NCBI GenBank assembly: GCA_963821525.1
Contig: CAWGED010000004.1
Location: 32,001-96,000 of the forward strand
From: an uncultured Gemmatimonadales bacterium
GTDB lineage: Bacteria > Gemmatimonadota > Gemmatimonadetes > Gemmatimonadales > GWC2-71-9
Direction of reading: 5' to 3'
Length of the DNA: 64,000 nucleotides
The translations under genes and the position numbers were made by a program. How positions within the stretch are numbered: the stretch's first letter is position 1; the number at the start of each line of letters is the position of its first letter. Positions 1-64,000 of the stretch are shown here, piece after piece. Under the pieces are notes generated by a model that was not told the origin of the DNA, did no database searches, and saw only the letters and a program-made list of their open reading frames with translations.

Positions 1-1
1 C

Positions 2-1189
2 GAGCTGGTTGGGAAAGAAGGAAGAGTGATGCGACCGACTCGGCGACTTGGCGGGTCGGCGGCTCGGCGGCTCGGCGGTTCGGCCAAAGGCCCGAGCGCG
101 AGAACTCAGGAGTTGATCCGCACCCACTTCCCGAAGACTCGGAAGAATTCCTCCGGCTACGCCCTCGACGCCTGGCTCGAGTCGGGCGACTTGCTTGATC
201 TCCTGATCGGCTCCGAAGGGACCCTCGGATTCATTACCGAGATCGGGTGGCGTCTCGACGAGATTCCAATGGGCCGTACCGGCCTTCTGGCCTCCCTTGG
301 CTCTCTCGATGATCTGGAGCCGGCCGTTCAAGCCGTGAACCGTTGTAACCCCAGCGCCGTCGAACTGCTGGACCGCACTTTCCTGGATTTGGTCGCCCTC
401 GCGGGACGCGAGAGTCAATTGCCCCAGACTTCGCCCGGAACTCAAGCGGTCCTGCTCATAGAGTTCGAGCGGGAAAACGAGAAAGCGGCATTGGGGGCCG
501 TTGGAGATGCGGCTCGCGCGCTCAACCCCATCGCCAGCCAGGTGGAAACCGCGGTCTCGCCTGCGGAACGCGAGCGGATATGGACCCTGCGTCATGCGGC
601 GAGTCCCATCCTCGCGGGTCTCTCCAACGACCGGCGCTCCATGCAGGTCATCGAGGACGGGTGTGTTCCGCTTCCCCGGTTGGGCGAGTACATCCGTTTC
701 CTTCGGCAGACCGCGGAGGCACAGGATCTCACGGTGGTCATCTTCGGCCACGCCGGCGACGGGAACGTTCATGTAAACGTGCTTCCCGAGTTGACCCGGC
801 GGGGCTGGAGGGAGCGGGTCACCGCCCTGTTCGAGGCGGTGAATGCCGAGACTCTGCGGTTGGGTGGGACCTTGAGCGGCGAACACGGCGACGGCCGGCT
901 TCGGGCGGGATGGCTGGAGCGGCAGTACGGACCGGACGTCCTGGAGCTGTTCCGCGGGATCAAGACGCAGTTTGACCCCCATGGTATCTTCAACCCCGGC
1001 GTAATCCTGTCCGAACCCGTCTCCGCGATCCGACAACTCAAGATCGGGCCCGACGCCGAACCGCTACCAGACGACATAGCGGCGGCATTGCGGGAGATCG
1101 AGCGCAGCGGAGGGTATGCCATCGACCGGCTGGAAATCGCGGACAACTACTGGGGAGACGGGAGACGGAAGACGGAAGACGGGGAGTGA
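2..1189 (+). CDS. FAD-linked oxidase (GlcD/D-lactate dehydrogenase-like), 5'-truncated by the window
   Basis: Motifs GSEGTLG, FGHAGDGNVH, LSGEHGDG and FDPHGIFNPG. The frame is open from the window start. Confidence 0.85.
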   Translation, partial: ELVGKEGRVMRPTRRLGGSAARRLGGSAKGPSARTQELIRTHFPKTRKNSSGYALDAWLESGDLLDLLIGSEGTLGFITEIGWRLDEIPMGRTGLLASLGSLDDLEPAVQAVNRCNPSAVELLDRTFLDLVALAGRESQLPQTSPGTQAVLLIEFERENEKAALGAVGDAARALNPIASQVETAVSPAERERIWTLRHAASPILAGLSNDRRSMQVIEDGCVPLPRLGEYIRFLRQTAEAQDLTVVIFGHAGDGNVHVNVLPELTRRGWRERVTALFEAVNAETLRLGGTLSGEHGDGRLRAGWLERQYGPDVLELFRGIKTQFDPHGIFNPGVILSEPVSAIRQLKIGPDAEPLPDDIAAALREIERSGGYAIDRLEIADNYWGDGRRKTEDGE

Positions 1190-1281
1190 AGCTGAGGATT
1201 GCCTCATCCCGAGCGAAGCGACGAGGGATGAGGTGTTACCTTCGGTCCCGTCTCCAGACTCCAGACTCCAGACTCCAGACT
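1152..1281. repeat. Heptamer tandem repeats (GGA[A/G]GAC-like, then TCCAGAC) around a CCTCATCCC/GGGATGAGG hairpin
   Basis: Read directly from the sequence at the junction before thyX. Confidence 0.75.
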
Positions 1282-1295
1282 TTCTTCTCCCGACT

Positions 1296-2048
1296 ATGGA
1301 CATCCTCAAATCCCCCACCATCACCCTGATCGCCCGGCCCCAGTTCATAGAGCCGGAGCATCTCCGCGTATCCTGGAAGGGCGAGTCATCGGACGGCGAG
1401 AGACTGGCCGAGTTTGCCGGACGGCTCTGCTATATGAGTCAGCACAATCCGGCGGGGCGCACCACGGGGGAGTACCTCTCCAACATTCTCAAGCAGGGAC
1501 ACGGCTCGGTCTTCGAGCACGCCACCTACGTCATCCTGATCGAGGGGATCAGCCGCTCCTGCAGTCACGAGCTGGTCCGGCATCGGGCGGGTTTCGGCTA
1601 TTCCCAGCTCTCTCAACGCTACGTGGACGAGTCCCAGGCCGCGTTCGTCATGCCCCCGGCCATAATCGGAGACACGGCGCTGGAGGCGGAGTGGCAAACC
1701 CAGGTGGAGGCGGCCCAGAAGGCCTACGTCACGGCCGTTGAACGGCTGATGAGCAAGTACGAGTGGGTGGCGGACCGGATCCATCGCAGGAAGCTGGCCC
1801 GCGAGGCGGCACGCAGCGTCCTGCCCAACGCGACCGAGGTCAAGATCGTCGTCAGCGGCAACGTGCGCGCCTGGCGCACCATGCTGGAGCTTCGCCTGGG
1901 TGAGGGTGCCGAGCTGGAGATTCGCCGCATGGCCCTCGGCTGCCTTCGCTTATTGCAGCAGGAGGCTCCATCCCTGTTCGCCGACTTCGAAGTCTATCGC
2001 GCTCCCGATGGGACGGAGTGTGGGAGGGTGGGGTTTCATAAGGTGTGA
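1296..2048 (+). CDS. thyX: FAD-dependent thymidylate synthase ThyX
   Basis: ThyX motif ELVRHR-x7-SQRY plus GHGSVFEH and AREAARSVLPNAT. Start placed at ATG 1296, after the repeat tract. Confidence 0.95.
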   Translation: MDILKSPTITLIARPQFIEPEHLRVSWKGESSDGERLAEFAGRLCYMSQHNPAGRTTGEYLSNILKQGHGSVFEHATYVILIEGISRSCSHELVRHRAGFGYSQLSQRYVDESQAAFVMPPAIIGDTALEAEWQTQVEAAQKAYVTAVERLMSKYEWVADRIHRRKLAREAARSVLPNATEVKIVVSGNVRAWRTMLELRLGEGAELEIRRMALGCLRLLQQEAPSLFADFEVYRAPDGTECGRVGFHKV

Positions 2049-2211
2049 GGTCGTTGAGTCGTGAGTCGTAGTCGAGTCGTCGAAGCAGCTGCTCAAGACC
2101 CATCGACTCACGACCCAACGACCAACAACGGAGAGTACCCATTTCGATCGCTAAACACCTCAGCATCAGCAAACATCCTGCCACTTTCTTCAACTTTCTT
2201 CAAAAAAACTA

Positions 2212-2240
2212 TTGTGCGTTCGTAAGTTCTTTCTTACTTT
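2212..2240 (+). promoter_or_regulatory. Candidate sigma-70 promoter TTGTGC-N17-TACTTT with an upstream A-tract
   Basis: AT-rich intergenic patch upstream of the ATP-grasp operon, with a 17-nt spacer. Confidence 0.4.
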
Positions 2241-2270
2241 AGTATTGCACTCCCTGTCTGACACCGCGCC

Positions 2271-2298
2271 GGCTCGCTCCACTGAGCGGCCTTTTTTT
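2271..2298 (+). terminator. Intrinsic-terminator-like hairpin in the leader (GGCTCGCTC-CACT-GAGCGGCC-T7)
   Basis: GC-rich stem followed by 7 T, about 40 nt upstream of the next CDS. Confidence 0.5.
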
Positions 2299-2334
2299 AG
2301 AATCACGCGGTGACCAATCACGGCGAGGAACCGT

Positions 2335-3441
2335 TTGGGAGTTCGGATCGGACTAGCATTCAACCTCAAGCCTCTGGCGCCGGCTACTGCTGCCGGGGCA
2401 AGCATCGACCCCTCCGTTACCGCAGGTCCCAACGGCCGAGCCCTTCGGTACGATCTCGAGCAACCCGATCTCTACGCCGAGTGGGACGAACCAGCCACCA
2501 TTGACGCAGTCGAGCGGGCGCTTCATCCACTGGGCGATGTCATTCGCCTTGAAGCCGTCTCCGATTTTCCCCGGCGGCTCATGGAAACCCGGCCCGACTT
2601 CGTCTTCAACGTGGCGGAAGGACTCTTCGGGGTAAGCCGGGAGGCGCACGTTCCCTCCATCTGCGAATTCCTGGGGATCCCCTACTCGGCATCGGAGCCG
2701 CTGACCCTTGCGCTGGCATTGCACAAAGGCCGCGCCAAGGAAATCCTGCAATCCCGCGGAGTGCCGACCGCGCCGTTCATGATGGCGCGGACCGTGGCCG
2801 ATGCCCGGAACTGCTCGCTTGCCTTCCCGGTCTTCGCCAAGCCCGCCTTCGAAGGGTCCGGCAAGGGTGTCAGCGTCAAGAGCGTCTGTCAGAACCGCAA
2901 GCAGCTGGTCAAGCAGGTGAACTACCTGCTCTCGACCTATCAGGAGCCGGTTCTGGTGGAGAGCTACCTGTCGGGCGCCGAGTTCACCATCGCGATCCTC
3001 GGCAACGGCGAAGAAGCCCATTGCCTCCCGATCGTCGGGATGCGCTTCAACGAACTGCCCGAAGGCGCCCCGCCGATCTACGGCTACGAGGCGAAGTGGA
3101 TCTGGGATCGTCCGGACGATCCGCTCGAGATCTTCGAGTGCCCGGCCCGCGTCCCGGCGAGACTGGCCACCCAGATCCGGAGCGTGTCGCTGGCCGCGTA
3201 TCACGCCCTTGAATGCCGCGACTGGTGCCGGGTGGACGTCCGTTGCGATGCCCAGGGCATTCCGAACGTGGTGGAGCTGAATCCCCTGCCCGGGATCCTT
3301 CCCGACCCGCGCGACAACTCCTGCTTCCCCAAGGCCGCCCGAGCCGCGGGGATGTCTTACGACGACTTGATCCGCAGGGTGGCGGACATCGCGTGGCGGC
3401 GGATCAGCGGCCGGTCCCTCTTGGCGGAGGCCGCAGCGTGA
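2335..3441 (+). CDS. D-alanine-D-alanine ligase family ATP-grasp protein (paralog 1)
   Basis: Motifs VFNVAEG, KPAFEGSGKG, RVDVR and ELNPLPG. TTG start is uncertain. Confidence 0.85.
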   Translation: MGVRIGLAFNLKPLAPATAAGASIDPSVTAGPNGRALRYDLEQPDLYAEWDEPATIDAVERALHPLGDVIRLEAVSDFPRRLMETRPDFVFNVAEGLFGVSREAHVPSICEFLGIPYSASEPLTLALALHKGRAKEILQSRGVPTAPFMMARTVADARNCSLAFPVFAKPAFEGSGKGVSVKSVCQNRKQLVKQVNYLLSTYQEPVLVESYLSGAEFTIAILGNGEEAHCLPIVGMRFNELPEGAPPIYGYEAKWIWDRPDDPLEIFECPARVPARLATQIRSVSLAAYHALECRDWCRVDVRCDAQGIPNVVELNPLPGILPDPRDNSCFPKAARAAGMSYDDLIRRVADIAWRRISGRSLLAEAAA

Positions 3442-4445
3442 AGATCGCGATACTCTACGACGGGGAGCACGAGACCTGGGATGCCAAGGACGTTGCCTCC
3501 GTCATGGACAGCGTTCGCGAAATCCAGACCTGCCTCCGAGCCCGGAACTATGAGGTCAGCACGGTTCCCGTCCGCCACCAGGACTTCAGCTGGTTGACCA
3601 AGGCCCGCCGGGTTGATGTGGTCTTCAACCTGTGCGAGGGAATCGGCGGAATCTCCCGGTTCGAAGACTTCGTGGTTGGCACCCTCGAGCTGGCCGGGCT
3701 TCCTTATACCGGTTGCCGGCCCTGGCCGGTTGCTCTCTGCCACCGGAAGCACGTGGCGAACACCGTGCTCGCGCGGGGCGGAGTGCCGATTCCCCGCTTC
3801 ATCCTGGCGCAAGGAAACCGGCTGCCCTCCGACCTGACCCTGCCGGTCATCGTGAAGCCCGCGGCGGAAGACGCGAGCGTCGGGATCGATTCGGCCTCGG
3901 TCTGCACCACGAAGAAGGCGCTCAAGAAGCGTCTCGCTGAGATGGCCGAGCAGTGGGAAGAGGTGCTGGTTCAGGAGTATGTCGCCGGCCGTGAATTCAA
4001 TGTCGGCTTCGTGGGCCGCCAGGTTCTCCCGCTGGCCGAGTTGTGCTTCGACGGCATGCCCGAGGGCAGCTGGCCCATCCTTACTTATGCTGCGAAGTGG
4101 GACGTGGGCAGCCCGGAGGATCTGGGTTCGACGCCGGTGTGCCCCGCGGAAATTCCCGCCGACCTGGCAAAGCGGATAGTGCAGGTGGCGCGTTCGGCAT
4201 GGGAGAATCTCTGCAATGCCGAAGGCTACGGGCGGGTTGACCTCAGAGTCGATTCCGACGGCCAGCCCTATATCCTCGAAGTGAATCCCAACCCCGACAT
4301 CTCGGACTCGGCTGGCCTTTCGCGTATGGCGAAGGCGCATGGCTGGGAATACGAGGAGCTGATCGCCCGGATCGTCGAGGAAGCGCTCAACCGTTCCAGC
4401 TCCCGCCAGGCAGCCGCGGCTCTCGCCAGCGGCACTCCCACATGA
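3438..4445 (+). CDS. D-alanine-D-alanine ligase family ATP-grasp protein (paralog 2)
   Basis: GTGA overlap with the upstream stop. Motifs VFNLCEG, KPAAEDASVGI, YGRVDLR and LEVNPNP. Confidence 0.85.
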   Translation: MKIAILYDGEHETWDAKDVASVMDSVREIQTCLRARNYEVSTVPVRHQDFSWLTKARRVDVVFNLCEGIGGISRFEDFVVGTLELAGLPYTGCRPWPVALCHRKHVANTVLARGGVPIPRFILAQGNRLPSDLTLPVIVKPAAEDASVGIDSASVCTTKKALKKRLAEMAEQWEEVLVQEYVAGREFNVGFVGRQVLPLAELCFDGMPEGSWPILTYAAKWDVGSPEDLGSTPVCPAEIPADLAKRIVQVARSAWENLCNAEGYGRVDLRVDSDGQPYILEVNPNPDISDSAGLSRMAKAHGWEYEELIARIVEEALNRSSSRQAAAALASGTPT

Positions 4446-4985
4446 CCACCCTGACCCGAGTCAATCTCCGTGAGCTCACGGCCGCGGACGTCGCCCGGGT
4501 CGTGGGGCTTACCCGCAGCACGGGCGTGTTTCGCGATGAAGAGATCGCGATCGCGGAGGAAGTGGTTAGGCGAGGCGGTCAAGGGAATAAGGGCGGACAG
4601 GGCGAACGGGGCGGACGAGACGGACGGTGAGGAGCGTCCCTACTACGCCCTAGGTGCCGAAGTGGACGGGCGGGTTGTCGGTTGGATCTGCTGGGGTGCC
4701 ACACCCTGCACCGTCGCGACCTGGGATCTCTACTGGATGGCGGTGGATCCGGAAATGCACGGCCAGGGCGTGGGGACCGCGCTGCTCGAGGAGATGGAGA
4801 ATCGCCTCAGCGACAAGGCGCGGCTCATTGTGATCGACACCTCCGGCCGGCCCGACTACGCGCCAACCCGCGCCTTCTACCGGGCACGCGGGTATCAGAC
4901 CGCTGCTGTCGTCCGGGACTTCTACGCCCTCGGCGATGATCAAGTCATCTTCTCCAAACGCCTGCATCGGGATCGTCGGTATTAG
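4442..4985 (+). CDS. GNAT N-acetyltransferase (one frameshift near 4565)
   Basis: The N-terminus MTTLTRVNLREL continues in another frame into WDLYWMAVDPEMHGQGVGTALL...FYRARGY. Confidence 0.85.
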
Positions 4986-5134
4986 TCTGGGACGAATGGA
5001 ATCCTGGATGGGATGAACGGCTTCTCCGTAACCGGGGAAGCCGTTTTTGATTCGCAACAGCCAGCGCCGACTAGACAAGGTCGTAAAGTCGCCACACATT
5101 AGGAAATCCGCATTCGATTCCTTCGACAGAGGGC

Positions 5135-8100
5135 ATGGTTATGACCCTTGCAATCGTGCGCCGGGGCTTGCCGCTGGCGGCGGCAGCCATCCTGTTGATG
5201 ACGGGAGCAGTGACCGCGTGGGCGCAGAATGGCAGGCTGGCCGGAACAGTCACCGACAAGGCCACCAACGCGCCGCTTGAAAACGCGCGGATCCTGGTGA
5301 GCGGCACCAGCCTGATCGAAACCACGAACAGCGAAGGCAGGTACAACATCCGGAGCATTGCGCCCGGAACCTACCAGGTGCGGGCGCTGCGCATCGGGTA
5401 TGCGCCGCTGGTTCAGACGGTGACCATTGGTCAGGACGAGACCGGGGCCCTGGATTTCGCCCTCACGGCGGCACCGGTCCAGCTGGATGAAATCGTCACT
5501 ACCGCGACGGGGCAGCAACGCAAGCTCGAGGTGGCCAACGCCGTCTCGACCATCGACGTCGCCTCGATAGCGGCTGAGCAGCCGATCACCCAGATGGCGG
5601 ACCTCATCTCAGGCCGAGCCGCCGGCGTGCAGGTGCTGAAGAGCGCCGGCACTACCGGCTCCGGCACCAGGATCCGGATCCGGGGATCCAACAGTATCTC
5701 CCTCTCCAACGAGCCACTGTATTACATCGACGGGATCCGGATGGAGAGCTCCGCTTCATCCAGCACTCTCGATATCGGCGGCTTCGGCGCGGGGGACCCC
5801 AGGACCAACGGCCCCTCCCGGCTCAACGACCTCAATCCGGACGACATCGAGTCCATCGAGATCGTGAAGGGGCCGGCCGCAGCCACCCTCTACGGCATTC
5901 AAGCCTCGAACGGGGTGGTGAGAATTACCACCAAGAAGGGCAATCCGGGCCGGCCCAAGTGGAACTTCTTCGCCGAAGCCGGCGGAGTCAGCGACAACAA
6001 TACTTATCCGCATGAACTTCTTCGGGCGCGACAGTACAGCCGCGACCGGCGCCGACTACGACTACTTCTGCCTCCTGCAATACCAGCTGGATGGGCTTTG
6101 CACCCAGACTTCGGTTCTCAAGTATACGCCTCTGGAGACGGCCAGCACTCGCCCGCTCAAGACCGGCTTGCGCCAGCAATACGGGGCCAGCGTGTCGGGC
6201 GGCAACGAGTTCGCGACCTACTTCGTCTCCGCCGGATACGAGAATGAGGACGGCGTCTTTCGCCTGTCGCAGATCGAGGAAGACTCGGTCCGCAACGCGG
6301 TCGGAACCGTGCCCGACAACCAGATCCGTCCCAATACCCTGGAACGGTGGAGCATACGCACCAATCTGGGGGCCAACGTCTCCCACAACTCCGACCTCAG
6401 CGCCTCGATCGGGTATATCTCCAGCGACACCCGGTTCGTCGAGAACGACAATAGCGTGCTGACCATCACCGGCAGTGCGGAGACCTCGACCAACCCGCCT
6501 ACCGTGATGGATGGCTGGTATTACACCCCGGCCCAGCTTTTCGCGGAGCTGGCGAGTCAGGGCCTCAAACGGTTCACCACCGGGTTGACGTACAACTGGC
6601 GGCCGAGCTCCTGGCTCACCACCCGGGCGACGGTCGGTTATGACATCGCCAACCGCAACGACATCCAGTTCTTCCCGACGGGACGCGTCGCACCACAGGA
6701 CCAGAACAATGACGGTATCCGGGCCGACAACCGGTTCCAGGTCTCCCAGACCTCGGTAGATCTCGCCGCCACGGCGCGGTTCAAGTTCTCGCCCAATGTC
6801 GGCTCCAAGACCTCGGTCGGCGGTCAGTGGTTCCGGGACTTTTCGACCGGTACCCTGGTCACCGGCCGTGGCCTCGTCCCCGGATCGGAAACGATTGCCG
6901 GCGCGGCGTCGGTGGAAGCGAGCAGCCAGACCAGCGAATCCCGGTCGCTCGGCACCTACATCGAGGAAGAGATTGCGCTGAAAGAGCGGCTGTTCCTGAC
7001 CGGCGCCGTTCGCTTCGACGACAACAGCGCCTTCGGAAAGAACTTCAACGCAACGGCCTACCCCAAGGCCAGCGCCTCGTGGCTGCTCTCCGAGGAGCCG
7101 TTCTTCGACAAGGGCTTCTTCAACACCCTCCGGCTGCGCGGCGCCTTCGGCGCTTCCGGTCAGCAGCCCGGCACTACCGACGCGCTTCGGTTCTTCTCGC
7201 CGGTGACCGGCAAGAAGAACGGCCAGGGCCTGTTCGGGGTGACCCCGGGCGGTCTGGGCAACCCTGACCTCAAGCCGGAACGATCCGATCGAGCTCGAGC
7301 TCGGCTTCGATGCGGCCATGGCCAACGACCGGATCTCGGTCGAGTTCACCTACTACAACAAGGAGACCAGGGACGCCCTCATCCTGAAGCCGGTGATTCC
7401 CTCGGCCGGCCAGGTCGAGAGCCAGTTCTTCAACCTCGGCAAGATCCGGAACTACGGTGCCGAGCTCGCCGTTGACGCGCGGGTGATCGAGGCACGGGAC
7501 TTCGTGTGGGATCTCGCCGTGAGCGGCTCACTGACCCACAACACCATCGTGGAGCTGGGCGTGCCGCCGTTCTATGCGCCGGGAAGCTTCTACCAGCGTC
7601 ATGTCCAGGGATACCCCGCCGGCGGATTCTGGGGCGTTGACGTGAGCTACAACGACGCCAATGGTGACGGCATCATCGCCGCCGATGAGGTCACCGTCGG
7701 GGACCAGCTCCAAGTACAGGGGCCCCGCTCTGCCGACTCAGGAAGCCTCGATGAACAGCAGCATGGGGTTCTTCGGCCAGCGGGTCCGGCTGGGAGCCCA
7801 GTTCGACTATCGCGGCGGCCATCGGATAGACAACTCGATCGAGAATTACCGCTGCTTACGTCGGCAACTGCCGCGGGCTGGTGGACAAGACGGCTCCGCT
7901 CTCGGGAACAGGCGCTGGCGCAGGCCGCGTTCTCCGGCTTCTCCAGCAACGTGATCTTCGATGAACCGGGATGGTTCATCAAACTGCGGGAGCTTTCGCT
8001 CACCTTCTACGCGCCCCTCAAGTGGGCGCGCAGCATGGGCGCCTCGACGGCCAGCATCACCCTCGCCGGGCGGAACCTCTGGACCATCACCGACTACTCT

Positions 8101-8212
8101 GGAGTGGATCCCGAGGTGAACGCCTTCGGGCAGGATAATTTCGGCGCCAGCGACTTCGAATCGCAGCCCCAGGTGCAGCTACTGGACGGCGCGGGTCAAC
8201 CTCAGCTTCTAG
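5135..8212 (+). CDS. SusC/RagA-family TonB-dependent outer-membrane receptor (frameshifts near 6010, 7290, 7715-7860 and 8180)
   Basis: Carboxypeptidase-regulatory-like N-domain, plug motif LNPDDIESIEIVKGPAAATLYG, GNPDLKPE, and C-terminal ...VNLSF* at 8212. Confidence 0.9.
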
Positions 8213-8223
8213 GCGGAAACGAC

Positions 8224-9620
8224 ATGTCAATGTTGATCATTTCCATGCCGGCCGCCTCCTGGCTGCGGAGCGCGCGCTGCGCGACGGATCATCACACAAG
8301 GCCTGCTTGCCGGCATCGGCTCTCACCCTGGGAGCCGGCTGCGGCCTGCTGGACACCAACCAGCCCGATATCATCGAACCGGGCGGACTGGAAACCCCGG
8401 AGGGCGCCGAGGCTCTCCGGGTCGGCGCGATCCACGACTTTGGTTTCGTCAAGGATGGAGACGGCAGCCAGGTCGGTACCGAGGGCTTGGTCATGCTGAC
8501 CGGGGACATGGGCGATGAATTCATGCACTCGGGATTCATCCCCTCGACGGTGGAGTTCGACCAGCGGCTGCTGGTGCCTAACAACTCCAGCCTGGACGAC
8601 GTGTTCTTCCGTCTGCATCGCGCCCGGACCTTGAGCGAGGGAGCGGCGACGGCACTGGAAGCCTTCGCTCTGGATCCCGACAATAACGCCGGGATTCCCG
8701 AGATGTTGAGCCTGGCAGGCCTGACCTACGTCTATTTCGCCGAGGATTTCTGTTCCGGAGTGACCTATAGCTCGACCGTGAACGACCAGCCCGTCTTCGG
8801 GCCGCAGCTCGATACCCAGCAGAGCCTCGACACCGCGATCGCGCGATTCGACTCCGCTCTGAGCCTGCCCGCCATCGCGGTGGATCCCAACATCGAATAC
8901 CTCGCCTCGGTCGGGAAGGCCCGCGCGCTGCTGAACAAGGGCGACTACGCCCAGGCGGCAGCCGCGGTCGCCAGCGTTCCGACGGATTTCCAGTATGTCA
9001 CCGAGCATGGACCGAGCCCGCTGGAGCTGGCCAACGCGATATTCATCTACGGGACCGGCGGCAGCAGCGGCAGCATAAGCATGTCCGACGCGGAAGGCGG
9101 AAACGGGCTCCCCTACCGGACGAATAACGATGCACGGGTACCGTTCTTCGACACCGGCGAGCTTGGGCTGGATCAGACGACGCCGCAATTCGATATTCTG
9201 AAGTATCCGGACCAGAGTGCCTCCATCGTCGTGGCAGACGGGATCGAGGCCCGGCTGATCGAGGCCGAGGACCGGCTGCAGGCCAGCGACATTCCCGGCA
9301 TGATGACCATTCTCCAGGACCTTCGGGACAACGCCATTACCCCGGCGCTTCCGACGCTCGGCACACCCGCCGGTACGACCGATGCGATTGACACCCTGTT
9401 CTCCGAGCGGGCGTACTGGCTGTACGCCACCGCTCATCGCCTGGGCGACATGCGGCGCCTGGTAACCCAATACGGCCGGAACGTGAACACGGTCTTCCCG
9501 GTGGGGGTCTACCTCCGTGGTGGGGACTACGGAACGGTGGTCAATTTCCCGATGCCGCAAGCCGAGGTGGATCAGAACCCGAATTACGACCCGTCCAAGT
9601 GCGACCCAACGAAGCCCTGA
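8224..9620 (+). CDS. SusD/RagB-family outer-membrane lipoprotein (frameshift near 8300)
   Basis: Follows the SusC-like gene. Lipobox-like GAGC, ARLIEAE, ERAYWLYATAHRLGDMRRL, and C-terminal FPMPQAE...NPN. Confidence 0.85.
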
Positions 9621-9997
9621 CACTGCGAGTACTAGCCTTGTGGGCGGCGGCCGTCTGCTGGTCCGCCTGCGGGGGGAAATCCGATATATCTGATGAAATC
9701 TCTCCCAGCTCGGGAGAGATGGGGGTGCGGATAGAAAGCCACTACTGGTCTGATGCCACGATTTCGATCTCCCGGGGCGGTACATGGAACCGCATTGGAC
9801 TGGCGGGAGCCAACAAGACCTCCAGCTTCGTCGTCCCCTTCCGGCAATTCGGAACCAACCAGTCCGCCCGCCTCAAGGCCGACCCTGTCGGAGGGGACGC
9901 GCCGTTCGTCTCGGACGCGGTGAGTATCCGGCCCGGCGCCCTGATCGTCTGGACGCTCGAGTCTACTTTGGACCGGTCCAATATCGCGGTGTATTAG
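9617..9997 (+). CDS. Small hypothetical lipoprotein
   Basis: Signal peptide ending in SAC. Paralogous to the convergent 10010-10394 gene. Start uncertain (CTGA overlap). Confidence 0.65.
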   Translation: MTLRVLALWAAAVCWSACGGKSDISDEISPSSGEMGVRIESHYWSDATISISRGGTWNRIGLAGANKTSSFVVPFRQFGTNQSARLKADPVGGDAPFVSDAVSIRPGALIVWTLESTLDRSNIAVY

Positions 9998-10009
9998 GCC
10001 TGCGGCAGG

Positions 10010-10394
10010 CTACTGGTAGTGCACGACGGACTGCGCCAGATACTTCTCCAGCTTCCAGCGGATTTCCTCGCCTCCCGTCGCACTCAGCTCTTCGGTGACG
10101 TAGCCCTCGGTCGCGCCGAGATGGAAGGCGCCGAGGTGAAATCTTCCACCCGGTCCCAGGCGGCGGACCGGAACCGTGAACTTCTGGGTGGCTCCCGGGG
10201 CGATGGTGCCCAGACGCTCAGTCGTGCCGTCGTGGATCAGGTTGATGACGACATCGATCTGATGGTAGCTCTCGACGATGAGCAGGATGTCACTCGGCTG
10301 CCGGCTCAACGTCGGTGTCCTTGGTGTGGTGGCAGGCCAGGCTTAGCGCGACCAGCAGCAACCCGCCGACGATACCACGCCGTGGCATTCTCAT
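10010..10394 (-). CDS. Small hypothetical lipoprotein (frameshift near 10295)
   Basis: Signal MRMPRRGIVGGLLLVALSLAC, then a domain alignable by eye to 9617-9997. Confidence 0.65.
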
Positions 10395-10400
10395 ACTGGT

Positions 10401-11706
10401 CTATCTCCCTGACGCTCCGCCTTTCACCACAGACCCGCCTTTCATGACGAATCCGACCTTCATCATCCGGTGCAGATCAGCCATGGCATCACCCTCAACC
10501 GCGATGATATCGGCGAACTTCCCCGGAACCAGCGATCCAACCTTGTCTTCCCACTTCATCAGCTCGGCGGCCCGGATCGTGGCGGACTGAATCGCCTGCA
10601 TCGGCGTCATCCCGTAGCGTACCATGTAGGGCAGCTGAGCCGCGTTGAGCCCGTGAGGGTAGACCCCGCTATCCGTTCCGTAGGCGATCTTGATCCCCAT
10701 CGCGACCGCTTTCCTGAAGGCCACGCGCTGCGTCTCGGTGGTCTCCGTGTTCTTGCGCAGGATCTCCTCAGGCCAGCCGTCGCGCTTGCCGACCGAGTCT
10801 ATATAGTCGCCGTTGTAGATGTCCGCCACCAGCCATGTCCCGTGCTCCTTCATCAGCTTCAACGCCTCGTCGTCCGCTAACGAGCCGTGTTCGATCGACC
10901 GTACCCCGGCGCGAACCGCCCGCTTGATGCCCTCGGCGCCGTGCGCATGCGCCGCGACGAAGGTCCCGTAGTTGGCCGCCTCGTCGACGGCGGCGCGGAT
11001 CTCCTCTTCGCTGTACTCGGGCGCGCCCGGATTGGTTCCAGCGGCAAGGACAGCGCCCGTGGCGATGATCTTGATGAAGTCGGCGCCCCCGTCCAGGATC
11101 TCCCGCACCCGCTGGCGGATTTCGGGAACCGAATTGGCGACGCCTTTCCGCATCTCGGCAGGAACCACCACATCCGGGGCGAGGCCGGTCACCTCACCTC
11201 CGCCTCCCGAAACCGTCACATATGCTCCGGCGACCTCCATACGCGGACCGATCACGGTGCCATCGTTGATGGCGTTCCGGAGCGCCACGTCAACGAAGGC
11301 TCGAAAGGTTCCTACGTCCCGGACAGAGGTGAAGCCCGCCAGAAGCGTCGCGCGGGCCTGTCTCACCCCGATGAAGGCATTCTGAGCCGCTGAGTTGAGC
11401 AGAGGGTCAGCCGGACTGGCGCCCTGAATGGAGTCTTCCAGGTGGGTATGGCAATCGATGAGACCGGGCATCACTGTGTAGCCCGAGAGATCAATGATCC
11501 GGGCCCCCTTGGGAATCGCGGCCGAGGCCGGCTGCACCGCCTCGATCTTCTCGCCGCGAATCAGGATGACCTGGCCGGTACGCACCTCGCCTTGCACCAC
11601 ATCAACCAGGCGCCCGGCCTTGATGGCGGTGACTTCCTGGGCAGCGAACAGGTTTCGTTGAGATAAAGGCTGAAACAGCGAGAATGCAGGTTAGTGCGAA
11701 TTTCAT
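10401..11706 (-). CDS. Secreted amidohydrolase family protein (Xaa-Pro dipeptidase-like; frameshift near 11650)
   Basis: Motifs PGLIDCHTH, AAHAHG, SIEHG, GTDSG and GKFADIIAV. Confidence 0.9.
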
Positions 11707-11751
11707 CTGAGCCACACTCCCGGGTTGTCCCCCGTCTACCTAACCCCCTGT

Positions 11752-11775
11752 CCCCCTTCCCTATTGGGAAGGGGG
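11752..11775. repeat. Perfect 10-bp REP-like palindrome CCCCCTTCCC-TATT-GGGAAGGGGG
   Basis: Seen directly in the intergenic region. Confidence 0.7.
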
Positions 11776-11806
11776 TACGCCGTCATGCTCTGTTCGCCTC
11801 GTTTAA

Positions 11807-14447
11807 TCAGTCAGCACCCACTGCCCGAACCCATTCCCCACCACCCGTCACCTTGTCCGCCCTGTCCGTCCCGTCCGCCTGCTGCCTCCGCCCTCCCGCC
11901 CTTACCGCCGCTCTCTCAAACTCCTCCCTCGCCTTCTGAATCCGCCCGAGCACCGTTTGCAGCTCGGCTTCACTGTTCCAGGCTTCGCTCGCCCTCACCG
12001 CCTGATCCAGCCGGTCGAGCCAGGCAATGAAGTATTCCGCAGCCGCCTGATCACGAGGAGGGACGCCGCCCACCGTCAGGTAAATCGGGCTCGTGGTCCC
12101 GAAGGGATACAGGTCGAGCACTGGAGCGATCGGCGCGGTCGGCATAGGCCCGGAGAGTGTACCAGCCGCTTTTCGTCGCCCGTAGAGTCAGTACGGTGTC
12201 CTTGGCGGTGTGATCCCCGCTGAGCGGCAGGTCAGCTACGATTTCCCCATTGGCGATCAATTGGAGGTGATCTACCGGAACGTAGGAGCGCAACCAGACT
12301 TCGAAGCGGACCTCGCCTCCGCCGGCAGGGAGCTTCACTTCCTGACCCACCTCCGCGCCGTTGGCCTTGAGCGACACCAGCGGTCCGTTGGTCGCCATGC
12401 TCTTGCCTGCCTTCAGCGCGGCGAGCCATCGAGAATGGTCCAGCGGGACCGGCGAGCGGACAAATACCCGGTCGGTTCCCAACGGTCCCCGCAGCGAGGC
12501 AAAGTTGGTCATCGCGTCGGTACCGGCACCGGCCGGGATACGAAACCCGCAGTTCAGGAGCTGGTACCAGACCCTTGCGGTCGTCAGGTGGTCGCTGAAA
12601 CCCACGATCTCCATGTAGTCGATGTTACCCAGGCCCGCATCGATAGGCAGAGCATTGGTCAGGGCCGTCGCCGTGTCGGAGGGATCGGGGTACTCATCGA
12701 ACGGATGGACATACCCGAAGAGCGCGCCCTGCTGATGTCCCTGTTCGGCGACGAAGCTGTTGTCGGGAAAGAGACTGGCCGCTGGAGTTCCGGCATATCC
12801 GGCATAGCCCGGGAGCACCAGGTGTTTGGTCAGGCCGAGGAGCCCGGTGTGGCCCCATACGCTGGTGTGGTACTCCTGGTCGTGCGCGATCAGCAGGTCG
12901 GGTCGTGAGACCGGATCGGGCCGCCCGCTGAAGTAGCTCACATCGGGGATCCGGTCCTCTTTGTTCACGATCAGGTTCTCGACCACGTTCAGCCCCTCGG
13001 CACGGGCCTGGAACGCGAGGGTGGCCGGCGTCGCGTGGTAGTGGCCGCCGTAGTTCATGTGGACGTGGAGATCGCCGCTGGTCCATCCCTGGGTGCGCAG
13101 ATTGACCAGGCGATCCAGCCGCACCAGTCGAGCGGTGAGCTGATCCTCGGCGACGGTGACTTTCTCTCGATACACCCGGTATTCGGGGCCGTGGGTCACT
13201 TCGATGGTGGCATCCCCCGCCGGCATCGTCAGCGTCGAGGTCCCGGAGGTATGGAAGTAGCCGTACTCGTAGGATCGCTCCTGACGGTCAAAGGCATCGT
13301 CGGCGTGGCGCCAGGCATCGTCAGGCGCGACACTGCGGCCGTCGGGAAGGGAGACCGACACTCGCGCAGGGAGTTCGCGTCCGGTCGCGGCATCGACCAC
13401 CGTGACCTTGAGCCGCCCTACTCGCTCACGATAGGTGCGCTTGCCGATCTCGATCCCGGTGCGCGCTCCGCCGGGGACGGCCACCGTCCAGAGTGAGGTG
13501 TTTCCCCCTTCATTCGAGATGTAGGCGATGCGCCGCCCATCGGGAGACCAGCGTGGATTGGTGGCATCGAAATCCCCATAGGTGAGTTGCAGGGGATCGC
13601 CGCCGTCGGCGGTCATCAGCCAGAGCTGGTTCCACTGGCGGCCCAGGTAGCTGGAATAGACCACGCGCCGGCCGTCGGGAGACCATGCCGGCCGTGCCTT
13701 CCAGGTGGTCTCCTCGTCGTACAACGGCCGCAGCGGTGCGCCCGGAGTCGCAGGCATCCGCCAGAATCCTCCGGTTCCCCAGATCTTCCCGTGATTCGAC
13801 ACCACGATCAGCTCCCGGCTATCGGGAGACCAGGTCGGCGAGAGGTAGTGATCGAACCGGCTGTAGTAGTACCGGGGGAGGCCGCTATCGCGATCTTCCG
13901 TGAGACGCACTGCGGGCCCCGCCGCCATTCCGTTCTCGATTGGGATCAGGAAGATGTGCCAGCGGCCCTCGTAGGACGTGGACACGAAGGCGATGGACTT
14001 GCCATCGGGCGACCAGTGCGGCTCGACGTTGACCGCCCCGTTGGCGACGAGCGGGTGGGCATCCATCGTTTGCCGATCCACCACCCAGAGATCAACCGCA
14101 TCATTGCGATAGGAGGCGTAGACAATGCGGCGCCCGTCGGGGGACCAGTCGGGTTGATGGTCGTAGGCGCCGGTCGTGATCTGTTCGACATTCATGGTGC
14201 GCGAAGGCGCCGCCGGGACCGATCCGGCCCAGAGCGATCCCTGCATCGCGACGACAAGCTCTTTCCCGTCGGGAGACCAGGCGACTGAGGAGGGACCGCT
14301 CGTGACCTGAGGCAGATACATCTCCCGGTAGTAGTAATTGTGAGGGAGTTTGATCTGCTTCAGCACCGGCTCGCGCTGGGCCAGTACGGGGTTCGAGGCC
14401 AGCAACAAGAGGCCGCAGATGAACGCACATGAACGCAGTTGGATCAT
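11807..14447 (-). CDS. CehA/McbA-family metallohydrolase with N-terminal TolB-like (PD40) beta-propeller (frameshift near 12130)
   Basis: Repeated WSPDG motifs and PHP-like GDLHVH, GHTGLLG, YVHP and AGTD. Confidence 0.85.
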
Positions 14448-14526
14448 CGAGTCGCGACGTTTGGGTGTGCTCAACGGCGTAGTGGCCGGTCGCTTGCGCT
14501 TCGAGCCACACACTCGGAATTAGTAG

Positions 14527-15270
14527 CTAACAGCTAATGGCTAATGACATGGCTAATGACTGACGGCTGACTCGGCTCGACCCCAAAATTTCCGTCACCA
14601 CCCGATCGGCATGGATCCGGGCGGTATCAATCAGGGGAATGCCGACATCACGGGCTCCTCGCATGAGGAGCGGGATTTCCGTGCCAGCGAGCAGCACCCC
14701 ATCTGCCCCATCCCGTTTCAGGCGTTCGACCACGGCCAGGAACCCTTCGCGGGTCTCGTCGCGAAAGTTCTCGATGACGAGTTGTTCCATGTACGCGTCA
14801 TGAATGTAGACCTGATCCTCCGGTGAGGGCACGCGGATCGCCATTCCTCGACGGGCAAAGACGTCGGGATAGGCCCGGGCCTGCATGGTGAAGCGCGTCC
14901 CCAGCAGGCCCAGCACCTTGTGACCCCGCTGCTCGGCCGCATCGGCCGCGGCCTCCACGATGCTGAGAAGGGGAATCGGCGATCTGCGCGAAAGCTCGTC
15001 GAAGATGAGATGCGGCGTGTTCGAGGTGAGGACCCCGAAGTCGGCCCCGGCCCGCGCCAGCCGCTCGATCTCGGTCGTAAGCCAGTCGGCAAGCTCGGCG
15101 AGACGATTCTGTTCAAAGAGTCGTTTCAACCGGGCGAGGTTGAGGCTGTTGATCAGGATTTGAGGATAGCTGCCGTCGCCTGTTCGCTCGCGATAGGACG
15201 CGATGATCAGGCGATAGTAATCCACGGTCGAGGGTGGAGCGATCCCTCCGATCAGGCCAACGGTCTTCAT
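14527..15270 (-). CDS. Aspartate/glutamate racemase family protein
   Basis: MKTVGLIGGIAPPSTVDYY, SNTPH and LAGTEIP. The canonical catalytic Cys residues appear replaced (S, G). Confidence 0.85.
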   Translation of the reverse strand: MKTVGLIGGIAPPSTVDYYRLIIASYRERTGDGSYPQILINSLNLARLKRLFEQNRLAELADWLTTEIERLARAGADFGVLTSNTPHLIFDELSRRSPIPLLSIVEAAADAAEQRGHKVLGLLGTRFTMQARAYPDVFARRGMAIRVPSPEDQVYIHDAYMEQLVIENFRDETREGFLAVVERLKRDGADGVLLAGTEIPLLMRGARDVGIPLIDTARIHADRVVTEILGSSRVSRQSLAMSLAISC

Positions 15271-15850
15271 TCGGCGGGCATCTTTCCGTGCTTGAAGATG
15301 TCCCACCAGATCTTTTGGTCAGCTTCCGAGTAGATGCCTAGCAGCTGGATAATCTCCCGGGCGAACTCCACGCTCCCGATACCGCTCGCCGTGATGAGGT
15401 GGCCGTCCCGAACCGCCCATTCGTCGCTGTACCGGCTCTCATCCTGATATCCCGGTACCAGCGCGCTGAGATACGCCTTGCTGTTGCTGGTGTGCTGGCG
15501 GCCTTTCATCATTCCCATTTGGCCCACAGCGACGGTCGCACCACAGATAGCCGCAACCGGTACCCCTGCGGCGTCGAAGGTCTTGACCACCCTGGTGAGT
15601 TCGGGCCCCGGCGGCCCCTGCTCCCACATGTCACCTCCGGGCAGGATCAGCAGCGCGGCACCGTCTGCAGTGACCTCGGCCAGAGTAAGATCCGGGGTGA
15701 CACGGAGTCCTCCCATCGAAGTCACCACGTCGGGCCCAAAGCCGACGGTCCTGACCTCGAAGCGGCCGCTCTTCTTCACTTCGCACATAGCCAGAGCCGG
15801 TTCCCAATCGGCGTAGCCGTCGAAGACGAGGACGAAGACAACTGAGCCAT
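15267..15850 (-). CDS. DJ-1/PfpI family protein (start frameshifted)
   Basis: Motifs FDGYADWE, LILPGG, AAICG and LITASG. Confidence 0.85.
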
Positions 15851-15953
15851 CAGCCGTCAGCCGTTAGCGGCGTTAGCCGGCAAGCCGTATGGCGCGTTGC
15901 TGTATCCCTATTCCCTATTCCCTATTCTCCCGTCTCCCGCTCCCGTTCCCGTC

Positions 15954-17345
15954 TTACGCCTCCCGTCTCCTCCCCCGCCAGTACACCGCCAGACCCATCA
16001 CCACGAACCCCAGCGCCCCGCCAACCACCTTCAACTCAAACAAAAGGACGCTCGGCGTGTCGCTTGGAGGCACCACGGCGACGCCCATCGCAAGCAGGGT
16101 AAGCCCAAGGCCAGCGATCGCGACCAGCCAAGGTTTGATACCCCGAGCGGTCGGAGAAGGATTACGACGGGTGAAGAGCAGGTAAGCGGTAAAGAGGTAG
16201 AGATAGGGGATGAAGTACACCAGCAGCATGGTGTCGAGGATGATCAGATACGCTTTCTCGACCGTGGTGCCCCTTCCCAGCACCGACAGAAAAAGGAAGA
16301 CCGTTGCAAAGGAGGACTGCACCAGGATCGCGACGTATGGCGTCTTCCACTTGGGATGGATCCGGCCAAAGGCCGGCGGGAAGTACCGATCGATGCCGAT
16401 CATGAAGGCGACCCGCGCGGGACCGGTAAGCCAGGCGCCGATTCCTCCGATATTGCCGATCACGTAGAGCAGGGCCATGCCCGGCACCAGCCACGCGACC
16501 ACCGAACCTGCTGCTTCCGCTCCTGCGGCCACGGCCTGCAGAAATCCGGAAACCACGTTGACCTTGTCGGTGGGAACCAACCAGAGCACCGAGGCGGTGC
16601 CGACCAGGTACAACAGGATGATGAATGGAGCCGACAGAAAAATGGACCGCGGCAGGGTGCGGGCGGGATCCTTGGTCTCCCCGGCCATGACCGAGCACAG
16701 CTCCAGGCCGGCGAAGGCAAAGGCGATCGTCGCCCAGAGGTTGATCGAAGAGAAATCGGCCAGGTCGGGCACCAGCGAGCTTGGGGTGATGGGAGTCGCG
16801 GAACCCCGATGGACAAAGGCCCAGATCCCGAAGCCCATCAGAGCAACACCAGGCAGGTAGCTCGCGACCGCCCCGATGTTTTGCAGCCACTTGCCGGTCC
16901 CCAACCCGACGATGTTCATGAACGTCGCGAACCAGAGCATGCCCAGCGTCGCGGGAAGGACGTAGGACCAGTTGTTCACCAGCTCGGTATTCCCTCGCCC
17001 CACCACGAAGGTCGCGATGACCGCCGTGGACATGAGCAGATTGGGATAGTAGAGCAGGTTGTTGACCCAGTAGCACCAACCGCACAGGAAGCCGTGCGAG
17101 TCGCCGAAGGCGCGCTTGGCCCAGGAGTAGATCCCACCCTCGTCGGGAAAGCGCGAGGCCAGCTCGGCGACCGCGAGTCCCTGCGGGATGAAGAAGAAGA
17201 GCGCCGCCAGTACCCAGAGCGTAAGGGAGCTGGGGCCGGCTGCCGCCGCCGTCGCCAGCCAGCGCAAACTGAGAACCGCGACGACGTTGAACAACACGAG
17301 GTCGCGGAGGCCCAGAGTCCGTGGAAGAGCCTTGGGGTCCGTGAT
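15954..17345 (-). CDS. APC-family amino acid/polyamine permease
   Basis: About 12 hydrophobic segments, with AELASRFPDEGGIYSW and AFAGLE. Start uncertain. Confidence 0.9.
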   Translation of the reverse strand: MTDPKALPRTLGLRDLVLFNVVAVLSLRWLATAAAAGPSSLTLWVLAALFFFIPQGLAVAELASRFPDEGGIYSWAKRAFGDSHGFLCGWCYWVNNLLYYPNLLMSTAVIATFVVGRGNTELVNNWSYVLPATLGMLWFATFMNIVGLGTGKWLQNIGAVASYLPGVALMGFGIWAFVHRGSATPITPSSLVPDLADFSSINLWATIAFAFAGLELCSVMAGETKDPARTLPRSIFLSAPFIILLYLVGTASVLWLVPTDKVNVVSGFLQAVAAGAEAAGSVVAWLVPGMALLYVIGNIGGIGAWLTGPARVAFMIGIDRYFPPAFGRIHPKWKTPYVAILVQSSFATVFLFLSVLGRGTTVEKAYLIILDTMLLVYFIPYLYLFTAYLLFTRRNPSPTARGIKPWLVAIAGLGLTLLAMGVAVVPPSDTPSVLLFELKVVGGALGFVVMGLAVYWRGRRREA

Positions 17346-17370
17346 AGGGGGCGGCCCTCCGGGCCGGGTC

Positions 17371-17480
17371 GATTGAAGATTGAAGATTGAAGATGTCAGA
17401 TTGAACTGCAGCTGAGAGCTATTAGCTGAATTAGCTAACAGCTAACAGCTTTGCTGACGGCTGACGGCTGACGGCTGCCG
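17371..17480. repeat. Heptamer tandem repeats (GATTGAA, AGCTAAC, GCTGACG)
   Basis: Seen directly in the intergenic region. Confidence 0.75.
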
Positions 17481-17490
17481 GCCGTCCGAG

Positions 17491-18255
17491 CTACCCCAAG
17501 TACAGCTTCTTGGGATCCAGCACTTCCCGCAGCAGACGCAATTCCTCTGCCCCGGGCGGAGCGATGAGGTCGAGGTGATCCCGGGCGAGCAGGGGCCAGC
17601 CCACGCTGCTCTTTACGTCTTCGACTGCGACGTCGGGATAGATCGCAGTGAGCACCATCTCACCGGTTTCCGGATCCGATTCGAGGATGCCCTTGTCGGT
17701 GATCACCTTGACCGGACCCGCGCCCGGCATGCCGAGTTCTCGACGGGACTTGCCCTTGCAGCGTTGACCGGGACTGGTGAGGAAATCCAATTCCGCGGGG
17801 AAGGCTCGCGGATTGAGCCGGCTGATGATGAGCACCCGTTGGGCGTGGATCGCGATTTCCGCGGCACCGCCGGAGCCGGGCAGCCGCACTTTGGGCTTCT
17901 GATACTTGCCGATCACCGTGGTGTTGATGTTGCCGAAGCGGTCCACCTGCGCCCCGCCGAGGAAGCCGACTTCGATCTTCCCGTTCTGCAGAAAGAGCTG
18001 GAACACGTCCGCCATGCTGCAGACCATCAGCGATCCGGTAACCAGCGAGGGATCGCCGATCGAGACCGGCAGCCTCTCGGGCACGGCGCCCACGGCACCG
18101 GACTCGTAGATCAACACCAGGTCGGGCGCCTGGAGGGCACGCGCGAGGTTGCAGGCCAGGTTAGGCAGACCGATCCCAACGAAGACCACCTCGCCGTTCG
18201 CGAGCTCGCGCGCGGCCACGGCGGACATCATTTCTGAGGGCGAGTAGCCAGTCAT
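17491..18255 (-). CDS. CoA-transferase subunit B (glutaconate/3-oxoadipate CoA-transferase-like)
   Basis: Motifs FVGIGLP, LIYESG, FLGGAQVDRFGNIN and RLPGSGG. Confidence 0.9.
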   Translation of the reverse strand: MTGYSPSEMMSAVAARELANGEVVFVGIGLPNLACNLARALQAPDLVLIYESGAVGAVPERLPVSIGDPSLVTGSLMVCSMADVFQLFLQNGKIEVGFLGGAQVDRFGNINTTVIGKYQKPKVRLPGSGGAAEIAIHAQRVLIISRLNPRAFPAELDFLTSPGQRCKGKSRRELGMPGAGPVKVITDKGILESDPETGEMVLTAIYPDVAVEDVKSSVGWPLLARDHLDLIAPPGAEELRLLREVLDPKKLYLG

Positions 18256-18273
18256 TGGGTCAACTGGCAACCT

Positions 18274-18349
18274 GTCATCCTGAGCGAAGCGAAGGATCTT
18301 GCAGTCCCGAATAAGATCCCTCGGGCGCTCCGCGACCCTCTGAGATGAC
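18274..18349. repeat. REP-like palindromic element GTCATCCTGAGCGAAGCGAAGGATCT...AGATCC...GATGAC
   Basis: Nested inverted repeats between the two CoA-transferase genes. A related GAGCGAAGCG hairpin lies at 1202-1233. Confidence 0.6.
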
Positions 18350-18374
18350 CATGACTTGGGAAGCAGGCATGTCA

Positions 18375-19280
18375 TCAGAATCCATAATTCACCCCCGCCG
18401 CCATCTGCGTCCCAGCCTTCAATCGCTCTTTGAGCTCAGGCTGACGCGCCATGTACTCGGCGCGGTCCCGGACTCCGTGCACGAACTCGTCGAGATACGC
18501 TTGCAGCTTTTCGGGATCGCGGGAGATCGGCTCCCAGTTCACGTAGAAGTCGTTGTCCCGGTCGTAATAACCCTGGGCGTAAGAAGGATGCGCGCCCCAC
18601 GGTTCCACCACGACGGCATCAACGATCATTCCCGGTATCAGCGTCCGGTTCGGGTCTGCGCGGATGACCGATTCGTCCACCAGCTCCTCGACTACCACGA
18701 TCACTCGCTGCGAAGCGAAGGCCGCTTCCTTCTGGACGCCGAGCAGGCCCCAGACCTGGGTGTTTCCCTGCTCGTCGGCCCGCTGCGCGTGGATGATGGT
18801 GACATCGGGGCGAAGGGCCGGGACGGTTGCAAGCTCGACCCCGGTGTAGGGACAGGTCACCGTCCTGATCAGCGGGTTCGCGACCGGAAGATCGGTGCCC
18901 ATGTAGTTCTTCATGGGCCAGAACGGCAATCCCGCGGCCCCGGCGCTCATTCGCGCCACCATCCCGAAGTGGCTGTACTCCTCGATCTCGAGTGGCGGAG
19001 TCCCCTGCTCCACCGCACGCCGGAAGGCATGCAGCGAACCGGCGCCCGGATTGCCGGCCCAGGAGAAGACCAGCTTCTTGGCACAGCCGGCGCCGATCAT
19101 CTGGTCATAGATGAGATCGGGCGTGAGCCGGCAGATGGTGAGATCCTTCCGCCCCTGGCGGATGATCTCGTGGCCGGCCGCGAAGCAGATGAGGTGGGTG
19201 AACCCTTCGATCACCACGGTATCGCCGTCGTGCACATGGGCGGCGATCGCGTCTTTCATCGAGACCAGTTTGCTCTTCAT
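18375..19280 (-). CDS. CoA-transferase subunit A (glutaconate/3-oxoadipate CoA-transferase-like)
   Basis: Motifs EGFTHLI, DQMIGAG, PDVTIIHAQRAD and WGAHPSYAQGYYDRD. Confidence 0.9.
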   Translation of the reverse strand: MKSKLVSMKDAIAAHVHDGDTVVIEGFTHLICFAAGHEIIRQGRKDLTICRLTPDLIYDQMIGAGCAKKLVFSWAGNPGAGSLHAFRRAVEQGTPPLEIEEYSHFGMVARMSAGAAGLPFWPMKNYMGTDLPVANPLIRTVTCPYTGVELATVPALRPDVTIIHAQRADEQGNTQVWGLLGVQKEAAFASQRVIVVVEELVDESVIRADPNRTLIPGMIVDAVVVEPWGAHPSYAQGYYDRDNDFYVNWEPISRDPEKLQAYLDEFVHGVRDRAEYMARQPELKERLKAGTQMAAGVNYGF

Positions 19281-19425
19281 GCCTGGTGGCCCGGGTTAGA
19301 TCGGCAACGGACTGCTCGCATCCATCACCGTGATCTCGACTAGGAGTGGAATCGGTGGCTGGAGACGGGGAGCTATCCTATCGAGCGCGAGGGCGCGGTG
19401 CCAGAGGCGATCGCTTCGATGCCCT

Positions 19426-20091
19426 TCAGCTCGTGAATGAGATGGCTCGGCTGCCCCGGTGAGGTGGCCGTTCCAACAGGGCCGCCGCCGCTTCCCCATC
19501 CCTTCGCTCCAGCGCCTCGAGCAGGCCACGATGTTCCCGATCGAAAGTCTCCCGGTGCTTGAGCATGAGCCCGTGAGAGAGCCAGTAGCGGTCTACCCGT
19601 CGCAGGAGACCGGTGATCAGCTCCTGGAGGCGGGGCCGGTCGTCGAGACCGTAGATGGCCTCGTGGAATTCCACGTCCAGGACACCCCACTGGGCGCCGC
19701 CGTGAGTACGCTCCGCACGGTCGAGTAGCGCCCTGGCGGCGGCGAGCTGAAGCGGAGTGAGCCGACTGGCCGCACGACGAATCGCCGCGGTCTCGAGGAT
19801 GACCCGGATTTCGTAGATCTCCCGGATCTCTTCCGAGGTCAGTGCGCTGACCGTGGCCCCCCGGTTGGGCTGGTAGGTGACCAGTCCTTCGGACTCGAGC
19901 TGGCGCAGCGCTTCACGAACGGGGATGTGACTGACCCGAAGCTGAGCCGCGATTTCATCCTGAGGAAGCGGTTCGTTGCCCCGGAGGTGTCCGGTGATGA
20001 TCGCCTCCCGCAGCACCGAAGCCACCATTTCATGGGTGGGTTGGCGCCGGCGGGGGCGTTCGAGTCGCTCCAGGATCTGGTCAAGCTCCAC
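19426..20091 (-). CDS. GntR family transcriptional regulator (FCD domain; C-terminal frameshift likely)
   Basis: HTH VSHIPVREALRQLESEGLV and FCD motifs FH and EH. Divergent from kamA. Confidence 0.9.
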   Translation of the reverse strand: MELDQILERLERPRRRQPTHEMVASVLREAIITGHLRGNEPLPQDEIAAQLRVSHIPVREALRQLESEGLVTYQPNRGATVSALTSEEIREIYEIRVILETAAIRRAASRLTPLQLAAARALLDRAERTHGGAQWGVLDVEFHEAIYGLDDRPRLQELITGLLRRVDRYWLSHGLMLKHRETFDREHRGLLEALERRDGEAAAALLERPPHRGSRAISFTS

Positions 20092-20141
20092 GCTTTGGAC
20101 TCGCCGAATGCAGGGTTTTCAGGCTCAACGCTTGCGGGATC

Positions 20142-20154
20142 ATATATTATATAT
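20142..20154. promoter_or_regulatory. Candidate GntR operator ATATAT-T-ATATAT
   Basis: Pure-AT palindrome in the gntR/kamA divergent intergenic region of a GC-rich genome. Confidence 0.45.
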
Positions 20155-20212
20155 TACCTTCGCCAAAGTCAATAAGCACCAAGCACATCCGCGCTCAGAG
20201 ACAGGTGCCGCC

Positions 20213-21703
20213 ATGATCTCGAAAGAGTTACCGGACACTCGCGTCAGCGGCCAGCCCGTTCCCTACCCGCCGGCCTTTGAGTACGTGGAGCCCGACTGGA
20301 GACGTCTGCCCGGCTACCGGGACGTGACGCCGGAGGAGTGGGAAAGCGCGGTCTGGCAGCGCAAGCACACCGTCAAGAACCTGAAAGAGTTCAAGGCCGC
20401 GTTGGGCGATCACCTGCCCGAGAGCCTGGCTGCGAGCATCCAGCGCGATCACGATGAGCGGGCCACCATGTCCATGCTCATTCCGCCCCAGATGCTCAAT
20501 ACGATGAACGTCGATCAGCTCTGGGAAGATCCGGTGCGGCGCTACATGGCGCCCGCCTTCGATGACCGGCGGACCGACTGGGCCAACCATCCCAAGGCCT
20601 CACGCGACAGCCTGCATGAAGCCGAGATGTGGCAGGTCGAGGGGCTGACCCATCGGTACCCGACCAAGGTTCTCGCCGAGCTGTTGTCCACCTGTCCCCA
20701 GTACTGCGGGCACTGCACCCGCATGGACCTGGTGGGCAACGACGTGCCCCAGGTCGAGAAGCTCAAGTTCAACACGCCGCAGAAGGACCGGCACCAGCAG
20801 ATTCTCGAGTATCTGAGGAAGACTCCGACGGTGCGGGACGTGGTGGTGTCGGGCGGCGACATCGCCAACCTGCCGATCACCGTGCTCGAGCCCTTCGTGA
20901 GCGCGTTGCTCGATATCGAGAACATCCGGGACATCCGCCTGGCCAGCAAAGGCCTGATGGCCATCCCGCAGCACTTCCTGCAGGACTCGGTGCTGCAGGG
21001 ACTGGAGCGGCTGGCGAAGAAGGCGTTCGAGCGGGGCGTGGACCTGGCGCTGCACACCCACGTGAATCACGCCCAGCAGGTGACGCCGCTGGTGGGCAAG
21101 GCGGCCCGCAAGCTGCTCGAGGCGGGCTTCCGCGACGTGCGCAACCAGGGCGTGCTGCTCCGCGGGGTGAACACCACCCCCAAGGACCTGCTCGAGCTGT
21201 GCTTCATGCTGCTCGATCACGCCAAGATCATGCCCTACTACTTCTACATGTGCGACATGATCCCCAACTCCGAGCACTGGCGGCTGGGGGTCTTCGAGGC
21301 GCAGCAGCTGCAGCACGACATCATGGGCTACCTCCCCGGCTTCGCGACACCGCGCATCGTGTGCGACGTGCCCTACGTCGGGAAGCGCTGGGTGCACCAG
21401 CTCGCCGCCTACGACCGCGAGAAGGGCATCTCCTACTGGACCAAGAACTACCGGACCAGCATCGAGATGGACGTGCCCGATGTCATGACCCGGCAGTACG
21501 AGTACTTCGATCCGATCTATCTGCTGCCCGAGTCGGGCCAGGAATGGTGGCGGGAGCAGATGCTCGCGAGAGAGAGTTCCGGCCCACGTGTAGCAGAGGT
21601 GTCAGGGATAGGAGTCGGGAGTCAGGGAGACAGGCCCTACTCCCCAACCCCTGACTCCCTGATTCCCCATGAAGACATGACAAACACGAAACCTCGTCAC
21701 TGA
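20213..21703 (+). CDS. kamA: Lysine 2,3-aminomutase (KamA family radical SAM enzyme)
   Basis: GLTHRYPTK, CPQYCGHC (CxxxCxxC), VVSGGD, NQGVLLRGVN and PYYFYMCD. Confidence 0.9.
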   Translation: MISKELPDTRVSGQPVPYPPAFEYVEPDWRRLPGYRDVTPEEWESAVWQRKHTVKNLKEFKAALGDHLPESLAASIQRDHDERATMSMLIPPQMLNTMNVDQLWEDPVRRYMAPAFDDRRTDWANHPKASRDSLHEAEMWQVEGLTHRYPTKVLAELLSTCPQYCGHCTRMDLVGNDVPQVEKLKFNTPQKDRHQQILEYLRKTPTVRDVVVSGGDIANLPITVLEPFVSALLDIENIRDIRLASKGLMAIPQHFLQDSVLQGLERLAKKAFERGVDLALHTHVNHAQQVTPLVGKAARKLLEAGFRDVRNQGVLLRGVNTTPKDLLELCFMLLDHAKIMPYYFYMCDMIPNSEHWRLGVFEAQQLQHDIMGYLPGFATPRIVCDVPYVGKRWVHQLAAYDREKGISYWTKNYRTSIEMDVPDVMTRQYEYFDPIYLLPESGQEWWREQMLARESSGPRVAEVSGIGVGSQGDRPYSPTPDSLIPHEDMTNTKPRH

Positions 21704-23031
21704 GCACCGCCAATGACCCCACCCGCGACTACCCCCGCATCCTCGTCTCTCCGCCCGGTCCCAAGGGAAAGGCCGTCGTCGCCAAGGACGAGCAGTGGAC
21801 CTCCACCTCCTACATCAAGGAGTATCCCCTCGTCATCGCCGGCGGTAAGGGCGCCATGCTCGAGGACATAGACGGCAACCGCTACATCGATTTCATGGCC
21901 GGCATCGCCGTGTCGTCGACTGGGTACAACCATCCCAAGGTGGTCCAGGCCATCAAGGACGCCGCCGACCGGTTCCTGCATATCTGCGGGACGGATTTCT
22001 ACTTCGAGGGCTTCTCCAATCTCGCGGAGCGGCTGGCGAAGGTGGCACCCGGCAAGAGCAAGAAGCGGGTCTTCCTCTCCAATTCGGGCACCGAGGCGGT
22101 CGAAGGAGCGATCAAGCTCGCCCGGAATCACACTCGGCGTTCCGGTCTCATCGCCTTTCACCAGTCGTTCCACGGCCGCAGCTACGGAGCGATGAGCCTT
22201 ACCTCGAGCAAGGTGAAGCAACACGCCCATTTCGGACCGATGCTTCCCGAGGTCTATCACGTTCCCTTCGCCAATCCCTACCGGGCGGGCAGCGCCCAGG
22301 CGGCGATGGACCTGTCGCTCGGCGCGATTGAAGACCTGTTCACTCGGCAAATTCATCCCGAAGACGTCGCGGCGATCTTCGTCGAGCCGGTGCAGGGCGA
22401 AGGCGGCTACGTGATTCCCCCCGACGGCTATCTCACAGCACTCCGGGAGCTGTGCGACAAGCACGGCATCATGCTGGTCTTCGACGAGGTCCAGAGCGGT
22501 GTCGGCCGCACCGGCAAGATGTGGGCTTGCGACTGGGAAGGCGTCGAGCCCGACATCCTGGTCACGGCCAAGGGCCTGGCGTCCGGCATGCCGATCGGTG
22601 CCATGATCGCGAAGGAGTCGGTGATGACCTGGGAATCCGGCGCCCACGGTTCCACCTTCGGCGGCAATCCGGTCTGCTGTGCCGCCGCACTCGCGACACT
22701 CGACGTCGTGGAGCAGTCTTTGCCTCACGTACAGCAGATGGGTGAGCGGATGCTTTCGGGAGTGCGCCAGCTGCAGGAGAAATTTGCCTGCATCGGCGAT
22801 GTGCGGGGTCGCGGCCTCATGGTGGGTGTCGAGTTCGTGAAGGATCGCGCCTCCCGCGAGCCCTATCCCGAGCTCATCGATCGCATCACCGAGCGGGCCT
22901 TCCGCAAGGGATTGCTGCTGCTGGGCTGCGGAAAGAGCACGTTCCGCCTCGCACCACCCCTCGTGCTCGATGAGTACGATGTGGACACCGGGCTCGGTAT
23001 TCTGGAGGAGTGCCTGCGCGAAGAAGACTAA
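21700..23031 (+). CDS. Class III PLP aminotransferase (GABA/acetylornithine-like)
   Basis: SNSGTEAVE, FHGRS, EPVQGEGG, DEVQSG, TAKG and HGSTFGGNP. The frame is open back to CTG 21700. Confidence 0.9.
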   Translation: MSTANDPTRDYPRILVSPPGPKGKAVVAKDEQWTSTSYIKEYPLVIAGGKGAMLEDIDGNRYIDFMAGIAVSSTGYNHPKVVQAIKDAADRFLHICGTDFYFEGFSNLAERLAKVAPGKSKKRVFLSNSGTEAVEGAIKLARNHTRRSGLIAFHQSFHGRSYGAMSLTSSKVKQHAHFGPMLPEVYHVPFANPYRAGSAQAAMDLSLGAIEDLFTRQIHPEDVAAIFVEPVQGEGGYVIPPDGYLTALRELCDKHGIMLVFDEVQSGVGRTGKMWACDWEGVEPDILVTAKGLASGMPIGAMIAKESVMTWESGAHGSTFGGNPVCCAAALATLDVVEQSLPHVQQMGERMLSGVRQLQEKFACIGDVRGRGLMVGVEFVKDRASREPYPELIDRITERAFRKGLLLLGCGKSTFRLAPPLVLDEYDVDTGLGILEECLREED

Positions 23032-23051
23032 GCCGACGTAGATTCACGCCC

Positions 23052-25580
23052 ATGAGCCTCAGGTCTCCTTCCTGGCTCGTGGGCGTTTTTCTTTGGCTCA
23101 CAGTCGCACCACTCGCAGCTCAAACCGCTTCAGACACCACCGCAGGGGACACGACTGTGGTGGCTGGGGCCGGCTATGGACTCTACGGTCCATTGGGCTG
23201 GTTGCAGCGGTGGATTTTCGGATCCCGCCATCGGGAAATCTGGGCCGCTCCAGTTGAGGTCGAGCGGTTCGACCTCAACTCCGAAGCAGGTGGCCTCACT
23301 CCCATCGGTTCCGACAGCGGGGTCCGGTCCGGGGAGCTCTACCTCCGGGGCGCTGACGGGTCGCTCTACACCTTCAATCAGATTGCCGCCGATCTGAGCC
23401 ATTTTCTCCCCGTCGGCTTACACAACGACTTCGGTGCCGGGTTGGCTCAGGACCTGCAAAGCGGGCGGCATCCCGGGGCGCCCTTCGTGGTCCCGCCCCT
23501 CGCCGCTGCCACCGGGCTGGGTCCTCTGCCTACCGCGCGGCTTGGTGTGCTGCCGCAGGACTCCGGCCTCGATCGCTTCGGCACCCGGTTCAGTGGCACC
23601 GTGGGATTCCTGACTCCAGGCATCATCAGCCGCTTCCGTACCACGGCCGGTGTGGCCGACTCCGCCATCCCCTCGAGCGAGCTGATAGAGCTGCTCCAGT
23701 CGGAAAACCCGCCATCGGTAGACCACCAGGCGTACCTGCGAGAGCGGTTGTTCGACGTGTTCCTCGGCAATTGGGATCCGGTCCCGCAAGATTGGCTCTG
23801 GCTCCGCGACTCCTCAGGAGTCTGGAAACCCCGTCCACGGCCCCGGGATCTCGCCTTCATCCGCCTCGACGGGCTGGTCGCGGGGCTCGCGGGACAGCAA
23901 GTGCCGAACTTCGCCACTTTCAGCAAGGACTACGACACCCGCCTTGCGGTCACGACCCGGGAGCGGACTCTCGATCGCCGGATTCTCCCAACCCTGGATC
24001 GCGCCGCCTACGTCGCGACTGCCACTGCGCTGCAGGGCGAGCTGACCGATTCGGTGATCGAGGACGCGGTGAGCCGGATGCCCCGCTCATACTATGAGAA
24101 GGTGGGTGAAAAGCTGGTTCACGAACTGAAAACCAGGCGTGATCACTTGCCGGAGGCGGCGGAGCGATACTATCGCATCGTGATGAGCCAGGCCGACGTG
24201 TATGGCTCCGTTGGTGACGACACGGTAACGGCGAGCAGAGACGCCGACGGCACACTGGAGGTGGATGCGGGACCGAGATTCCGGGCGCGCTTCGACCCCA
24301 AACAAACCGATGAGGTGCGGCTCTACCTGTCCGAGGGCGAGGATCGCGTGCTTGTCCGCGGTGCTGGAGACAAAGGACCGACACTCGTGATCGGCGGGGG
24401 ACCGGGCGATGTCGTGGTCGACTCAACCGGGAGCGGTCGGCTGACGGTACACGACGCAGAAGACGTGAGCATCGAAACGCCGGGGAAGGTCAAGCGGGAG
24501 AAGGATCCACTTCTTCCGCCGACCTTTACCGACACGGCAAGTCAGGATCCACCCCCGCTCAAGCGCAACAAGGTCTCCTTCGTACCCTGGGTCGACCTGA
24601 ACTCCGATCTCGGCCTCTTCATCGGCGGCGGGCCGGTGCTGACCTCGTACGACTATGGCTACGACCCCTACAAGTCGAAGATCCGGGTCCGCGCCGCCTA
24701 CGCGACCGCTCCGCAGGACTTCGACGTGGACTTCCGGGGGGAGTTTCGGCGCAAAGGCAAAGGCTCGTACTTCCTGGTCGAAGCGGAGGCCTCGGCGGTC
24801 GAAGTGCTGAAGTTCTACGGTTACGGTAACGAGACCACGAGAATCAGCGATGATGACTTCTACAATACGGGGCAGGTGCTTTTCTCGGTGTACCCGTCGA
24901 TCGTGTTCCCCATCGCGCCGAGGAGCAACGTGAGGCTGGGGCCAGCCCTCAAATACGTCTCCACCGATCTCAGCGCCAATACTTTCATCGCGCAGGATCA
25001 CCCTTACGGCACCGATGGGTTCGGCCAGGTGGGCCTTCAGGGCTCCGTCATACACGACACTCGCGACTCGCCGAGGTTTGCGACGCGCGGCGTACTGCTC
25101 ACAGCGGGGAGCAGTTTCTATCCCGGGATATGGAGTGCCGAAGAAGCGTTCGGCGAGGTGGATGGATCGGCGGCGACTTATATCACCCCGACCCCGGATT
25201 TCACCGTCGGCCTCCGCCAGTCAGGCAAGTATGTCTGGGGGAAATACCCGGTGCACGAGGCCGCGTTCCTGGGTGGCTCCAAGACTGTTCGGGGCTACTC
25301 GAAGCAGCGCTACGCCGGCGACGCCGCCATTTATACCAACCTCGACGCCAAGCTCCGCGTCGGCACCATCCCGTTCGTCATGGTGTGGGACATGGGTCTT
25401 CAGGGCATCGCGGACGTGGGGCGGGTGTTCCTTTCGGGAGAAACTTCCGACGTCTGGCATTACGGCATCGGTGGAGGCATGTGGGCCGCGCTGCCGGACA
25501 AGAGCTTCATGGGACTCTTCACAGTCACCTGGAGCGATGAACGGACGACATTCTGGGGTGGGATTGCGTTCATTTTCTAG
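23052..25580 (+). CDS. BamA/TamA (Omp85) family outer-membrane protein with a large N-terminal domain
   Basis: Signal peptide, C-terminal barrel with LGGSKTVRGY, and a terminal Phe. Confidence 0.75.
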   Translation: MSLRSPSWLVGVFLWLTVAPLAAQTASDTTAGDTTVVAGAGYGLYGPLGWLQRWIFGSRHREIWAAPVEVERFDLNSEAGGLTPIGSDSGVRSGELYLRGADGSLYTFNQIAADLSHFLPVGLHNDFGAGLAQDLQSGRHPGAPFVVPPLAAATGLGPLPTARLGVLPQDSGLDRFGTRFSGTVGFLTPGIISRFRTTAGVADSAIPSSELIELLQSENPPSVDHQAYLRERLFDVFLGNWDPVPQDWLWLRDSSGVWKPRPRPRDLAFIRLDGLVAGLAGQQVPNFATFSKDYDTRLAVTTRERTLDRRILPTLDRAAYVATATALQGELTDSVIEDAVSRMPRSYYEKVGEKLVHELKTRRDHLPEAAERYYRIVMSQADVYGSVGDDTVTASRDADGTLEVDAGPRFRARFDPKQTDEVRLYLSEGEDRVLVRGAGDKGPTLVIGGGPGDVVVDSTGSGRLTVHDAEDVSIETPGKVKREKDPLLPPTFTDTASQDPPPLKRNKVSFVPWVDLNSDLGLFIGGGPVLTSYDYGYDPYKSKIRVRAAYATAPQDFDVDFRGEFRRKGKGSYFLVEAEASAVEVLKFYGYGNETTRISDDDFYNTGQVLFSVYPSIVFPIAPRSNVRLGPALKYVSTDLSANTFIAQDHPYGTDGFGQVGLQGSVIHDTRDSPRFATRGVLLTAGSSFYPGIWSAEEAFGEVDGSAATYITPTPDFTVGLRQSGKYVWGKYPVHEAAFLGGSKTVRGYSKQRYAGDAAIYTNLDAKLRVGTIPFVMVWDMGLQGIADVGRVFLSGETSDVWHYGIGGGMWAALPDKSFMGLFTVTWSDERTTFWGGIAFIF

Positions 25581-25581
25581 A

Positions 25582-25710
25582 GGTTCGACGGTTGGACGGT
25601 TGGACGGTTCGTGGATTCGATAGACAAGAACGCCTTTGGATCGCACGGGGCCACCCGTCACAGGCGAACCGCCAAACCGTCGAACCGTCGAACCGCCGAA
25701 CCGCCTAACC
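25582..25710. repeat. Inverted octamer tandem repeats (GACGGTT[C/G] / [C]GAACCGT[C]) between convergent genes
   Basis: Seen directly. Could fold into a long hairpin. Confidence 0.75.
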
Positions 25711-26862
25711 TTACAAATACCCCAACCACCCCGCCCTCGATCTCGCCTTGAGCCCCGCAAACCACCGACACGGCAAATACAGAATGCCCACGGCGATCGC
25801 GAACACCAGATAGAGCAGGCCCAGATTCCACATGTACCCGTCGGGCAGATCTCCGGGGCGCATTGGATGATTGGTGAAGAGCCAGGGGTTCACCTGGCCT
25901 TCGCGGATCAGGGACACCCCGCAGGCCAGTGCGTGGATGAGGGGGATGTGTAGCAGGTAGTAGAACAGAGGCACTCTTCCGAAGACCGCAAGAAAGTCGG
26001 CGACCCGGCCCCGGGCATGCTCGAGCAGCGGAATCGCAGCGATCGTGGGGCCTAGGGTCATGAGCAGAAACTGGAGCGACGCCGGATACTTGGTCGTGTT
26101 CAGGAAGGAGAGCGGTGCCGGCATCCTGGAGCCTTCCCAGTGCCGAGGATCTCCGTAGAGATTGAATCCCCGCAGGATCAGGAACGCCGCGATTGCACCC
26201 AGGCCGATTGCGTAACAAGTCCGGCGACGCCGCTCGGGCTCCCACCCCAGCACTGCTCCGAAGGCATAACCCAGTGCCATCACCGCGACCCACGGGATCA
26301 GGACATAGAGAATGACGAGGGGCGGCCCGCCCGCGCCCAGCTGGACCTCGCCACCCAGGTAGAGCACCCGCCAGAGCCAGAACGGAGCCGGCCCTTCCGG
26401 GTTCAGGTTTGCGACCACCGGATCGAGCAGGTTGTGTCCCGCCACGACCAGCGCTCCCAGCGCCGCGATCGCAGGTAGCGGCAGCCACACGAGCCCGGCA
26501 AGCACGATCATGGACCAGCCGATGGCCCAGATCACTCCCGCCAGCAGGTAGTGAGCGAAATCGAAATTGAAGGTCCAGCTGATTCGGATGATGGTCAGCT
26601 CGAGCAGGATGAGCCACGCGCCGCGGATCAGGAGGAAGCGGGAGAGTGCGGGACGGTTGCCGAGCTTTTTCCCCAGTAGAAATGCGCTGGTCCCGGCCAG
26701 GAAGACGAAGGCCGGAGCGCAAAAGTGGGTGACCCATCGGGTAAAGAAGATTCCCGGTGTGGGGCCTCCGGGCGGGAGCCCGGAGTAGACCCGCACGTGG
26801 TCGATCGCCATCAGTACCATCACGAGGCCGCGGATGATGTCAACCGCGACGATGCGCCTCAT
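25711..26862 (-). CDS. DUF1624 / heparan-alpha-glucosaminide N-acetyltransferase-like membrane protein
   Basis: Motifs DIIRGLVMVLMAIDH, TRWVTHFCAPAFVFLAG and KYPASL. Confidence 0.85.
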   Translation of the reverse strand: MRRIVAVDIIRGLVMVLMAIDHVRVYSGLPPGGPTPGIFFTRWVTHFCAPAFVFLAGTSAFLLGKKLGNRPALSRFLLIRGAWLILLELTIIRISWTFNFDFAHYLLAGVIWAIGWSMIVLAGLVWLPLPAIAALGALVVAGHNLLDPVVANLNPEGPAPFWLWRVLYLGGEVQLGAGGPPLVILYVLIPWVAVMALGYAFGAVLGWEPERRRRTCYAIGLGAIAAFLILRGFNLYGDPRHWEGSRMPAPLSFLNTTKYPASLQFLLMTLGPTIAAIPLLEHARGRVADFLAVFGRVPLFYYLLHIPLIHALACGVSLIREGQVNPWLFTNHPMRPGDLPDGYMWNLGLLYLVFAIAVGILYLPCRWFAGLKARSRAGWLGYL

Positions 26863-27335
26863 TGCCCGCTGGGCCCCGCGTCCAGATGCCAGCCGGGATG
26901 GATCCACCGGCCGTTCTTCTTCACGAAGACTTCGGTCGCCCGGCCGGCGTCTTTCATGGTCTTGTCTCCCACCTGGTATTCGACGACGTAGCGCGAGTAG
27001 AGGATCGCGACATCGCCGTACAACTGGATATCGGTGTGCGGAAACTCGACCTTGATCAGCTTCCCGCCACCCTGGACGAAGCCGGCCGCGCTCTGCATGG
27101 TGCCGGGTTTGGTCTGCCAGTTGTCGTCTTCCGCACTGATGGCGATGAGCTCTGGCGCGATGATTTCATTCATGCGCTTCTGATCGTTGTTGAACCAGGC
27201 CACCCAGACGTCTTGGCGCACCTTCTCCAGCTCGGTACGTACGGAGGATGACACTTGCTCGGCCTGCGCATGAGCCGGGCTGGTATTCAGGAGCAGGGCG
27301 GTGACCAGACCCGCCAGCAGGAACCGCGGTCGCAT
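26859..27335 (-). CDS. Secreted NTF2-like (DUF4440) protein
   Basis: Signal peptide and a GRATEVFVKKNGRW C-terminus. Confidence 0.75.
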   Translation of the reverse strand: MRPRFLLAGLVTALLLNTSPAHAQAEQVSSSVRTELEKVRQDVWVAWFNNDQKRMNEIIAPELIAISAEDDNWQTKPGTMQSAAGFVQGGGKLIKVEFPHTDIQLYGDVAILYSRYVVEYQVGDKTMKDAGRATEVFVKKNGRWIHPGWHLDAGPSGQ

Positions 27336-27342
27336 TGGAACC

Positions 27343-28923
27343 CTACCCTTCAATCACCGTCCGGCTCTGTTCTCGGGCAAACTGCTGCACATACCAGGGC
27401 CCGCAGCCACCCTTTCCTGACGAGCCGGATCCTTTCCAGCCACAGAACGCCTGAGCGCCGGGCCAGGCTCCGGTGGTGGCACCGGTCCGCTTGTTCACGT
27501 AGCAGACTCCGGCCTCGATCTCGTCGAAGAAGCGATCGATCTCTTCCTTCTTCTGGCTGAAGAATCCCGCGGTAAGGCCATACTCTGCCTTGTTCGCCTC
27601 GGTCAGGGCCTCGTCGAGACTCCCCACTTCGCCGATGGCGAGGAACGGCACGAACAGCTCCTCGAAGAAGAGCGAGCTCTTGAGCGGCAGCGAGGCGATG
27701 GTGGGCGCCACGAAGTGGCCCTTGTCGAACACGCCGCCTTTGAGCCGCTCGCCCCCGGTGAGGATCTTCCCTTCTCCCTTGGCCTGATCCACCGCCCCCT
27801 GCCACCGGTTGACCGCCTTTGCGTTGATCACCGGGCCGAAGTACACGTCCTTCTGGGATACGTCTCCCATGACCATCGCCTTGGTACGCTCGAGCAGCTT
27901 GGCGACGAACGGCTGGGCCACTGCGCGATGCACGTAGACCCGGCTCGTGGCGCTGCATTTCTGGTTCTGGAGGCCGAACGCGGATTTCATCACGCCCTCG
28001 GCTGCGGCATCGAGATCGGCCGAATCCATCACGATTACCGCATTCTTGCCGCCGAGCTCCATCAGGCAGGGCTTGACCCACTTCTGGCTGATGCCGTGGT
28101 GGATCCGCATGCCGACTTCTTTTGAGCCGGTGAACACGACACCATCGGTCAGGGGATGCTGCCAGAGCGGATCGCCGATCTCGCGGCCGTGACCGCTGAC
28201 GAAGTTGAACGCACCGGCGGGCACCCCGGCGTCCCGATATACCTCGTACAGCTTGAGTCCGGTCCACGGGGTGTCTTCGGCCGGCTTGTACACCACCGCA
28301 TTCCCGGCCAGCAGCGCCGCCGAGGACATGCCCGTCGATAGCGCCAGCGGGAAGTTGAACGGTGCGATGCACACGAAGACGCCGTAGGGCCGGAGCATCT
28401 CGGTGTTCTTTTCGACCGGAGTCATCTTCGCCATGGGACGGGTGAAGCCGTCGGTCTCCTCGACCTGGAGTGCGTAGTACTCGATCAGGTCGGCGGACTC
28501 TTCGGCGTCTCCCATGGCCTCGAAGCGGGACTTGCCGACCTCGAGGCTCATCACCGCCGCGAGATCGAACTTCCGCTCCCTGATCAGCTCCGCCGCCTTC
28601 CGGAGGATCGCCACCCGTTCCTGCCACGGCCGCTTGGCCCACGCCTTCTGCGCGGTGTGAGCAGCCTTCACCGCCTGATCGACGTGCTCAGCCGTGGCAC
28701 ACGCGAAGCGGCCCAGCACGAGACCGGTATCGATCGGGGAGACGTCCACGATCGGTTCCTGTCCCGGCGATTCCACCGGCTTGCCGTTGATGTAGAGCGG
28801 ATAGCTCCGGCCGGCTGCGGCTCGAACCGCCGCCAACGCGTCGTCATACGCCTTGTGAAAGGCGGTGAGGTCGACGTTGGTGCTGGTGTAGGTGACTTTT
28901 TGCTGGGGTGCTGTGGCGGTCAT
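27343..28923 (-). CDS. Aldehyde dehydrogenase (P5C dehydrogenase-like)
   Basis: APFNFP, FTGS, ELGGKN, QKCSA (catalytic Cys) and EELFVP. Confidence 0.9.
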   Translation of the reverse strand: MTATAPQQKVTYTSTNVDLTAFHKAYDDALAAVRAAAGRSYPLYINGKPVESPGQEPIVDVSPIDTGLVLGRFACATAEHVDQAVKAAHTAQKAWAKRPWQERVAILRKAAELIRERKFDLAAVMSLEVGKSRFEAMGDAEESADLIEYYALQVEETDGFTRPMAKMTPVEKNTEMLRPYGVFVCIAPFNFPLALSTGMSSAALLAGNAVVYKPAEDTPWTGLKLYEVYRDAGVPAGAFNFVSGHGREIGDPLWQHPLTDGVVFTGSKEVGMRIHHGISQKWVKPCLMELGGKNAVIVMDSADLDAAAEGVMKSAFGLQNQKCSATSRVYVHRAVAQPFVAKLLERTKAMVMGDVSQKDVYFGPVINAKAVNRWQGAVDQAKGEGKILTGGERLKGGVFDKGHFVAPTIASLPLKSSLFFEELFVPFLAIGEVGSLDEALTEANKAEYGLTAGFFSQKKEEIDRFFDEIEAGVCYVNKRTGATTGAWPGAQAFCGWKGSGSSGKGGCGPWYVQQFAREQSRTVIEG

Positions 28924-28958
28924 GGTTCTCTCCTGACAGTGATGCGGAAATCCGTAAG

Positions 28959-29038
28959 AGGGAGTAGGGAGTAGGTGGTAGGGTATAGGGCGTGATATCG
29001 AGAGACGCCCTACTCCCTAAACCCTACTCCCTACTACC
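28959..29038. repeat. Inverted heptamer repeats AGGGAGT / ACTCCCT forming a hairpin
   Basis: Seen directly. Overlaps the stop of the aminotransferase gene. Confidence 0.75.
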
Positions 29039-30406
29039 TGCTGCGGACTCCCCGTGACTCTCTGCAGTGCGCCAGCGAACCGTCGCACTAATTCGTCTAT
29101 CTCTTCCTCGGTTATCACAAACGGGGGCGCCAGCAGCGCGAGGTCTCCGTCGGTACCGTTGGCCTGTCCTACGTTGGGCCAAACCATCAGCCCTTCCTCC
29201 AAAGCGGCATCGGCAAATCGCTCGGCGAATTTTTGCTTCCGAGGGAAGGCGGTGCGGCTGCCCTTGTCCTCCACGAACTCGATGCCGGCGAGGAGGCCTT
29301 TGCCACGAACGTCTCCAACATGCGGCAGGTCGCGCAGTTGCTCCAGCTTTTTATGAAAGCTGCGTCCCATCTCGGCACACCGCTCGACCAGGCCATTCCT
29401 CTTGATGTAGCGCACCGCTGCGAGGCCCGTCGCGCAGAGCGTCGGGTGATGCGAGAAGGTCTGGGCATGAAGCAGACTGCCTGAGCCTTTCGCGATCGGA
29501 TCGAGCAGCCGGGTCGGAGCGAGAACCGCCGAGAGTGGCGCGTAGCCGCCGGTGATCCCCTTCCCCAGCACCTGGATGTCCGGTATCACGCCGTACGGCT
29601 CGATCGCGGACCAGGTTCCGGTGCGACCGGCGCCCGAGAGAACCTCATCGGCGATGAACAGCACCTTGTATTTGTCGCAGATCTCGCGAACCTGGCGGAA
29701 ATATCCCGGCGCAGGAACCGATGCTCCGGTCGAGCTTCCGCCCACTGGTTCGGCAATGAAGGCAGCCACGTTCTCCGGTCCGGCGCGGAGGATCGCATCT
29801 TCCAGGACCGAGCCACTGCAGATCGGACATGCGGGAACCCCGGCTTTCGCCTCAGTCCTCAGTCCTCCGCACTCGCACCTGTAGCTGTAGGGCGCCGGAA
29901 TCCGCGACGACGTCCACCAGCCATTCGCGGTAGTAAGTCTTGTAGTGCTCCCTGGCGGACGCCGACAGCGCCAGGAGCGTATTGCCATGATATGCGGGGA
30001 ACAGAGCGATGATCTTGTGCTTGGACGGCTTGCCGGTTTCCACCCAGTATTGCCGAGCCAGCTTGAGCGCGGCTTCGACGGCCTCGGACCCGCTGGAGAG
30101 GAAGTAGGCCTTCTTGAGATCTCCCGGTGCCAGGGCGGCAAGCTCAGCGGCAAGCTCTTCGACCGGCTGGCTGGTGAACGCCGTTCCGTTAAGGTAGGCG
30201 ATCTTCGAGGCCTGCTCCGCCATGGCGGCGGCGATCTCCCGGACGCCGTGGCCGATGTTGGCGACGAAGGCGCCGCCGGATCCATCGAGATAGCGCTTCC
30301 CCTCTTCATCGATCAGCCAGCAGCCCTCTCCCTTGGTGACAAGGGGAAAACGCCGGTTGAGCTTCCGGTAGAAGACGGGCGAGTCGGGATACTGGTGGAG
30401 TGACAT
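29017..30406 (-). CDS. Class III PLP aminotransferase (BioA/YodT-like; frameshift near 29900)
   Basis: YLDGSGGA, SSGSEAVE, YHGNT, AEPVGG, ADEVLSG and LGKG. Confidence 0.9.
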
Positions 30407-30502
30407 TGGGCGGAGAAATTTGGTTCTCTGATGGGTGATTTACTAGGGGGGCTAAAAGCCGTTGCGGCCTGCACTTAGCGAAAGGGAATATCGGGTCAGG
30501 AA

Positions 30503-30677
30503 ACGCGGAGACGCAGAGGGCACAGAGGGAGCCGCCGACCCTAAGCCTGCGCTGAGCTAATGATCAATCCCTATCTCTCTTGTCCGTTGGAAAACACGAG
30601 ACACAAAGGAGACGGAAACCTGAAACGACGAGACCAACTTGGATCGGGGCCCTCTGTGCTCTCTGCGCCTCTGCGTT
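30503..30677. repeat. Inverted 9-mer-like repeats (ACGCAGAG/CACAGAG ... CTCTGTG/CTCTGCG)
   Basis: Seen directly. A similar element lies at 56255-56500. Confidence 0.6.
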
Positions 30678-30738
30678 TGCAGTAAAGGGACAGAAGTGCA
30701 GTAGGCAGCACCTACGAGCGACCAACAGAGCCATGCCG

Positions 30739-33420
30739 CTACTGGGAGCCCGAGCTGCGGAGCCGGCGCACCAGCTCGGCCAGATTCTGAATGACTACGA
30801 TCCTGGTGGCCGGACCCCGCCGTATCATGACGAACGTCTTGCCATCCCGAGAGACGTCATAGTTCGCATGAGGTGCGGCGCCAAGAATTTCCTCGAGACT
30901 GAAGAGCGCTTTCTGGGAGACGACTTCGAATCGAGGAGCGGTCCTGATCTGCACCGAGTTCAACTCGACCCGGTTCTCGCTGAGACTACGGTAGAACAAT
31001 TCCTTCCCATCGGGAGCCCAGACCGGCTCGGATCCTCCGCTCTGAGAGATCTGGACGACATCGCCCTCGCCCGACAACGCCCGCACGTAGACCTGCTCGA
31101 CACCCGACTGGTCCGAAGCGAAAGCGAGCCATCGGCCATCGGGTGAGGGCGCGGGGAATCTGTTCTGATATGCATTCACCAGGAGCGGCTTGATCGGCCC
31201 CCGCCCATCGTTCTCTACCGTCGCGAGGTCGGTGCCACTGCCCGGCTCGAGCTCGGTCGCTGTGGTTACCAGCGTGTGTCCGTCGGGGAGCCATTGACCG
31301 GTATAGGCGAGACTGGGTGAGGTCAGGAGGGACTCGGCTGGAGCGGTGCTCCCCGGTCGGGTCCGCAACAGGCTGAACACTCCGCTCTTGAAGGAGGTGA
31401 AGAGGATCGTCTGCCCGTCGGGCGACCAGATGGCATCGTGCCCATCGCGGGTGAATGTGGCCCTCGAGAGAGTTCGCTGATCGAGAGAAAGCACCCAAAC
31501 GTCTCGTCCATCGGCCGAAGTAAAATCGATACTTAACCGGCGACCGTCGGGAGAGAACTTGGGCGCGTGGAAGTTCTGCTTCCCCTCCATGACCGTCCGG
31601 AAGCTTCCGCTGCGGTCAGCGAAGACCAGGGTCCGCGGTTCTTCGGGGATATAGGCGATGAGCCCGTTCGGAGCCACGGAGAATTGCGCGATCCCAGTGC
31701 CGGTGGTCGAAATATTCTCCGCGATCTGCAATGGGGGGCCGCTGGTACCAGTGCCCGAGGGCTGGTAGGGAGCCGCCCACATCGTTCCACCGGGTTGGAC
31801 GTAGACCAGAAAGCCATTGGTGTAGCGCGCCTCAACCATCGGGAGCTCGCTGATGGTTTGCTGATCCCCGTTACGCAGATCAACCCGGATGCAGGGGCCC
31901 GAGCCGGTTCCGATCGGTGTTCGGATCGCAAGAGCATACCGGTCCCCAGGCAGCACCTGCTGCACCAGGAGACGGGGAGTCTTCGACATCAACTCGGACC
32001 CGATCCGCCCATCGGGATCGAGCCGGGCGATGCCACCTCCCTGGTTCGTGGTGAACCAGAAGGACCCCTTCGAGTCCCAGTCCCCGAAGGTTGCCCGGAC
32101 CTCCCGGGGAAGGGGAACCGCGTTTCCTCCGCCGGTGGGCACTCGAACGGCGTGATCGCCGGCGGCGGCGAATCCCGCGTCCCAACCGATGACCCAGCGA
32201 CCGTCCGGGGAGATCTGCGGATTCAGCAGGAACTGGCTGCCTTCGATTTCGCTGGGAGCTGTGGCATCGACCCGCTGGAAGGCGAGGGCATTGCTTCCCT
32301 TGCGGTTCTGGATCACGTAGACAACCGCCTCGCCATCTCGGGTGACCGCGAGCTGTCGGAACAACGATGCGACACCGGTCCCTCCCAGGTTCGGCACCAG
32401 GATCGCGAGTCGAGAAGGCGGCAACGCCGTCTCCCGCCGGCCAATCCTCCGGCCAGCCACGAAGGTTGCCGCCACCAGGGCGAGCAGGAGAATCGCAGCC
32501 GAAGCTGCATAAAGGCGGGAACGCCGGAGGGACCGGCTCGATGGCATCGCGCCGGGGACACTTTCCTCGCTCGCCAGCCTGCCCGCCGGCGCGCCGGTGA
32601 TCGCCTGGGCAAACTCCGCCGCACTCCCGAAGCGGTCGGCGGGCAGCTTCTCCAGCGCGGTAAGCACCGCGTCTTCTACCTGCTGGGGAACCCGCTCGCG
32701 AAGCCGGCGGATCGAGGCCGGCTTCTCGGTCATCACCTTGGCCACGATGGCCTGCGCGGTGGAACCGGTAAACGGCGGGTCGCCGGTCAGCATCTCGTAG
32801 GTCACACAGCCCAGCGCATAGACATCGGAGCGGGCCGTGATCTCCCGCTCCCCCATCGACTGTTCGGGCGACATGTAGTGGGGGGTACCCAGGCTCAGTC
32901 CCGTCTCGGTCATCCGGGTTCCGCCCGCGCTACTCACCGCCAGCGCGATCCCGAAGTCGGCCACCAGGGCGGTGCCATCGTGCAGCAGGATGTTCTCGGG
33001 CTTGATGTCGCGGTGGATGACGCCGTGCCGGTGGGCGTAGTCCAAGGCACTCGCAACCTCGGTTGCGATCCTGGTAGCCTCGGGAATCGGGAGCTGCTTC
33101 TCCCGCGTCAGCCGGTCCCGAAGGGACTCGCCCTCGACGAAAGGCATGACATAGTACGCCGAGCCCTGCACCTCACCGGAGTCGATAAGCCCGAGGATGT
33201 GGGGATGCTGCAGGACGGCGATGGTCTTGATCTCACGGAGAAAACGCTCGGTGCCGATCATCGCGGCGAGTTCGGACCGCAGAACCTTGATGGCGACTCT
33301 GCGGCCGTGTTTGAGGTCCTCGGCCAGATAGACCGTCGCCATTCCGCCTTGACCCAGCTCGCGCTCCAGCCGGTACCGGCTGCCGAGAGCCTCACTCAGC
33401 GATAACACGCCCTCCTTCAT
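30739..33420 (-). CDS. Hanks-type Ser/Thr protein kinase with TM segment and TolB-like repeats
   Basis: LGQGGMATVY, VAIK, HRDIKPEN, DFG and GTPHYMSPEQ, with C-terminal SPDG repeats. Confidence 0.95.
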   Translation of the reverse strand: MKEGVLSLSEALGSRYRLERELGQGGMATVYLAEDLKHGRRVAIKVLRSELAAMIGTERFLREIKTIAVLQHPHILGLIDSGEVQGSAYYVMPFVEGESLRDRLTREKQLPIPEATRIATEVASALDYAHRHGVIHRDIKPENILLHDGTALVADFGIALAVSSAGGTRMTETGLSLGTPHYMSPEQSMGEREITARSDVYALGCVTYEMLTGDPPFTGSTAQAIVAKVMTEKPASIRRLRERVPQQVEDAVLTALEKLPADRFGSAAEFAQAITGAPAGRLASEESVPGAMPSSRSLRRSRLYAASAAILLLALVAATFVAGRRIGRRETALPPSRLAILVPNLGGTGVASLFRQLAVTRDGEAVVYVIQNRKGSNALAFQRVDATAPSEIEGSQFLLNPQISPDGRWVIGWDAGFAAAGDHAVRVPTGGGNAVPLPREVRATFGDWDSKGSFWFTTNQGGGIARLDPDGRIGSELMSKTPRLLVQQVLPGDRYALAIRTPIGTGSGPCIRVDLRNGDQQTISELPMVEARYTNGFLVYVQPGGTMWAAPYQPSGTGTSGPPLQIAENISTTGTGIAQFSVAPNGLIAYIPEEPRTLVFADRSGSFRTVMEGKQNFHAPKFSPDGRRLSIDFTSADGRDVWVLSLDQRTLSRATFTRDGHDAIWSPDGQTILFTSFKSGVFSLLRTRPGSTAPAESLLTSPSLAYTGQWLPDGHTLVTTATELEPGSGTDLATVENDGRGPIKPLLVNAYQNRFPAPSPDGRWLAFASDQSGVEQVYVRALSGEGDVVQISQSGGSEPVWAPDGKELFYRSLSENRVELNSVQIRTAPRFEVVSQKALFSLEEILGAAPHANYDVSRDGKTFVMIRRGPATRIVVIQNLAELVRRLRSSGSQ

Positions 33421-33757
33421 CGGGTTCTCCGAGTTCGGCGGGTGCTGGAATTGAAACTGGGGTGGCCCACTGCCAGTCGCCCGCAGGCGCAGCGGCAGTC
33501 GGCTTTGTCCCTTAACAATCCCCGGATTGCGCCTCGGGCGCCAGCCTGCCACCCCGCCTCGCCGAACGGTGTTTCCACCTGCATATTGGGCCGGGTTGGG
33601 CGATGACCTCGACGGACGGACCCGCAGGTTAGTTCCCCGATAGCTACACATTCTCAAGATCCGCATCCCGGGCCATGCCGCACGTCGAATCCCCGTCCAG
33701 CCGAAGGCCGCCTCGCTTCTTGTCGGGGATTGTCCCGCGAATTCGTTAGCTCCATCA

Positions 33758-36700
33758 ATGAATCTCGCCGCCGGTAATTGCCGATTTTTCGTCCTGCGCA
33801 CTCCGCTGCTCCCGGTCGAAACCCTACTCGACTGGAGCAGTGGGCTCAGCGCGCGGCTGAGCTACGACCGGGGTGAGTCCCTGGCGGCCGCACTCGCCAC
33901 CGATCGGGCCCTCCTCCGCAGTCGTCTCGCCAAACTCCTGGAACATCCCGAGATCCGGGAGGCGATCTTCGTTGCCTCGCCCAGTCTGGATGAAGCGCTC
34001 GAGCACTGGTTCCGGAACCCGGATAGTGAAAAGGGCCAGAGGGTCGAGTGGGGCCTGGTCCGCTACCTGTGCCGCATGGCCAGTCGGCCGACGCCATTTG
34101 GCCTCTTCGCGGGAATCTCACTTGGCCGGGTCGCGAAGCAGACCTGCCTGAAGATTGGAGGCCGCGAAGCGAACGAGCGGCACACCAGGCTCGACAACGA
34201 CTACTTGTTCGCACTGGTTCAGGCGTTGGCGAGCGATTCAACGCTCCGCGACGCCCTTCGATACCGTCCCAACGACAGCCTCTCTCCGGGCGCGGGGCGC
34301 TTCCGCTACGTCGAGGCCCGGGTCGATGGCACCCTGCGGACCTATCACCTCGTCAGCGCGGACGACACTCCAGAGCTCCGCTCGACCATCGCCAGGGCGG
34401 AGGACGGTGCCACTCGCGCCGAGCTGAGCGAAGCCCTGGTTGCTCACGATGTTGATCGCCTGGAAGCCGATAAGTACGTAGACGAGCTGATTTCGGCTCA
34501 ACTCCTCGTGCCGGACCTGGAGCTGCCTGTCACCGGTCCTGAACCGCTCCCCACCCTGATCCGGGAGCTGGAGGCGCACCCTTCGCAGGAGGCCACTCTT
34601 CAGACTCTCCGGTCAGTCGATGCGACGCTAGCAGAATTCGATCGATCCGGTGGAACTGCCCCCACCCGGTACCGTGAACTGGCCAGGTCGCTGGAGCCGC
34701 TTCCCGCAAAGGCCGAGCTGGCGACTCTTTTTCAGGTGGATCTGGTCAAGCGGGCGCCAGAGCTGACGATCGGAGACTCGGTAGTCCGGGAGATCGACCG
34801 GGCCATCGAGATCCTGCATCGCCTGGGAGGCCTTCGCGGCAGCGACCCTCTGGCCCGATTCCGGGAGGCTTTTCTCGAGCGGTACGAAGAGCGCGAGGTC
34901 CCGCTACTCGAAGCCCTGGACGACGAGGTCGGGCTGGGCGGCCTGATCGCCACCGGAGGTGATCCATCTCCACTGCTCCGGGGAATCGGCTTTCCCGAAT
35001 CGCCGGAGACGGACCACACCTGGGGAAACCGCGAACACCATCAACTGCTGCTCCTTGGAACCGCGTTGCAGGATGGCCGGGAAGAGATCCTGCTCGAGGC
35101 AAAGGACCTCGAACGGTTGGAGATCCCCGGCAAACACCCCCTGCCCCAATCTCTGGAACTGATGGCAAGCATCCTCGCCAAATCGGCCGCGGCGATCGAC
35201 CGTGGCGAATTCCGGCTGTGGGTCGACAGCACCAGCGGCCCTCCGGGAGCGCGCTATCTGGGCAGGTTCTGCCACGGAGATGATGCCCTCGCGAGGGAAG
35301 TGGACGCGTTGCTTCGCGCCGAAGAGCAACAGCATCCGGACGACCTGTATGCCGAGATCGTGCATCTTCCCGAAGGCCGGATGGGAAACATCCTCCTGCG
35401 GCCCCAGCTGCGGAGCCATGAGATCACCTATCTGGGACGGTCGGGAGCGCCCAGAGAGCAGCAAATCCCTGCCAGCGATCTGCTGCTCTCCCACAAGCAC
35501 CGGCAATTCGTTCTGCGCTCCGCCCGGTTGGGCCGGCGGATAATCCCTCGCCTTACTACAGCTCACGCCTACAACCGTGGCCTCGGCGTCTATCGATTCC
35601 TCTGCCTTCTGCAGTTCGAACATGTGGCCGACACACTGGCGTGGGGCTGGGGACCCCTGGCCAGCGCCCCGTTTCTACCGCGGGTGCGATCCGGTCGTCT
35701 CATACTTTGCCCCCGACGCTGGAACCTTTCTCAGAACGAGTGCAACCGGCTTGGCACGCTGACCGGGGAGGAACAGTTCCGGGCGGTCCAGGAATGGCGC
35801 ACCCAAAGGCGCCTGCCCCGGTGGATCGTCCTCGCCGATTACGACAATCGTCTCGCGGTAGACCTGGAAAACGTGCTCTCGGTGGAGGCCTTTACCCATG
35901 CCTTGAAGAAGCGGGACTCGGCAATGCTCGAGGAGACCTTGCTGGCTTCGGAGGACGAGCCGGTCGAAGGTCCCGATGGTCATTATGCCCATGAGATTGT
36001 CGTGCCCATCGCGCGGCCGGTAACGAGCGCGGTCAGGGTTCCCGAAGCGCGGAGACCGGCGACCGCTCCGCAGGTACAGCGCTCGTTTTCACCCGGCTCG
36101 GCATGGCTCTCCATAAAGCTCTACTGCGGCGAGTCCATCGCCGACGAGATCCTCACCGAGGTCATCGGGCCCCTCACCCATCAATTGCTGGAAGACGGCG
36201 CCGCCAAGGGCTGGTTCTTCATCCGCTATGGCGACCCGGCCCTCCATCTGCGCTGGCGTCTCGCGGGTGATCCAGCAGCCCTGTCCGCCACAGCCCGGCC
36301 CGCTGTCGAGGCGGCGGCGGCGCGCCTGCTCGACGAGGGGAAAATCTGGCGGGTGCAACTCGACACCTACCAGCGCGAAATCGAGCGATACGGCGGCCCC
36401 GAAGCGATTCTGCTGGCGGAGCGGCTCTTTCAGGCCGATAGCGACGCGGTCTTTCGGATCATGGAGCTGGTGGATCCTGGGGACGCTGGGCTGGATGAGA
36501 GATGGCGTCTTGCCGTGCGCGGAATGGACCAGCTCCTGGCCGATCTTGGCTTCGATCATCCCGGTCGGAGCGAGTACGCCAAGCGGTGGGTTGAGGAAGC
36601 ATTTGAAAACCCCGAAAGCAGCGCGGGATTGCGGCCCCAGCTCAGCGATCGCTTTCGGAAGGAGCGCGCGCGACTCGAATCGCTGCTCGATCGGACCCGG

Positions 36701-36982
36701 GACCCCGACAGCGATCTGGGTCCTGGACTCGCGATTCTCCATCAGCGCTCAGAAAGCCTCGCCCCAATAGGGGCGGAACTCCGGAGGCTGGAGCAGGAGG
36801 GGCGTCTCCGGGTGCCGGTGGATGAACTGGCCCAAAGCTTCGTTCACATGCACGTCAATCGGCTGCTTCGGTCCGCCCAGCGCCAGCATGAAGTGGTCCT
36901 TCACGATTTCCTGCATCGGCTTTACCAAGCCCAAGCCGCGCGGGCGGCCGCAAAACGGCCAGCGCCGGAGCCGGCGCAATGA
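33758..36982 (+). CDS. lanB: Class I lanthipeptide dehydratase (glutamylation plus elimination domains)
   Basis: LRTPLLP, RMASRPTPFGLFAG, FLPRVR, WLSIKLY, WFFIRY, YQREIERYGG and HMHVNRL. Confidence 0.95.
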   Translation: MNLAAGNCRFFVLRTPLLPVETLLDWSSGLSARLSYDRGESLAAALATDRALLRSRLAKLLEHPEIREAIFVASPSLDEALEHWFRNPDSEKGQRVEWGLVRYLCRMASRPTPFGLFAGISLGRVAKQTCLKIGGREANERHTRLDNDYLFALVQALASDSTLRDALRYRPNDSLSPGAGRFRYVEARVDGTLRTYHLVSADDTPELRSTIARAEDGATRAELSEALVAHDVDRLEADKYVDELISAQLLVPDLELPVTGPEPLPTLIRELEAHPSQEATLQTLRSVDATLAEFDRSGGTAPTRYRELARSLEPLPAKAELATLFQVDLVKRAPELTIGDSVVREIDRAIEILHRLGGLRGSDPLARFREAFLERYEEREVPLLEALDDEVGLGGLIATGGDPSPLLRGIGFPESPETDHTWGNREHHQLLLLGTALQDGREEILLEAKDLERLEIPGKHPLPQSLELMASILAKSAAAIDRGEFRLWVDSTSGPPGARYLGRFCHGDDALAREVDALLRAEEQQHPDDLYAEIVHLPEGRMGNILLRPQLRSHEITYLGRSGAPREQQIPASDLLLSHKHRQFVLRSARLGRRIIPRLTTAHAYNRGLGVYRFLCLLQFEHVADTLAWGWGPLASAPFLPRVRSGRLILCPRRWNLSQNECNRLGTLTGEEQFRAVQEWRTQRRLPRWIVLADYDNRLAVDLENVLSVEAFTHALKKRDSAMLEETLLASEDEPVEGPDGHYAHEIVVPIARPVTSAVRVPEARRPATAPQVQRSFSPGSAWLSIKLYCGESIADEILTEVIGPLTHQLLEDGAAKGWFFIRYGDPALHLRWRLAGDPAALSATARPAVEAAAARLLDEGKIWRVQLDTYQREIERYGGPEAILLAERLFQADSDAVFRIMELVDPGDAGLDERWRLAVRGMDQLLADLGFDHPGRSEYAKRWVEEAFENPESSAGLRPQLSDRFRKERARLESLLDRTRDPDSDLGPGLAILHQRSESLAPIGAELRRLEQEGRLRVPVDELAQSFVHMHVNRLLRSAQRQHEVVLHDFLHRLYQAQAARAAAKRPAPEPAQ

Positions 36983-38310
36983 ACGCGGCGGGTGAATGGC
37001 AACCGCTCCTCGATGGTTCGCTTCGGGGCCAGGCGCTCGAGACAATCGGCGACATCGCGGAAGCTCTTAGACATCCGCCAGAGCCCACGCCAGCCGAGGG
37101 CAACACCAGCGAAACGACTCAGGCCCTCAAGCTTGGGCTCATGACCGGCCGGGCCGGATTGGCTGTGTTCTTTGCCTATCTGGCGGAAGCCGGCCTGCAC
37201 AAAGATGCGGAAGGGCTCGCCTGGGATTTTCTCGAGGAGTCCGAAGCCGGCCTGACGGAACACTGGATGGGCGCGTCACTGTGCGAGGGATTCACCGGTA
37301 TCGCCTGGGCTCACGCTCATCTGCACCAGGCACTGTCGCACGCGCGGGATCGCGGTGAGCTCAAGGAGCTCGATGAAGCGCTTCTCGCCTTGCTGCGCGA
37401 CTGGCCCAGCCCGGATCAGTACGAGCTCTTGTATGGGATGGTGGGCATCGGTGTGTATGCGCTCGAGAGGCTTCCCCGCCCTCGGGCTCGGACGATGCTG
37501 CGACTCATCGTCGAGCGGTTGGAAGAATCGGCCCAACCCATGAAGGACGGCATCGCGTGGAGCTCGCCAGAGAACCCAGCTGGCCCGAGCGGCGAATACA
37601 ACCTTGGCATGGCGCACGGGATTCCGGGCGTGATCGCGTTTCTGGCCCGCACGGCGGCTGCGCCGCTACAGCGCAGGAAGGCTCTCTCCCTCCTCGGGGG
37701 CGCAGTCAGCTGGCTCCGCGGCCAGCGTCTCACTCCTGAGGAGGGTGGTGGGTTTCCCGCCTCCATCACGCCCGGGGAGCTCCCCACTCCTACCCGACTC
37801 GCCTGGTGTTACGGCGACCCCGGCGTCACAACTGCGCTGCTGCCCGCAGCCAGGATGTTGGAGCTCCCCGAGCTTGAAAAGGAGGCGGTCCAGGTCGCAA
37901 TCAGCGCGGGCAAGCGCACGACAGAAGAGAGCGGGGTGGTGGATGCCGGGCTGTGTCACGGTGCCGCCGGCGTCGGACACCTCTACCACCGCCTCTACCG
38001 GGCCACCGGCGACTTGCGACTGAGAGCGATCGCTCGCCGATGGTTTGCTCATACTCTCGAACTCCGCCGGCCGGGGACGGGGGTCGCCGGGTTTGCCCCG
38101 GCAGACTCGCCGGAGAATCAGAAAGTGAACGCCGGAGAACGAATCGACGCCGGCGTCCTCTCGGGGACTGCAGGAATAGGGTTAGCCCTTCTTGCGGCCA
38201 CTACGCCGGTGCCGCCACTCTGGGACCGCCTGCTCCTGGCGGATCTCCCTTCGATGGCGGTGCGCGCGGGACGGAATCACTTGGCGGCTTTAGCGCCGGG
38301 ACGGCGATAG
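36979..38310 (+). CDS. lanC: Lanthionine cyclase
   Basis: GMAHG, WCYG and GLCHG zinc/catalytic motifs. ATGA overlap with lanB. Confidence 0.95.
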   Translation: MNAAGEWQPLLDGSLRGQALETIGDIAEALRHPPEPTPAEGNTSETTQALKLGLMTGRAGLAVFFAYLAEAGLHKDAEGLAWDFLEESEAGLTEHWMGASLCEGFTGIAWAHAHLHQALSHARDRGELKELDEALLALLRDWPSPDQYELLYGMVGIGVYALERLPRPRARTMLRLIVERLEESAQPMKDGIAWSSPENPAGPSGEYNLGMAHGIPGVIAFLARTAAAPLQRRKALSLLGGAVSWLRGQRLTPEEGGGFPASITPGELPTPTRLAWCYGDPGVTTALLPAARMLELPELEKEAVQVAISAGKRTTEESGVVDAGLCHGAAGVGHLYHRLYRATGDLRLRAIARRWFAHTLELRRPGTGVAGFAPADSPENQKVNAGERIDAGVLSGTAGIGLALLAATTPVPPLWDRLLLADLPSMAVRAGRNHLAALAPGRR

Positions 38311-38375
38311 ATGAGTACAGGCAGTGCTGCCGGCCTGGGCGCCCAGCCGAAACTCGAACCCAACTGGAGGAACCG

Positions 38376-38555
38376 ATGACCAGGAAGACCACGAAGGGCT
38401 CCAAGGCCCCCCCCCGGAAGTCCAAGCGGCTCAGTCTCAGCAAGAAGACCCTCAAGGACCTGAACGTTTCCGGCACCGGTCCCCAAGGTGGGATGGGGAT
38501 AAAGGTCCCGCTGAGCCATTGTACCACTTGTCCCGCCAGCTGTCGCAAGGGCTGA
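38376..38555 (+). CDS. lanA: Lanthipeptide precursor MTRKTTKGSKAPPRKSKRLSLSKKTLKDLNVSGTGPQGG|MGIKVPLSHCTTCPASCRKG
   Basis: GGAGG RBS at 38366-38370, LxLxKxTL leader motif, GG cleavage site, and a core with 3 Cys and 4 Ser/Thr, directly after lanC. Confidence 0.9.
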   Translation: MTRKTTKGSKAPPRKSKRLSLSKKTLKDLNVSGTGPQGGMGIKVPLSHCTTCPASCRKG

Positions 38556-38562
38556 GGCTGTC

Positions 38563-38657
38563 AGGGAGGCGGTCCTAGTCGCAATCGCCGCGGGTGAGCG
38601 CACCACGAGGAGAGCGGCGTGGTGGATGCCGGGCTCTGTCACGGTGCCGGCGGGGCG
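38563..38657 (+). pseudogene. Diverged lanC fragment (homologous to 37879-37974)
   Basis: Reads REAVLVAIAAGERT-EESGVVDAGLCHGAGG versus KEAVQVAISAGKRTTEESGVVDAGLCHGAAG in lanC. Confidence 0.8.
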
Positions 38658-38817
38658 ACTCTCCGGGGGATGACGGCCAATCTGGCCGCCGTTGGAGCGG
38701 CTGTAGAGCTGGAGCAACAGTAGGAGTGGCCGTCTTCCGGACTCCACTTGCGGCCAGCGGTCCAGACCGCATACTACGTGAGCGGGCTCACCTTTTTCAA
38801 AGCTTGGCGCCACCACG

Positions 38818-39854
38818 ATGCAGGCTCTCTACGGGCGCCCGGTCTTCGTGGTCGAGGGCGACACGTTCTTCTGGGAAGACGTGGTGCTCGACGCGATCCG
38901 GCGCGGTAAATGGGCACAGCTGGAGCAGGAGGTTCGTGAAGGATTCGCCGCCTTGGAGGAGTTCGACTCCGCCGAGGACGACGAATTCGATGTGGCGGTA
39001 GACGAGGCTGCGCAGGAGTTCCGCTACGGTCGCGAGCTGGTCACCGCTCACGAGATGGAGGAGTGGCTCGCTGCGCGCGAGGTTAGTATTCGAGAGTGGA
39101 TGGACCACATCCGCCGTTCCGTTGCGCGGGCTCGCACCACCGAGGGATTGGCCGCCCTCGTAACACGCCATCCGATGGACCCGGATCAACTCGCCGAAGC
39201 GCTCCGGGTGGATCTCATTTGTTCCGGAGCAGGAGAGGAGCTCGCTGTCGCAGCTCGCACGACGCGCGGCCGCTGCAGCTGCCGCTGCGAGTTCAGCCAC
39301 ATCTGAATTGCCGTCTGAAGGCGGGCCGGTACCGACCAGTACTCCCTCCCGGACTCTCAGTCGAGCTGGCCCAGGAGCGGATCCACCTGCTGGCCCGGAT
39401 TGAAGAAGGCGCGGAGCAGTTCCGGAGAAGCTCGATCACGCCCGAGGCCATCCGGCGCGAGATCGGGCATCACCACACCGAATGGATCAGGATCGACTGC
39501 CGGGCTATCGCCTTCGATGATGAGGCTGGAGCCCGGGAAGGAGCCTTGTGTCTGAGGGAAGACGGGCTCCCGCTCGATGAGGTCGCCGCCGCGGCTCACG
39601 CGACAGTGTCCGAATCGCGCTTCTATCTCGACGATCTCGACCCCGAAGTCCGCCCGATGTTTCTGGCGGCGCGGCCGGTCGACCTGCTGGGACCCATCCT
39701 CTTCGAAGGAGCCCATACGCTGTTCCGCGTGACGGACAAGGTGATGCCCTCCGAGCAGGACCCGGAAATTCTGCGGCGGGCCGAAACGGGCGTTGAGGGG
39801 CGCCTCGTGGCCGCTCAGGCCCAGCAGCGAGTGAAGTGGCAGTTGGCCTGGTGA
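38818..39854 (+). CDS. PpiC/parvulin-related putative peptide-maturation or export chaperone (frameshift in the 39250-39310 area)
   Basis: EAAQEFRYGRELVTAHEMEEWL and IAFDDEAGAREGALCLREDG resemble PpiC-like proteins found beside C39 ABC exporters. The family call is an inference. Confidence 0.55.
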
Positions 39855-39859
39855 CCGGA

Positions 39860-42800
39860 ATGGATACCGATTCCCTCGACGCGGTACTCCAGAGTCTCCC
39901 GGTGCTCGGCGGTCTTCCGCACGATGTGCGGGAAATCGTGGTCGCCAGTTTCGTCCCTGCCAGCTACACCTTTGGCCAGGCCATCGTCCAAGAAGGCGAT
40001 GCATCTGACGCGCTGTACGTACTGGTCTCCGGCCGGGTGCGGATGGTCAAGCGGGGAGAGAACGGAGACGAGATCTCCCTCGGCGCGCTCCGGCCCGGGG
40101 AGACCTTCGGCGAAGGCGGCTTCAGCGACCACACGGTCCATCCTGCCACCGTGCGAGCCAGCGGGGACGTGGAGGTGGTCCGCCTCGATCGATCGGTCTT
40201 CGACGCGCTCCTCCGGCGGCGGCCCGAGGTGCGCCAGTTTTTCGAGCTTCAGTCCCGCCTCCGCAACCTGCAGTTCTTCTTCCGGCAATTCACCGTCTTC
40301 GCGAAACTCCCGCCCGAAGCTCTGAACGACCTGCTCGCCAACCTGGAACCGATCGAGTATCGCAAGGGCGACGTGGTCATCCGCGAGGGGGATCCTCCCG
40401 GCCCGATGTACATCATCGAAGAGGGTCGCTGCCGGATCCACGTCGGAGTGGACGGCCGGCGCCGCAACGTCGCGTTCCTGAGGCGAGGGGAGTTCTTCGG
40501 CGAGTTGTCGGTGATCCGCGATGTGCCGCGGGATTCAACCGTCGAGGCGGTGACCCAGTGCCGCCTGCTGCGGCTCACCCGGGAGACATACCAGGAGCTC
40601 CTGGAGCAGCACCAGGCCTTCCGGGACGAGATCGAAGGGCGTGTCGCGCAGTACGATTTCATGCATACGGCGCAGATCCCGATCGACATGTTCCGGGAGA
40701 TGCTGCCAGCCGATGCGTCGGTGCTCAGCAAGGTGGGAGACGACCAGGTCGACCAGGACCTGACGCGCATGTGGGCGATCCCGCCTCGTCCCGAGCCCGC
40801 CCAGGCTGGAGCGGAACCCGCCCCCGCCCCCGAGCCGGAGGTAGCCCCCTTCGCCGACGATGAAGGGCGCTTCGTCAAGCGAAAGAAACGGATCCGCAAG
40901 TTCCCCCACGTCTTGCAGATCGACGAGATGGATTGTGGGGCGGCGAGCCTGGCGATCGTATGCCGGCACTACGGCAAGGCAGTGAGTCTCGCGCGGATTC
41001 GTCAGCTCAGCCACACCAGCCTCGATGGGACCAGTCTCCGGGCGATCTGCCAGTCCGCGACTGAACTGGGACTCGCTGCCCGGGCGGTGAAGGCCTCAGT
41101 CACCAACCTGGCCCAGATGCCGCTCCCCGCCATCGTGCATTGGGACGGTAATCACTGGGTGGTGCTGTACGATGTGGATGAGACCCACGTCAGGGTTTCC
41201 GACCCGTCCAGTGGCCGGCGCCGGCTCACTCGAGCGGACTTCGAGGCAAAATGGAGCGGCTACGCGGCACTGTTCGATTACACCACCGAGTTCGAGAAGA
41301 ACAAGGAGACCAAACTCGGGATCGCCTGGCTGCTCCCCTTTTTCAAGCCACACCGGGCCCTGCTCCTCCAAGCCGTCGGCCTGGCGCTCATCGTGAGTCT
41401 GCTCCAGATGGTCATCCCGGTCTTTACCCAGGTCATTGTGGACCGGGTCCTGGTCGAGCGCGATCTCAACCTGCTCAACATCCTGATCGCAGGAATGGGC
41501 GGGGTGATCGTCTTCACCCTGCTGGCCACGGTCATCCAGCGCTACCTCCTCAGCTTTGCCGCAGTCCGGGTCGACTCGGCAACGCTCGACTTCCTCACCC
41601 GGAGGCTGCTGAGCCTCCCGATGAACTACTTCAATACCCGGCGCACCGGGGACATCCAGCGCCGGCTACAGGGGATCTGGCTGGTCCGCGAGTTTCTGGT
41701 AGAGCACGGCGTAGCAGGGCTCACCGCCACCGCTCAGCTGTTGGCCTCGGTCGGCTTGATGCTGGTGTACAGCCCGCTGCTGACGCTGGTCTTCCTGTCC
41801 ACGGTGCCGCTGTTCGTCCTGCTGATGCGCTACTCCTCGAGCTGGCTTTTCCCGCTCTACTCCGAGCTGGAGGAATCGCACGGGAAGTACCAGTCCTTCC
41901 AGATCGATGCCATCAAGGGCATCGAGACGGTGAAATCCCTGGGCGCCGAGTCTGCCTTCCGGGACCTGATGCTGGCCCAATTCAACGGCGTCGCCCGCAA
42001 GCGATTCAAGGCGGATTTCACCCTGATGACCTACAACGGTTCCATCTACACGGTGACGCTGCTGTCCGTGGTGCTGTTCCTCATGGTGGGTGCCTACCAG
42101 GTGATGAACGGGCGGCTGTCGATCGGCGGGCTGGTGGCGTTCAACTCTCTGGTGGCGCTGGCCAATGCCCCGCTTCTCACCTTGCTCACCCTGTGGGACA
42201 ATCTTCAGCAGGCCACGGTCTACCTGAACCGGCTGGACGACATCTTCCAGCAGGAGCCGGAGCAGGGCGAGGATCGCTCGCGCCTCCTGCCGGTGAAGTC
42301 TCTCGAGGGGAGGATCAGTCTCCGCCACTTGGGCTTCCGCTATGGTGGTCCCGAGTCTCCCCCGATTCTGGATGACATCACCTTCGACGTTCCACCCAAC
42401 ACCATGGTGGCGATCGTCGGCCGCAGCGGATGTGGGAAGACCACCCTGATCAAATGTCTGGCCGGGCTGCTGGAGCCGACTGAGGGGACCATCCTCTACG
42501 ACGGGGTGGACCTCAAGTCCCTCAACTACCGGGATCTCCGGCGGAAGATCGGGTTCGTGCTGCAGGAGAATCACCTGTTCGACGACAGCATCGCCCGTAA
42601 CATCGGCTTTGGCGAGGAGGAGCCCGACTTCGACGACGTCATGTGGGCGGCCCAGACCGCTAACGCGCGGGAGTTTATCGAGCGGCTCCCGATGGGGTAT
42701 GACACCCGGATCGGGGAGTCGGGCATTGGCCTTTCGGGCGGGCAGAAGCAGCGCATCGCGATTGCGCGGGCCATCTACACCCGGCCTCCGGTCCTCATCT

Positions 42801-43039
42801 TCGACGAGGCTACCAGCGCGCTCGACGCCGAATCGGAACGCGCGGTAAAGGAGAACATCGATCAGCTGCTCGAGGGGCGCACCTCGTTCGTGATCGCCCA
42901 CCGGCTCAGCACCGTGCGCGATGCCGACGTGATCCTGGTGCTGGAGAAGGGCCGGCTGGTCGAGAGTGGCACCCATGATGATCTGATGAATCGCCAGGGG
43001 CTCTACTACTTCCTGGTCAGCCAGCAGTTGGGACTGTGA
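39860..43039 (+). CDS. Peptidase-containing ABC transporter: two cNMP-binding domains, C39 peptidase, TMD and NBD
   Basis: Two FGE-type cNMP domains. C39 QIDEMDCG, HWVV and DP. Walker A GRSGCGKTT, LSGGQ and DEATS. Confidence 0.95.
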   Translation: MDTDSLDAVLQSLPVLGGLPHDVREIVVASFVPASYTFGQAIVQEGDASDALYVLVSGRVRMVKRGENGDEISLGALRPGETFGEGGFSDHTVHPATVRASGDVEVVRLDRSVFDALLRRRPEVRQFFELQSRLRNLQFFFRQFTVFAKLPPEALNDLLANLEPIEYRKGDVVIREGDPPGPMYIIEEGRCRIHVGVDGRRRNVAFLRRGEFFGELSVIRDVPRDSTVEAVTQCRLLRLTRETYQELLEQHQAFRDEIEGRVAQYDFMHTAQIPIDMFREMLPADASVLSKVGDDQVDQDLTRMWAIPPRPEPAQAGAEPAPAPEPEVAPFADDEGRFVKRKKRIRKFPHVLQIDEMDCGAASLAIVCRHYGKAVSLARIRQLSHTSLDGTSLRAICQSATELGLAARAVKASVTNLAQMPLPAIVHWDGNHWVVLYDVDETHVRVSDPSSGRRRLTRADFEAKWSGYAALFDYTTEFEKNKETKLGIAWLLPFFKPHRALLLQAVGLALIVSLLQMVIPVFTQVIVDRVLVERDLNLLNILIAGMGGVIVFTLLATVIQRYLLSFAAVRVDSATLDFLTRRLLSLPMNYFNTRRTGDIQRRLQGIWLVREFLVEHGVAGLTATAQLLASVGLMLVYSPLLTLVFLSTVPLFVLLMRYSSSWLFPLYSELEESHGKYQSFQIDAIKGIETVKSLGAESAFRDLMLAQFNGVARKRFKADFTLMTYNGSIYTVTLLSVVLFLMVGAYQVMNGRLSIGGLVAFNSLVALANAPLLTLLTLWDNLQQATVYLNRLDDIFQQEPEQGEDRSRLLPVKSLEGRISLRHLGFRYGGPESPPILDDITFDVPPNTMVAIVGRSGCGKTTLIKCLAGLLEPTEGTILYDGVDLKSLNYRDLRRKIGFVLQENHLFDDSIARNIGFGEEEPDFDDVMWAAQTANAREFIERLPMGYDTRIGESGIGLSGGQKQRIAIARAIYTRPPVLIFDEATSALDAESERAVKENIDQLLEGRTSFVIAHRLSTVRDADVILVLEKGRLVESGTHDDLMNRQGLYYFLVSQQLGL

Positions 43040-43049
43040 GTCAATTCAC

Positions 43050-43136
43050 GAATGGCAGAATGGAGGAATGGCGGAATGAGTCGTCAGCGCGCGCACCACC
43101 ATTCCGCCATTCCGCCATTCACTCATTCGACCATTT
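43050..43136. repeat. Inverted octamer repeats GAATGGCG / CGCCATTC within the export operon
   Basis: Seen directly between the ABC transporter and HlyD genes. Confidence 0.75.
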
Positions 43137-43141
43137 GAGAG

Positions 43142-44356
43142 ATGCCCGACGAATCCGCTCAACCCTACCTCGACACCACACCACCCCACTGGGTGGCGCG
43201 GGGGTTGGCGCACGTCATCATCGCCGCCTTTGCGCTGACTCTGGTAGCGGCGGTTCTGGTGAAGGTGCCCGAGACAGTCTCGGGACCTTTTACCCTGGTG
43301 CCGATCCGGGGAACCGATCCGGTACGGGCGGTGAAGAGCGGGGTGCTGGTCGAGGTGCGCGTCGCCGAAGGCGACAACGTGACCCGCGGCTCGACCCTCT
43401 TCCTCCTCCGCTCTGCCAGCATGAGCGATCGGGCGGCGGACCGGCTCACGCTCGAAAGCCAGTTGCGGGCTAATGAGCAGCGGCTGACCATCCTCAAGAG
43501 CCAGTATGACACCCGCAAGCGCTCGGATGAGGCAGAGGGGCGGCGGCTGCAGAACCGGATCCAGTTTCTCGAGGGGCTGATCACCTCCAAGAGCAAGCGC
43601 TTGGCCCTCACGAAGATGCTGGCAGATAGCTCCTCTTCCGGCGCCAAGCGGGGAGCAATCGGCCAACTCGAAGCGAGCAGGTTGGAGCTGGAATACAGCA
43701 CCCTCCAGGAAGAGGTTGACGGGGCGCGGAACGATCTCGCCGAGGCGAGATCCGACATTACCAGGCTGGAGGAGGACGGCAAGGCGAGGGACCTGGAATA
43801 CGAAGAGACCCGGCGAGGCCTTACCGAAGCCATCGAGGCCGGCCGGATCCGGGCCACGTCTCTCCAGCGGGATCTGGTCAATGCCACGGAGGGCGGCTTC
43901 TCGGTGATGGCCCCTTGCGACGGTGCGGTGCTGCGGTTGCACGTCAATGCGCCCGGGGCGGTGGTGCAGGAAGGGGACATTCTGAGCGAGATGGGTTGCG
44001 CCGGAGACCGCCTCCGGGGTGAGCTGCTCGTTCCGGAAGCCGGAGTTGCCCAGATTCGGCCGGGTCAGGGGGTCAAGCTCCGCTACGACGCCTTCCCCTA
44101 TCAGCGCTATGGCGTGCGGTTTGCCACCGTACGATGGCTGGGACCCGCCGGGTCGACCGCCCGGGACAGCGGAGAATTCCGCGCCCTGGTCGATCTGGCC
44201 GACGATTCCATCCGGGTCCACGGCCAGCTGCAGGCCTTGCTGCCCGGCATGGGTGGGCGCGCCGATATCGTGGTCGGCAGGCGATCCCTGATGAGCTACG
44301 CCTTCGAGCCGATTCGCGCCTTGCGGGAAAACTTCGCGGAGCCACCCCCTCGATGA
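43142..44356 (+). CDS. HlyD family secretion membrane-fusion protein
   Basis: N-terminal TM segment, biotinyl-lipoyl halves, coiled coil, DAFPYQRYG and LLPGM. Confidence 0.9.
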   Translation: MPDESAQPYLDTTPPHWVARGLAHVIIAAFALTLVAAVLVKVPETVSGPFTLVPIRGTDPVRAVKSGVLVEVRVAEGDNVTRGSTLFLLRSASMSDRAADRLTLESQLRANEQRLTILKSQYDTRKRSDEAEGRRLQNRIQFLEGLITSKSKRLALTKMLADSSSSGAKRGAIGQLEASRLELEYSTLQEEVDGARNDLAEARSDITRLEEDGKARDLEYEETRRGLTEAIEAGRIRATSLQRDLVNATEGGFSVMAPCDGAVLRLHVNAPGAVVQEGDILSEMGCAGDRLRGELLVPEAGVAQIRPGQGVKLRYDAFPYQRYGVRFATVRWLGPAGSTARDSGEFRALVDLADDSIRVHGQLQALLPGMGGRADIVVGRRSLMSYAFEPIRALRENFAEPPPR

Positions 44357-45372
44357 ATGAACCTGGCGTCAACGGTGAACGCCAACGGGAGTGGCACCAC
44401 ACGCTCGAGGATTTCCAGAGCGACGACGAGCCCATGGCCACCTGCCTCGGGCTCGCCCGGATCGCGGCCCGTACCGAGCTGCCGATCCTCATCCTGGGAG
44501 AGACCGGCACCGGGAAGACCCTGCTCGCCCGGGCCGTTCACAACTCCTCCCGCCGCTCAACCCATCCCTTCATCGCCTTCAACTCCGCCGCCCTGAGCGA
44601 TACCCTCCTCGACAGCCAGCTGTTCGGCCATGAGAAGGGAGCCTTCACCGGCGCGATTCGGAGGGTCAAGGGGAAGTTCGAGCTGGCGGATCACGGGACG
44701 CTGTTCCTCGACGAGATCGCGGACATGAGCCCGGCGGCACAGGCCAAGATCCTGCGCGCCGTCGAGTATGGCGAATTCGAACGCCTCGGCAGCGAGCAAC
44801 TGCTCCAGGCCGATGTGCGGCTTATCTCGGCGACTCACCTGCCGCTGGCCCGTTATCTGGAGACCGACCACTTTCGGAAGGACCTGTTCTACCGGATCAG
44901 CGGGATCACCCTCAGGCTCCCTTCGCTGCGGCAACGCCCCAACGATCTCCGCACCATCATGGCCGCCGCGATCGCCACGGCCAGCGCGGCGCTCAACAAG
45001 TCGATCGTTGGGCTGAGCCGGCCCGCCGCTGACCGGCTCCTGAGCTATGACTGGCCGGGGAACCTTCGGGAACTCCAGCGGGTGATTCACACCGCCGTCG
45101 CGATCACCGAGGGTGAAGTGATCCCACCGGAGGCGATCCTCCTGGGAACCTCGGTGGAAGCGGTCCACGCCGAAGAAACCAACGGCACGGGAGACCACCC
45201 GACGCCGAGTTCCGCGCTCATTGCCGCTCCTCCTTCGGACCTCTCCCTCCGGGCCGCCGAGTTGCGGCACATCCATGCAGTCCTGGATTCCTATCACGGC
45301 AACAAGCGCCGGGCGGCCCGGGCCCTCGGCCTCTCTCGCTCCACCCTGGATCGGAAGCTTCACGGGGAGTGA
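44353..45372 (+). CDS. Sigma-54 enhancer-binding protein (AAA+ and Fis HTH) lacking a regulatory domain
   Basis: GETGTGKT, LFGHEKGAFTGA, FLDEI, WPGNLREL and HTH NKRRAARALGLSRSTL. ATGA overlap with hlyD. Confidence 0.92.
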   Translation: MNEPGVNGERQREWHHTLEDFQSDDEPMATCLGLARIAARTELPILILGETGTGKTLLARAVHNSSRRSTHPFIAFNSAALSDTLLDSQLFGHEKGAFTGAIRRVKGKFELADHGTLFLDEIADMSPAAQAKILRAVEYGEFERLGSEQLLQADVRLISATHLPLARYLETDHFRKDLFYRISGITLRLPSLRQRPNDLRTIMAAAIATASAALNKSIVGLSRPAADRLLSYDWPGNLRELQRVIHTAVAITEGEVIPPEAILLGTSVEAVHAEETNGTGDHPTPSSALIAAPPSDLSLRAAELRHIHAVLDSYHGNKRRAARALGLSRSTLDRKLHGE

Positions 45373-45376
45373 GCCA

Positions 45377-45424
45377 GTCTCGTCCTGGGACTACGGTGCC
45401 ATGCTGGGACCAACATTGGTTTCA
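45377..45424. promoter_or_regulatory. Candidate bEBP upstream activating sequences (AGTCTC-N5-GGGACT and TGGGAC-N8-GTTTCA)
   Basis: Imperfect palindromes conserved in copy 2 (46413-46462), about 85-140 bp upstream of the -24 box. Confidence 0.55.
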
Positions 45425-45506
45425 GATTGGGCCCCTCAGCGCAGTCGCTCTCCAGCCTGATTCGGGAACTCGTGCTGCAGACTCAACTTGCAGTTTGGTT
45501 CAGTTG

Positions 45507-45521
45507 CGGCACGCCACCTGC
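45507..45521 (+). promoter_or_regulatory. Sigma-54 -24/-12 promoter CGGCACGCCACCTGC
   Basis: GG-N10-GC with a GGCACG core, conserved in both copies, next to the bEBP gene. Confidence 0.75.
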
Positions 45522-45603
45522 CTAAGAAGCGGTCCATCAGGCCGGAGCCGCCGGCCGCGATCAACTCTCTGCTTCAACATCGCAAGTTCACTCAGGAGGA
45601 TGT

Positions 45604-45720
45604 ATGGCTGCCAAGAAGAGCCTCAAGGTCAAGGACCTTCCCCGCAAGGCAATCGACTCGAAGAAGGCGGCCAATGTGAAGGGTGGATACACGAAGTTTA
45701 CCAAGCCTCGCACGCCGTGA
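45604..45720 (+). CDS. Double-glycine peptide A1 MAAKKSLKVKDLPRKAIDSKKAANVKGG|YTKFTKPRTP
   Basis: AGGAGG RBS, VKGG motif, and a paralog in copy 2. Confidence 0.85.
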   Translation: MAAKKSLKVKDLPRKAIDSKKAANVKGGYTKFTKPRTP

Positions 45721-45777
45721 AGAGCGAATCGATTGAAGCGTAGTGACCGGACGTATTTTCCCCCTCGAGGAGGAAGT

Positions 45778-45894
45778 ATGACGAGCAAGGACAAAGAAGT
45801 TCGCGATCTGCCCGAGCGTAAGATCCCCGACAACAAGGCGGATCAGGTCAAGGGCGGCGCCATTGCCACGGCGAAACCCAAGAACTCGCTGTAA
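45778..45894 (+). CDS. Double-glycine peptide B1 MTSKDKEVRDLPERKIPDNKADQVKGG|AIATAKPKNSL
   Basis: GAGGAGG RBS, VKGG motif, and a paralog in copy 2. Confidence 0.85.
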   Translation: MTSKDKEVRDLPERKIPDNKADQVKGGAIATAKPKNSL

Positions 45895-45907
45895 GGCAGC
45901 CCATCCA

Positions 45908-45941
45908 GCGATCCCCGTTTGGCCACCCCGACGGGGATCGC
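45908..45941 (+). terminator. 11-bp hairpin GCGATCCCCGT...ACGGGGATCGC between B1 and C1 (no U-tract)
   Basis: Perfect stem, conserved in copy 2 with a different loop. Confidence 0.55.
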
Positions 45942-45970
45942 CGGCCCTCTGATCAAACAGGAACTGGCCC

Positions 45971-46108
45971 ATGACACCCCAGCAGGACCGTAAAGCCCAA
46001 AAGGATGAGAGAGCCGCCGATGAGGTGATTCGGCTGGAAGATCTCGCGCCGCGCGGGGACATCAAAGGCGGAGCCAAGCTTCGCTTCGGCGAAGCGGCGG
46101 CGAAGTAA
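45971..46108 (+). CDS. Double-glycine peptide C1 MTPQQDRKAQKDERAADEVIRLEDLAPRGDIKGG|AKLRFGEAAAK
   Basis: EDL...IKGG motif and a paralog in copy 2. Confidence 0.75.
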   Translation: MTPQQDRKAQKDERAADEVIRLEDLAPRGDIKGGAKLRFGEAAAK

Positions 46109-46160
46109 CCGCGCGGACACTCTTCGGGCGGTTGATCTTCCAGGGAAGGAACCTCAGCCA

Positions 46161-46253
46161 TCAGCGACTCGCGGTGAGTCGCGTGAGTGCCCGCGCGGCT
46201 GCCGCACGACGCAGTATCAGCAGGGAATCAGCCTTCTCCCACGCCCGCACTAC
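46161..46253 (-). pseudogene. 3' stub of a homolog of the BTAD-TPR gene (matches 47206-47298)
   Basis: Reads VVRAWEKADSLLILRRAAAARALTRLTASR* versus VVRAWEKADSLLIPRRAGAARALTRLTASR*. Confidence 0.85.
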
Positions 46254-46549
46254 CTCTCCCTTCGAAATTTCCCCGAATAGCTGATTGCGGTGCGGCGCCC
46301 AATAAATCCATCCTCAGGCTGAACCGACCGGCTGGCCCGTGGCCTCGTCCTCCCGCTCCACCCTCGACCGCAAGCTTCACGGGGATAACCGACGCGGAGT
46401 CCGGAGTCTTGCAGTCTCGTCCTGAGACTACGGGCCCGATGTTGGGACCAGCGTTGGTTTCAGATTCGAACCGCCAGCTCCAACCGAGATCGGGCGCTCA
46501 GGACGGGAAGTGAGGATCACTGACTTGACTTGCGATTTCCTCTCCGGTG

Positions 46550-46564
46550 CGGCACGCGGTCTGC
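46550..46564 (+). promoter_or_regulatory. Sigma-54 -24/-12 promoter CGGCACGCGGTCTGC
   Basis: GG-N10-GC. It differs from copy 1 only in spacer positions. Confidence 0.75.
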
Positions 46565-46647
46565 TTTAGAAGCGGTCACAAGGCCGGAGCCGCCGGCCGA
46601 GAGCAACTCTCCCGCTCCAACCCGCAGTTCAAATTTCAGGAGGATGT

Positions 46648-46764
46648 ATGGCCGCCAAGAAGAGCCCCAAGGTTAAGGATCTGCCCCGGAAGGCGATTGA
46701 CCCCAAGAAGGCGGCCAACGTCAAGGGTGGATTGATCCAGCGGCAGAAGCCCCGCAAGCCGTAA
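46648..46764 (+). CDS. Double-glycine peptide A2 MAAKKSPKVKDLPRKAIDPKKAANVKGG|LIQRQKPRKP
   Basis: AGGAGG RBS. Leader 26/28 identical to A1. Confidence 0.85.
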   Translation: MAAKKSPKVKDLPRKAIDPKKAANVKGGLIQRQKPRKP

Positions 46765-46824
46765 TAACTGAGCGACCGACTGTAGCGAAGTGACCGGACG
46801 TATTTTCCCCCTCGAGGAGGAAGT

Positions 46825-46941
46825 ATGACGAGCAAGGACAAGGAAGTTCGCGATCTGCCCGAGCGTAAGATCCCCAACACGAAGGCGGATCAGGTCAAGG
46901 GCGGCTCCGTTGCGACGACGCTGAAGAAGCCGACCCGGTAA
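46825..46941 (+). CDS. Double-glycine peptide B2 MTSKDKEVRDLPERKIPNTKADQVKGG|SVATTLKKPTR
   Basis: GAGGAGG RBS. Leader 25/27 identical to B1. Confidence 0.85.
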   Translation: MTSKDKEVRDLPERKIPNTKADQVKGGSVATTLKKPTR

Positions 46942-46955
46942 GGCAAACCCTTCCA

Positions 46956-46989
46956 GCGATCCCCGTTGGCCACTTCCGACGGGGATCGC
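46956..46989 (+). terminator. Hairpin between B2 and C2
   Basis: Same 11-bp stem as in copy 1. Confidence 0.55.
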
Positions 46990-47018
46990 CGGCCCTCCGA
47001 TCAAGTAGGATCTGGCGT

Positions 47019-47180
47019 ATGACACCCCAGAACCGTAAACCCCAGAAGGAAGAGAAAGCCGCCGATGATGTCATTCGGCTGGAGGATCTCGCGCCTCGCG
47101 GGGACATAAAAGGCGGAGCCAAGCTTCGCTTCGGTGAATCGACAGCGAAAAAGCCGCGCGGTCGCTCCCTGGGAGGCTGA
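47019..47180 (+). CDS. Double-glycine peptide C2 MTPQNRKPQKEEKAADDVIRLEDLAPRGDIKGG|AKLRFGESTAKKPRGRSLGG
   Basis: AGGA RBS. Paralog of C1. Confidence 0.75.
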   Translation: MTPQNRKPQKEEKAADDVIRLEDLAPRGDIKGGAKLRFGESTAKKPRGRSLGG

Positions 47181-47205
47181 TTTCCAGGGAGGGAAACCCG
47201 GCCGA

Positions 47206-50191
47206 TCAGCGACTCGCAGTGAGTCGCGTGAGCGCCCGCGCGGCACCCGCTCTCCGCGGTATCAATAGCGAATCAGCCTTCTCCCACGCCCGCACCACCT
47301 GGCGGTAATGCGCTGCCGCGCTGTCTCTTCCGCCGGCTGCTTCCCATGCCTCGCCCAGTCGTTCATGCAGGTCGGTCCGCGTCACATAGAGATTCCCGCC
47401 TTCGAAACTTCCGCGAATCGCCGCCTGCAGGATCGGAATTGCGTCCTTGGGCCGTTTGAGCCGCAACCAGATTGCTGCCAGCTCATAGTTGGTCCGGCTG
47501 AACCCGTCGCTCGGCGAGGTCATCGCCTTTTCGAACGCCTGAGCCGCCTCATATGAGAATCCCCGAGACGCGAGCAACAACCCACGGATGTGGTAGTGCA
47601 ACCGCGCATCCCGGGCAAAACCGCTCGCCTCGGCCAGAGTACGGACAGAATCGGCCAGGACGCTGAGCCGGATGGTATCACCCATCGCAGCAAGCGCGTC
47701 GGCCATGTGGGTCCAGGCCCAGACCCGGTTCCGGGCCAGCGCCGAAGGATCCTCAAACCCGGAAGTGGATTTCGCGATCGAATCGAAGAGGGCAGCCGAC
47801 GCCTGATACTGCCCGCGGTCGAACAGCACCTGGGCCTCGAGGTAGGCACTGGTCGGCGCGCTGCCGGGTGGAGTGGGCTCCGCAAGGTCCCGCCGGTAGC
47901 GGTCTGCTAAATCCAGCGCTTCGGTGTATCGCCCTTCCTGCCGCAGTACGTTGGCCAGCTGCCAGCCCGCTTCCAGCCGGGTCTTGGGCGGCCCGCTCTG
48001 CAGCTCCACCCGCATGATCTGCTCCGCCTCGCCATAGGCGCCGGTGAAGAGATGGATGGCCATGAGAGTGTGGGCAGACTGGAAGCCGTCCGACCCGAGT
48101 GAATCGGCCACATGGAGGGCCGCGAGCGAACTGTCGGCCCAACCGCGCTGGGCCAGGACATTGGCATAGTATCGCCAGGCCTGTGCGGAGCCGGGTTGGA
48201 GCCGGGTCCAGAGTCGCGCGACGCCAAGCGCTCCGGCGATCGAATCGGCCATCAGGTACGACTCGCTGAGCGCCACCAGGCCCTCGCAGGCCATACAGCG
48301 CGGGCTGCGCCCCACCAGACCGAGAGAGTCCCGCGCGATCACTTCGTTCAATGGCTCCCGGGCACCGGCCCAATCGAGAGCCAGCAGCGCACCCTGCCCC
48401 GTGTACAGATACCCTTCGAGCTCCGAGGGATAGCGGACGGTAAGCGTCTCAGCGATGGCACGAAGCGCCGGCGACGAGTTGGCCAGGGCCCAGCTCGCCC
48501 CGATGAGGAGGCGCTCCCGGTCGCTGGCGCCCGCAGACAGGCTCACCGCCCGGCGGAGCCTGCGGAAGTATTCCGTGCGAGTCCCGGCTGAACTGTTGGC
48601 GTAATAGAACTGCGCCATCGCAAACGCAGAATCCTCCTTAAGAGCCTTGGCGAAGAGCTGCTCGGCCTGAGGAAGATTGCTCGCGAAATAGGTTCGGAGT
48701 CCCTCCTCGTAATAGCGATACGCCGCCACCGACCGGGTGGAGACACTGGCCAGCGAGCCCTCTGGAGCGCTGGCACCCAGATCCTGCGCCAGCCGCCGTG
48801 TCCCGGTATCGGCCAGTGCAAAGAGATCGTTCCCCTGAACGGTGTACGCCTGCAGCACCGCGCCGCTTCCCAAGTCTACTCGGCGGAGATCGAGCCTTAG
48901 CTTGTCCGGGCCCACCTGATAGAGAGCGCCGTCCACCAGCTCATTCGCGCCGGCCTTTCGAGCCGCCTCGACGACGACAGCGGCCGTGTCTCCTCCCGTC
49001 GCGAGCTGGCGGAGCAGCTCGTACATCCGGGCGCTGCTTACCACCTGCACACCGCTGGCGCGGGCCAGGTTGGTCGCCAGCATGTCGGAGAGCGGCAATC
49101 CGGCGACCGGCTTTCCACCGGGCTTGGTGTAGTCGGTGATCCGGCCGACCGCGACCAGCGTCGAGGTGCCGGAGGAGGTCAGAGCACTTGCCCGATTCGC
49201 AGTGGCACCCCCTCCCGACGTCAGGCGGCGTCCCGCCAGCCATCCCACACCGAGCAGCACCGCGGCCACTACGGCGACCAGGCGGATACCATTTCTGCCC
49301 CGTGATCCGGCGACGCCGTATTGCGGGGACTTCGGGCCCCGTCGCCGAGCTGATTGCCGCCCACCCACTCGTATGCCTGGAACCGGTGACCGCTTCGCTG
49401 AGGAATTCAGTTGGTGATGTGGGTTCCGGAGGAGCGGGCGCGACTGGCGTGGCCACCGGCTTAAGTCCGGGATCGCTCCGGGCGACACGGCGCAGCTCCT
49501 CGGCTAAGGCGATCACTTCCCGGTCGGGTGGGAGATCAAGCTCCTGTTGCAGCAGGGCCTCGTAGACCTTCGCGTGCTGGAGTGCTGCGGCCTGATCACC
49601 CTGCGCCACGTGAGCCCGCATCAGGGCGACCGCGACCTTGGCATTGAGAGGATCCAGTCCCGCGAGCTTCTTGAACCAGCCTACAGCGGCACGATGGTCG
49701 CCCGCCGCGGTTGCGCGCTGGCCCAGCTGTTCGAGCAGGTCGCCGTATTCCCGAACCAGGGTCTGCCGTTCCTGCTCGCTCCAGCGCTCGAACTCCTCGG
49801 CGCCGGGGAGATGGAACCCGTCGAGGAAGGGGCCACGGTACAACTCGACCGCGCGCTCCAGCGCCCCGGCGGCCAGCGCCGCCCGGAATTCCACCACATC
49901 AGCAGAAATGATTTCGGGATTCAGCCGGAGGTCTTTGACCCCGAGAAAGGCCTCCTCGGAGCCGAGGTCCTGACGCAAGGCGTAGAGGGCCTGGGTCAGG
50001 GCGCGCCGGGCCCGCTCTTCGTCGGCGTCGGGCCAGAGGAAACCGATGATTTTGTCCCGGGTCAGTCCCCTCTCACCCGCCACACCCAGCATCGCCAGCA
50101 GGGCAAGACGGCGTGGCTGGGCCGCCGCCCCAGCCATCGGGCGTCCAGCCTGCGTGACGTAAAGTGCACCTAAGACATTGATGTAAAGCAA
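47206..50191 (-). CDS. SARP/BTAD-domain transcriptional regulator with TM segment and TPR-rich C-terminus (frameshift near 49290)
   Basis: N-terminal TRDKIIGFLWPD, LYRGPFLDGF and FERW; then a hydrophobic segment, a TolB_N-like region and helical repeats. Confidence 0.85.
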
Positions 50192-50328
50192 GTTATGTCA
50201 GGTGACTTTCGAGTGATTTTTCCGCGTCCTGGGCGGGACTTCGCCGTGAGGGCGCTCTTTATACTAGGCCCCGTTGAAGCTGCCGGCAATGAACGGCAAA
50301 CGCGCAACCCAGCGAAGGAGAGGCTCCA

Positions 50329-51285
50329 ATGAAGTCCGTGATTCTGCCGCCCCTGACGGTCTTGACGATGGCAACAGTCGCGCGAATCGAAGGTCCTTCC
50401 TTCACCGCAGCGGTGAGCGGATCGGTCCAGACCGTTCTCTCCGGCAATGCGGTCTTCGGTCCGGTCCGGGGCCAGGCCAACATCCCGGGATCCTTTTCGC
50501 TGACGCTTGGCGCCTATAGCGACAACGGCGCGGTGGTGTTCAGCCGGGTCGCCACGGGACAGCCGAAGCTGGGGACCTATCGGGTGACGGCCTTCACCGG
50601 CGGGCCGGAAAAGGATGACGAGTTCCACGCCCTGGTATCGCTGGGCTCGGCCGGCAATCCGGTGGGAGCGTTCCGGGGAATGAGCGGTACGGTCACGATC
50701 ACTCAGTCATCCCCCGACCGGATCGTGGGACGCTATGAGCTGCACGCCGTCGGGTTCATGGCGACGGACATGAATGATGAAGAGCGGGAGATCACGGTGC
50801 GCGGCTCCTTTGCGGCCAGAGCGAGCTCGCTTCCCTCGACCTTCCGCGCCGCGATCCGTGGTGCAGTGGGGATTGCGGTCAACGGCGAGTCGGAATTCGG
50901 GACGGCCTGGTCGAGTGAAGGGAACCGGTTCTCGCTGACGATGGGAACCAATACCGAGGCGTCGCTTGTGCTCTCGCGTAACATCGTGGCTCGTCCCGGC
51001 ACCGGGGTCTATCACATCACCCCGGAAACCATCAGAGATGACGGGGCATTTCACGGAGTAGTGGTTACCGGCGAACTCAGCCATCCGACCGGTGTGTTCC
51101 GGATCAAGAGCGGCACGATCACGGTCACTTCCTCCTCGGTGGAGCGGATCTCCGGAAGCTTTGAGATGCAGGCGGAAGGTTTTCTGGCGGAAGACATGGA
51201 TGACGAAACGCGCACGGTGACGGTCTCTGGCACCTTCAGTGCCACGCCAAGCGCGCCAATAGCACCTCTAACCCTGAGGCAGTAG
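50329..51285 (+). CDS. Hypothetical beta-rich protein made of two tandem ~140-aa repeats
   Basis: GGAG RBS. SGTVTITQSSPDRIVGRYELHAVGF aligns with SGTITVTSSSVERISGSFEMQAEGF. Confidence 0.8.
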   Translation: MKSVILPPLTVLTMATVARIEGPSFTAAVSGSVQTVLSGNAVFGPVRGQANIPGSFSLTLGAYSDNGAVVFSRVATGQPKLGTYRVTAFTGGPEKDDEFHALVSLGSAGNPVGAFRGMSGTVTITQSSPDRIVGRYELHAVGFMATDMNDEEREITVRGSFAARASSLPSTFRAAIRGAVGIAVNGESEFGTAWSSEGNRFSLTMGTNTEASLVLSRNIVARPGTGVYHITPETIRDDGAFHGVVVTGELSHPTGVFRIKSGTITVTSSSVERISGSFEMQAEGFLAEDMDDETRTVTVSGTFSATPSAPIAPLTLRQ

Positions 51286-51294
51286 GAGTTGAGC

Positions 51295-51390
51295 ATGCAG
51301 ACATTCAACCGAGTCCGGTCGCTGTTCGCCTGGTGGCGGGCGCTACGGACCATGAACCAGATCCTGGGATCGAGCACCTTGGGACGGTAG
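51295..51390 (+). CDS. Micro-ORF MQTFNRVRSLFAWWRALRTMNQILGSSTLGR
   Basis: An AGGAG RBS overlaps the upstream stop, and the ORF fills the operon gap. Confidence 0.5.
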   Translation: MQTFNRVRSLFAWWRALRTMNQILGSSTLGR

Positions 51391-51397
51391 GAGCATC

Positions 51398-51508
51398 ATG
51401 CAGAACAATGAACGCGTCTCGCATCTGGGCGACGAGCGGACTACAAGGCCAGTGGAACGGACCAGCGGCAGACTGGCACCCACGGTCTACCTGAGGACGG
51501 AGAAGTAG
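51398..51508 (+). CDS. Micro-ORF MQNNERVSHLGDERTTRPVERTSGRLAPTVYLRTEK
   Basis: An AGGAG RBS overlaps the previous stop. Confidence 0.4.
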   Translation: MQNNERVSHLGDERTTRPVERTSGRLAPTVYLRTEK

Positions 51509-51512
51509 GACG

Positions 51513-51992
51513 ATGCGCCTCGAGTATCTCGCGGACCGGCCGGAATTCATCCTGCCGGTGGCAACCTGGATCTATCAGGAGTGGCCGGAAGAGTTCGCGA
51601 CCGTCGGGTTGGATGCGTGGCTGGCCGAGTTCAGGGGCACGCTCATGCGGGATGGAATCCCTACGACCTTCGTGGCGAGCGAGGGCCCCGGACTGCTGGG
51701 GACCGCGAGCCTGATCGCCTCGGATCTTCCCGAACGCCCCGCTCTGTCACCGTGGCTGGCCTCGGTGTACGTGTTGCCCAGGTATCGCAAGGCCGGAATC
51801 GCCACCGCGCTGATCGGGAGAGTCCTCGCACAAGCGAGCTGGCTGGGGATGGAGCAGGTCTATCTCCAGACCGAGAGCGCGGTCGAATTCTACCAGCGCC
51901 ACGGCTGGGTCGAGCGCGAGCAGCTGGAACTCAATGGCCGTGTGGTCACAGTGATGTCGAAAAACCTCGGCCTTGCCAGGAGAACGGCGTGA
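51513..51992 (+). CDS. GNAT N-acetyltransferase
   Basis: PWLASVYVLPRYRKAGIATALI and FYQRHGW. Confidence 0.9.
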   Translation: MRLEYLADRPEFILPVATWIYQEWPEEFATVGLDAWLAEFRGTLMRDGIPTTFVASEGPGLLGTASLIASDLPERPALSPWLASVYVLPRYRKAGIATALIGRVLAQASWLGMEQVYLQTESAVEFYQRHGWVEREQLELNGRVVTVMSKNLGLARRTA

Positions 51993-52471
51993 CTCCCGAT
52001 CCAGTACGACTGATCCGCGTTTCCTGGCACCAGATCTCCACCCGACGCGAGCTGACCGCGGTGATGTTCTACGGCCGGCTTTTCGAGCTCGAGCCGGATC
52101 TGCGGGAAATGTTCCGCGATACCGATCTCCACCGGCAGCGCGCCAAGTTCATCGCGATGGTCGACCTCCTGGTGCGGTTTGCGGACCAGCCCGATGATCT
52201 GATCCGCGAAGCGGCACAGCTGGGACGCCGGCATGCCACTCTGAATCTGAGCAGCCGGAATTACGAAGTGGCAGGAGAGGCCTTGCTGTGGACTCTCGAG
52301 CGTTCGCTGGGGCTCGATTTCACTCCTGCGACGCGCGCCGCGTGGACTGAGCTGTATGCGCTGGTCGCCTCCGTGATGCGCCGGGTCTCGGGCCGGATTT
52401 CGGGCGCCACAGTGACGGTGCCCCATCTTCCGCCGAATGAGGGCTCAGGTAGCTTTCCCGGATGCACATAA
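51989..52471 (+). CDS. Single-domain globin (flavohemoglobin-globin-like)
   Basis: FYGRLFELEPDLREMF, LGRRH and GEALLWTL...AAWTELY. GTGA overlap with the GNAT. Confidence 0.85.
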   Translation: MTPDPVRLIRVSWHQISTRRELTAVMFYGRLFELEPDLREMFRDTDLHRQRAKFIAMVDLLVRFADQPDDLIREAAQLGRRHATLNLSSRNYEVAGEALLWTLERSLGLDFTPATRAAWTELYALVASVMRRVSGRISGATVTVPHLPPNEGSGSFPGCT

Positions 52472-54492
52472 TCGAACGCCTCTGCCCCGCGCTGTTCCTT
52501 CTCGTTCCACAATTCGCCACTCCACTCACCGGTCAACAGACCGGCGGCCGGCCCGTCACGATCGAGGACCAGTTCGCGATCAAGGACGTAAGCGACCCCC
52601 GGATTTCTCCGGACGGCAAGTGGGTAGCCTACGTGGTCAGCCAGAAGGACCTGGAGGAAGATCTCAACCAGAGCGATGTCTGGATGACCAGCTGGGACGG
52701 CGCCACCACCGTCCAGCTGACTCACACCAAGAAGGAAAGTGAGAGCGATCCCGGCTGGAGTCCCGACGGGAAGTACCTGGCATTCCTTTCCGACAGAGAA
52801 GACGAGAACGAGGCCTCACAACTCTGGCTGCTCAACACCGCAGGCGGAGAGGCGGAGCGGCTCACCGACGGCAAGAACGGCATCGAGAGCTTTGCCTGGG
52901 CCCCGGACGGCAAGCGGATGGTGTTCGTCATCGAAGATGGTGACTCGGTCGAAGTCGGCGGGACCGACACCACGCACAAGGAGACTCCAAAGCCGATCGT
53001 CGTCGACCGGTACTATTTCAAGGAGGACTACACCGGTTACCTGGGCCGCAAGCGGGCTCACCTGTACCTCTTTGATGTCGCGACCAGGATCACCACCCAG
53101 CTCACCTCGGGCGATCACAATGAATCGCTGCCATCGTGGTCTCCCGACGGGAAGTCGATCGCTTTCGTCAGCAAAGGAGCGGAAGACTGGGACCGGAACG
53201 ACAACTACGATGTTTACGTGGTGGACGCGACTCCCGGCGCCACGCCGCGGCAGCTGACCACCTTCGAAGGGCCCGACGCGGAACCTGACTGGGAGAGCCC
53301 GCCGGCCTGGAGTCCGGACGGGAAACAGATCGCCTACCTGCAGGGCGGGCCACTCAAGCTGATCTACTACGCGGGGCACAAAGTCGCGGTCATTCCCGCG
53401 GCGGGCGGCACTCCGAAGATTTTAACGGGCACTCTCGATCGGAACACCGATCTCCTCCGGTGGTCGGCGGACGGGAATACCCTGCTCTTCCTGGTGGAGG
53501 ACGACAGGACCCAGTACCTGGCCAGCATGCCTGCGGCCGGCGGATCCATCAAGAAGCTCCTGAGCGGCCGGAGTGCCGTGACCGAATATTCCGCCGCCGA
53601 CAACGGGCGGACCGCGGTTCTCTGGGAAGATCCCTCCAAGCCCGCCGAGATCTACGCTGTGGAGGACGGGAAGACTCGGCAGCTGTCGCATCAGAACGAT
53701 TCGCTGCTTGCCACGCTCAAGATGGGCAAGACCGAGGAGATCTCGGTCAAGAGCAAGGATGGAACGACCATCAATGGCTTCATTGTGCTGCCGCCGGACT
53801 ACGAACCGGGCAAGAAGTATCCGACGATTCTGCGCTTACACGGCGGTCCGGTGGGGCAGTTTCCGCTCGACTTCAATTTCATGTTCCAGGTTTTCGCGGC
53901 GAATGGTTATGTGGTAGTCGCGACCAATCCCCGCGGCAGCTCAGGACGCGGCGAGAAGTTCAGCTTGGTGATCTACGCCGACTGGGGCAACAAGGACGTG
54001 GAGGACGTTCTGGCAGGAGTGAACTACACCGTCGCCAAGGGGATTTCCGACCCCGACCACCTCGGCGTCGGTGGATGGAGCTATGGCGGCATTCTGACCA
54101 ACTACGTGATCGCCTCGGACACCCGGTTCAAGGCGGCGGTAAGCGGCGCCGGTAGCTCGGACATATTCGCCGGTTACGGGACAGACATGTACGTGCGGGA
54201 GTATGACACCGAGCTGGGTCCCCCATGGAAGAGCACCGAGGTATATCTCAAGCTGTCCTATCCCTTCCTGCACGCCGACCGGATCAAGACCCCAACACTC
54301 TTCCTTGGCGGGCAGAAGGACTTCAACGTGCCGTTGCTCAACTCGGAGCAGATGTACCAGGCATTGCGTACACTGGGAGTTCCCACCCAGCTGATCATCT
54401 ACCCCAACCAGTACCACGGCATCTCCAAGCCGAGCTATGTGAAGGATCGGTTGGAGCGGTATGTGGCGTGGTATGACGAGTATTTGAAGTAG
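52462..54492 (+). CDS. S9 family peptidase with beta-propeller
   Basis: SPDG repeats, HGGP, GWSYGG, and the DFNV and YHG triad positions. Confidence 0.95.
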   Translation: MHIIERLCPALFLLVPQFATPLTGQQTGGRPVTIEDQFAIKDVSDPRISPDGKWVAYVVSQKDLEEDLNQSDVWMTSWDGATTVQLTHTKKESESDPGWSPDGKYLAFLSDREDENEASQLWLLNTAGGEAERLTDGKNGIESFAWAPDGKRMVFVIEDGDSVEVGGTDTTHKETPKPIVVDRYYFKEDYTGYLGRKRAHLYLFDVATRITTQLTSGDHNESLPSWSPDGKSIAFVSKGAEDWDRNDNYDVYVVDATPGATPRQLTTFEGPDAEPDWESPPAWSPDGKQIAYLQGGPLKLIYYAGHKVAVIPAAGGTPKILTGTLDRNTDLLRWSADGNTLLFLVEDDRTQYLASMPAAGGSIKKLLSGRSAVTEYSAADNGRTAVLWEDPSKPAEIYAVEDGKTRQLSHQNDSLLATLKMGKTEEISVKSKDGTTINGFIVLPPDYEPGKKYPTILRLHGGPVGQFPLDFNFMFQVFAANGYVVVATNPRGSSGRGEKFSLVIYADWGNKDVEDVLAGVNYTVAKGISDPDHLGVGGWSYGGILTNYVIASDTRFKAAVSGAGSSDIFAGYGTDMYVREYDTELGPPWKSTEVYLKLSYPFLHADRIKTPTLFLGGQKDFNVPLLNSEQMYQALRTLGVPTQLIIYPNQYHGISKPSYVKDRLERYVAWYDEYLK

Positions 54493-54544
54493 CCGATAGT
54501 CATGGTCGTGGGTCGTGAGTCGTCGCGTCCTGAGCCTTCGCCGA

Positions 54545-56198
54545 ATGGCCTCGACTCCAGACCATCGACCATCGACCGCCCTCTTCGAAGCGCAGACCCG
54601 CGACAAATGGCAACGCCAGTCCGCGACCCGGATTCTAGGCAAGATCGGCCTGCCCGCCCCGCTCAAGGACCTCGCCTCACGGCGATGGGACGTGATCATC
54701 GTGGGCGGCGGGCACAACGGGCTTACCTGCGCTTTCTATCTCGCCCGGGCGGGCAAGAAGGTGCTGGTGCTCGAGGCGCGGGAGCGGATCGGAGGCGCCT
54801 GTACACTGGAAGAAACCTGGCCCGGTTTCCGAGTCTCTCCCTGCGCATACGTCGTGGGCTTGTTGCATCCTCTGGTCATCGAAGAATTGGAACTGCCTCG
54901 ACGGGGATACCGCTGGACCCCGGCGATGGGCGGCTATTTCGTCCCGTTCGACGACGGCACGAGTCTCCAGCTGTGGGACGATGAGGCCAAGGCGGACGAG
55001 GAGCTGAAGCGTTTCAGCCCCAGGGATGTCGAAGGGCGGCACGCCATGCACGCCCTGATGCACCGGGTGTGCGACGCGATTCGTCCGCTGGGAGATCGGG
55101 ACGTGTGGATCGGTCGAGCGCCGACCCGGGAGCAGCTCGAGGAACGACTGGGACATGACCCCGACGCGATCGGCCTCCTGTTTGAATGGTCCATGGCCGA
55201 GCTGATGGAGCGGTATCTGACCGACGAGCGGATGCAGATCGCGTACATGGGTCAGGGCGTGGTAGGGACCTTTGCGAGCCCCTACGACCCAGGCACTGCA
55301 TCCATCTACTTCCATCACTACTGCGGCCGGCTCGATGGTGGCGAACCCGGTGGCTGGGGCTACGTCACCGGTGGAATGGGGACGGTCTCGTTCCTGATCC
55401 ACGACGCCGCGATCGAGGCAGGGGCGGTGGTTGCAGCGGGAGTACCGGTGAGCCGGATAGTCCCCGGCGAAGGGGTCGAGCTGGCCGGCGGCGATCGGAT
55501 TCAGGCGCCAGTGGTGGTTTCCAACGCGGATCCCATCGTGACCTCCCGCCTGCTGGGAGACTCCGCCGATGCCGGCTGGCGCACGGCGGGTCGAAGCGGT
55601 GCCGATGCGGAGCTGCACGGTGAAGGTGAATGCGGCACTCGCCGAGCTGCCCAACTTCAAGGCGAGGCCCGGTACCCGGATGCCGCACCACCTGGCGACG
55701 ATCAACACCCCACTAACCAAAGCCGAGTGGAAGGAGTGCTACGCCGACGCGGTTGCCGGGCGACTCCCGAAACGGTTGTGGACCGAGATCTACCTGCAGA
55801 CGGCGTATGATCCGAGTGTGGCGCCTCCGGGCCGTCACATCATGAGCGTCTTCTCGCAGTACGTGCCCCACACGTTCGCGCAGGGCGATTGGGACACCCA
55901 TCGTGCGGCGGCGGGAAAGCTGGTGATCGATTCGATCGGCCGCTTCTGCAGCAATATCCCCGACGCGATCCTCGACATGGAAACCCTGGGCCCACCCGAC
56001 GTGGAGGCCAAGGTGGGGCTAACGGGGGGACACATCTTCCAGGGCGAGTGCCTGCCGCCGTACATGTGGAGCAATCGTCTCGAATACCGCACGCCGATGA
56101 AGGGCGTATACCTCTGCGGCGCCTGCACCCATCCCGGCGGAAGCGTGATCGGGATCAACGGGCGGAACGCGGCGATGGAGGTGTTGGGGAAGCTGTAG
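54545..56198 (+). CDS. Phytoene-desaturase-family FAD oxidoreductase (frameshift near 55585)
   Basis: VGGGHNGL, LEARERIGG, GGMG and CGACTHPGG. Confidence 0.9.
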
Positions 56199-56500
56199 AC
56201 GGGAGACGGGAGACGGGAGACGGGAGACGGGAGTCGGGAGACGGGAGACGGGAATCACAGAGGCACAGAGAGCACAGAGGTCTCAGGCCGACTCGACAAT
56301 ATCTAGTTTGCTATCACGAGCGCACGAAGAACACAAAGAAACACAAAGAGTGGAAGCGCAGAGACGCAGAGAACACAGAGGAAGGATTATTGAACGGGGC
56401 CACGATCCTTCGGTTGAAACATTGAATGACGGAGAGGCACAGAGAAGGCTATGAACCCTGAGACCGCGTGCGGACCCTCTGCGCCCTCTGCGTCTCTGTG
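56197..56500. repeat. GACGGGA heptamer array followed by CACAGAG-type repeats and their inverse
   Basis: Seen directly. Confidence 0.75.
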
Positions 56501-57380
56501 TTGTGTTTTTCTACCAGGAGAGTCCGCACTGGGGCAGAAGGCCCCGCCGGACTCGACGTTCGTCGTCCTGCTGGGCACCGGAAACCCCTATCCCGATCCC
56601 AACGCGCAGGGCCCCGCCACCGCTGTAGTACTGGGGACGCGCGTCTTCCTCATCGACGCCGGACCGGGCGTCATGCGACAAATGCGGGCAGCGAACCTCA
56701 CGATTCGCGGACCCGAGGCCGTCTTCTTCACCCATCTGCACAGCGATCACACCCTGGGCTATCCCGATCTGATCTTCACCTCCTGGGTAATGGGCCGGAC
56801 CGCACCGCTCGAATCGTACGGACCTCCCGGACTCCGGGCGATGACCGATCACCTCACCGCGGCGTACGCGGAAGACATCCAGGTCCGCGAACAGGGTCTC
56901 GAACACCAGACCCCGGGTGCTTGGAAGGTCAACGTCCACGAGATCAAACCCGGCGTGATCTACAAGAAAGATGGCGTCACCGTCACCGCCATCTCAGTTC
57001 CCCATGGGAGCTGGAAGACCGCTTTCGGCTATCGGATCGACACACCCGACCGCTCGGTGGTGATCTCGGGGGACACCCGGCCGAGTAAAGAGCTGGAAAA
57101 GGCGGCGAAGGGAGTCGATGTTCTGGTACACGAGGTCTACCCCGAAGCGAAGATCAAGCCCGAGGAGCGTCTTGGCGGCAGCGACTGGCCCAAGTACATG
57201 CGCTCCTTCCATACCTCCGACAAGGAACTTGGGGCTCTCGCCGCCCGTAGTGGACCTCGCCTTCTCATTCTCTATCACATCGTGCGCATGGGCGGTACCG
57301 ACGACGAATTGCTCGCCGGAGTACGGGCGGGTGGGTTCAAGGGGCGGGTGGTGGTAGGGAAGGATTTGGGGAAGTACTAA
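56451..57380 (+). CDS. MBL-fold metallo-hydrolase (RNase Z/AtsA-like)
   Basis: LLGTG, THLHSDH, SGDT and LVHE. Start uncertain. Confidence 0.9.
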   Translation: MNPETACGPSAPSASLCCVFLPGESALGQKAPPDSTFVVLLGTGNPYPDPNAQGPATAVVLGTRVFLIDAGPGVMRQMRAANLTIRGPEAVFFTHLHSDHTLGYPDLIFTSWVMGRTAPLESYGPPGLRAMTDHLTAAYAEDIQVREQGLEHQTPGAWKVNVHEIKPGVIYKKDGVTVTAISVPHGSWKTAFGYRIDTPDRSVVISGDTRPSKELEKAAKGVDVLVHEVYPEAKIKPEERLGGSDWPKYMRSFHTSDKELGALAARSGPRLLILYHIVRMGGTDDELLAGVRAGGFKGRVVVGKDLGKY

Positions 57381-57474
57381 GGCGGGAGGGCGGGAAGGGC
57401 GGTCAGGGCGGTCAGCAACAAAGAAGTGAATCTCGGTACTAGGAACTCGGTACTCCCCACACCCAGGCCTAAGA

Positions 57475-60400
57475 ATGCACTCGATCCGTCGGCTCCGGAC
57501 TTTGCTTCTCATTCTCGCCTTGCCGGCCCTCGAACTCCATGCGCAGGGCACACAGCCTGTTGCGCCATCCCACGGCGAGCGCCACCTCGATCGCCTTTGC
57601 CTACGCCGGCGACATCTGGGTTACCTCGCGCGAAGGCGGCGATGCGCGACGGCTCACCAGCTTCCCCGGTGAGGAGTACTACCCGGAGCTCTCGCCCGAC
57701 GGAAAACTGGTCGCGTTCACCGGACAGTACGGCGGCAACGTCGATGTCTATGTGGTGCCCATCGAAGGGGGAGAGCCGAGGCGTCTCACCTGGCATCCCG
57801 GGCCCGACGTGACTCGTGGCTGGACGCCGGACGGGAAGCGCATCGTTTTCGCTTCGGGTCGCAACAGCGCCCCACGCACCTACAACGTGAAGCTGTGGAC
57901 CGTGCCGGTTGAAGGCGGGTGGCCCGAGCCGTTGCCGATGCCACGGGCGTCGACCGGGCAATTCTCCCCCGACAGCAAGTCGTTCACCTACCGGGTGGTG
58001 AGCCCCTGGGATGTAGAATGGCGGAACTACCGCGGTGGCCAGGCTCAGCCGATCCGGGTGGTGAACCTGACCGACCTTTCCATGACCAAGCTGCCGTGGG
58101 AGGGGAGCAATGACACCGATCCGGTCTGGCTGGGCAACACGATCTATTTCCTCTCCGATCGGGACTACGCCGCCAACCTCTACTCCTATGATCCCGGCAC
58201 CAAGCAGGTCACCCAGCTCACCCACTACAAGGATTTCGACGCCAAGCATCTGAACGCGGGTGGCGGTGTCCTGGTCTACGAACAGGGCGGATACATCCAC
58301 CTGTTCGATCCCGCGGGCAAGTCCGACAAGCAGCTCGTCATCAATGTGCGGGGCGACCTGCCCTGGGCTCTCCCCCAGTGGGAGGACGTGAGCCAGAGTC
58401 TGACCAATCCGTCGCTCTCTCCGACCGGAGCCCGCGCCCTGTTCGAAGCCCGCGGCGAGGTGTTCACCATTCCGGTCGAGAAAGGCGACTGGCGCAACCT
58501 GACCCGGTCGCCCGGAGTGGCCGATCGGAACCCGGTGTGGTCTCCCGACGGAAAATCGATCGCGTGGTTCTCCGACCAGAGCGGCGAGTACAAGCTCATG
58601 CTCGGAACCCAGGATGGACTCGGCAAGCCGCGGGAGATCACGATCGCCAACCCGACGTTCTTCTTCACCCCCACCTGGTCGCCCGACGGGAAGTATCTCG
58701 CCTTCACCGACGAAGGGCTCAACCTGAGCATGGTGGAGGTGGCAACCGGCAAGCTGACGCGGATCGACACCGATCGGTTCGCCCATCCCGACCGGACGGT
58801 GAATCCCGTCTGGTCTCCCGACAGCAAGTGGGTGGCTTACGCCAAGCGTCTCACCAGCCAGTTCCATGTGATCATGGTGTATTCGCTGAAGGACGGGAAA
58901 ACCCGGCAGCTCACCGACGGGCTCTCCGATGCGGTGTACCCCGCCTGGGATCGTGAGGGAAAGCTCCTCTACTTCCTCGCCAGCACCGATTTCGCGCTCA
59001 ACAGTGGCTGGCTGGACTTGAGCTCCTACGACCGGCCCGTCAGCCGGGGCGTCTATTTCGCGGTGTTACGGGCCGATCAGCCCTCGCCGCTGTTGCCCCA
59101 GAGTGATGAGGAGACTGCGAAGGACACGACCGCCAAGCCCGACTCAGCTTCCAAGAAACCGGAGAAGAAGTCGACGAAGGAAACCAAGCCCAAAGCGGCT
59201 GCCGATTCCGCCAAGGCCGACTCTGCAGTCAACGTGCGGATCGACTTCGACGGGATCTCCCAGCGCATCCTTTCGCTCGGCGTGCCAGTCCGGCAATACA
59301 AGAGCATCGTGGCCGCGGCCGATAGTGCGGTGTTCTACGCCGAGTCGCTCGCCAACGAGCCGGGTGTGACCTTGAATCGCTACGACTTCAAGAAGCGCGA
59401 GGCGGCTCCCTGGCAAAAAGGTGTCCTGGCCTATTCGCTCTCGGCCAACGGGAAGAAGCTGCTCTTTCAGACCGGCGAAGGCTGGACCGTCGCGGGCACC
59501 GAAGGACTGCCGGCCGAGACCAAGGCGAAGAAGCTGAACACGGCGGTGCGGATGCGGCTCGATCCCCCGGCGGAATGGCACCAGATCTTCCGTGAGGCGT
59601 GGCGCTACGAGCGGGATTTCTTCTATGTGAAGAACCACCACGGCGCCGACTGGGATTCGGTCTACAAGATGTATGAGCCCTGGGTGGCCGATGTCGGTCA
59701 CCGGTCCGATCTCACTCACCTGCTCGACATCCTGGGTGGTGAGTTGTCGGTGGGGCACTCGTTCACCGGCGGCGGCGATACGCCCGAGATACCGCGGGTC
59801 TCGATCGGCCTGCTCGGCGCCGATCTGGTCCCCGACAACGGTCGGTATCGGATCGCGCACATCTACACTGGAGAGAACTGGAACCCGGACCTGCGGGCGC
59901 CACTCAGCGAGCCCGGCGTCAAGGTGTCCGAGGGTGATTACCTCCTCGAGGTCAACGGTGTAGAGCTGAAAGTACCCACCGAGCCATACAGCCTCTTCGA
60001 AGGCACCGCGGGACGGCAAACGGTGATCCGGGTGAACAGCAAGCCGGTGATGGAGGGCTCGCGACTCGTTACCGTGGTGCCGGTGGAAAACGAGATCGCT
60101 TTGCGGTCGCGCGCCTGGGTCGAGAGAAATCGCCGGCTGGTGGATTCGCTCTCAGGCGGCAAGCTTGCCTACGTCTGGATCCCCAATACCGCCGACGACG
60201 GCTTCATTTATTTCAACCGCTACTATTTCGCCCAGCAGGACCGGCTCGGCGCGGTGGTAGATGAGCGGTTCAATGAAGGCGGCTATATCGCGGACTACGT
60301 GGTAGACCTGCTGGCCCGTAAGCTTCGGGGATACTTCAACAACCCGGTTGCGGACCACTACCCCTTCATGACCCCTGCGGCTGGAATTCCGGGTCCCAAG

Positions 60401-60778
60401 GTGATGCTGGTCAACGAAATGTCAGGCTCCGGCGGCGACATGCTGCCCTACATGTTCCGGCAGATGAAGCTGGGTCCGCTGGTGGGGATGAAGACCTGGG
60501 GCGGCCTGGTCGGCATCTGGGATGTGCCGCCCCTGATGGATGGCGGCTTCATCACGGCTCCACGCGGCGGGTTCTACAATCTCGAGGGCCAATGGGACGT
60601 CGAGAACAAGGGCGTGGCACCGGACATCGAAGTCGAGGAGACTCCGCTCACCGCCAAGGACGGGCGCGATCCCCAGCTCGAGCGAGCAGTGGCCGAGGCA
60701 ATGAGCCGCCTTGCAGCTGACGCGCCGAAGATTCTTCCGGAGCCGCCGCCGCCGGTGCGGGTGCGGAGGCCGAACTAG
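57475..60778 (+). CDS. Tricorn protease homolog (S41; frameshift near 57555)
   Basis: Signal peptide, beta-propellers, WRNYRGG, PDZ domain, SGSGGD and TWGGLVGI. Confidence 0.93.
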
Positions 60779-60779
60779 C

Positions 60780-60887
60780 AGGGAGTAGGGAGTGGGGAGT
60801 AGCGCCACGTGCCCCACTTCTTCCCTACTTCCTGCCACCTACTCCCTTCGTCCTGCCCCACTCCCTACCCCCTACTCCCTACTCCCT
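60780..60887. repeat. Inverted heptamer repeats GGGAGTA / TACTCCC
   Basis: Seen directly. Same unit as 28959-29038. Confidence 0.75.
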
Positions 60888-61214
60888 ATGTCCCACCACT
60901 TCACCCTTTCCGAAGGTCTGGCCAGAATGCCCGGCCCATACAAGGACCAATACGACGTGCTGCTTCGGCATGGCACCATGATGGTGGGGTTGTATGCGCC
61001 CCGAGGGATTGACGACCAGACCCCGCACACCCGCGACGAACTCTATTTCGTCATGGCTGGAACTGGCTGGTTCGTAAACGGGCCGGATCGCCATCGTTTC
61101 GCTCCGGGCGACGTCCTTTTCGTGCCGGCTGGAGTAGAACATCGCTTCGAGGAATTCAGCGACGACCTCGCCCTTTGGGTGGTCTTCTATGGACCGGAGG
61201 GCGGGGAGAAATAG
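60888..61214 (+). CDS. Cupin domain protein
   Basis: QTPHTRDELY and PGDVLFVPAGVEHRF. Confidence 0.9.
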   Translation: MSHHFTLSEGLARMPGPYKDQYDVLLRHGTMMVGLYAPRGIDDQTPHTRDELYFVMAGTGWFVNGPDRHRFAPGDVLFVPAGVEHRFEEFSDDLALWVVFYGPEGGEK

Positions 61215-61301
61215 AACAGCGGAGACGAACCGACGAACCGACGAACGACGAACCGACCGCCGGAGTTTGACCCTGCCAATACCCAACGGCAGATTAGCTG
61301 C

Positions 61302-62471
61302 ATGTCCTCACCCAACTCCCCGCTCGAACCCACTCTGCTACGCGAGTACTACTTCTCCCCGGAGATCTTCGGCCAGGAGAAGGAAAGAATCTTCTTCGGA
61401 CAATGGATGTGCGTGGGTCGGGAGGAGGAAGTCCCCAATCCCGGAGATTATCTCCTGCTCGACGTCGTGGGAGAGAGCGTCATCCTGGTACGCACCCGGG
61501 AAGGAAAGCTGGCGGCCCACTACAACGTCTGCCGTCACCGCGGATCACAGCTGGTGCTGGGAGTGGATCCCAAGCCCCGCCGCTGGGCCGAGAAGGCGAC
61601 GGGCGACAAGCCGACCTTCGGCCCTTCCGGCAGCTTCACCAGCGGAATCAAGTGTCCCTACCACTCGTGGACCTACGAGCTGTCCGGAGCGCTCCGGACC
61701 GCGCCATTCCTCGACGAAGGCTCCGGATTTCACAAAGACCAGCTCCCGCTCTACCCGGTAGAAGTGGATGTGTGGGGTGGCTTCGTGTTCCTGAGACTGG
61801 GTACCGCGCATTCGGGAGGGAAGAGTCCGGAGTCCCTCGCGTCGCAACTGGGCGGCGCGGTCGATCGGATCAAACGCTACCCGCTGGCGGAGCTGCGCAT
61901 CGCCCGGCGGATCGGATACGAGGTGGAGGCGAACTGGAAAGTCATTCTCGAGAACTACAACGAGTGTTATCACTGCGGCGGCGTGCACCCCGAGCTGTGC
62001 AAAGTGGTCCCGGCATTCAAGCAGAAAGGCGGGATGGATCTCGATTGGGACCGCGGGGTTCCGCACCGGGAGGGAGCCTGGACCTTCACGATGAGCGGGA
62101 CGACGAATCGCAAGCCATTCGCCGGCCTCAACGAAGACGAGCAGACCCGCCACAAGGGTGAGCTGCTGTATCCCAACTTCTTGCTGAGCCTCTCGGCTGA
62201 GCACGCGGCGGCCTTTACGCTGTGGCCGACCTCGCCCAACCACACCACCATTCTTTGTGATTTTCTGTTTCATCCCTCGGAAATCGCGCAGTCCGATTTC
62301 AATCCCAACGATGCGGTGGAGTTCTGGGACATCACCAACCGGCAGGACTGGGTGATCTGTGAATCGGTGCAGCGAGGGATGGCTTCCCGGGTCTTTCGCC
62401 AGGGATTTTACGCTCCCATGGAGAGCATGAGCCTGGATATTCGGAGGTATATAGGAGAAAGGCTGGAATAG
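61302..62471 (+). CDS. Rieske non-heme iron oxygenase alpha subunit (choline/betaine-oxidising-like group)
   Basis: CRHRG...CPYH Rieske motif, NWK...ECYHC...VHP, and QDW...E. Confidence 0.9.
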   Translation: MSSPNSPLEPTLLREYYFSPEIFGQEKERIFFGQWMCVGREEEVPNPGDYLLLDVVGESVILVRTREGKLAAHYNVCRHRGSQLVLGVDPKPRRWAEKATGDKPTFGPSGSFTSGIKCPYHSWTYELSGALRTAPFLDEGSGFHKDQLPLYPVEVDVWGGFVFLRLGTAHSGGKSPESLASQLGGAVDRIKRYPLAELRIARRIGYEVEANWKVILENYNECYHCGGVHPELCKVVPAFKQKGGMDLDWDRGVPHREGAWTFTMSGTTNRKPFAGLNEDEQTRHKGELLYPNFLLSLSAEHAAAFTLWPTSPNHTTILCDFLFHPSEIAQSDFNPNDAVEFWDITNRQDWVICESVQRGMASRVFRQGFYAPMESMSLDIRRYIGERLE

Positions 62472-62686
62472 TCCCCTAGCTCCGGTTCATCCTGCTCACT
62501 TTGACGGCGATTGGCGGGTCGCCTTCCAGCCTGGTACCGATCGCCTTGTTATGGGTCATCGGTGGAAGCATTGTGTTTGCGGCCCTACCGCAAAAGGCCT
62601 AAGCACTTAGGACTATCTCGCGCATCGCGGCTCGGCTGCTACATTCTCCAGTACATACCTCAGGCCGTCTTCCATCAGGATAGTCC

Positions 62687-63565
62687 ATGGCCACGTACGC
62701 TCGATTTCGGCCACCGCTACCCGCGGTGCTTTTTGTCGGTTCCGTTCTGCTCTCCTGCGCCTCCACGGCCAAACAGCCGGCGATCACCCCGACGCCGACC
62801 AATACTGAGTTGCCGGGAAAGTTCGTCTGGCGCGACTTGATCACCACCAACCCCGATGCCGCCACCAAGTTCTACGGTGGGCTGCTGGGATGGGAATTCA
62901 AGGACGCCGGGAAAGAGGCAAAGCACTACATCGTCATTTCGCAGAACGGGCGGCCGATTGGAGGGATCCTCGACAGCCGGGGCAAGAAGGCTGAAAAGGT
63001 TCAGTCCATGTGGGTATCATCTCTCTCGGTGAAGGACGTGAACGCGGCCGTCGCGGCGGTGAATGCGGCTGGCGGCAAGGTCCTTTGGGGACCCAAGACG
63101 CTGGGTGCCCGCGGTACCGTGGTCCTGGTGGCCGACCCCGAGAAGGCGCCGCTCGCACTGATGCGGGCGCCGGGAGGAGATCCGGCAGACGACCAACCGG
63201 TGATCAACGGCTGGCTCTGGACCGAGCTGTGGAGCCGCCAGCCGGACAGCGCGGTGCAGTTCTACTCCCGGCTCGCGCCATACCAATCCCGGCCAAGTGA
63301 GAATCTCGACCGGCCCTATTTCGTGCTGGACACCGATGGGCAGCCGCGCGCCGGAATAATGAAGCTGTTCGCGAAGGACGTGCGGCCGTTGTGGGTGCCG
63401 TATGTCCGTGTTGCCGACGTGGCGGCGGCACTGAAACAAGTCGAGGCACTCGGCGGCCACGTCATCGTGTCGCCCTCGGCGAACCTCCGCAATGGAACGG
63501 TGGCCTTGATCCAGGATCCGACCGGCGCAGTTATCGCGCTGCAATACTGGGAGCCCAAGTCATGA
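62687..63565 (+). CDS. VOC/glyoxalase-family protein with a lipoprotein signal
   Basis: LLSC lipobox and two VOC repeats (FVWRDL, WLWTEL, DPTGA). Confidence 0.85.
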   Translation: MATYARFRPPLPAVLFVGSVLLSCASTAKQPAITPTPTNTELPGKFVWRDLITTNPDAATKFYGGLLGWEFKDAGKEAKHYIVISQNGRPIGGILDSRGKKAEKVQSMWVSSLSVKDVNAAVAAVNAAGGKVLWGPKTLGARGTVVLVADPEKAPLALMRAPGGDPADDQPVINGWLWTELWSRQPDSAVQFYSRLAPYQSRPSENLDRPYFVLDTDGQPRAGIMKLFAKDVRPLWVPYVRVADVAAALKQVEALGGHVIVSPSANLRNGTVALIQDPTGAVIALQYWEPKS

Positions 63566-63741
63566 AACGTTCTCGAGCAATGATTCTGGCCGCAACGCTG
63601 GCGCTGCTCGCCGTCTCCGCCTGCGCCAGCGGCAATGTCGGTACCAGTTGGGGGGTATCGGTGGGGTACGGGGGCGGGTACCCAGGCGGCTACGGGTACC
63701 CGGTCACGGGTGTCTCCGTAGGGATGTATGGACGGCCATAA
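63562..63741 (+). CDS. Small Gly/Tyr-rich lipoprotein (59 aa)
   Basis: ATGA overlap, VSAC lipobox, and a GYGGGYPGGYGYP tail. Confidence 0.65.
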   Translation: MKRSRAMILAATLALLAVSACASGNVGTSWGVSVGYGGGYPGGYGYPVTGVSVGMYGRP

Positions 63742-64000
63742 GCTGCTGTTGCTTCTCCTGCTCGGCGCCTGCGCCGGTGGCGGCGACAATACTCAGACCG
63801 CGAAGGCCGCTGATTCAGCGGCCGACACGGCTTCGGAAACCGTGACCATCACACCACCTGCCACGACAGTTGATTCGACGGTGGACTGGTCCCGGCTCCA
63901 GGAGCTGCTGCGGTATGAGACGAGCAAGGTCACGATGGTGATGGAAGGCCCCGGCAGCAAGGCCTCGGTGCGCATGAAAGACGGCAGACTCTATCACGCG
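63728..64000 (+). CDS. Hypothetical lipoprotein, 3'-truncated by the window
   Basis: MDGHKLLLLLLLGAC lipobox. The frame is open to the window end. Confidence 0.6.
   Translation, partial: MDGHKLLLLLLLGACAGGGDNTQTAKAADSAADTASETVTITPPATTVDSTVDWSRLQELLRYETSKVTMVMEGPGSKASVRMKDGRLYHA

Follow-up and report, generated by a model that had tools for sequence, protein, structure and literature searches.

Strain-variable, unmodified cores behind a double-glycine (GG) leader, with a PCAT and an adaptor for export, are known from the ComC/ComAB/ComDE pheromones and from unmodified class II bacteriocins and microcin V. The cyanobacterial group I and II clusters combine SurA, a long-type CAP_ED-C39 ABC transporter and HlyD, with precursors bearing the leader motif KIXDLXYLEX10GG, as described in PMC3140520. 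HetC of Nostoc PCC 7120 is a cNMP-C39 exporter which, according to PMC10986499, binds ppGpp and has been proposed to export a signal peptide. PspA and HrpV are described as trans-acting restraints on the sensor-less activators PspF and HrpS, respectively (PMC7057263).

The locus analysed here lies in a 64,000-nucleotide stretch of DNA from an uncultured Gemmatimonadales bacterium (the window; features are listed in Table 1). A cassette of a PpiC-like gene, an ABC exporter with two cNMP-binding domains and a C39 domain, a HlyD-type adaptor and a sensor-less sigma-54 activator, also found elsewhere and in four phyla in all, is followed here by six small ORFs; a literature search found no earlier description of this system. 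The features of the cyanobacterial clusters are present here as regards the cNMP-C39-ABC exporter and HlyD, while homologues of the PpiC-like protein carry a rotamase domain (Rotamase_2) in 6/71 and a weak TIGR04500 match in 61/71. The two single-base insertions which split the PpiC-like gene are possibly assembly errors.

The reading we favour, at a probability of about 0.45, is that two copies of an A-B-C operon are driven by sigma-54, that A and B are exported unmodified and that C is a feedback regulator of the activator. The activator would transcribe both operon copies from sigma-54 promoters, the exporter would cut A and B after Gly-Gly and export unmodified Lys/Pro peptides of 9-11 residues, and intact C would bind and damp the activator; with C removed by cleavage or export, precursor synthesis would follow the activity of the nucleotide-gated pump.

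Table 1. Features of the locus, with positions in the window
Feature	Position	Strand	Remarks
LanB	33758-36982	+	neighbouring lanthipeptide module, 33758..38555
LanC	36979-38310	+	
Cys-containing lanthipeptide precursor	38376-38555	+	
PpiC/SurA-like partner gene	38818..39854	+	split here by two single-base insertions that two genomes of the same genus lack
ABC exporter	39836..43039	+	two cNMP-binding domains and C39 peptidase domain
HlyD-type adaptor	43142..44356	+	PF13437; TIGR01843 below cut-off
Sigma-54 enhancer-binding protein	44353..45372	+	339 aa; AAA+ and Fis-type HTH (PF00158, PF02954)
Three imperfect ~17-bp repeats	45376..45434	+	at 45376, 45395 and 45418, directly after activator gene; by eye
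Sigma-54 -24/-12-like promoter, copy 1	45507..45521	+	97 nt before A1 ATG; 9/11 consensus positions
ORF A1	45604..45720	+	38 aa; 28-aa GG leader, core YTKFTKPRTP (from 45688)
ORF B1	45778..45894	+	38 aa from ATG; 27-aa GG leader, core AIATAKPKNSL (from 45859)
Stable hairpin between B1 and C1	45908..45941	+	no U-tract; z -3.17
ORF C1	45971..46108	+	45 aa; conserved LxDLxP..GG-xKxxFG peptide, short form
Junction scrap, 3' end of convergent TPR gene	46161-46250	-	whole junction 46161..46388
Junction scrap, 3' end of activator gene	about 46325-46388	+	
Sigma-54 -24/-12-like promoter, copy 2	46550..46564	+	98 nt before A2 ATG
ORF A2	46648..46764	+	38 aa; leader and core LIQRQKPRKP, no Ser/Thr/Cys
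ORF B2	46825..46941	+	38 aa; leader and core SVATTLKKPTR
Second copy of B-C hairpin	46956..46989	+	z -2.68
ORF C2	47019..47180	+	53 aa; long form of the conserved C-type peptide, mostly disordered by prediction

The duplicated operon and its promoters

The original prediction described six double-glycine micro-peptides, and all six ORFs were located in place on the plus strand. The AGGAGG ribosome-binding sites (RBSs) claimed upstream of A and B were seen, with AGGA only at C, and the claimed identities are exact (A1/A2: leaders 26/28, cores 4/10; B1/B2: leaders 25/27, cores 3/11). In the ORF list B1 begins at a TTG, giving 53 aa. Six matches to the pattern were observed here, whereas 1000 simulated sequences with matching dinucleotide composition gave a mean of 0.001 and never more than 1; the pattern is not due to chance. 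Applied to the whole genome (4.3 Mb), this strict scan found 8 matches, 6 of them at this locus. No family model in Pfam or NCBIfam names any of the six, in agreement with the suggestion that they may be an undescribed family; none of the six peptides matched a family at E <= 0.1 among the curated leader models of Pfam/NCBIfam, which include TIGR01847, NHLP and Nif11, and an ESM Atlas search returned unnamed clusters only. A paralogue on another contig (C3) has a weak TIGR01847 match (E 0.19).

The six ORFs are arranged as 2 x 3, in a tandem duplication of about 1.04 kb (85% column identity) of a three-gene operon, and the duplicated unit takes in the promoter plus scraps of both flanking genes. 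The duplication is present in independent assemblies. Judged from their sequences, the six are not six equivalent precursors; the duplication and the distinctness of the C pair were missed in the first reading. Neither a sigma-70 promoter nor an intrinsic terminator was found inside the operon, and the B1-C1 hairpin, which was not called as an intrinsic terminator, is likely to lower the expression of C. Sequences of A, B and C with few differences were present in contigs from RNA libraries of four studies (unstranded contigs which may include DNA). In four RNA runs, which were chosen by the small-ORF stretch and comprise contigs only, and hence give no measure of relative expression, the exporter, HlyD, activator and TPR genes had either no cover or short conserved-motif pieces with loose ends; further runs with shares under 0.2 were left out.

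Each operon copy is preceded by a sigma-54-like motif, scored against the -24/-12 consensus. The motif was present in 27/54 related loci compared to 0.8 in shuffles, and none with at least 9/11 positions was found upstream of LanB, the Cys precursor, the PpiC-like gene or two distant GG peptides. The activator has a GAFTGA-bearing AAA+ domain and an HTH with no N-terminal sensor domain, as in sensor-less bEBPs, and in related loci it starts 15-35 residues before the AAA domain. The repeats that follow its gene are, judged by eye, likely to be its binding sites, and related loci have repeats of a similar kind after the activator. The genome also holds rpoN and TolC-type channels. Sigma-54 control of the operon by the adjacent activator is very probable. 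The promoter and the sensor-less nature of the activator had escaped the first reading.

Leaders and cores of A and B

Double-glycine leaders have hydrophobic residues at positions -4, -7 and -12, and the A and B leaders have V, A and I at these positions. The KxxDL-x14-GG spacing of the cyanobacterial motif holds for A. The proposed pattern of a conserved leader with a variable core was confirmed for A and B and failed for the C pair, in which both sides of the GG are conserved. Leader pN/pS was 0.11 for A (18 alleles) and 0.19 for B (14 alleles), which shows purifying selection. Core pN/pS was 1.13 and 1.23, estimated from equal-length, non-identical, ungapped and non-independent pairs only; values near 1 are also expected under neutral drift. 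All 25 distinct cores contain KP, are 9-11 aa long and have no Cys; Asp or Glu occurs at 0/259 residues, where 15 would be expected from random codons, and Ser or Thr is present in 22/25 (the A2 core has neither). The stretch IATAKPK was found after an A leader as well as after a B leader, with codons differing at 6/7 positions. These alignments indicate that the cores diversify under compositional constraint. The A and B cores pair freely in metagenome contigs, in part perhaps by mis-assembly across the near-identical B leader. Sequencing indels were rejected as the origin of the core differences in the window: neither the A1/A2 nor the B1/B2 pair differs in core length or needs a gap in the alignment, and the same cores turn up again in independent contigs. 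No longer protein with an A/B leader was found among 8000 scored candidates of 108-2000 aa (weak evidence).

The exporter motifs are intact (QIDEMDCG, GNHWVV, VSDP and the Walker motifs), its catalytic Cys/His/Asp set is complete, and its C39 domain is the only PF03412 match in the genome. The species genomes yielded 543 exporter relatives, of which 80 loci were examined. A search with the leader family, as proposed with the original prediction, found it in 10/61 relatives, all ten of them exporter-positive (8 of the 10 were in the training set), and in 0/49 relatives without the exporter. The sole C39 domain, the intact motifs and this co-occurrence favour the proposal that A and B are substrates of the adjacent exporter; as an equal precursor, C does not fit it. 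A and B are probably cleaved and exported without modification by LanB.

The A and B cores may act outside the cell as signals or identity tags that vary between strains, and not as toxins, an assignment we hold tentatively, at somewhat short of even odds. They could instead be antagonists, cationic Pro-rich antimicrobial or anti-competitor peptides diversified in an arms race, with A and B again exported unmodified. The cores are indeed cationic and Pro-rich with no acidic residue, alleles are many and duplication is repeated, and PCAT substrates are often bacteriocins; however, the cores are hydrophilic, of 9-11 aa and down to 5 aa in related genera, they are neutral or acidic elsewhere in the family, and no immunity gene was seen in the cassette, which makes this alternative rather improbable. 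Tblastn with our own queries and small-ORF scans revealed no receptor, sensor kinase or immunity gene in the conserved cassette; no histidine kinase or response regulator is among the window genes scanned from 30739 to 51285. Across phyla, core length spans 5-48 aa, and neutral, acidic, Gly-rich and Hcp-like cores all occur, a variety that is odd for receptor-specific pheromones.

In relatives, fragments of Hcp are carried on the A/B-type leader. Pfam searches of 58 related peptides gave one relevant weak match (T6SS_HCP, E 0.005) and three at chance level; the window's own cores gave no match to the Hcp profile, and the genome, which is 81% complete, yielded no Hcp gene. A suspected resemblance between certain related cores and type III needle proteins was not confirmed, two such cores having matched nothing in the PDB at E <= 10.

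The C peptide and the activator

The pattern LxDLxP..GG-xKxxFG of C is conserved, under purifying selection, on both sides of the GG, which does not support its description as one more variable precursor. At positions -4, -7 and -12 C has I, R and E, so that the hydrophobic rule holds at -4 only. The early stop of C1 also occurs in three related loci (L135, L147 and L151). Homologues of C fall into 1429 clusters, all unnamed among the 120 listed, and no solved structure was found to resemble it. The predicted structure of C2 has a mean pLDDT of 64.6 and one 4-residue helix; this single-chain model is of low confidence.

Of the 51 activator loci that offered 1 kb of room, 48 had C, and the remaining three had two C variants and one frameshifted copy; C was present in 0/20 loci without the activator. 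It was absent from 6/6 exporter-positive genomes that do not have the activator subfamily. In a second phylum the exporter and the activator mark the same 11/121 genomes, with strong C matches in 10/11. One genome (G229) has the activator and no canonical C, and another (G369) has a weak leader-only C match with neither exporter nor activator. The distribution points to C as a separate gene which co-occurs tightly with the activator, and because C sits in the operon that the activator drives, the tie could be plain linkage.

That intact C damps the activator and is removed by export, tying precursor synthesis to pump activity, is a speculative step to which we would give well under even odds. 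C might alternatively be a conserved exported signal, with its xKxxFG N-terminus as ligand, or a regulator of the exporter, leaving the roles of A and B unchanged. Its strongest conservation lies directly after the GG (pN/pS 0.03 over 7 codons), DL and [VI]xGG are kept, and there is one C per operon. Against this, conservation reaches back into a hydrophobic run before DL which is absent from A and B, five of the six exporter-positive, activator-negative genomes without C keep other GG peptides, and C has a weak RBS behind a hairpin; this role is improbable for C. A bolder form of the favoured reading, in which C restrains the activator until the nucleotide-gated C39 exporter cuts it, turning on a freely recombining library of short peptides for export that serves as a shared vocabulary among abundant soil-dwelling members of four phyla, is doubtful. 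The library would here consist of Lys-Pro tags, and in relatives of Hcp fragments and other recurring motifs.

Remaining alternatives and known systems

The cores could be nearly passive tails, the working part being the Lys-rich leader or export itself (a pump gauge or dummy substrate). A core pN/pS of about 1 and the finding of almost any sequence behind the leader in relatives, including Hcp fragments and low-complexity repeats, agree with this, but the fixed length, the invariant KP, the exclusion of acidic residues and the encoding of one peptide stretch by different codons do not, and it is quite unlikely.

Dehydration of the cores at Ser/Thr by the neighbouring LanB, as originally suggested, is very improbable. 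LanB and LanC do lie 7-12 kb upstream in this genome and most cores contain Ser or Thr; however, LanB was found in only 2/80 loci and 1/36 full 20-kb loci, the duplicated operon occurs at a locus of the same genus (L024) without any LanB/LanC match, and the A2 core offers no Ser or Thr. The Cys precursors have a class I leader motif of their own (K[RK]L[SA]L[SN]KxTL), unlike the A/B/C leaders; 4/6 tested gave weak matches to NF038153, the model for class I leaders (E 0.007-0.04, below cut-off), and A, B and C did not match it. The combination of core Cys with Ser/Thr, LanB leader motif and LanB co-occurrence that marks class I lanthipeptide precursors was not found for A and B. The lanthipeptide module likely shares the exporter and is not part of the conserved cassette.

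That the ORFs are untranslated, whether as frames arisen by chance within a repeated intergenic element or as an assembly artefact, finds some support in the apparent indel errors in neighbouring genes of the assembly and can practically be dismissed, given leader pN/pS of 0.11-0.21, conserved RBS, start and stop, the many clusters of C homologues and the recurrence of the duplication across independent assemblies.

Uncultured soil bacteria commonly have the cassette, and its small genes are missed by standard pipelines. The favoured reading supplies exact, synthesizable 9-11-mer candidates and a predicted cut site for exporters of the cNMP-C39 class, in which even HetC has no known substrate. 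Should C regulate the activator, this would be a new way of coupling a peptide exporter's activity to transcription by sigma-54, and the Hcp-fragment cores point to a route from pieces of structural proteins to exported peptides.

Class I lanthipeptides adjoin the present system, their precursors end in the shared DL...GG element and they likely use the same exporter, whereas A, B and C have neither Cys nor the LanB-type leader motif and LanB is missing from 78/80 related loci. Compared to ComCDE and class II bacteriocins, the cassette has no kinase/response regulator or immunity gene, the cores are much shorter and control is by sigma-54. The pspA gene is itself driven by PspF. The PspF/PspA and HrpRS/HrpV pairs resemble the present one in having a bEBP without a regulatory domain and a candidate trans-regulator inside the driven operon, whereas C, a candidate regulator by its co-occurrence with the activator, is a predicted disordered peptide of 45-60 aa with a predicted protease site and is unrelated in sequence. 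HetC is likewise an active C39 exporter with an N-terminal cNMP-type domain and a proposed role in signal export, and its loss changes transcription; in the account of PMC10986499 it has no adjacent HlyD and no known substrate, whereas here HlyD, candidate substrates and a transcription activator adjoin the exporter. The cyanobacterial group I and II clusters share a rotamase-like partner, a nucleotide-binding domain before the C39 exporter, HlyD and arrays of GG precursors (PMC3140520, in the main text of which the term 'sigma' does not occur), whereas the present system has two cNMP domains, Lys-rich leaders with 5-11-aa cores, a conserved C gene and non-cyanobacterial hosts, together with a built-in sigma-54 activator and promoter.

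Organisation of the duplicated operon

Six small ORFs (A1, B1, C1 and A2, B2, C2) were found on the forward strand at the coordinates originally given, and the original identity counts for the leaders (up to the double glycine) and cores (after it) are exact; the AGGAGG ribosome binding site was confirmed for A and B, while C has AGGA only. Within 45300-47500 the strict DL...[VI][KR]GG small-ORF pattern is found six times (mean of 1000 simulations, 0.001); the whole genome has eight occurrences. The six ORFs are preceded by genes for LanB and LanC, a single Cys-containing precursor, a PpiC-like protein, an ABC exporter, HlyD and a sigma-54 activator. The exporter (two cNMP domains and one C39 domain) has intact catalytic and ATPase motifs and holds the sole PF03412 domain of the genome, in which rpoN and TolC-type channels were also found.

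The A-B-C region is a tandem duplication of ~1.04 kb (85% column identity). In each copy the end of the activator gene is followed by a promoter region, then by A and B, a hairpin and C, and finally by the end of a convergent TPR gene. The activator gene is whole in copy 1 and a scrap in copy 2, and the TPR gene tail in copy 1 is a scrap. The same duplication is present in a same-genus locus (L024) and several metagenome contigs (e.g. L144, L145, L147, L151), and a single operon copy in loci L016 and L122. A long stem-loop lies 3' of C1; that after C2 is much weaker (z -0.3) and of different span. Compared with two genomes of the same genus, the PpiC-like gene is interrupted by two inserted single bases; overlapping BTAD and TPR ORFs in different frames are probably one gene likewise split by a frameshift, and the assembly may contain indel errors.

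Part of the stretch was found in 20 of 21 listed runs (19 of them RNA; 10 studies), none with half of its words. In four runs from four studies, low-difference contigs cover A, B and C in both copies. These contigs are assemblies from relatives that carry neither strand nor level and may stem from DNA in the libraries, so they offer no more than a hint of A/B/C expression.

Coordinates of features in the window and in related loci
Feature	Sequence	Position	Remark
A1 to C2	window	45604-47180 (+)	
Duplicate copies	window	45300-46340; 46320-47330	aligned regions
Sigma-54-like motifs	window	45507; 46550	97-98 nt 5' of A
Stem-loop 3' of C1	window	46109-46200	z -4.0
RNA-run contig coverage	window	45567-47381	
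BTAD ORF	window	48941-50191 (-)	region 47206-50191
TPR ORF	window	47206-49488 (-)	region 47206-50191
Rearranged lanC scrap	window	38556-38817	
Hcp-fragment GG peptides	related loci	L020:15443-15622; L056:6578-6772; L053:8418-8579; L068:14397-14579; L074:15300-15521; L068:7276-7455; L075:14228-14431; L043:16125-16310	
Lone GG-leader peptide	contig C3	L028:7954-8106	
Lone GG-leader peptide	contig C10	L029:8114-8275	
Helical-looking core type	related loci	L067:4450-5461; L066:2182-3156; L093:15831-15989; L119:1495-1659; L040:9938-10096	
Short core motifs	related loci	L076:7462-7914 and L132:7979-8137; L070:15524-15727, L075:14228-14431, L080:15455-15649	NHN[EQ]T[LV]; LPAVQK
Variant cassette	related locus	L106:14660-19264	
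Tandem weak leader matches	contig C5	L030, ~586500-587100	three

Selection on A, B and C, and cores in relatives

For the selection analysis, 18 different A alleles and 14 different B alleles of the genus-level type were retained. They come from 37 metagenome loci, four loci of the same genus and the window itself; open-ended ORFs, frameshifted-looking cores (L142 and one L024 allele) and one longer-leader B allele were dropped. Purifying selection acts on the leaders (pN/pS 0.11 for A, 0.19 for B), and A and B are therefore coding. Core values of 1.13 (A) and 1.23 (B), rough estimates from equal-length, non-identical, ungapped and non-independent pairs, are compatible with drift and positive selection alike. 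The cores are under constraint and not free to vary: they are 9-11 aa throughout, all 25 distinct cores contain KP and none Cys, and Asp/Glu occupy none of 259 residues against ~15 expected from random codons, a test weakened by shared ancestry. The heptapeptide IATAKPK follows the A leader in L136 and the B leader of B1, and the two versions differ in codon at 6 of 7 positions. A-B core pairings vary (YTKFTKPRTP occurs with three different B cores), which suggests recombination but may partly reflect mis-assembly across the near-identical B leader.

C is a gene of a different kind. Its motif (a hydrophobic run, LxDLxP-x5-GG and xKxxFG) is conserved between phyla, before as well as after the predicted cut; pN/pS was 0.21 before and 0.03 after GG in 16 close alleles (L016, L168 and L170 left out). 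The gene has a weak ribosome binding site behind a stable hairpin, and its product is predicted to be mostly disordered. C homologues form 1429 clusters; among the 120 listed, none had a Pfam domain or a name beyond 'hypothetical'. Two loci (L070, L080) carry a variant in which KLTFG follows GG, and the copy in L113 is frameshifted.

The same leader class in relatives precedes very different cores of 5-48 aa. When 102 distinct cores and 5100 shuffles were scored against a profile of five Hcp proteins, nine cores exceeded the 99th percentile of the shuffles (one expected; one of the nine low-complexity) and four outscored all shuffles, the matches tiling Hcp positions 2 to 158; the six window peptides did not match this profile. 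Eight GG-leader peptides (see table) each have a different piece of Hcp, the type VI tube protein, as core, and jointly these pieces span most of its length. Two lone GG-leader peptides of this genome, on contigs C3 and C10, lie distant from the exporter and lack a sigma-54 motif. The core of the C10 peptide shows weak similarity to the final Hcp strand, and its weak Hcp score lies above every one of its 50 shuffles. A helical-looking core type that recurs in related loci ends like ...K..ISNIR / AIAQNFK; a likeness to type III needle C-termini was not confirmed. Two short core motifs, NHN[EQ]T[LV] and LPAVQK, are common to distant genomes, and LPAVQK may correspond to a motif of DUF1559/prepilin-like proteins.

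Distribution of the cassette

A C39-domain scan of species genomes gave 543 exporter relatives, the closest in Gemmatimonadales genomes, which makes the host most likely a member of this order. The best 80 of the 543 gave loci in Gemmatimonadota, Acidobacteriota, Methylomirabilota/Rokubacteria, Verrucomicrobiota and one bin labelled Alphaproteobacteria; the PpiC-like gene was matched in 71 and the activator in 60, many loci ending at contig edges. In the loci listed the activator begins shortly 5' of the AAA domain and thus has no sensor domain. In 27 of 54 loci, compared with 0.8 in shuffles, a sigma-54-like motif (at least 9 of 11 consensus positions) precedes the first small ORF detected; this count is likely an underestimate because the first ORF was missed in many Verrucomicrobiota loci and the search window fell short of the promoter. 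The leader profile matched 10 of 61 relatives, all exporter-positive, and none of 49 exporter-negative genomes; as eight of the ten had supplied training sequences, the exporter-negative genomes carry the evidential weight.

Of the 51 activator loci offering 1 kb or more of room, 48 have C, the exceptions being L070, L080 and L113 (above); none of the 20 loci lacking an activator match has it, and just six of these extend at least 1.5 kb past HlyD. The genome sets that follow overlap the locus set and include related, non-independent genomes. Among 201 family genomes the exporter occurs in 15 and C in 11, all exporter-positive; of the four genomes with the exporter but no C, three are without the activator subfamily (best score <290 bits versus >500), as are three further genomes checked, and the fourth (G229) carries the activator together with one GG peptide but no canonical C. 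Among 121 genomes from one Verrucomicrobiota order, exporter and activator coincide in the same 11, with strong C matches in 10 and the eleventh stopping at a contig edge; one genome without either gave a weak, leader-only C match. In a variant cassette (L106) the activator is followed by C in three copies, a gene resembling LanC and cores that contain Cys.

The original suggestion that LanB might dehydrate the cores was not upheld: LanB occurs in 2 of 80 loci, A2 has no Ser or Thr, and A, B and C lack the K[RK]L[SA]L[SN]KxTL stretch that precedes the DL...GG element in Cys precursors adjoining LanB/LanC. L024 keeps the duplicated operon, with LanB missing. A class I leader model weakly matched 4 of 6 Cys precursors tested; the window's own gave no match at E <= 0.1. 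The likeliest reading of the lanthipeptide module is that of a lineage-specific passenger sharing the exporter. The window has a rearranged lanC scrap where the relative G002 carries two more Cys precursors, and two G002 precursors 5' of lanB are likewise absent. On contig C5, well away from any LanB, three weak matches to the leader region of lanthipeptide precursors stand in tandem.

Proposed mechanism and comparison with known systems

From the established anatomy, selection and co-occurrence of the cassette we infer all biochemical steps of the following scheme. The activator would drive a sigma-54 promoter of the A-B-C operon; A and B would be cleaved after GG and secreted, unmodified, via the exporter, HlyD and a TolC-type channel, the released products acting as strain-variable, signal-like peptides. 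C could be the missing trans-regulator, present in lower amounts than A/B, and its cleavage or export might couple transcription to the pump, itself probably gated by a nucleotide ligand.

Co-occurrence of C with the activator is compatible with linkage as well as with regulation, and no gene for a receptor of the A/B cores was noted within the conserved cassette. Readings in which the cores are antagonists or passive tails, or C is the signal, are therefore retained beside the proposed scheme.

No literature on the cassette was found in the full text of open PMC papers and bioRxiv; TIGR04500 appears in a table row of PMC8939145. New here are the distinction of variable A/B from conserved C, the analysis of selection, the exclusion of LanB and the cores made of Hcp fragments. 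The export core is similar to that of cyanobacterial group I/II clusters (PMC3140520), while the putative regulatory role of C is modelled on PspF/PspA and HrpS/HrpV (PMC7057263) and the possible nucleotide ligand on HetC (PMC10986499).
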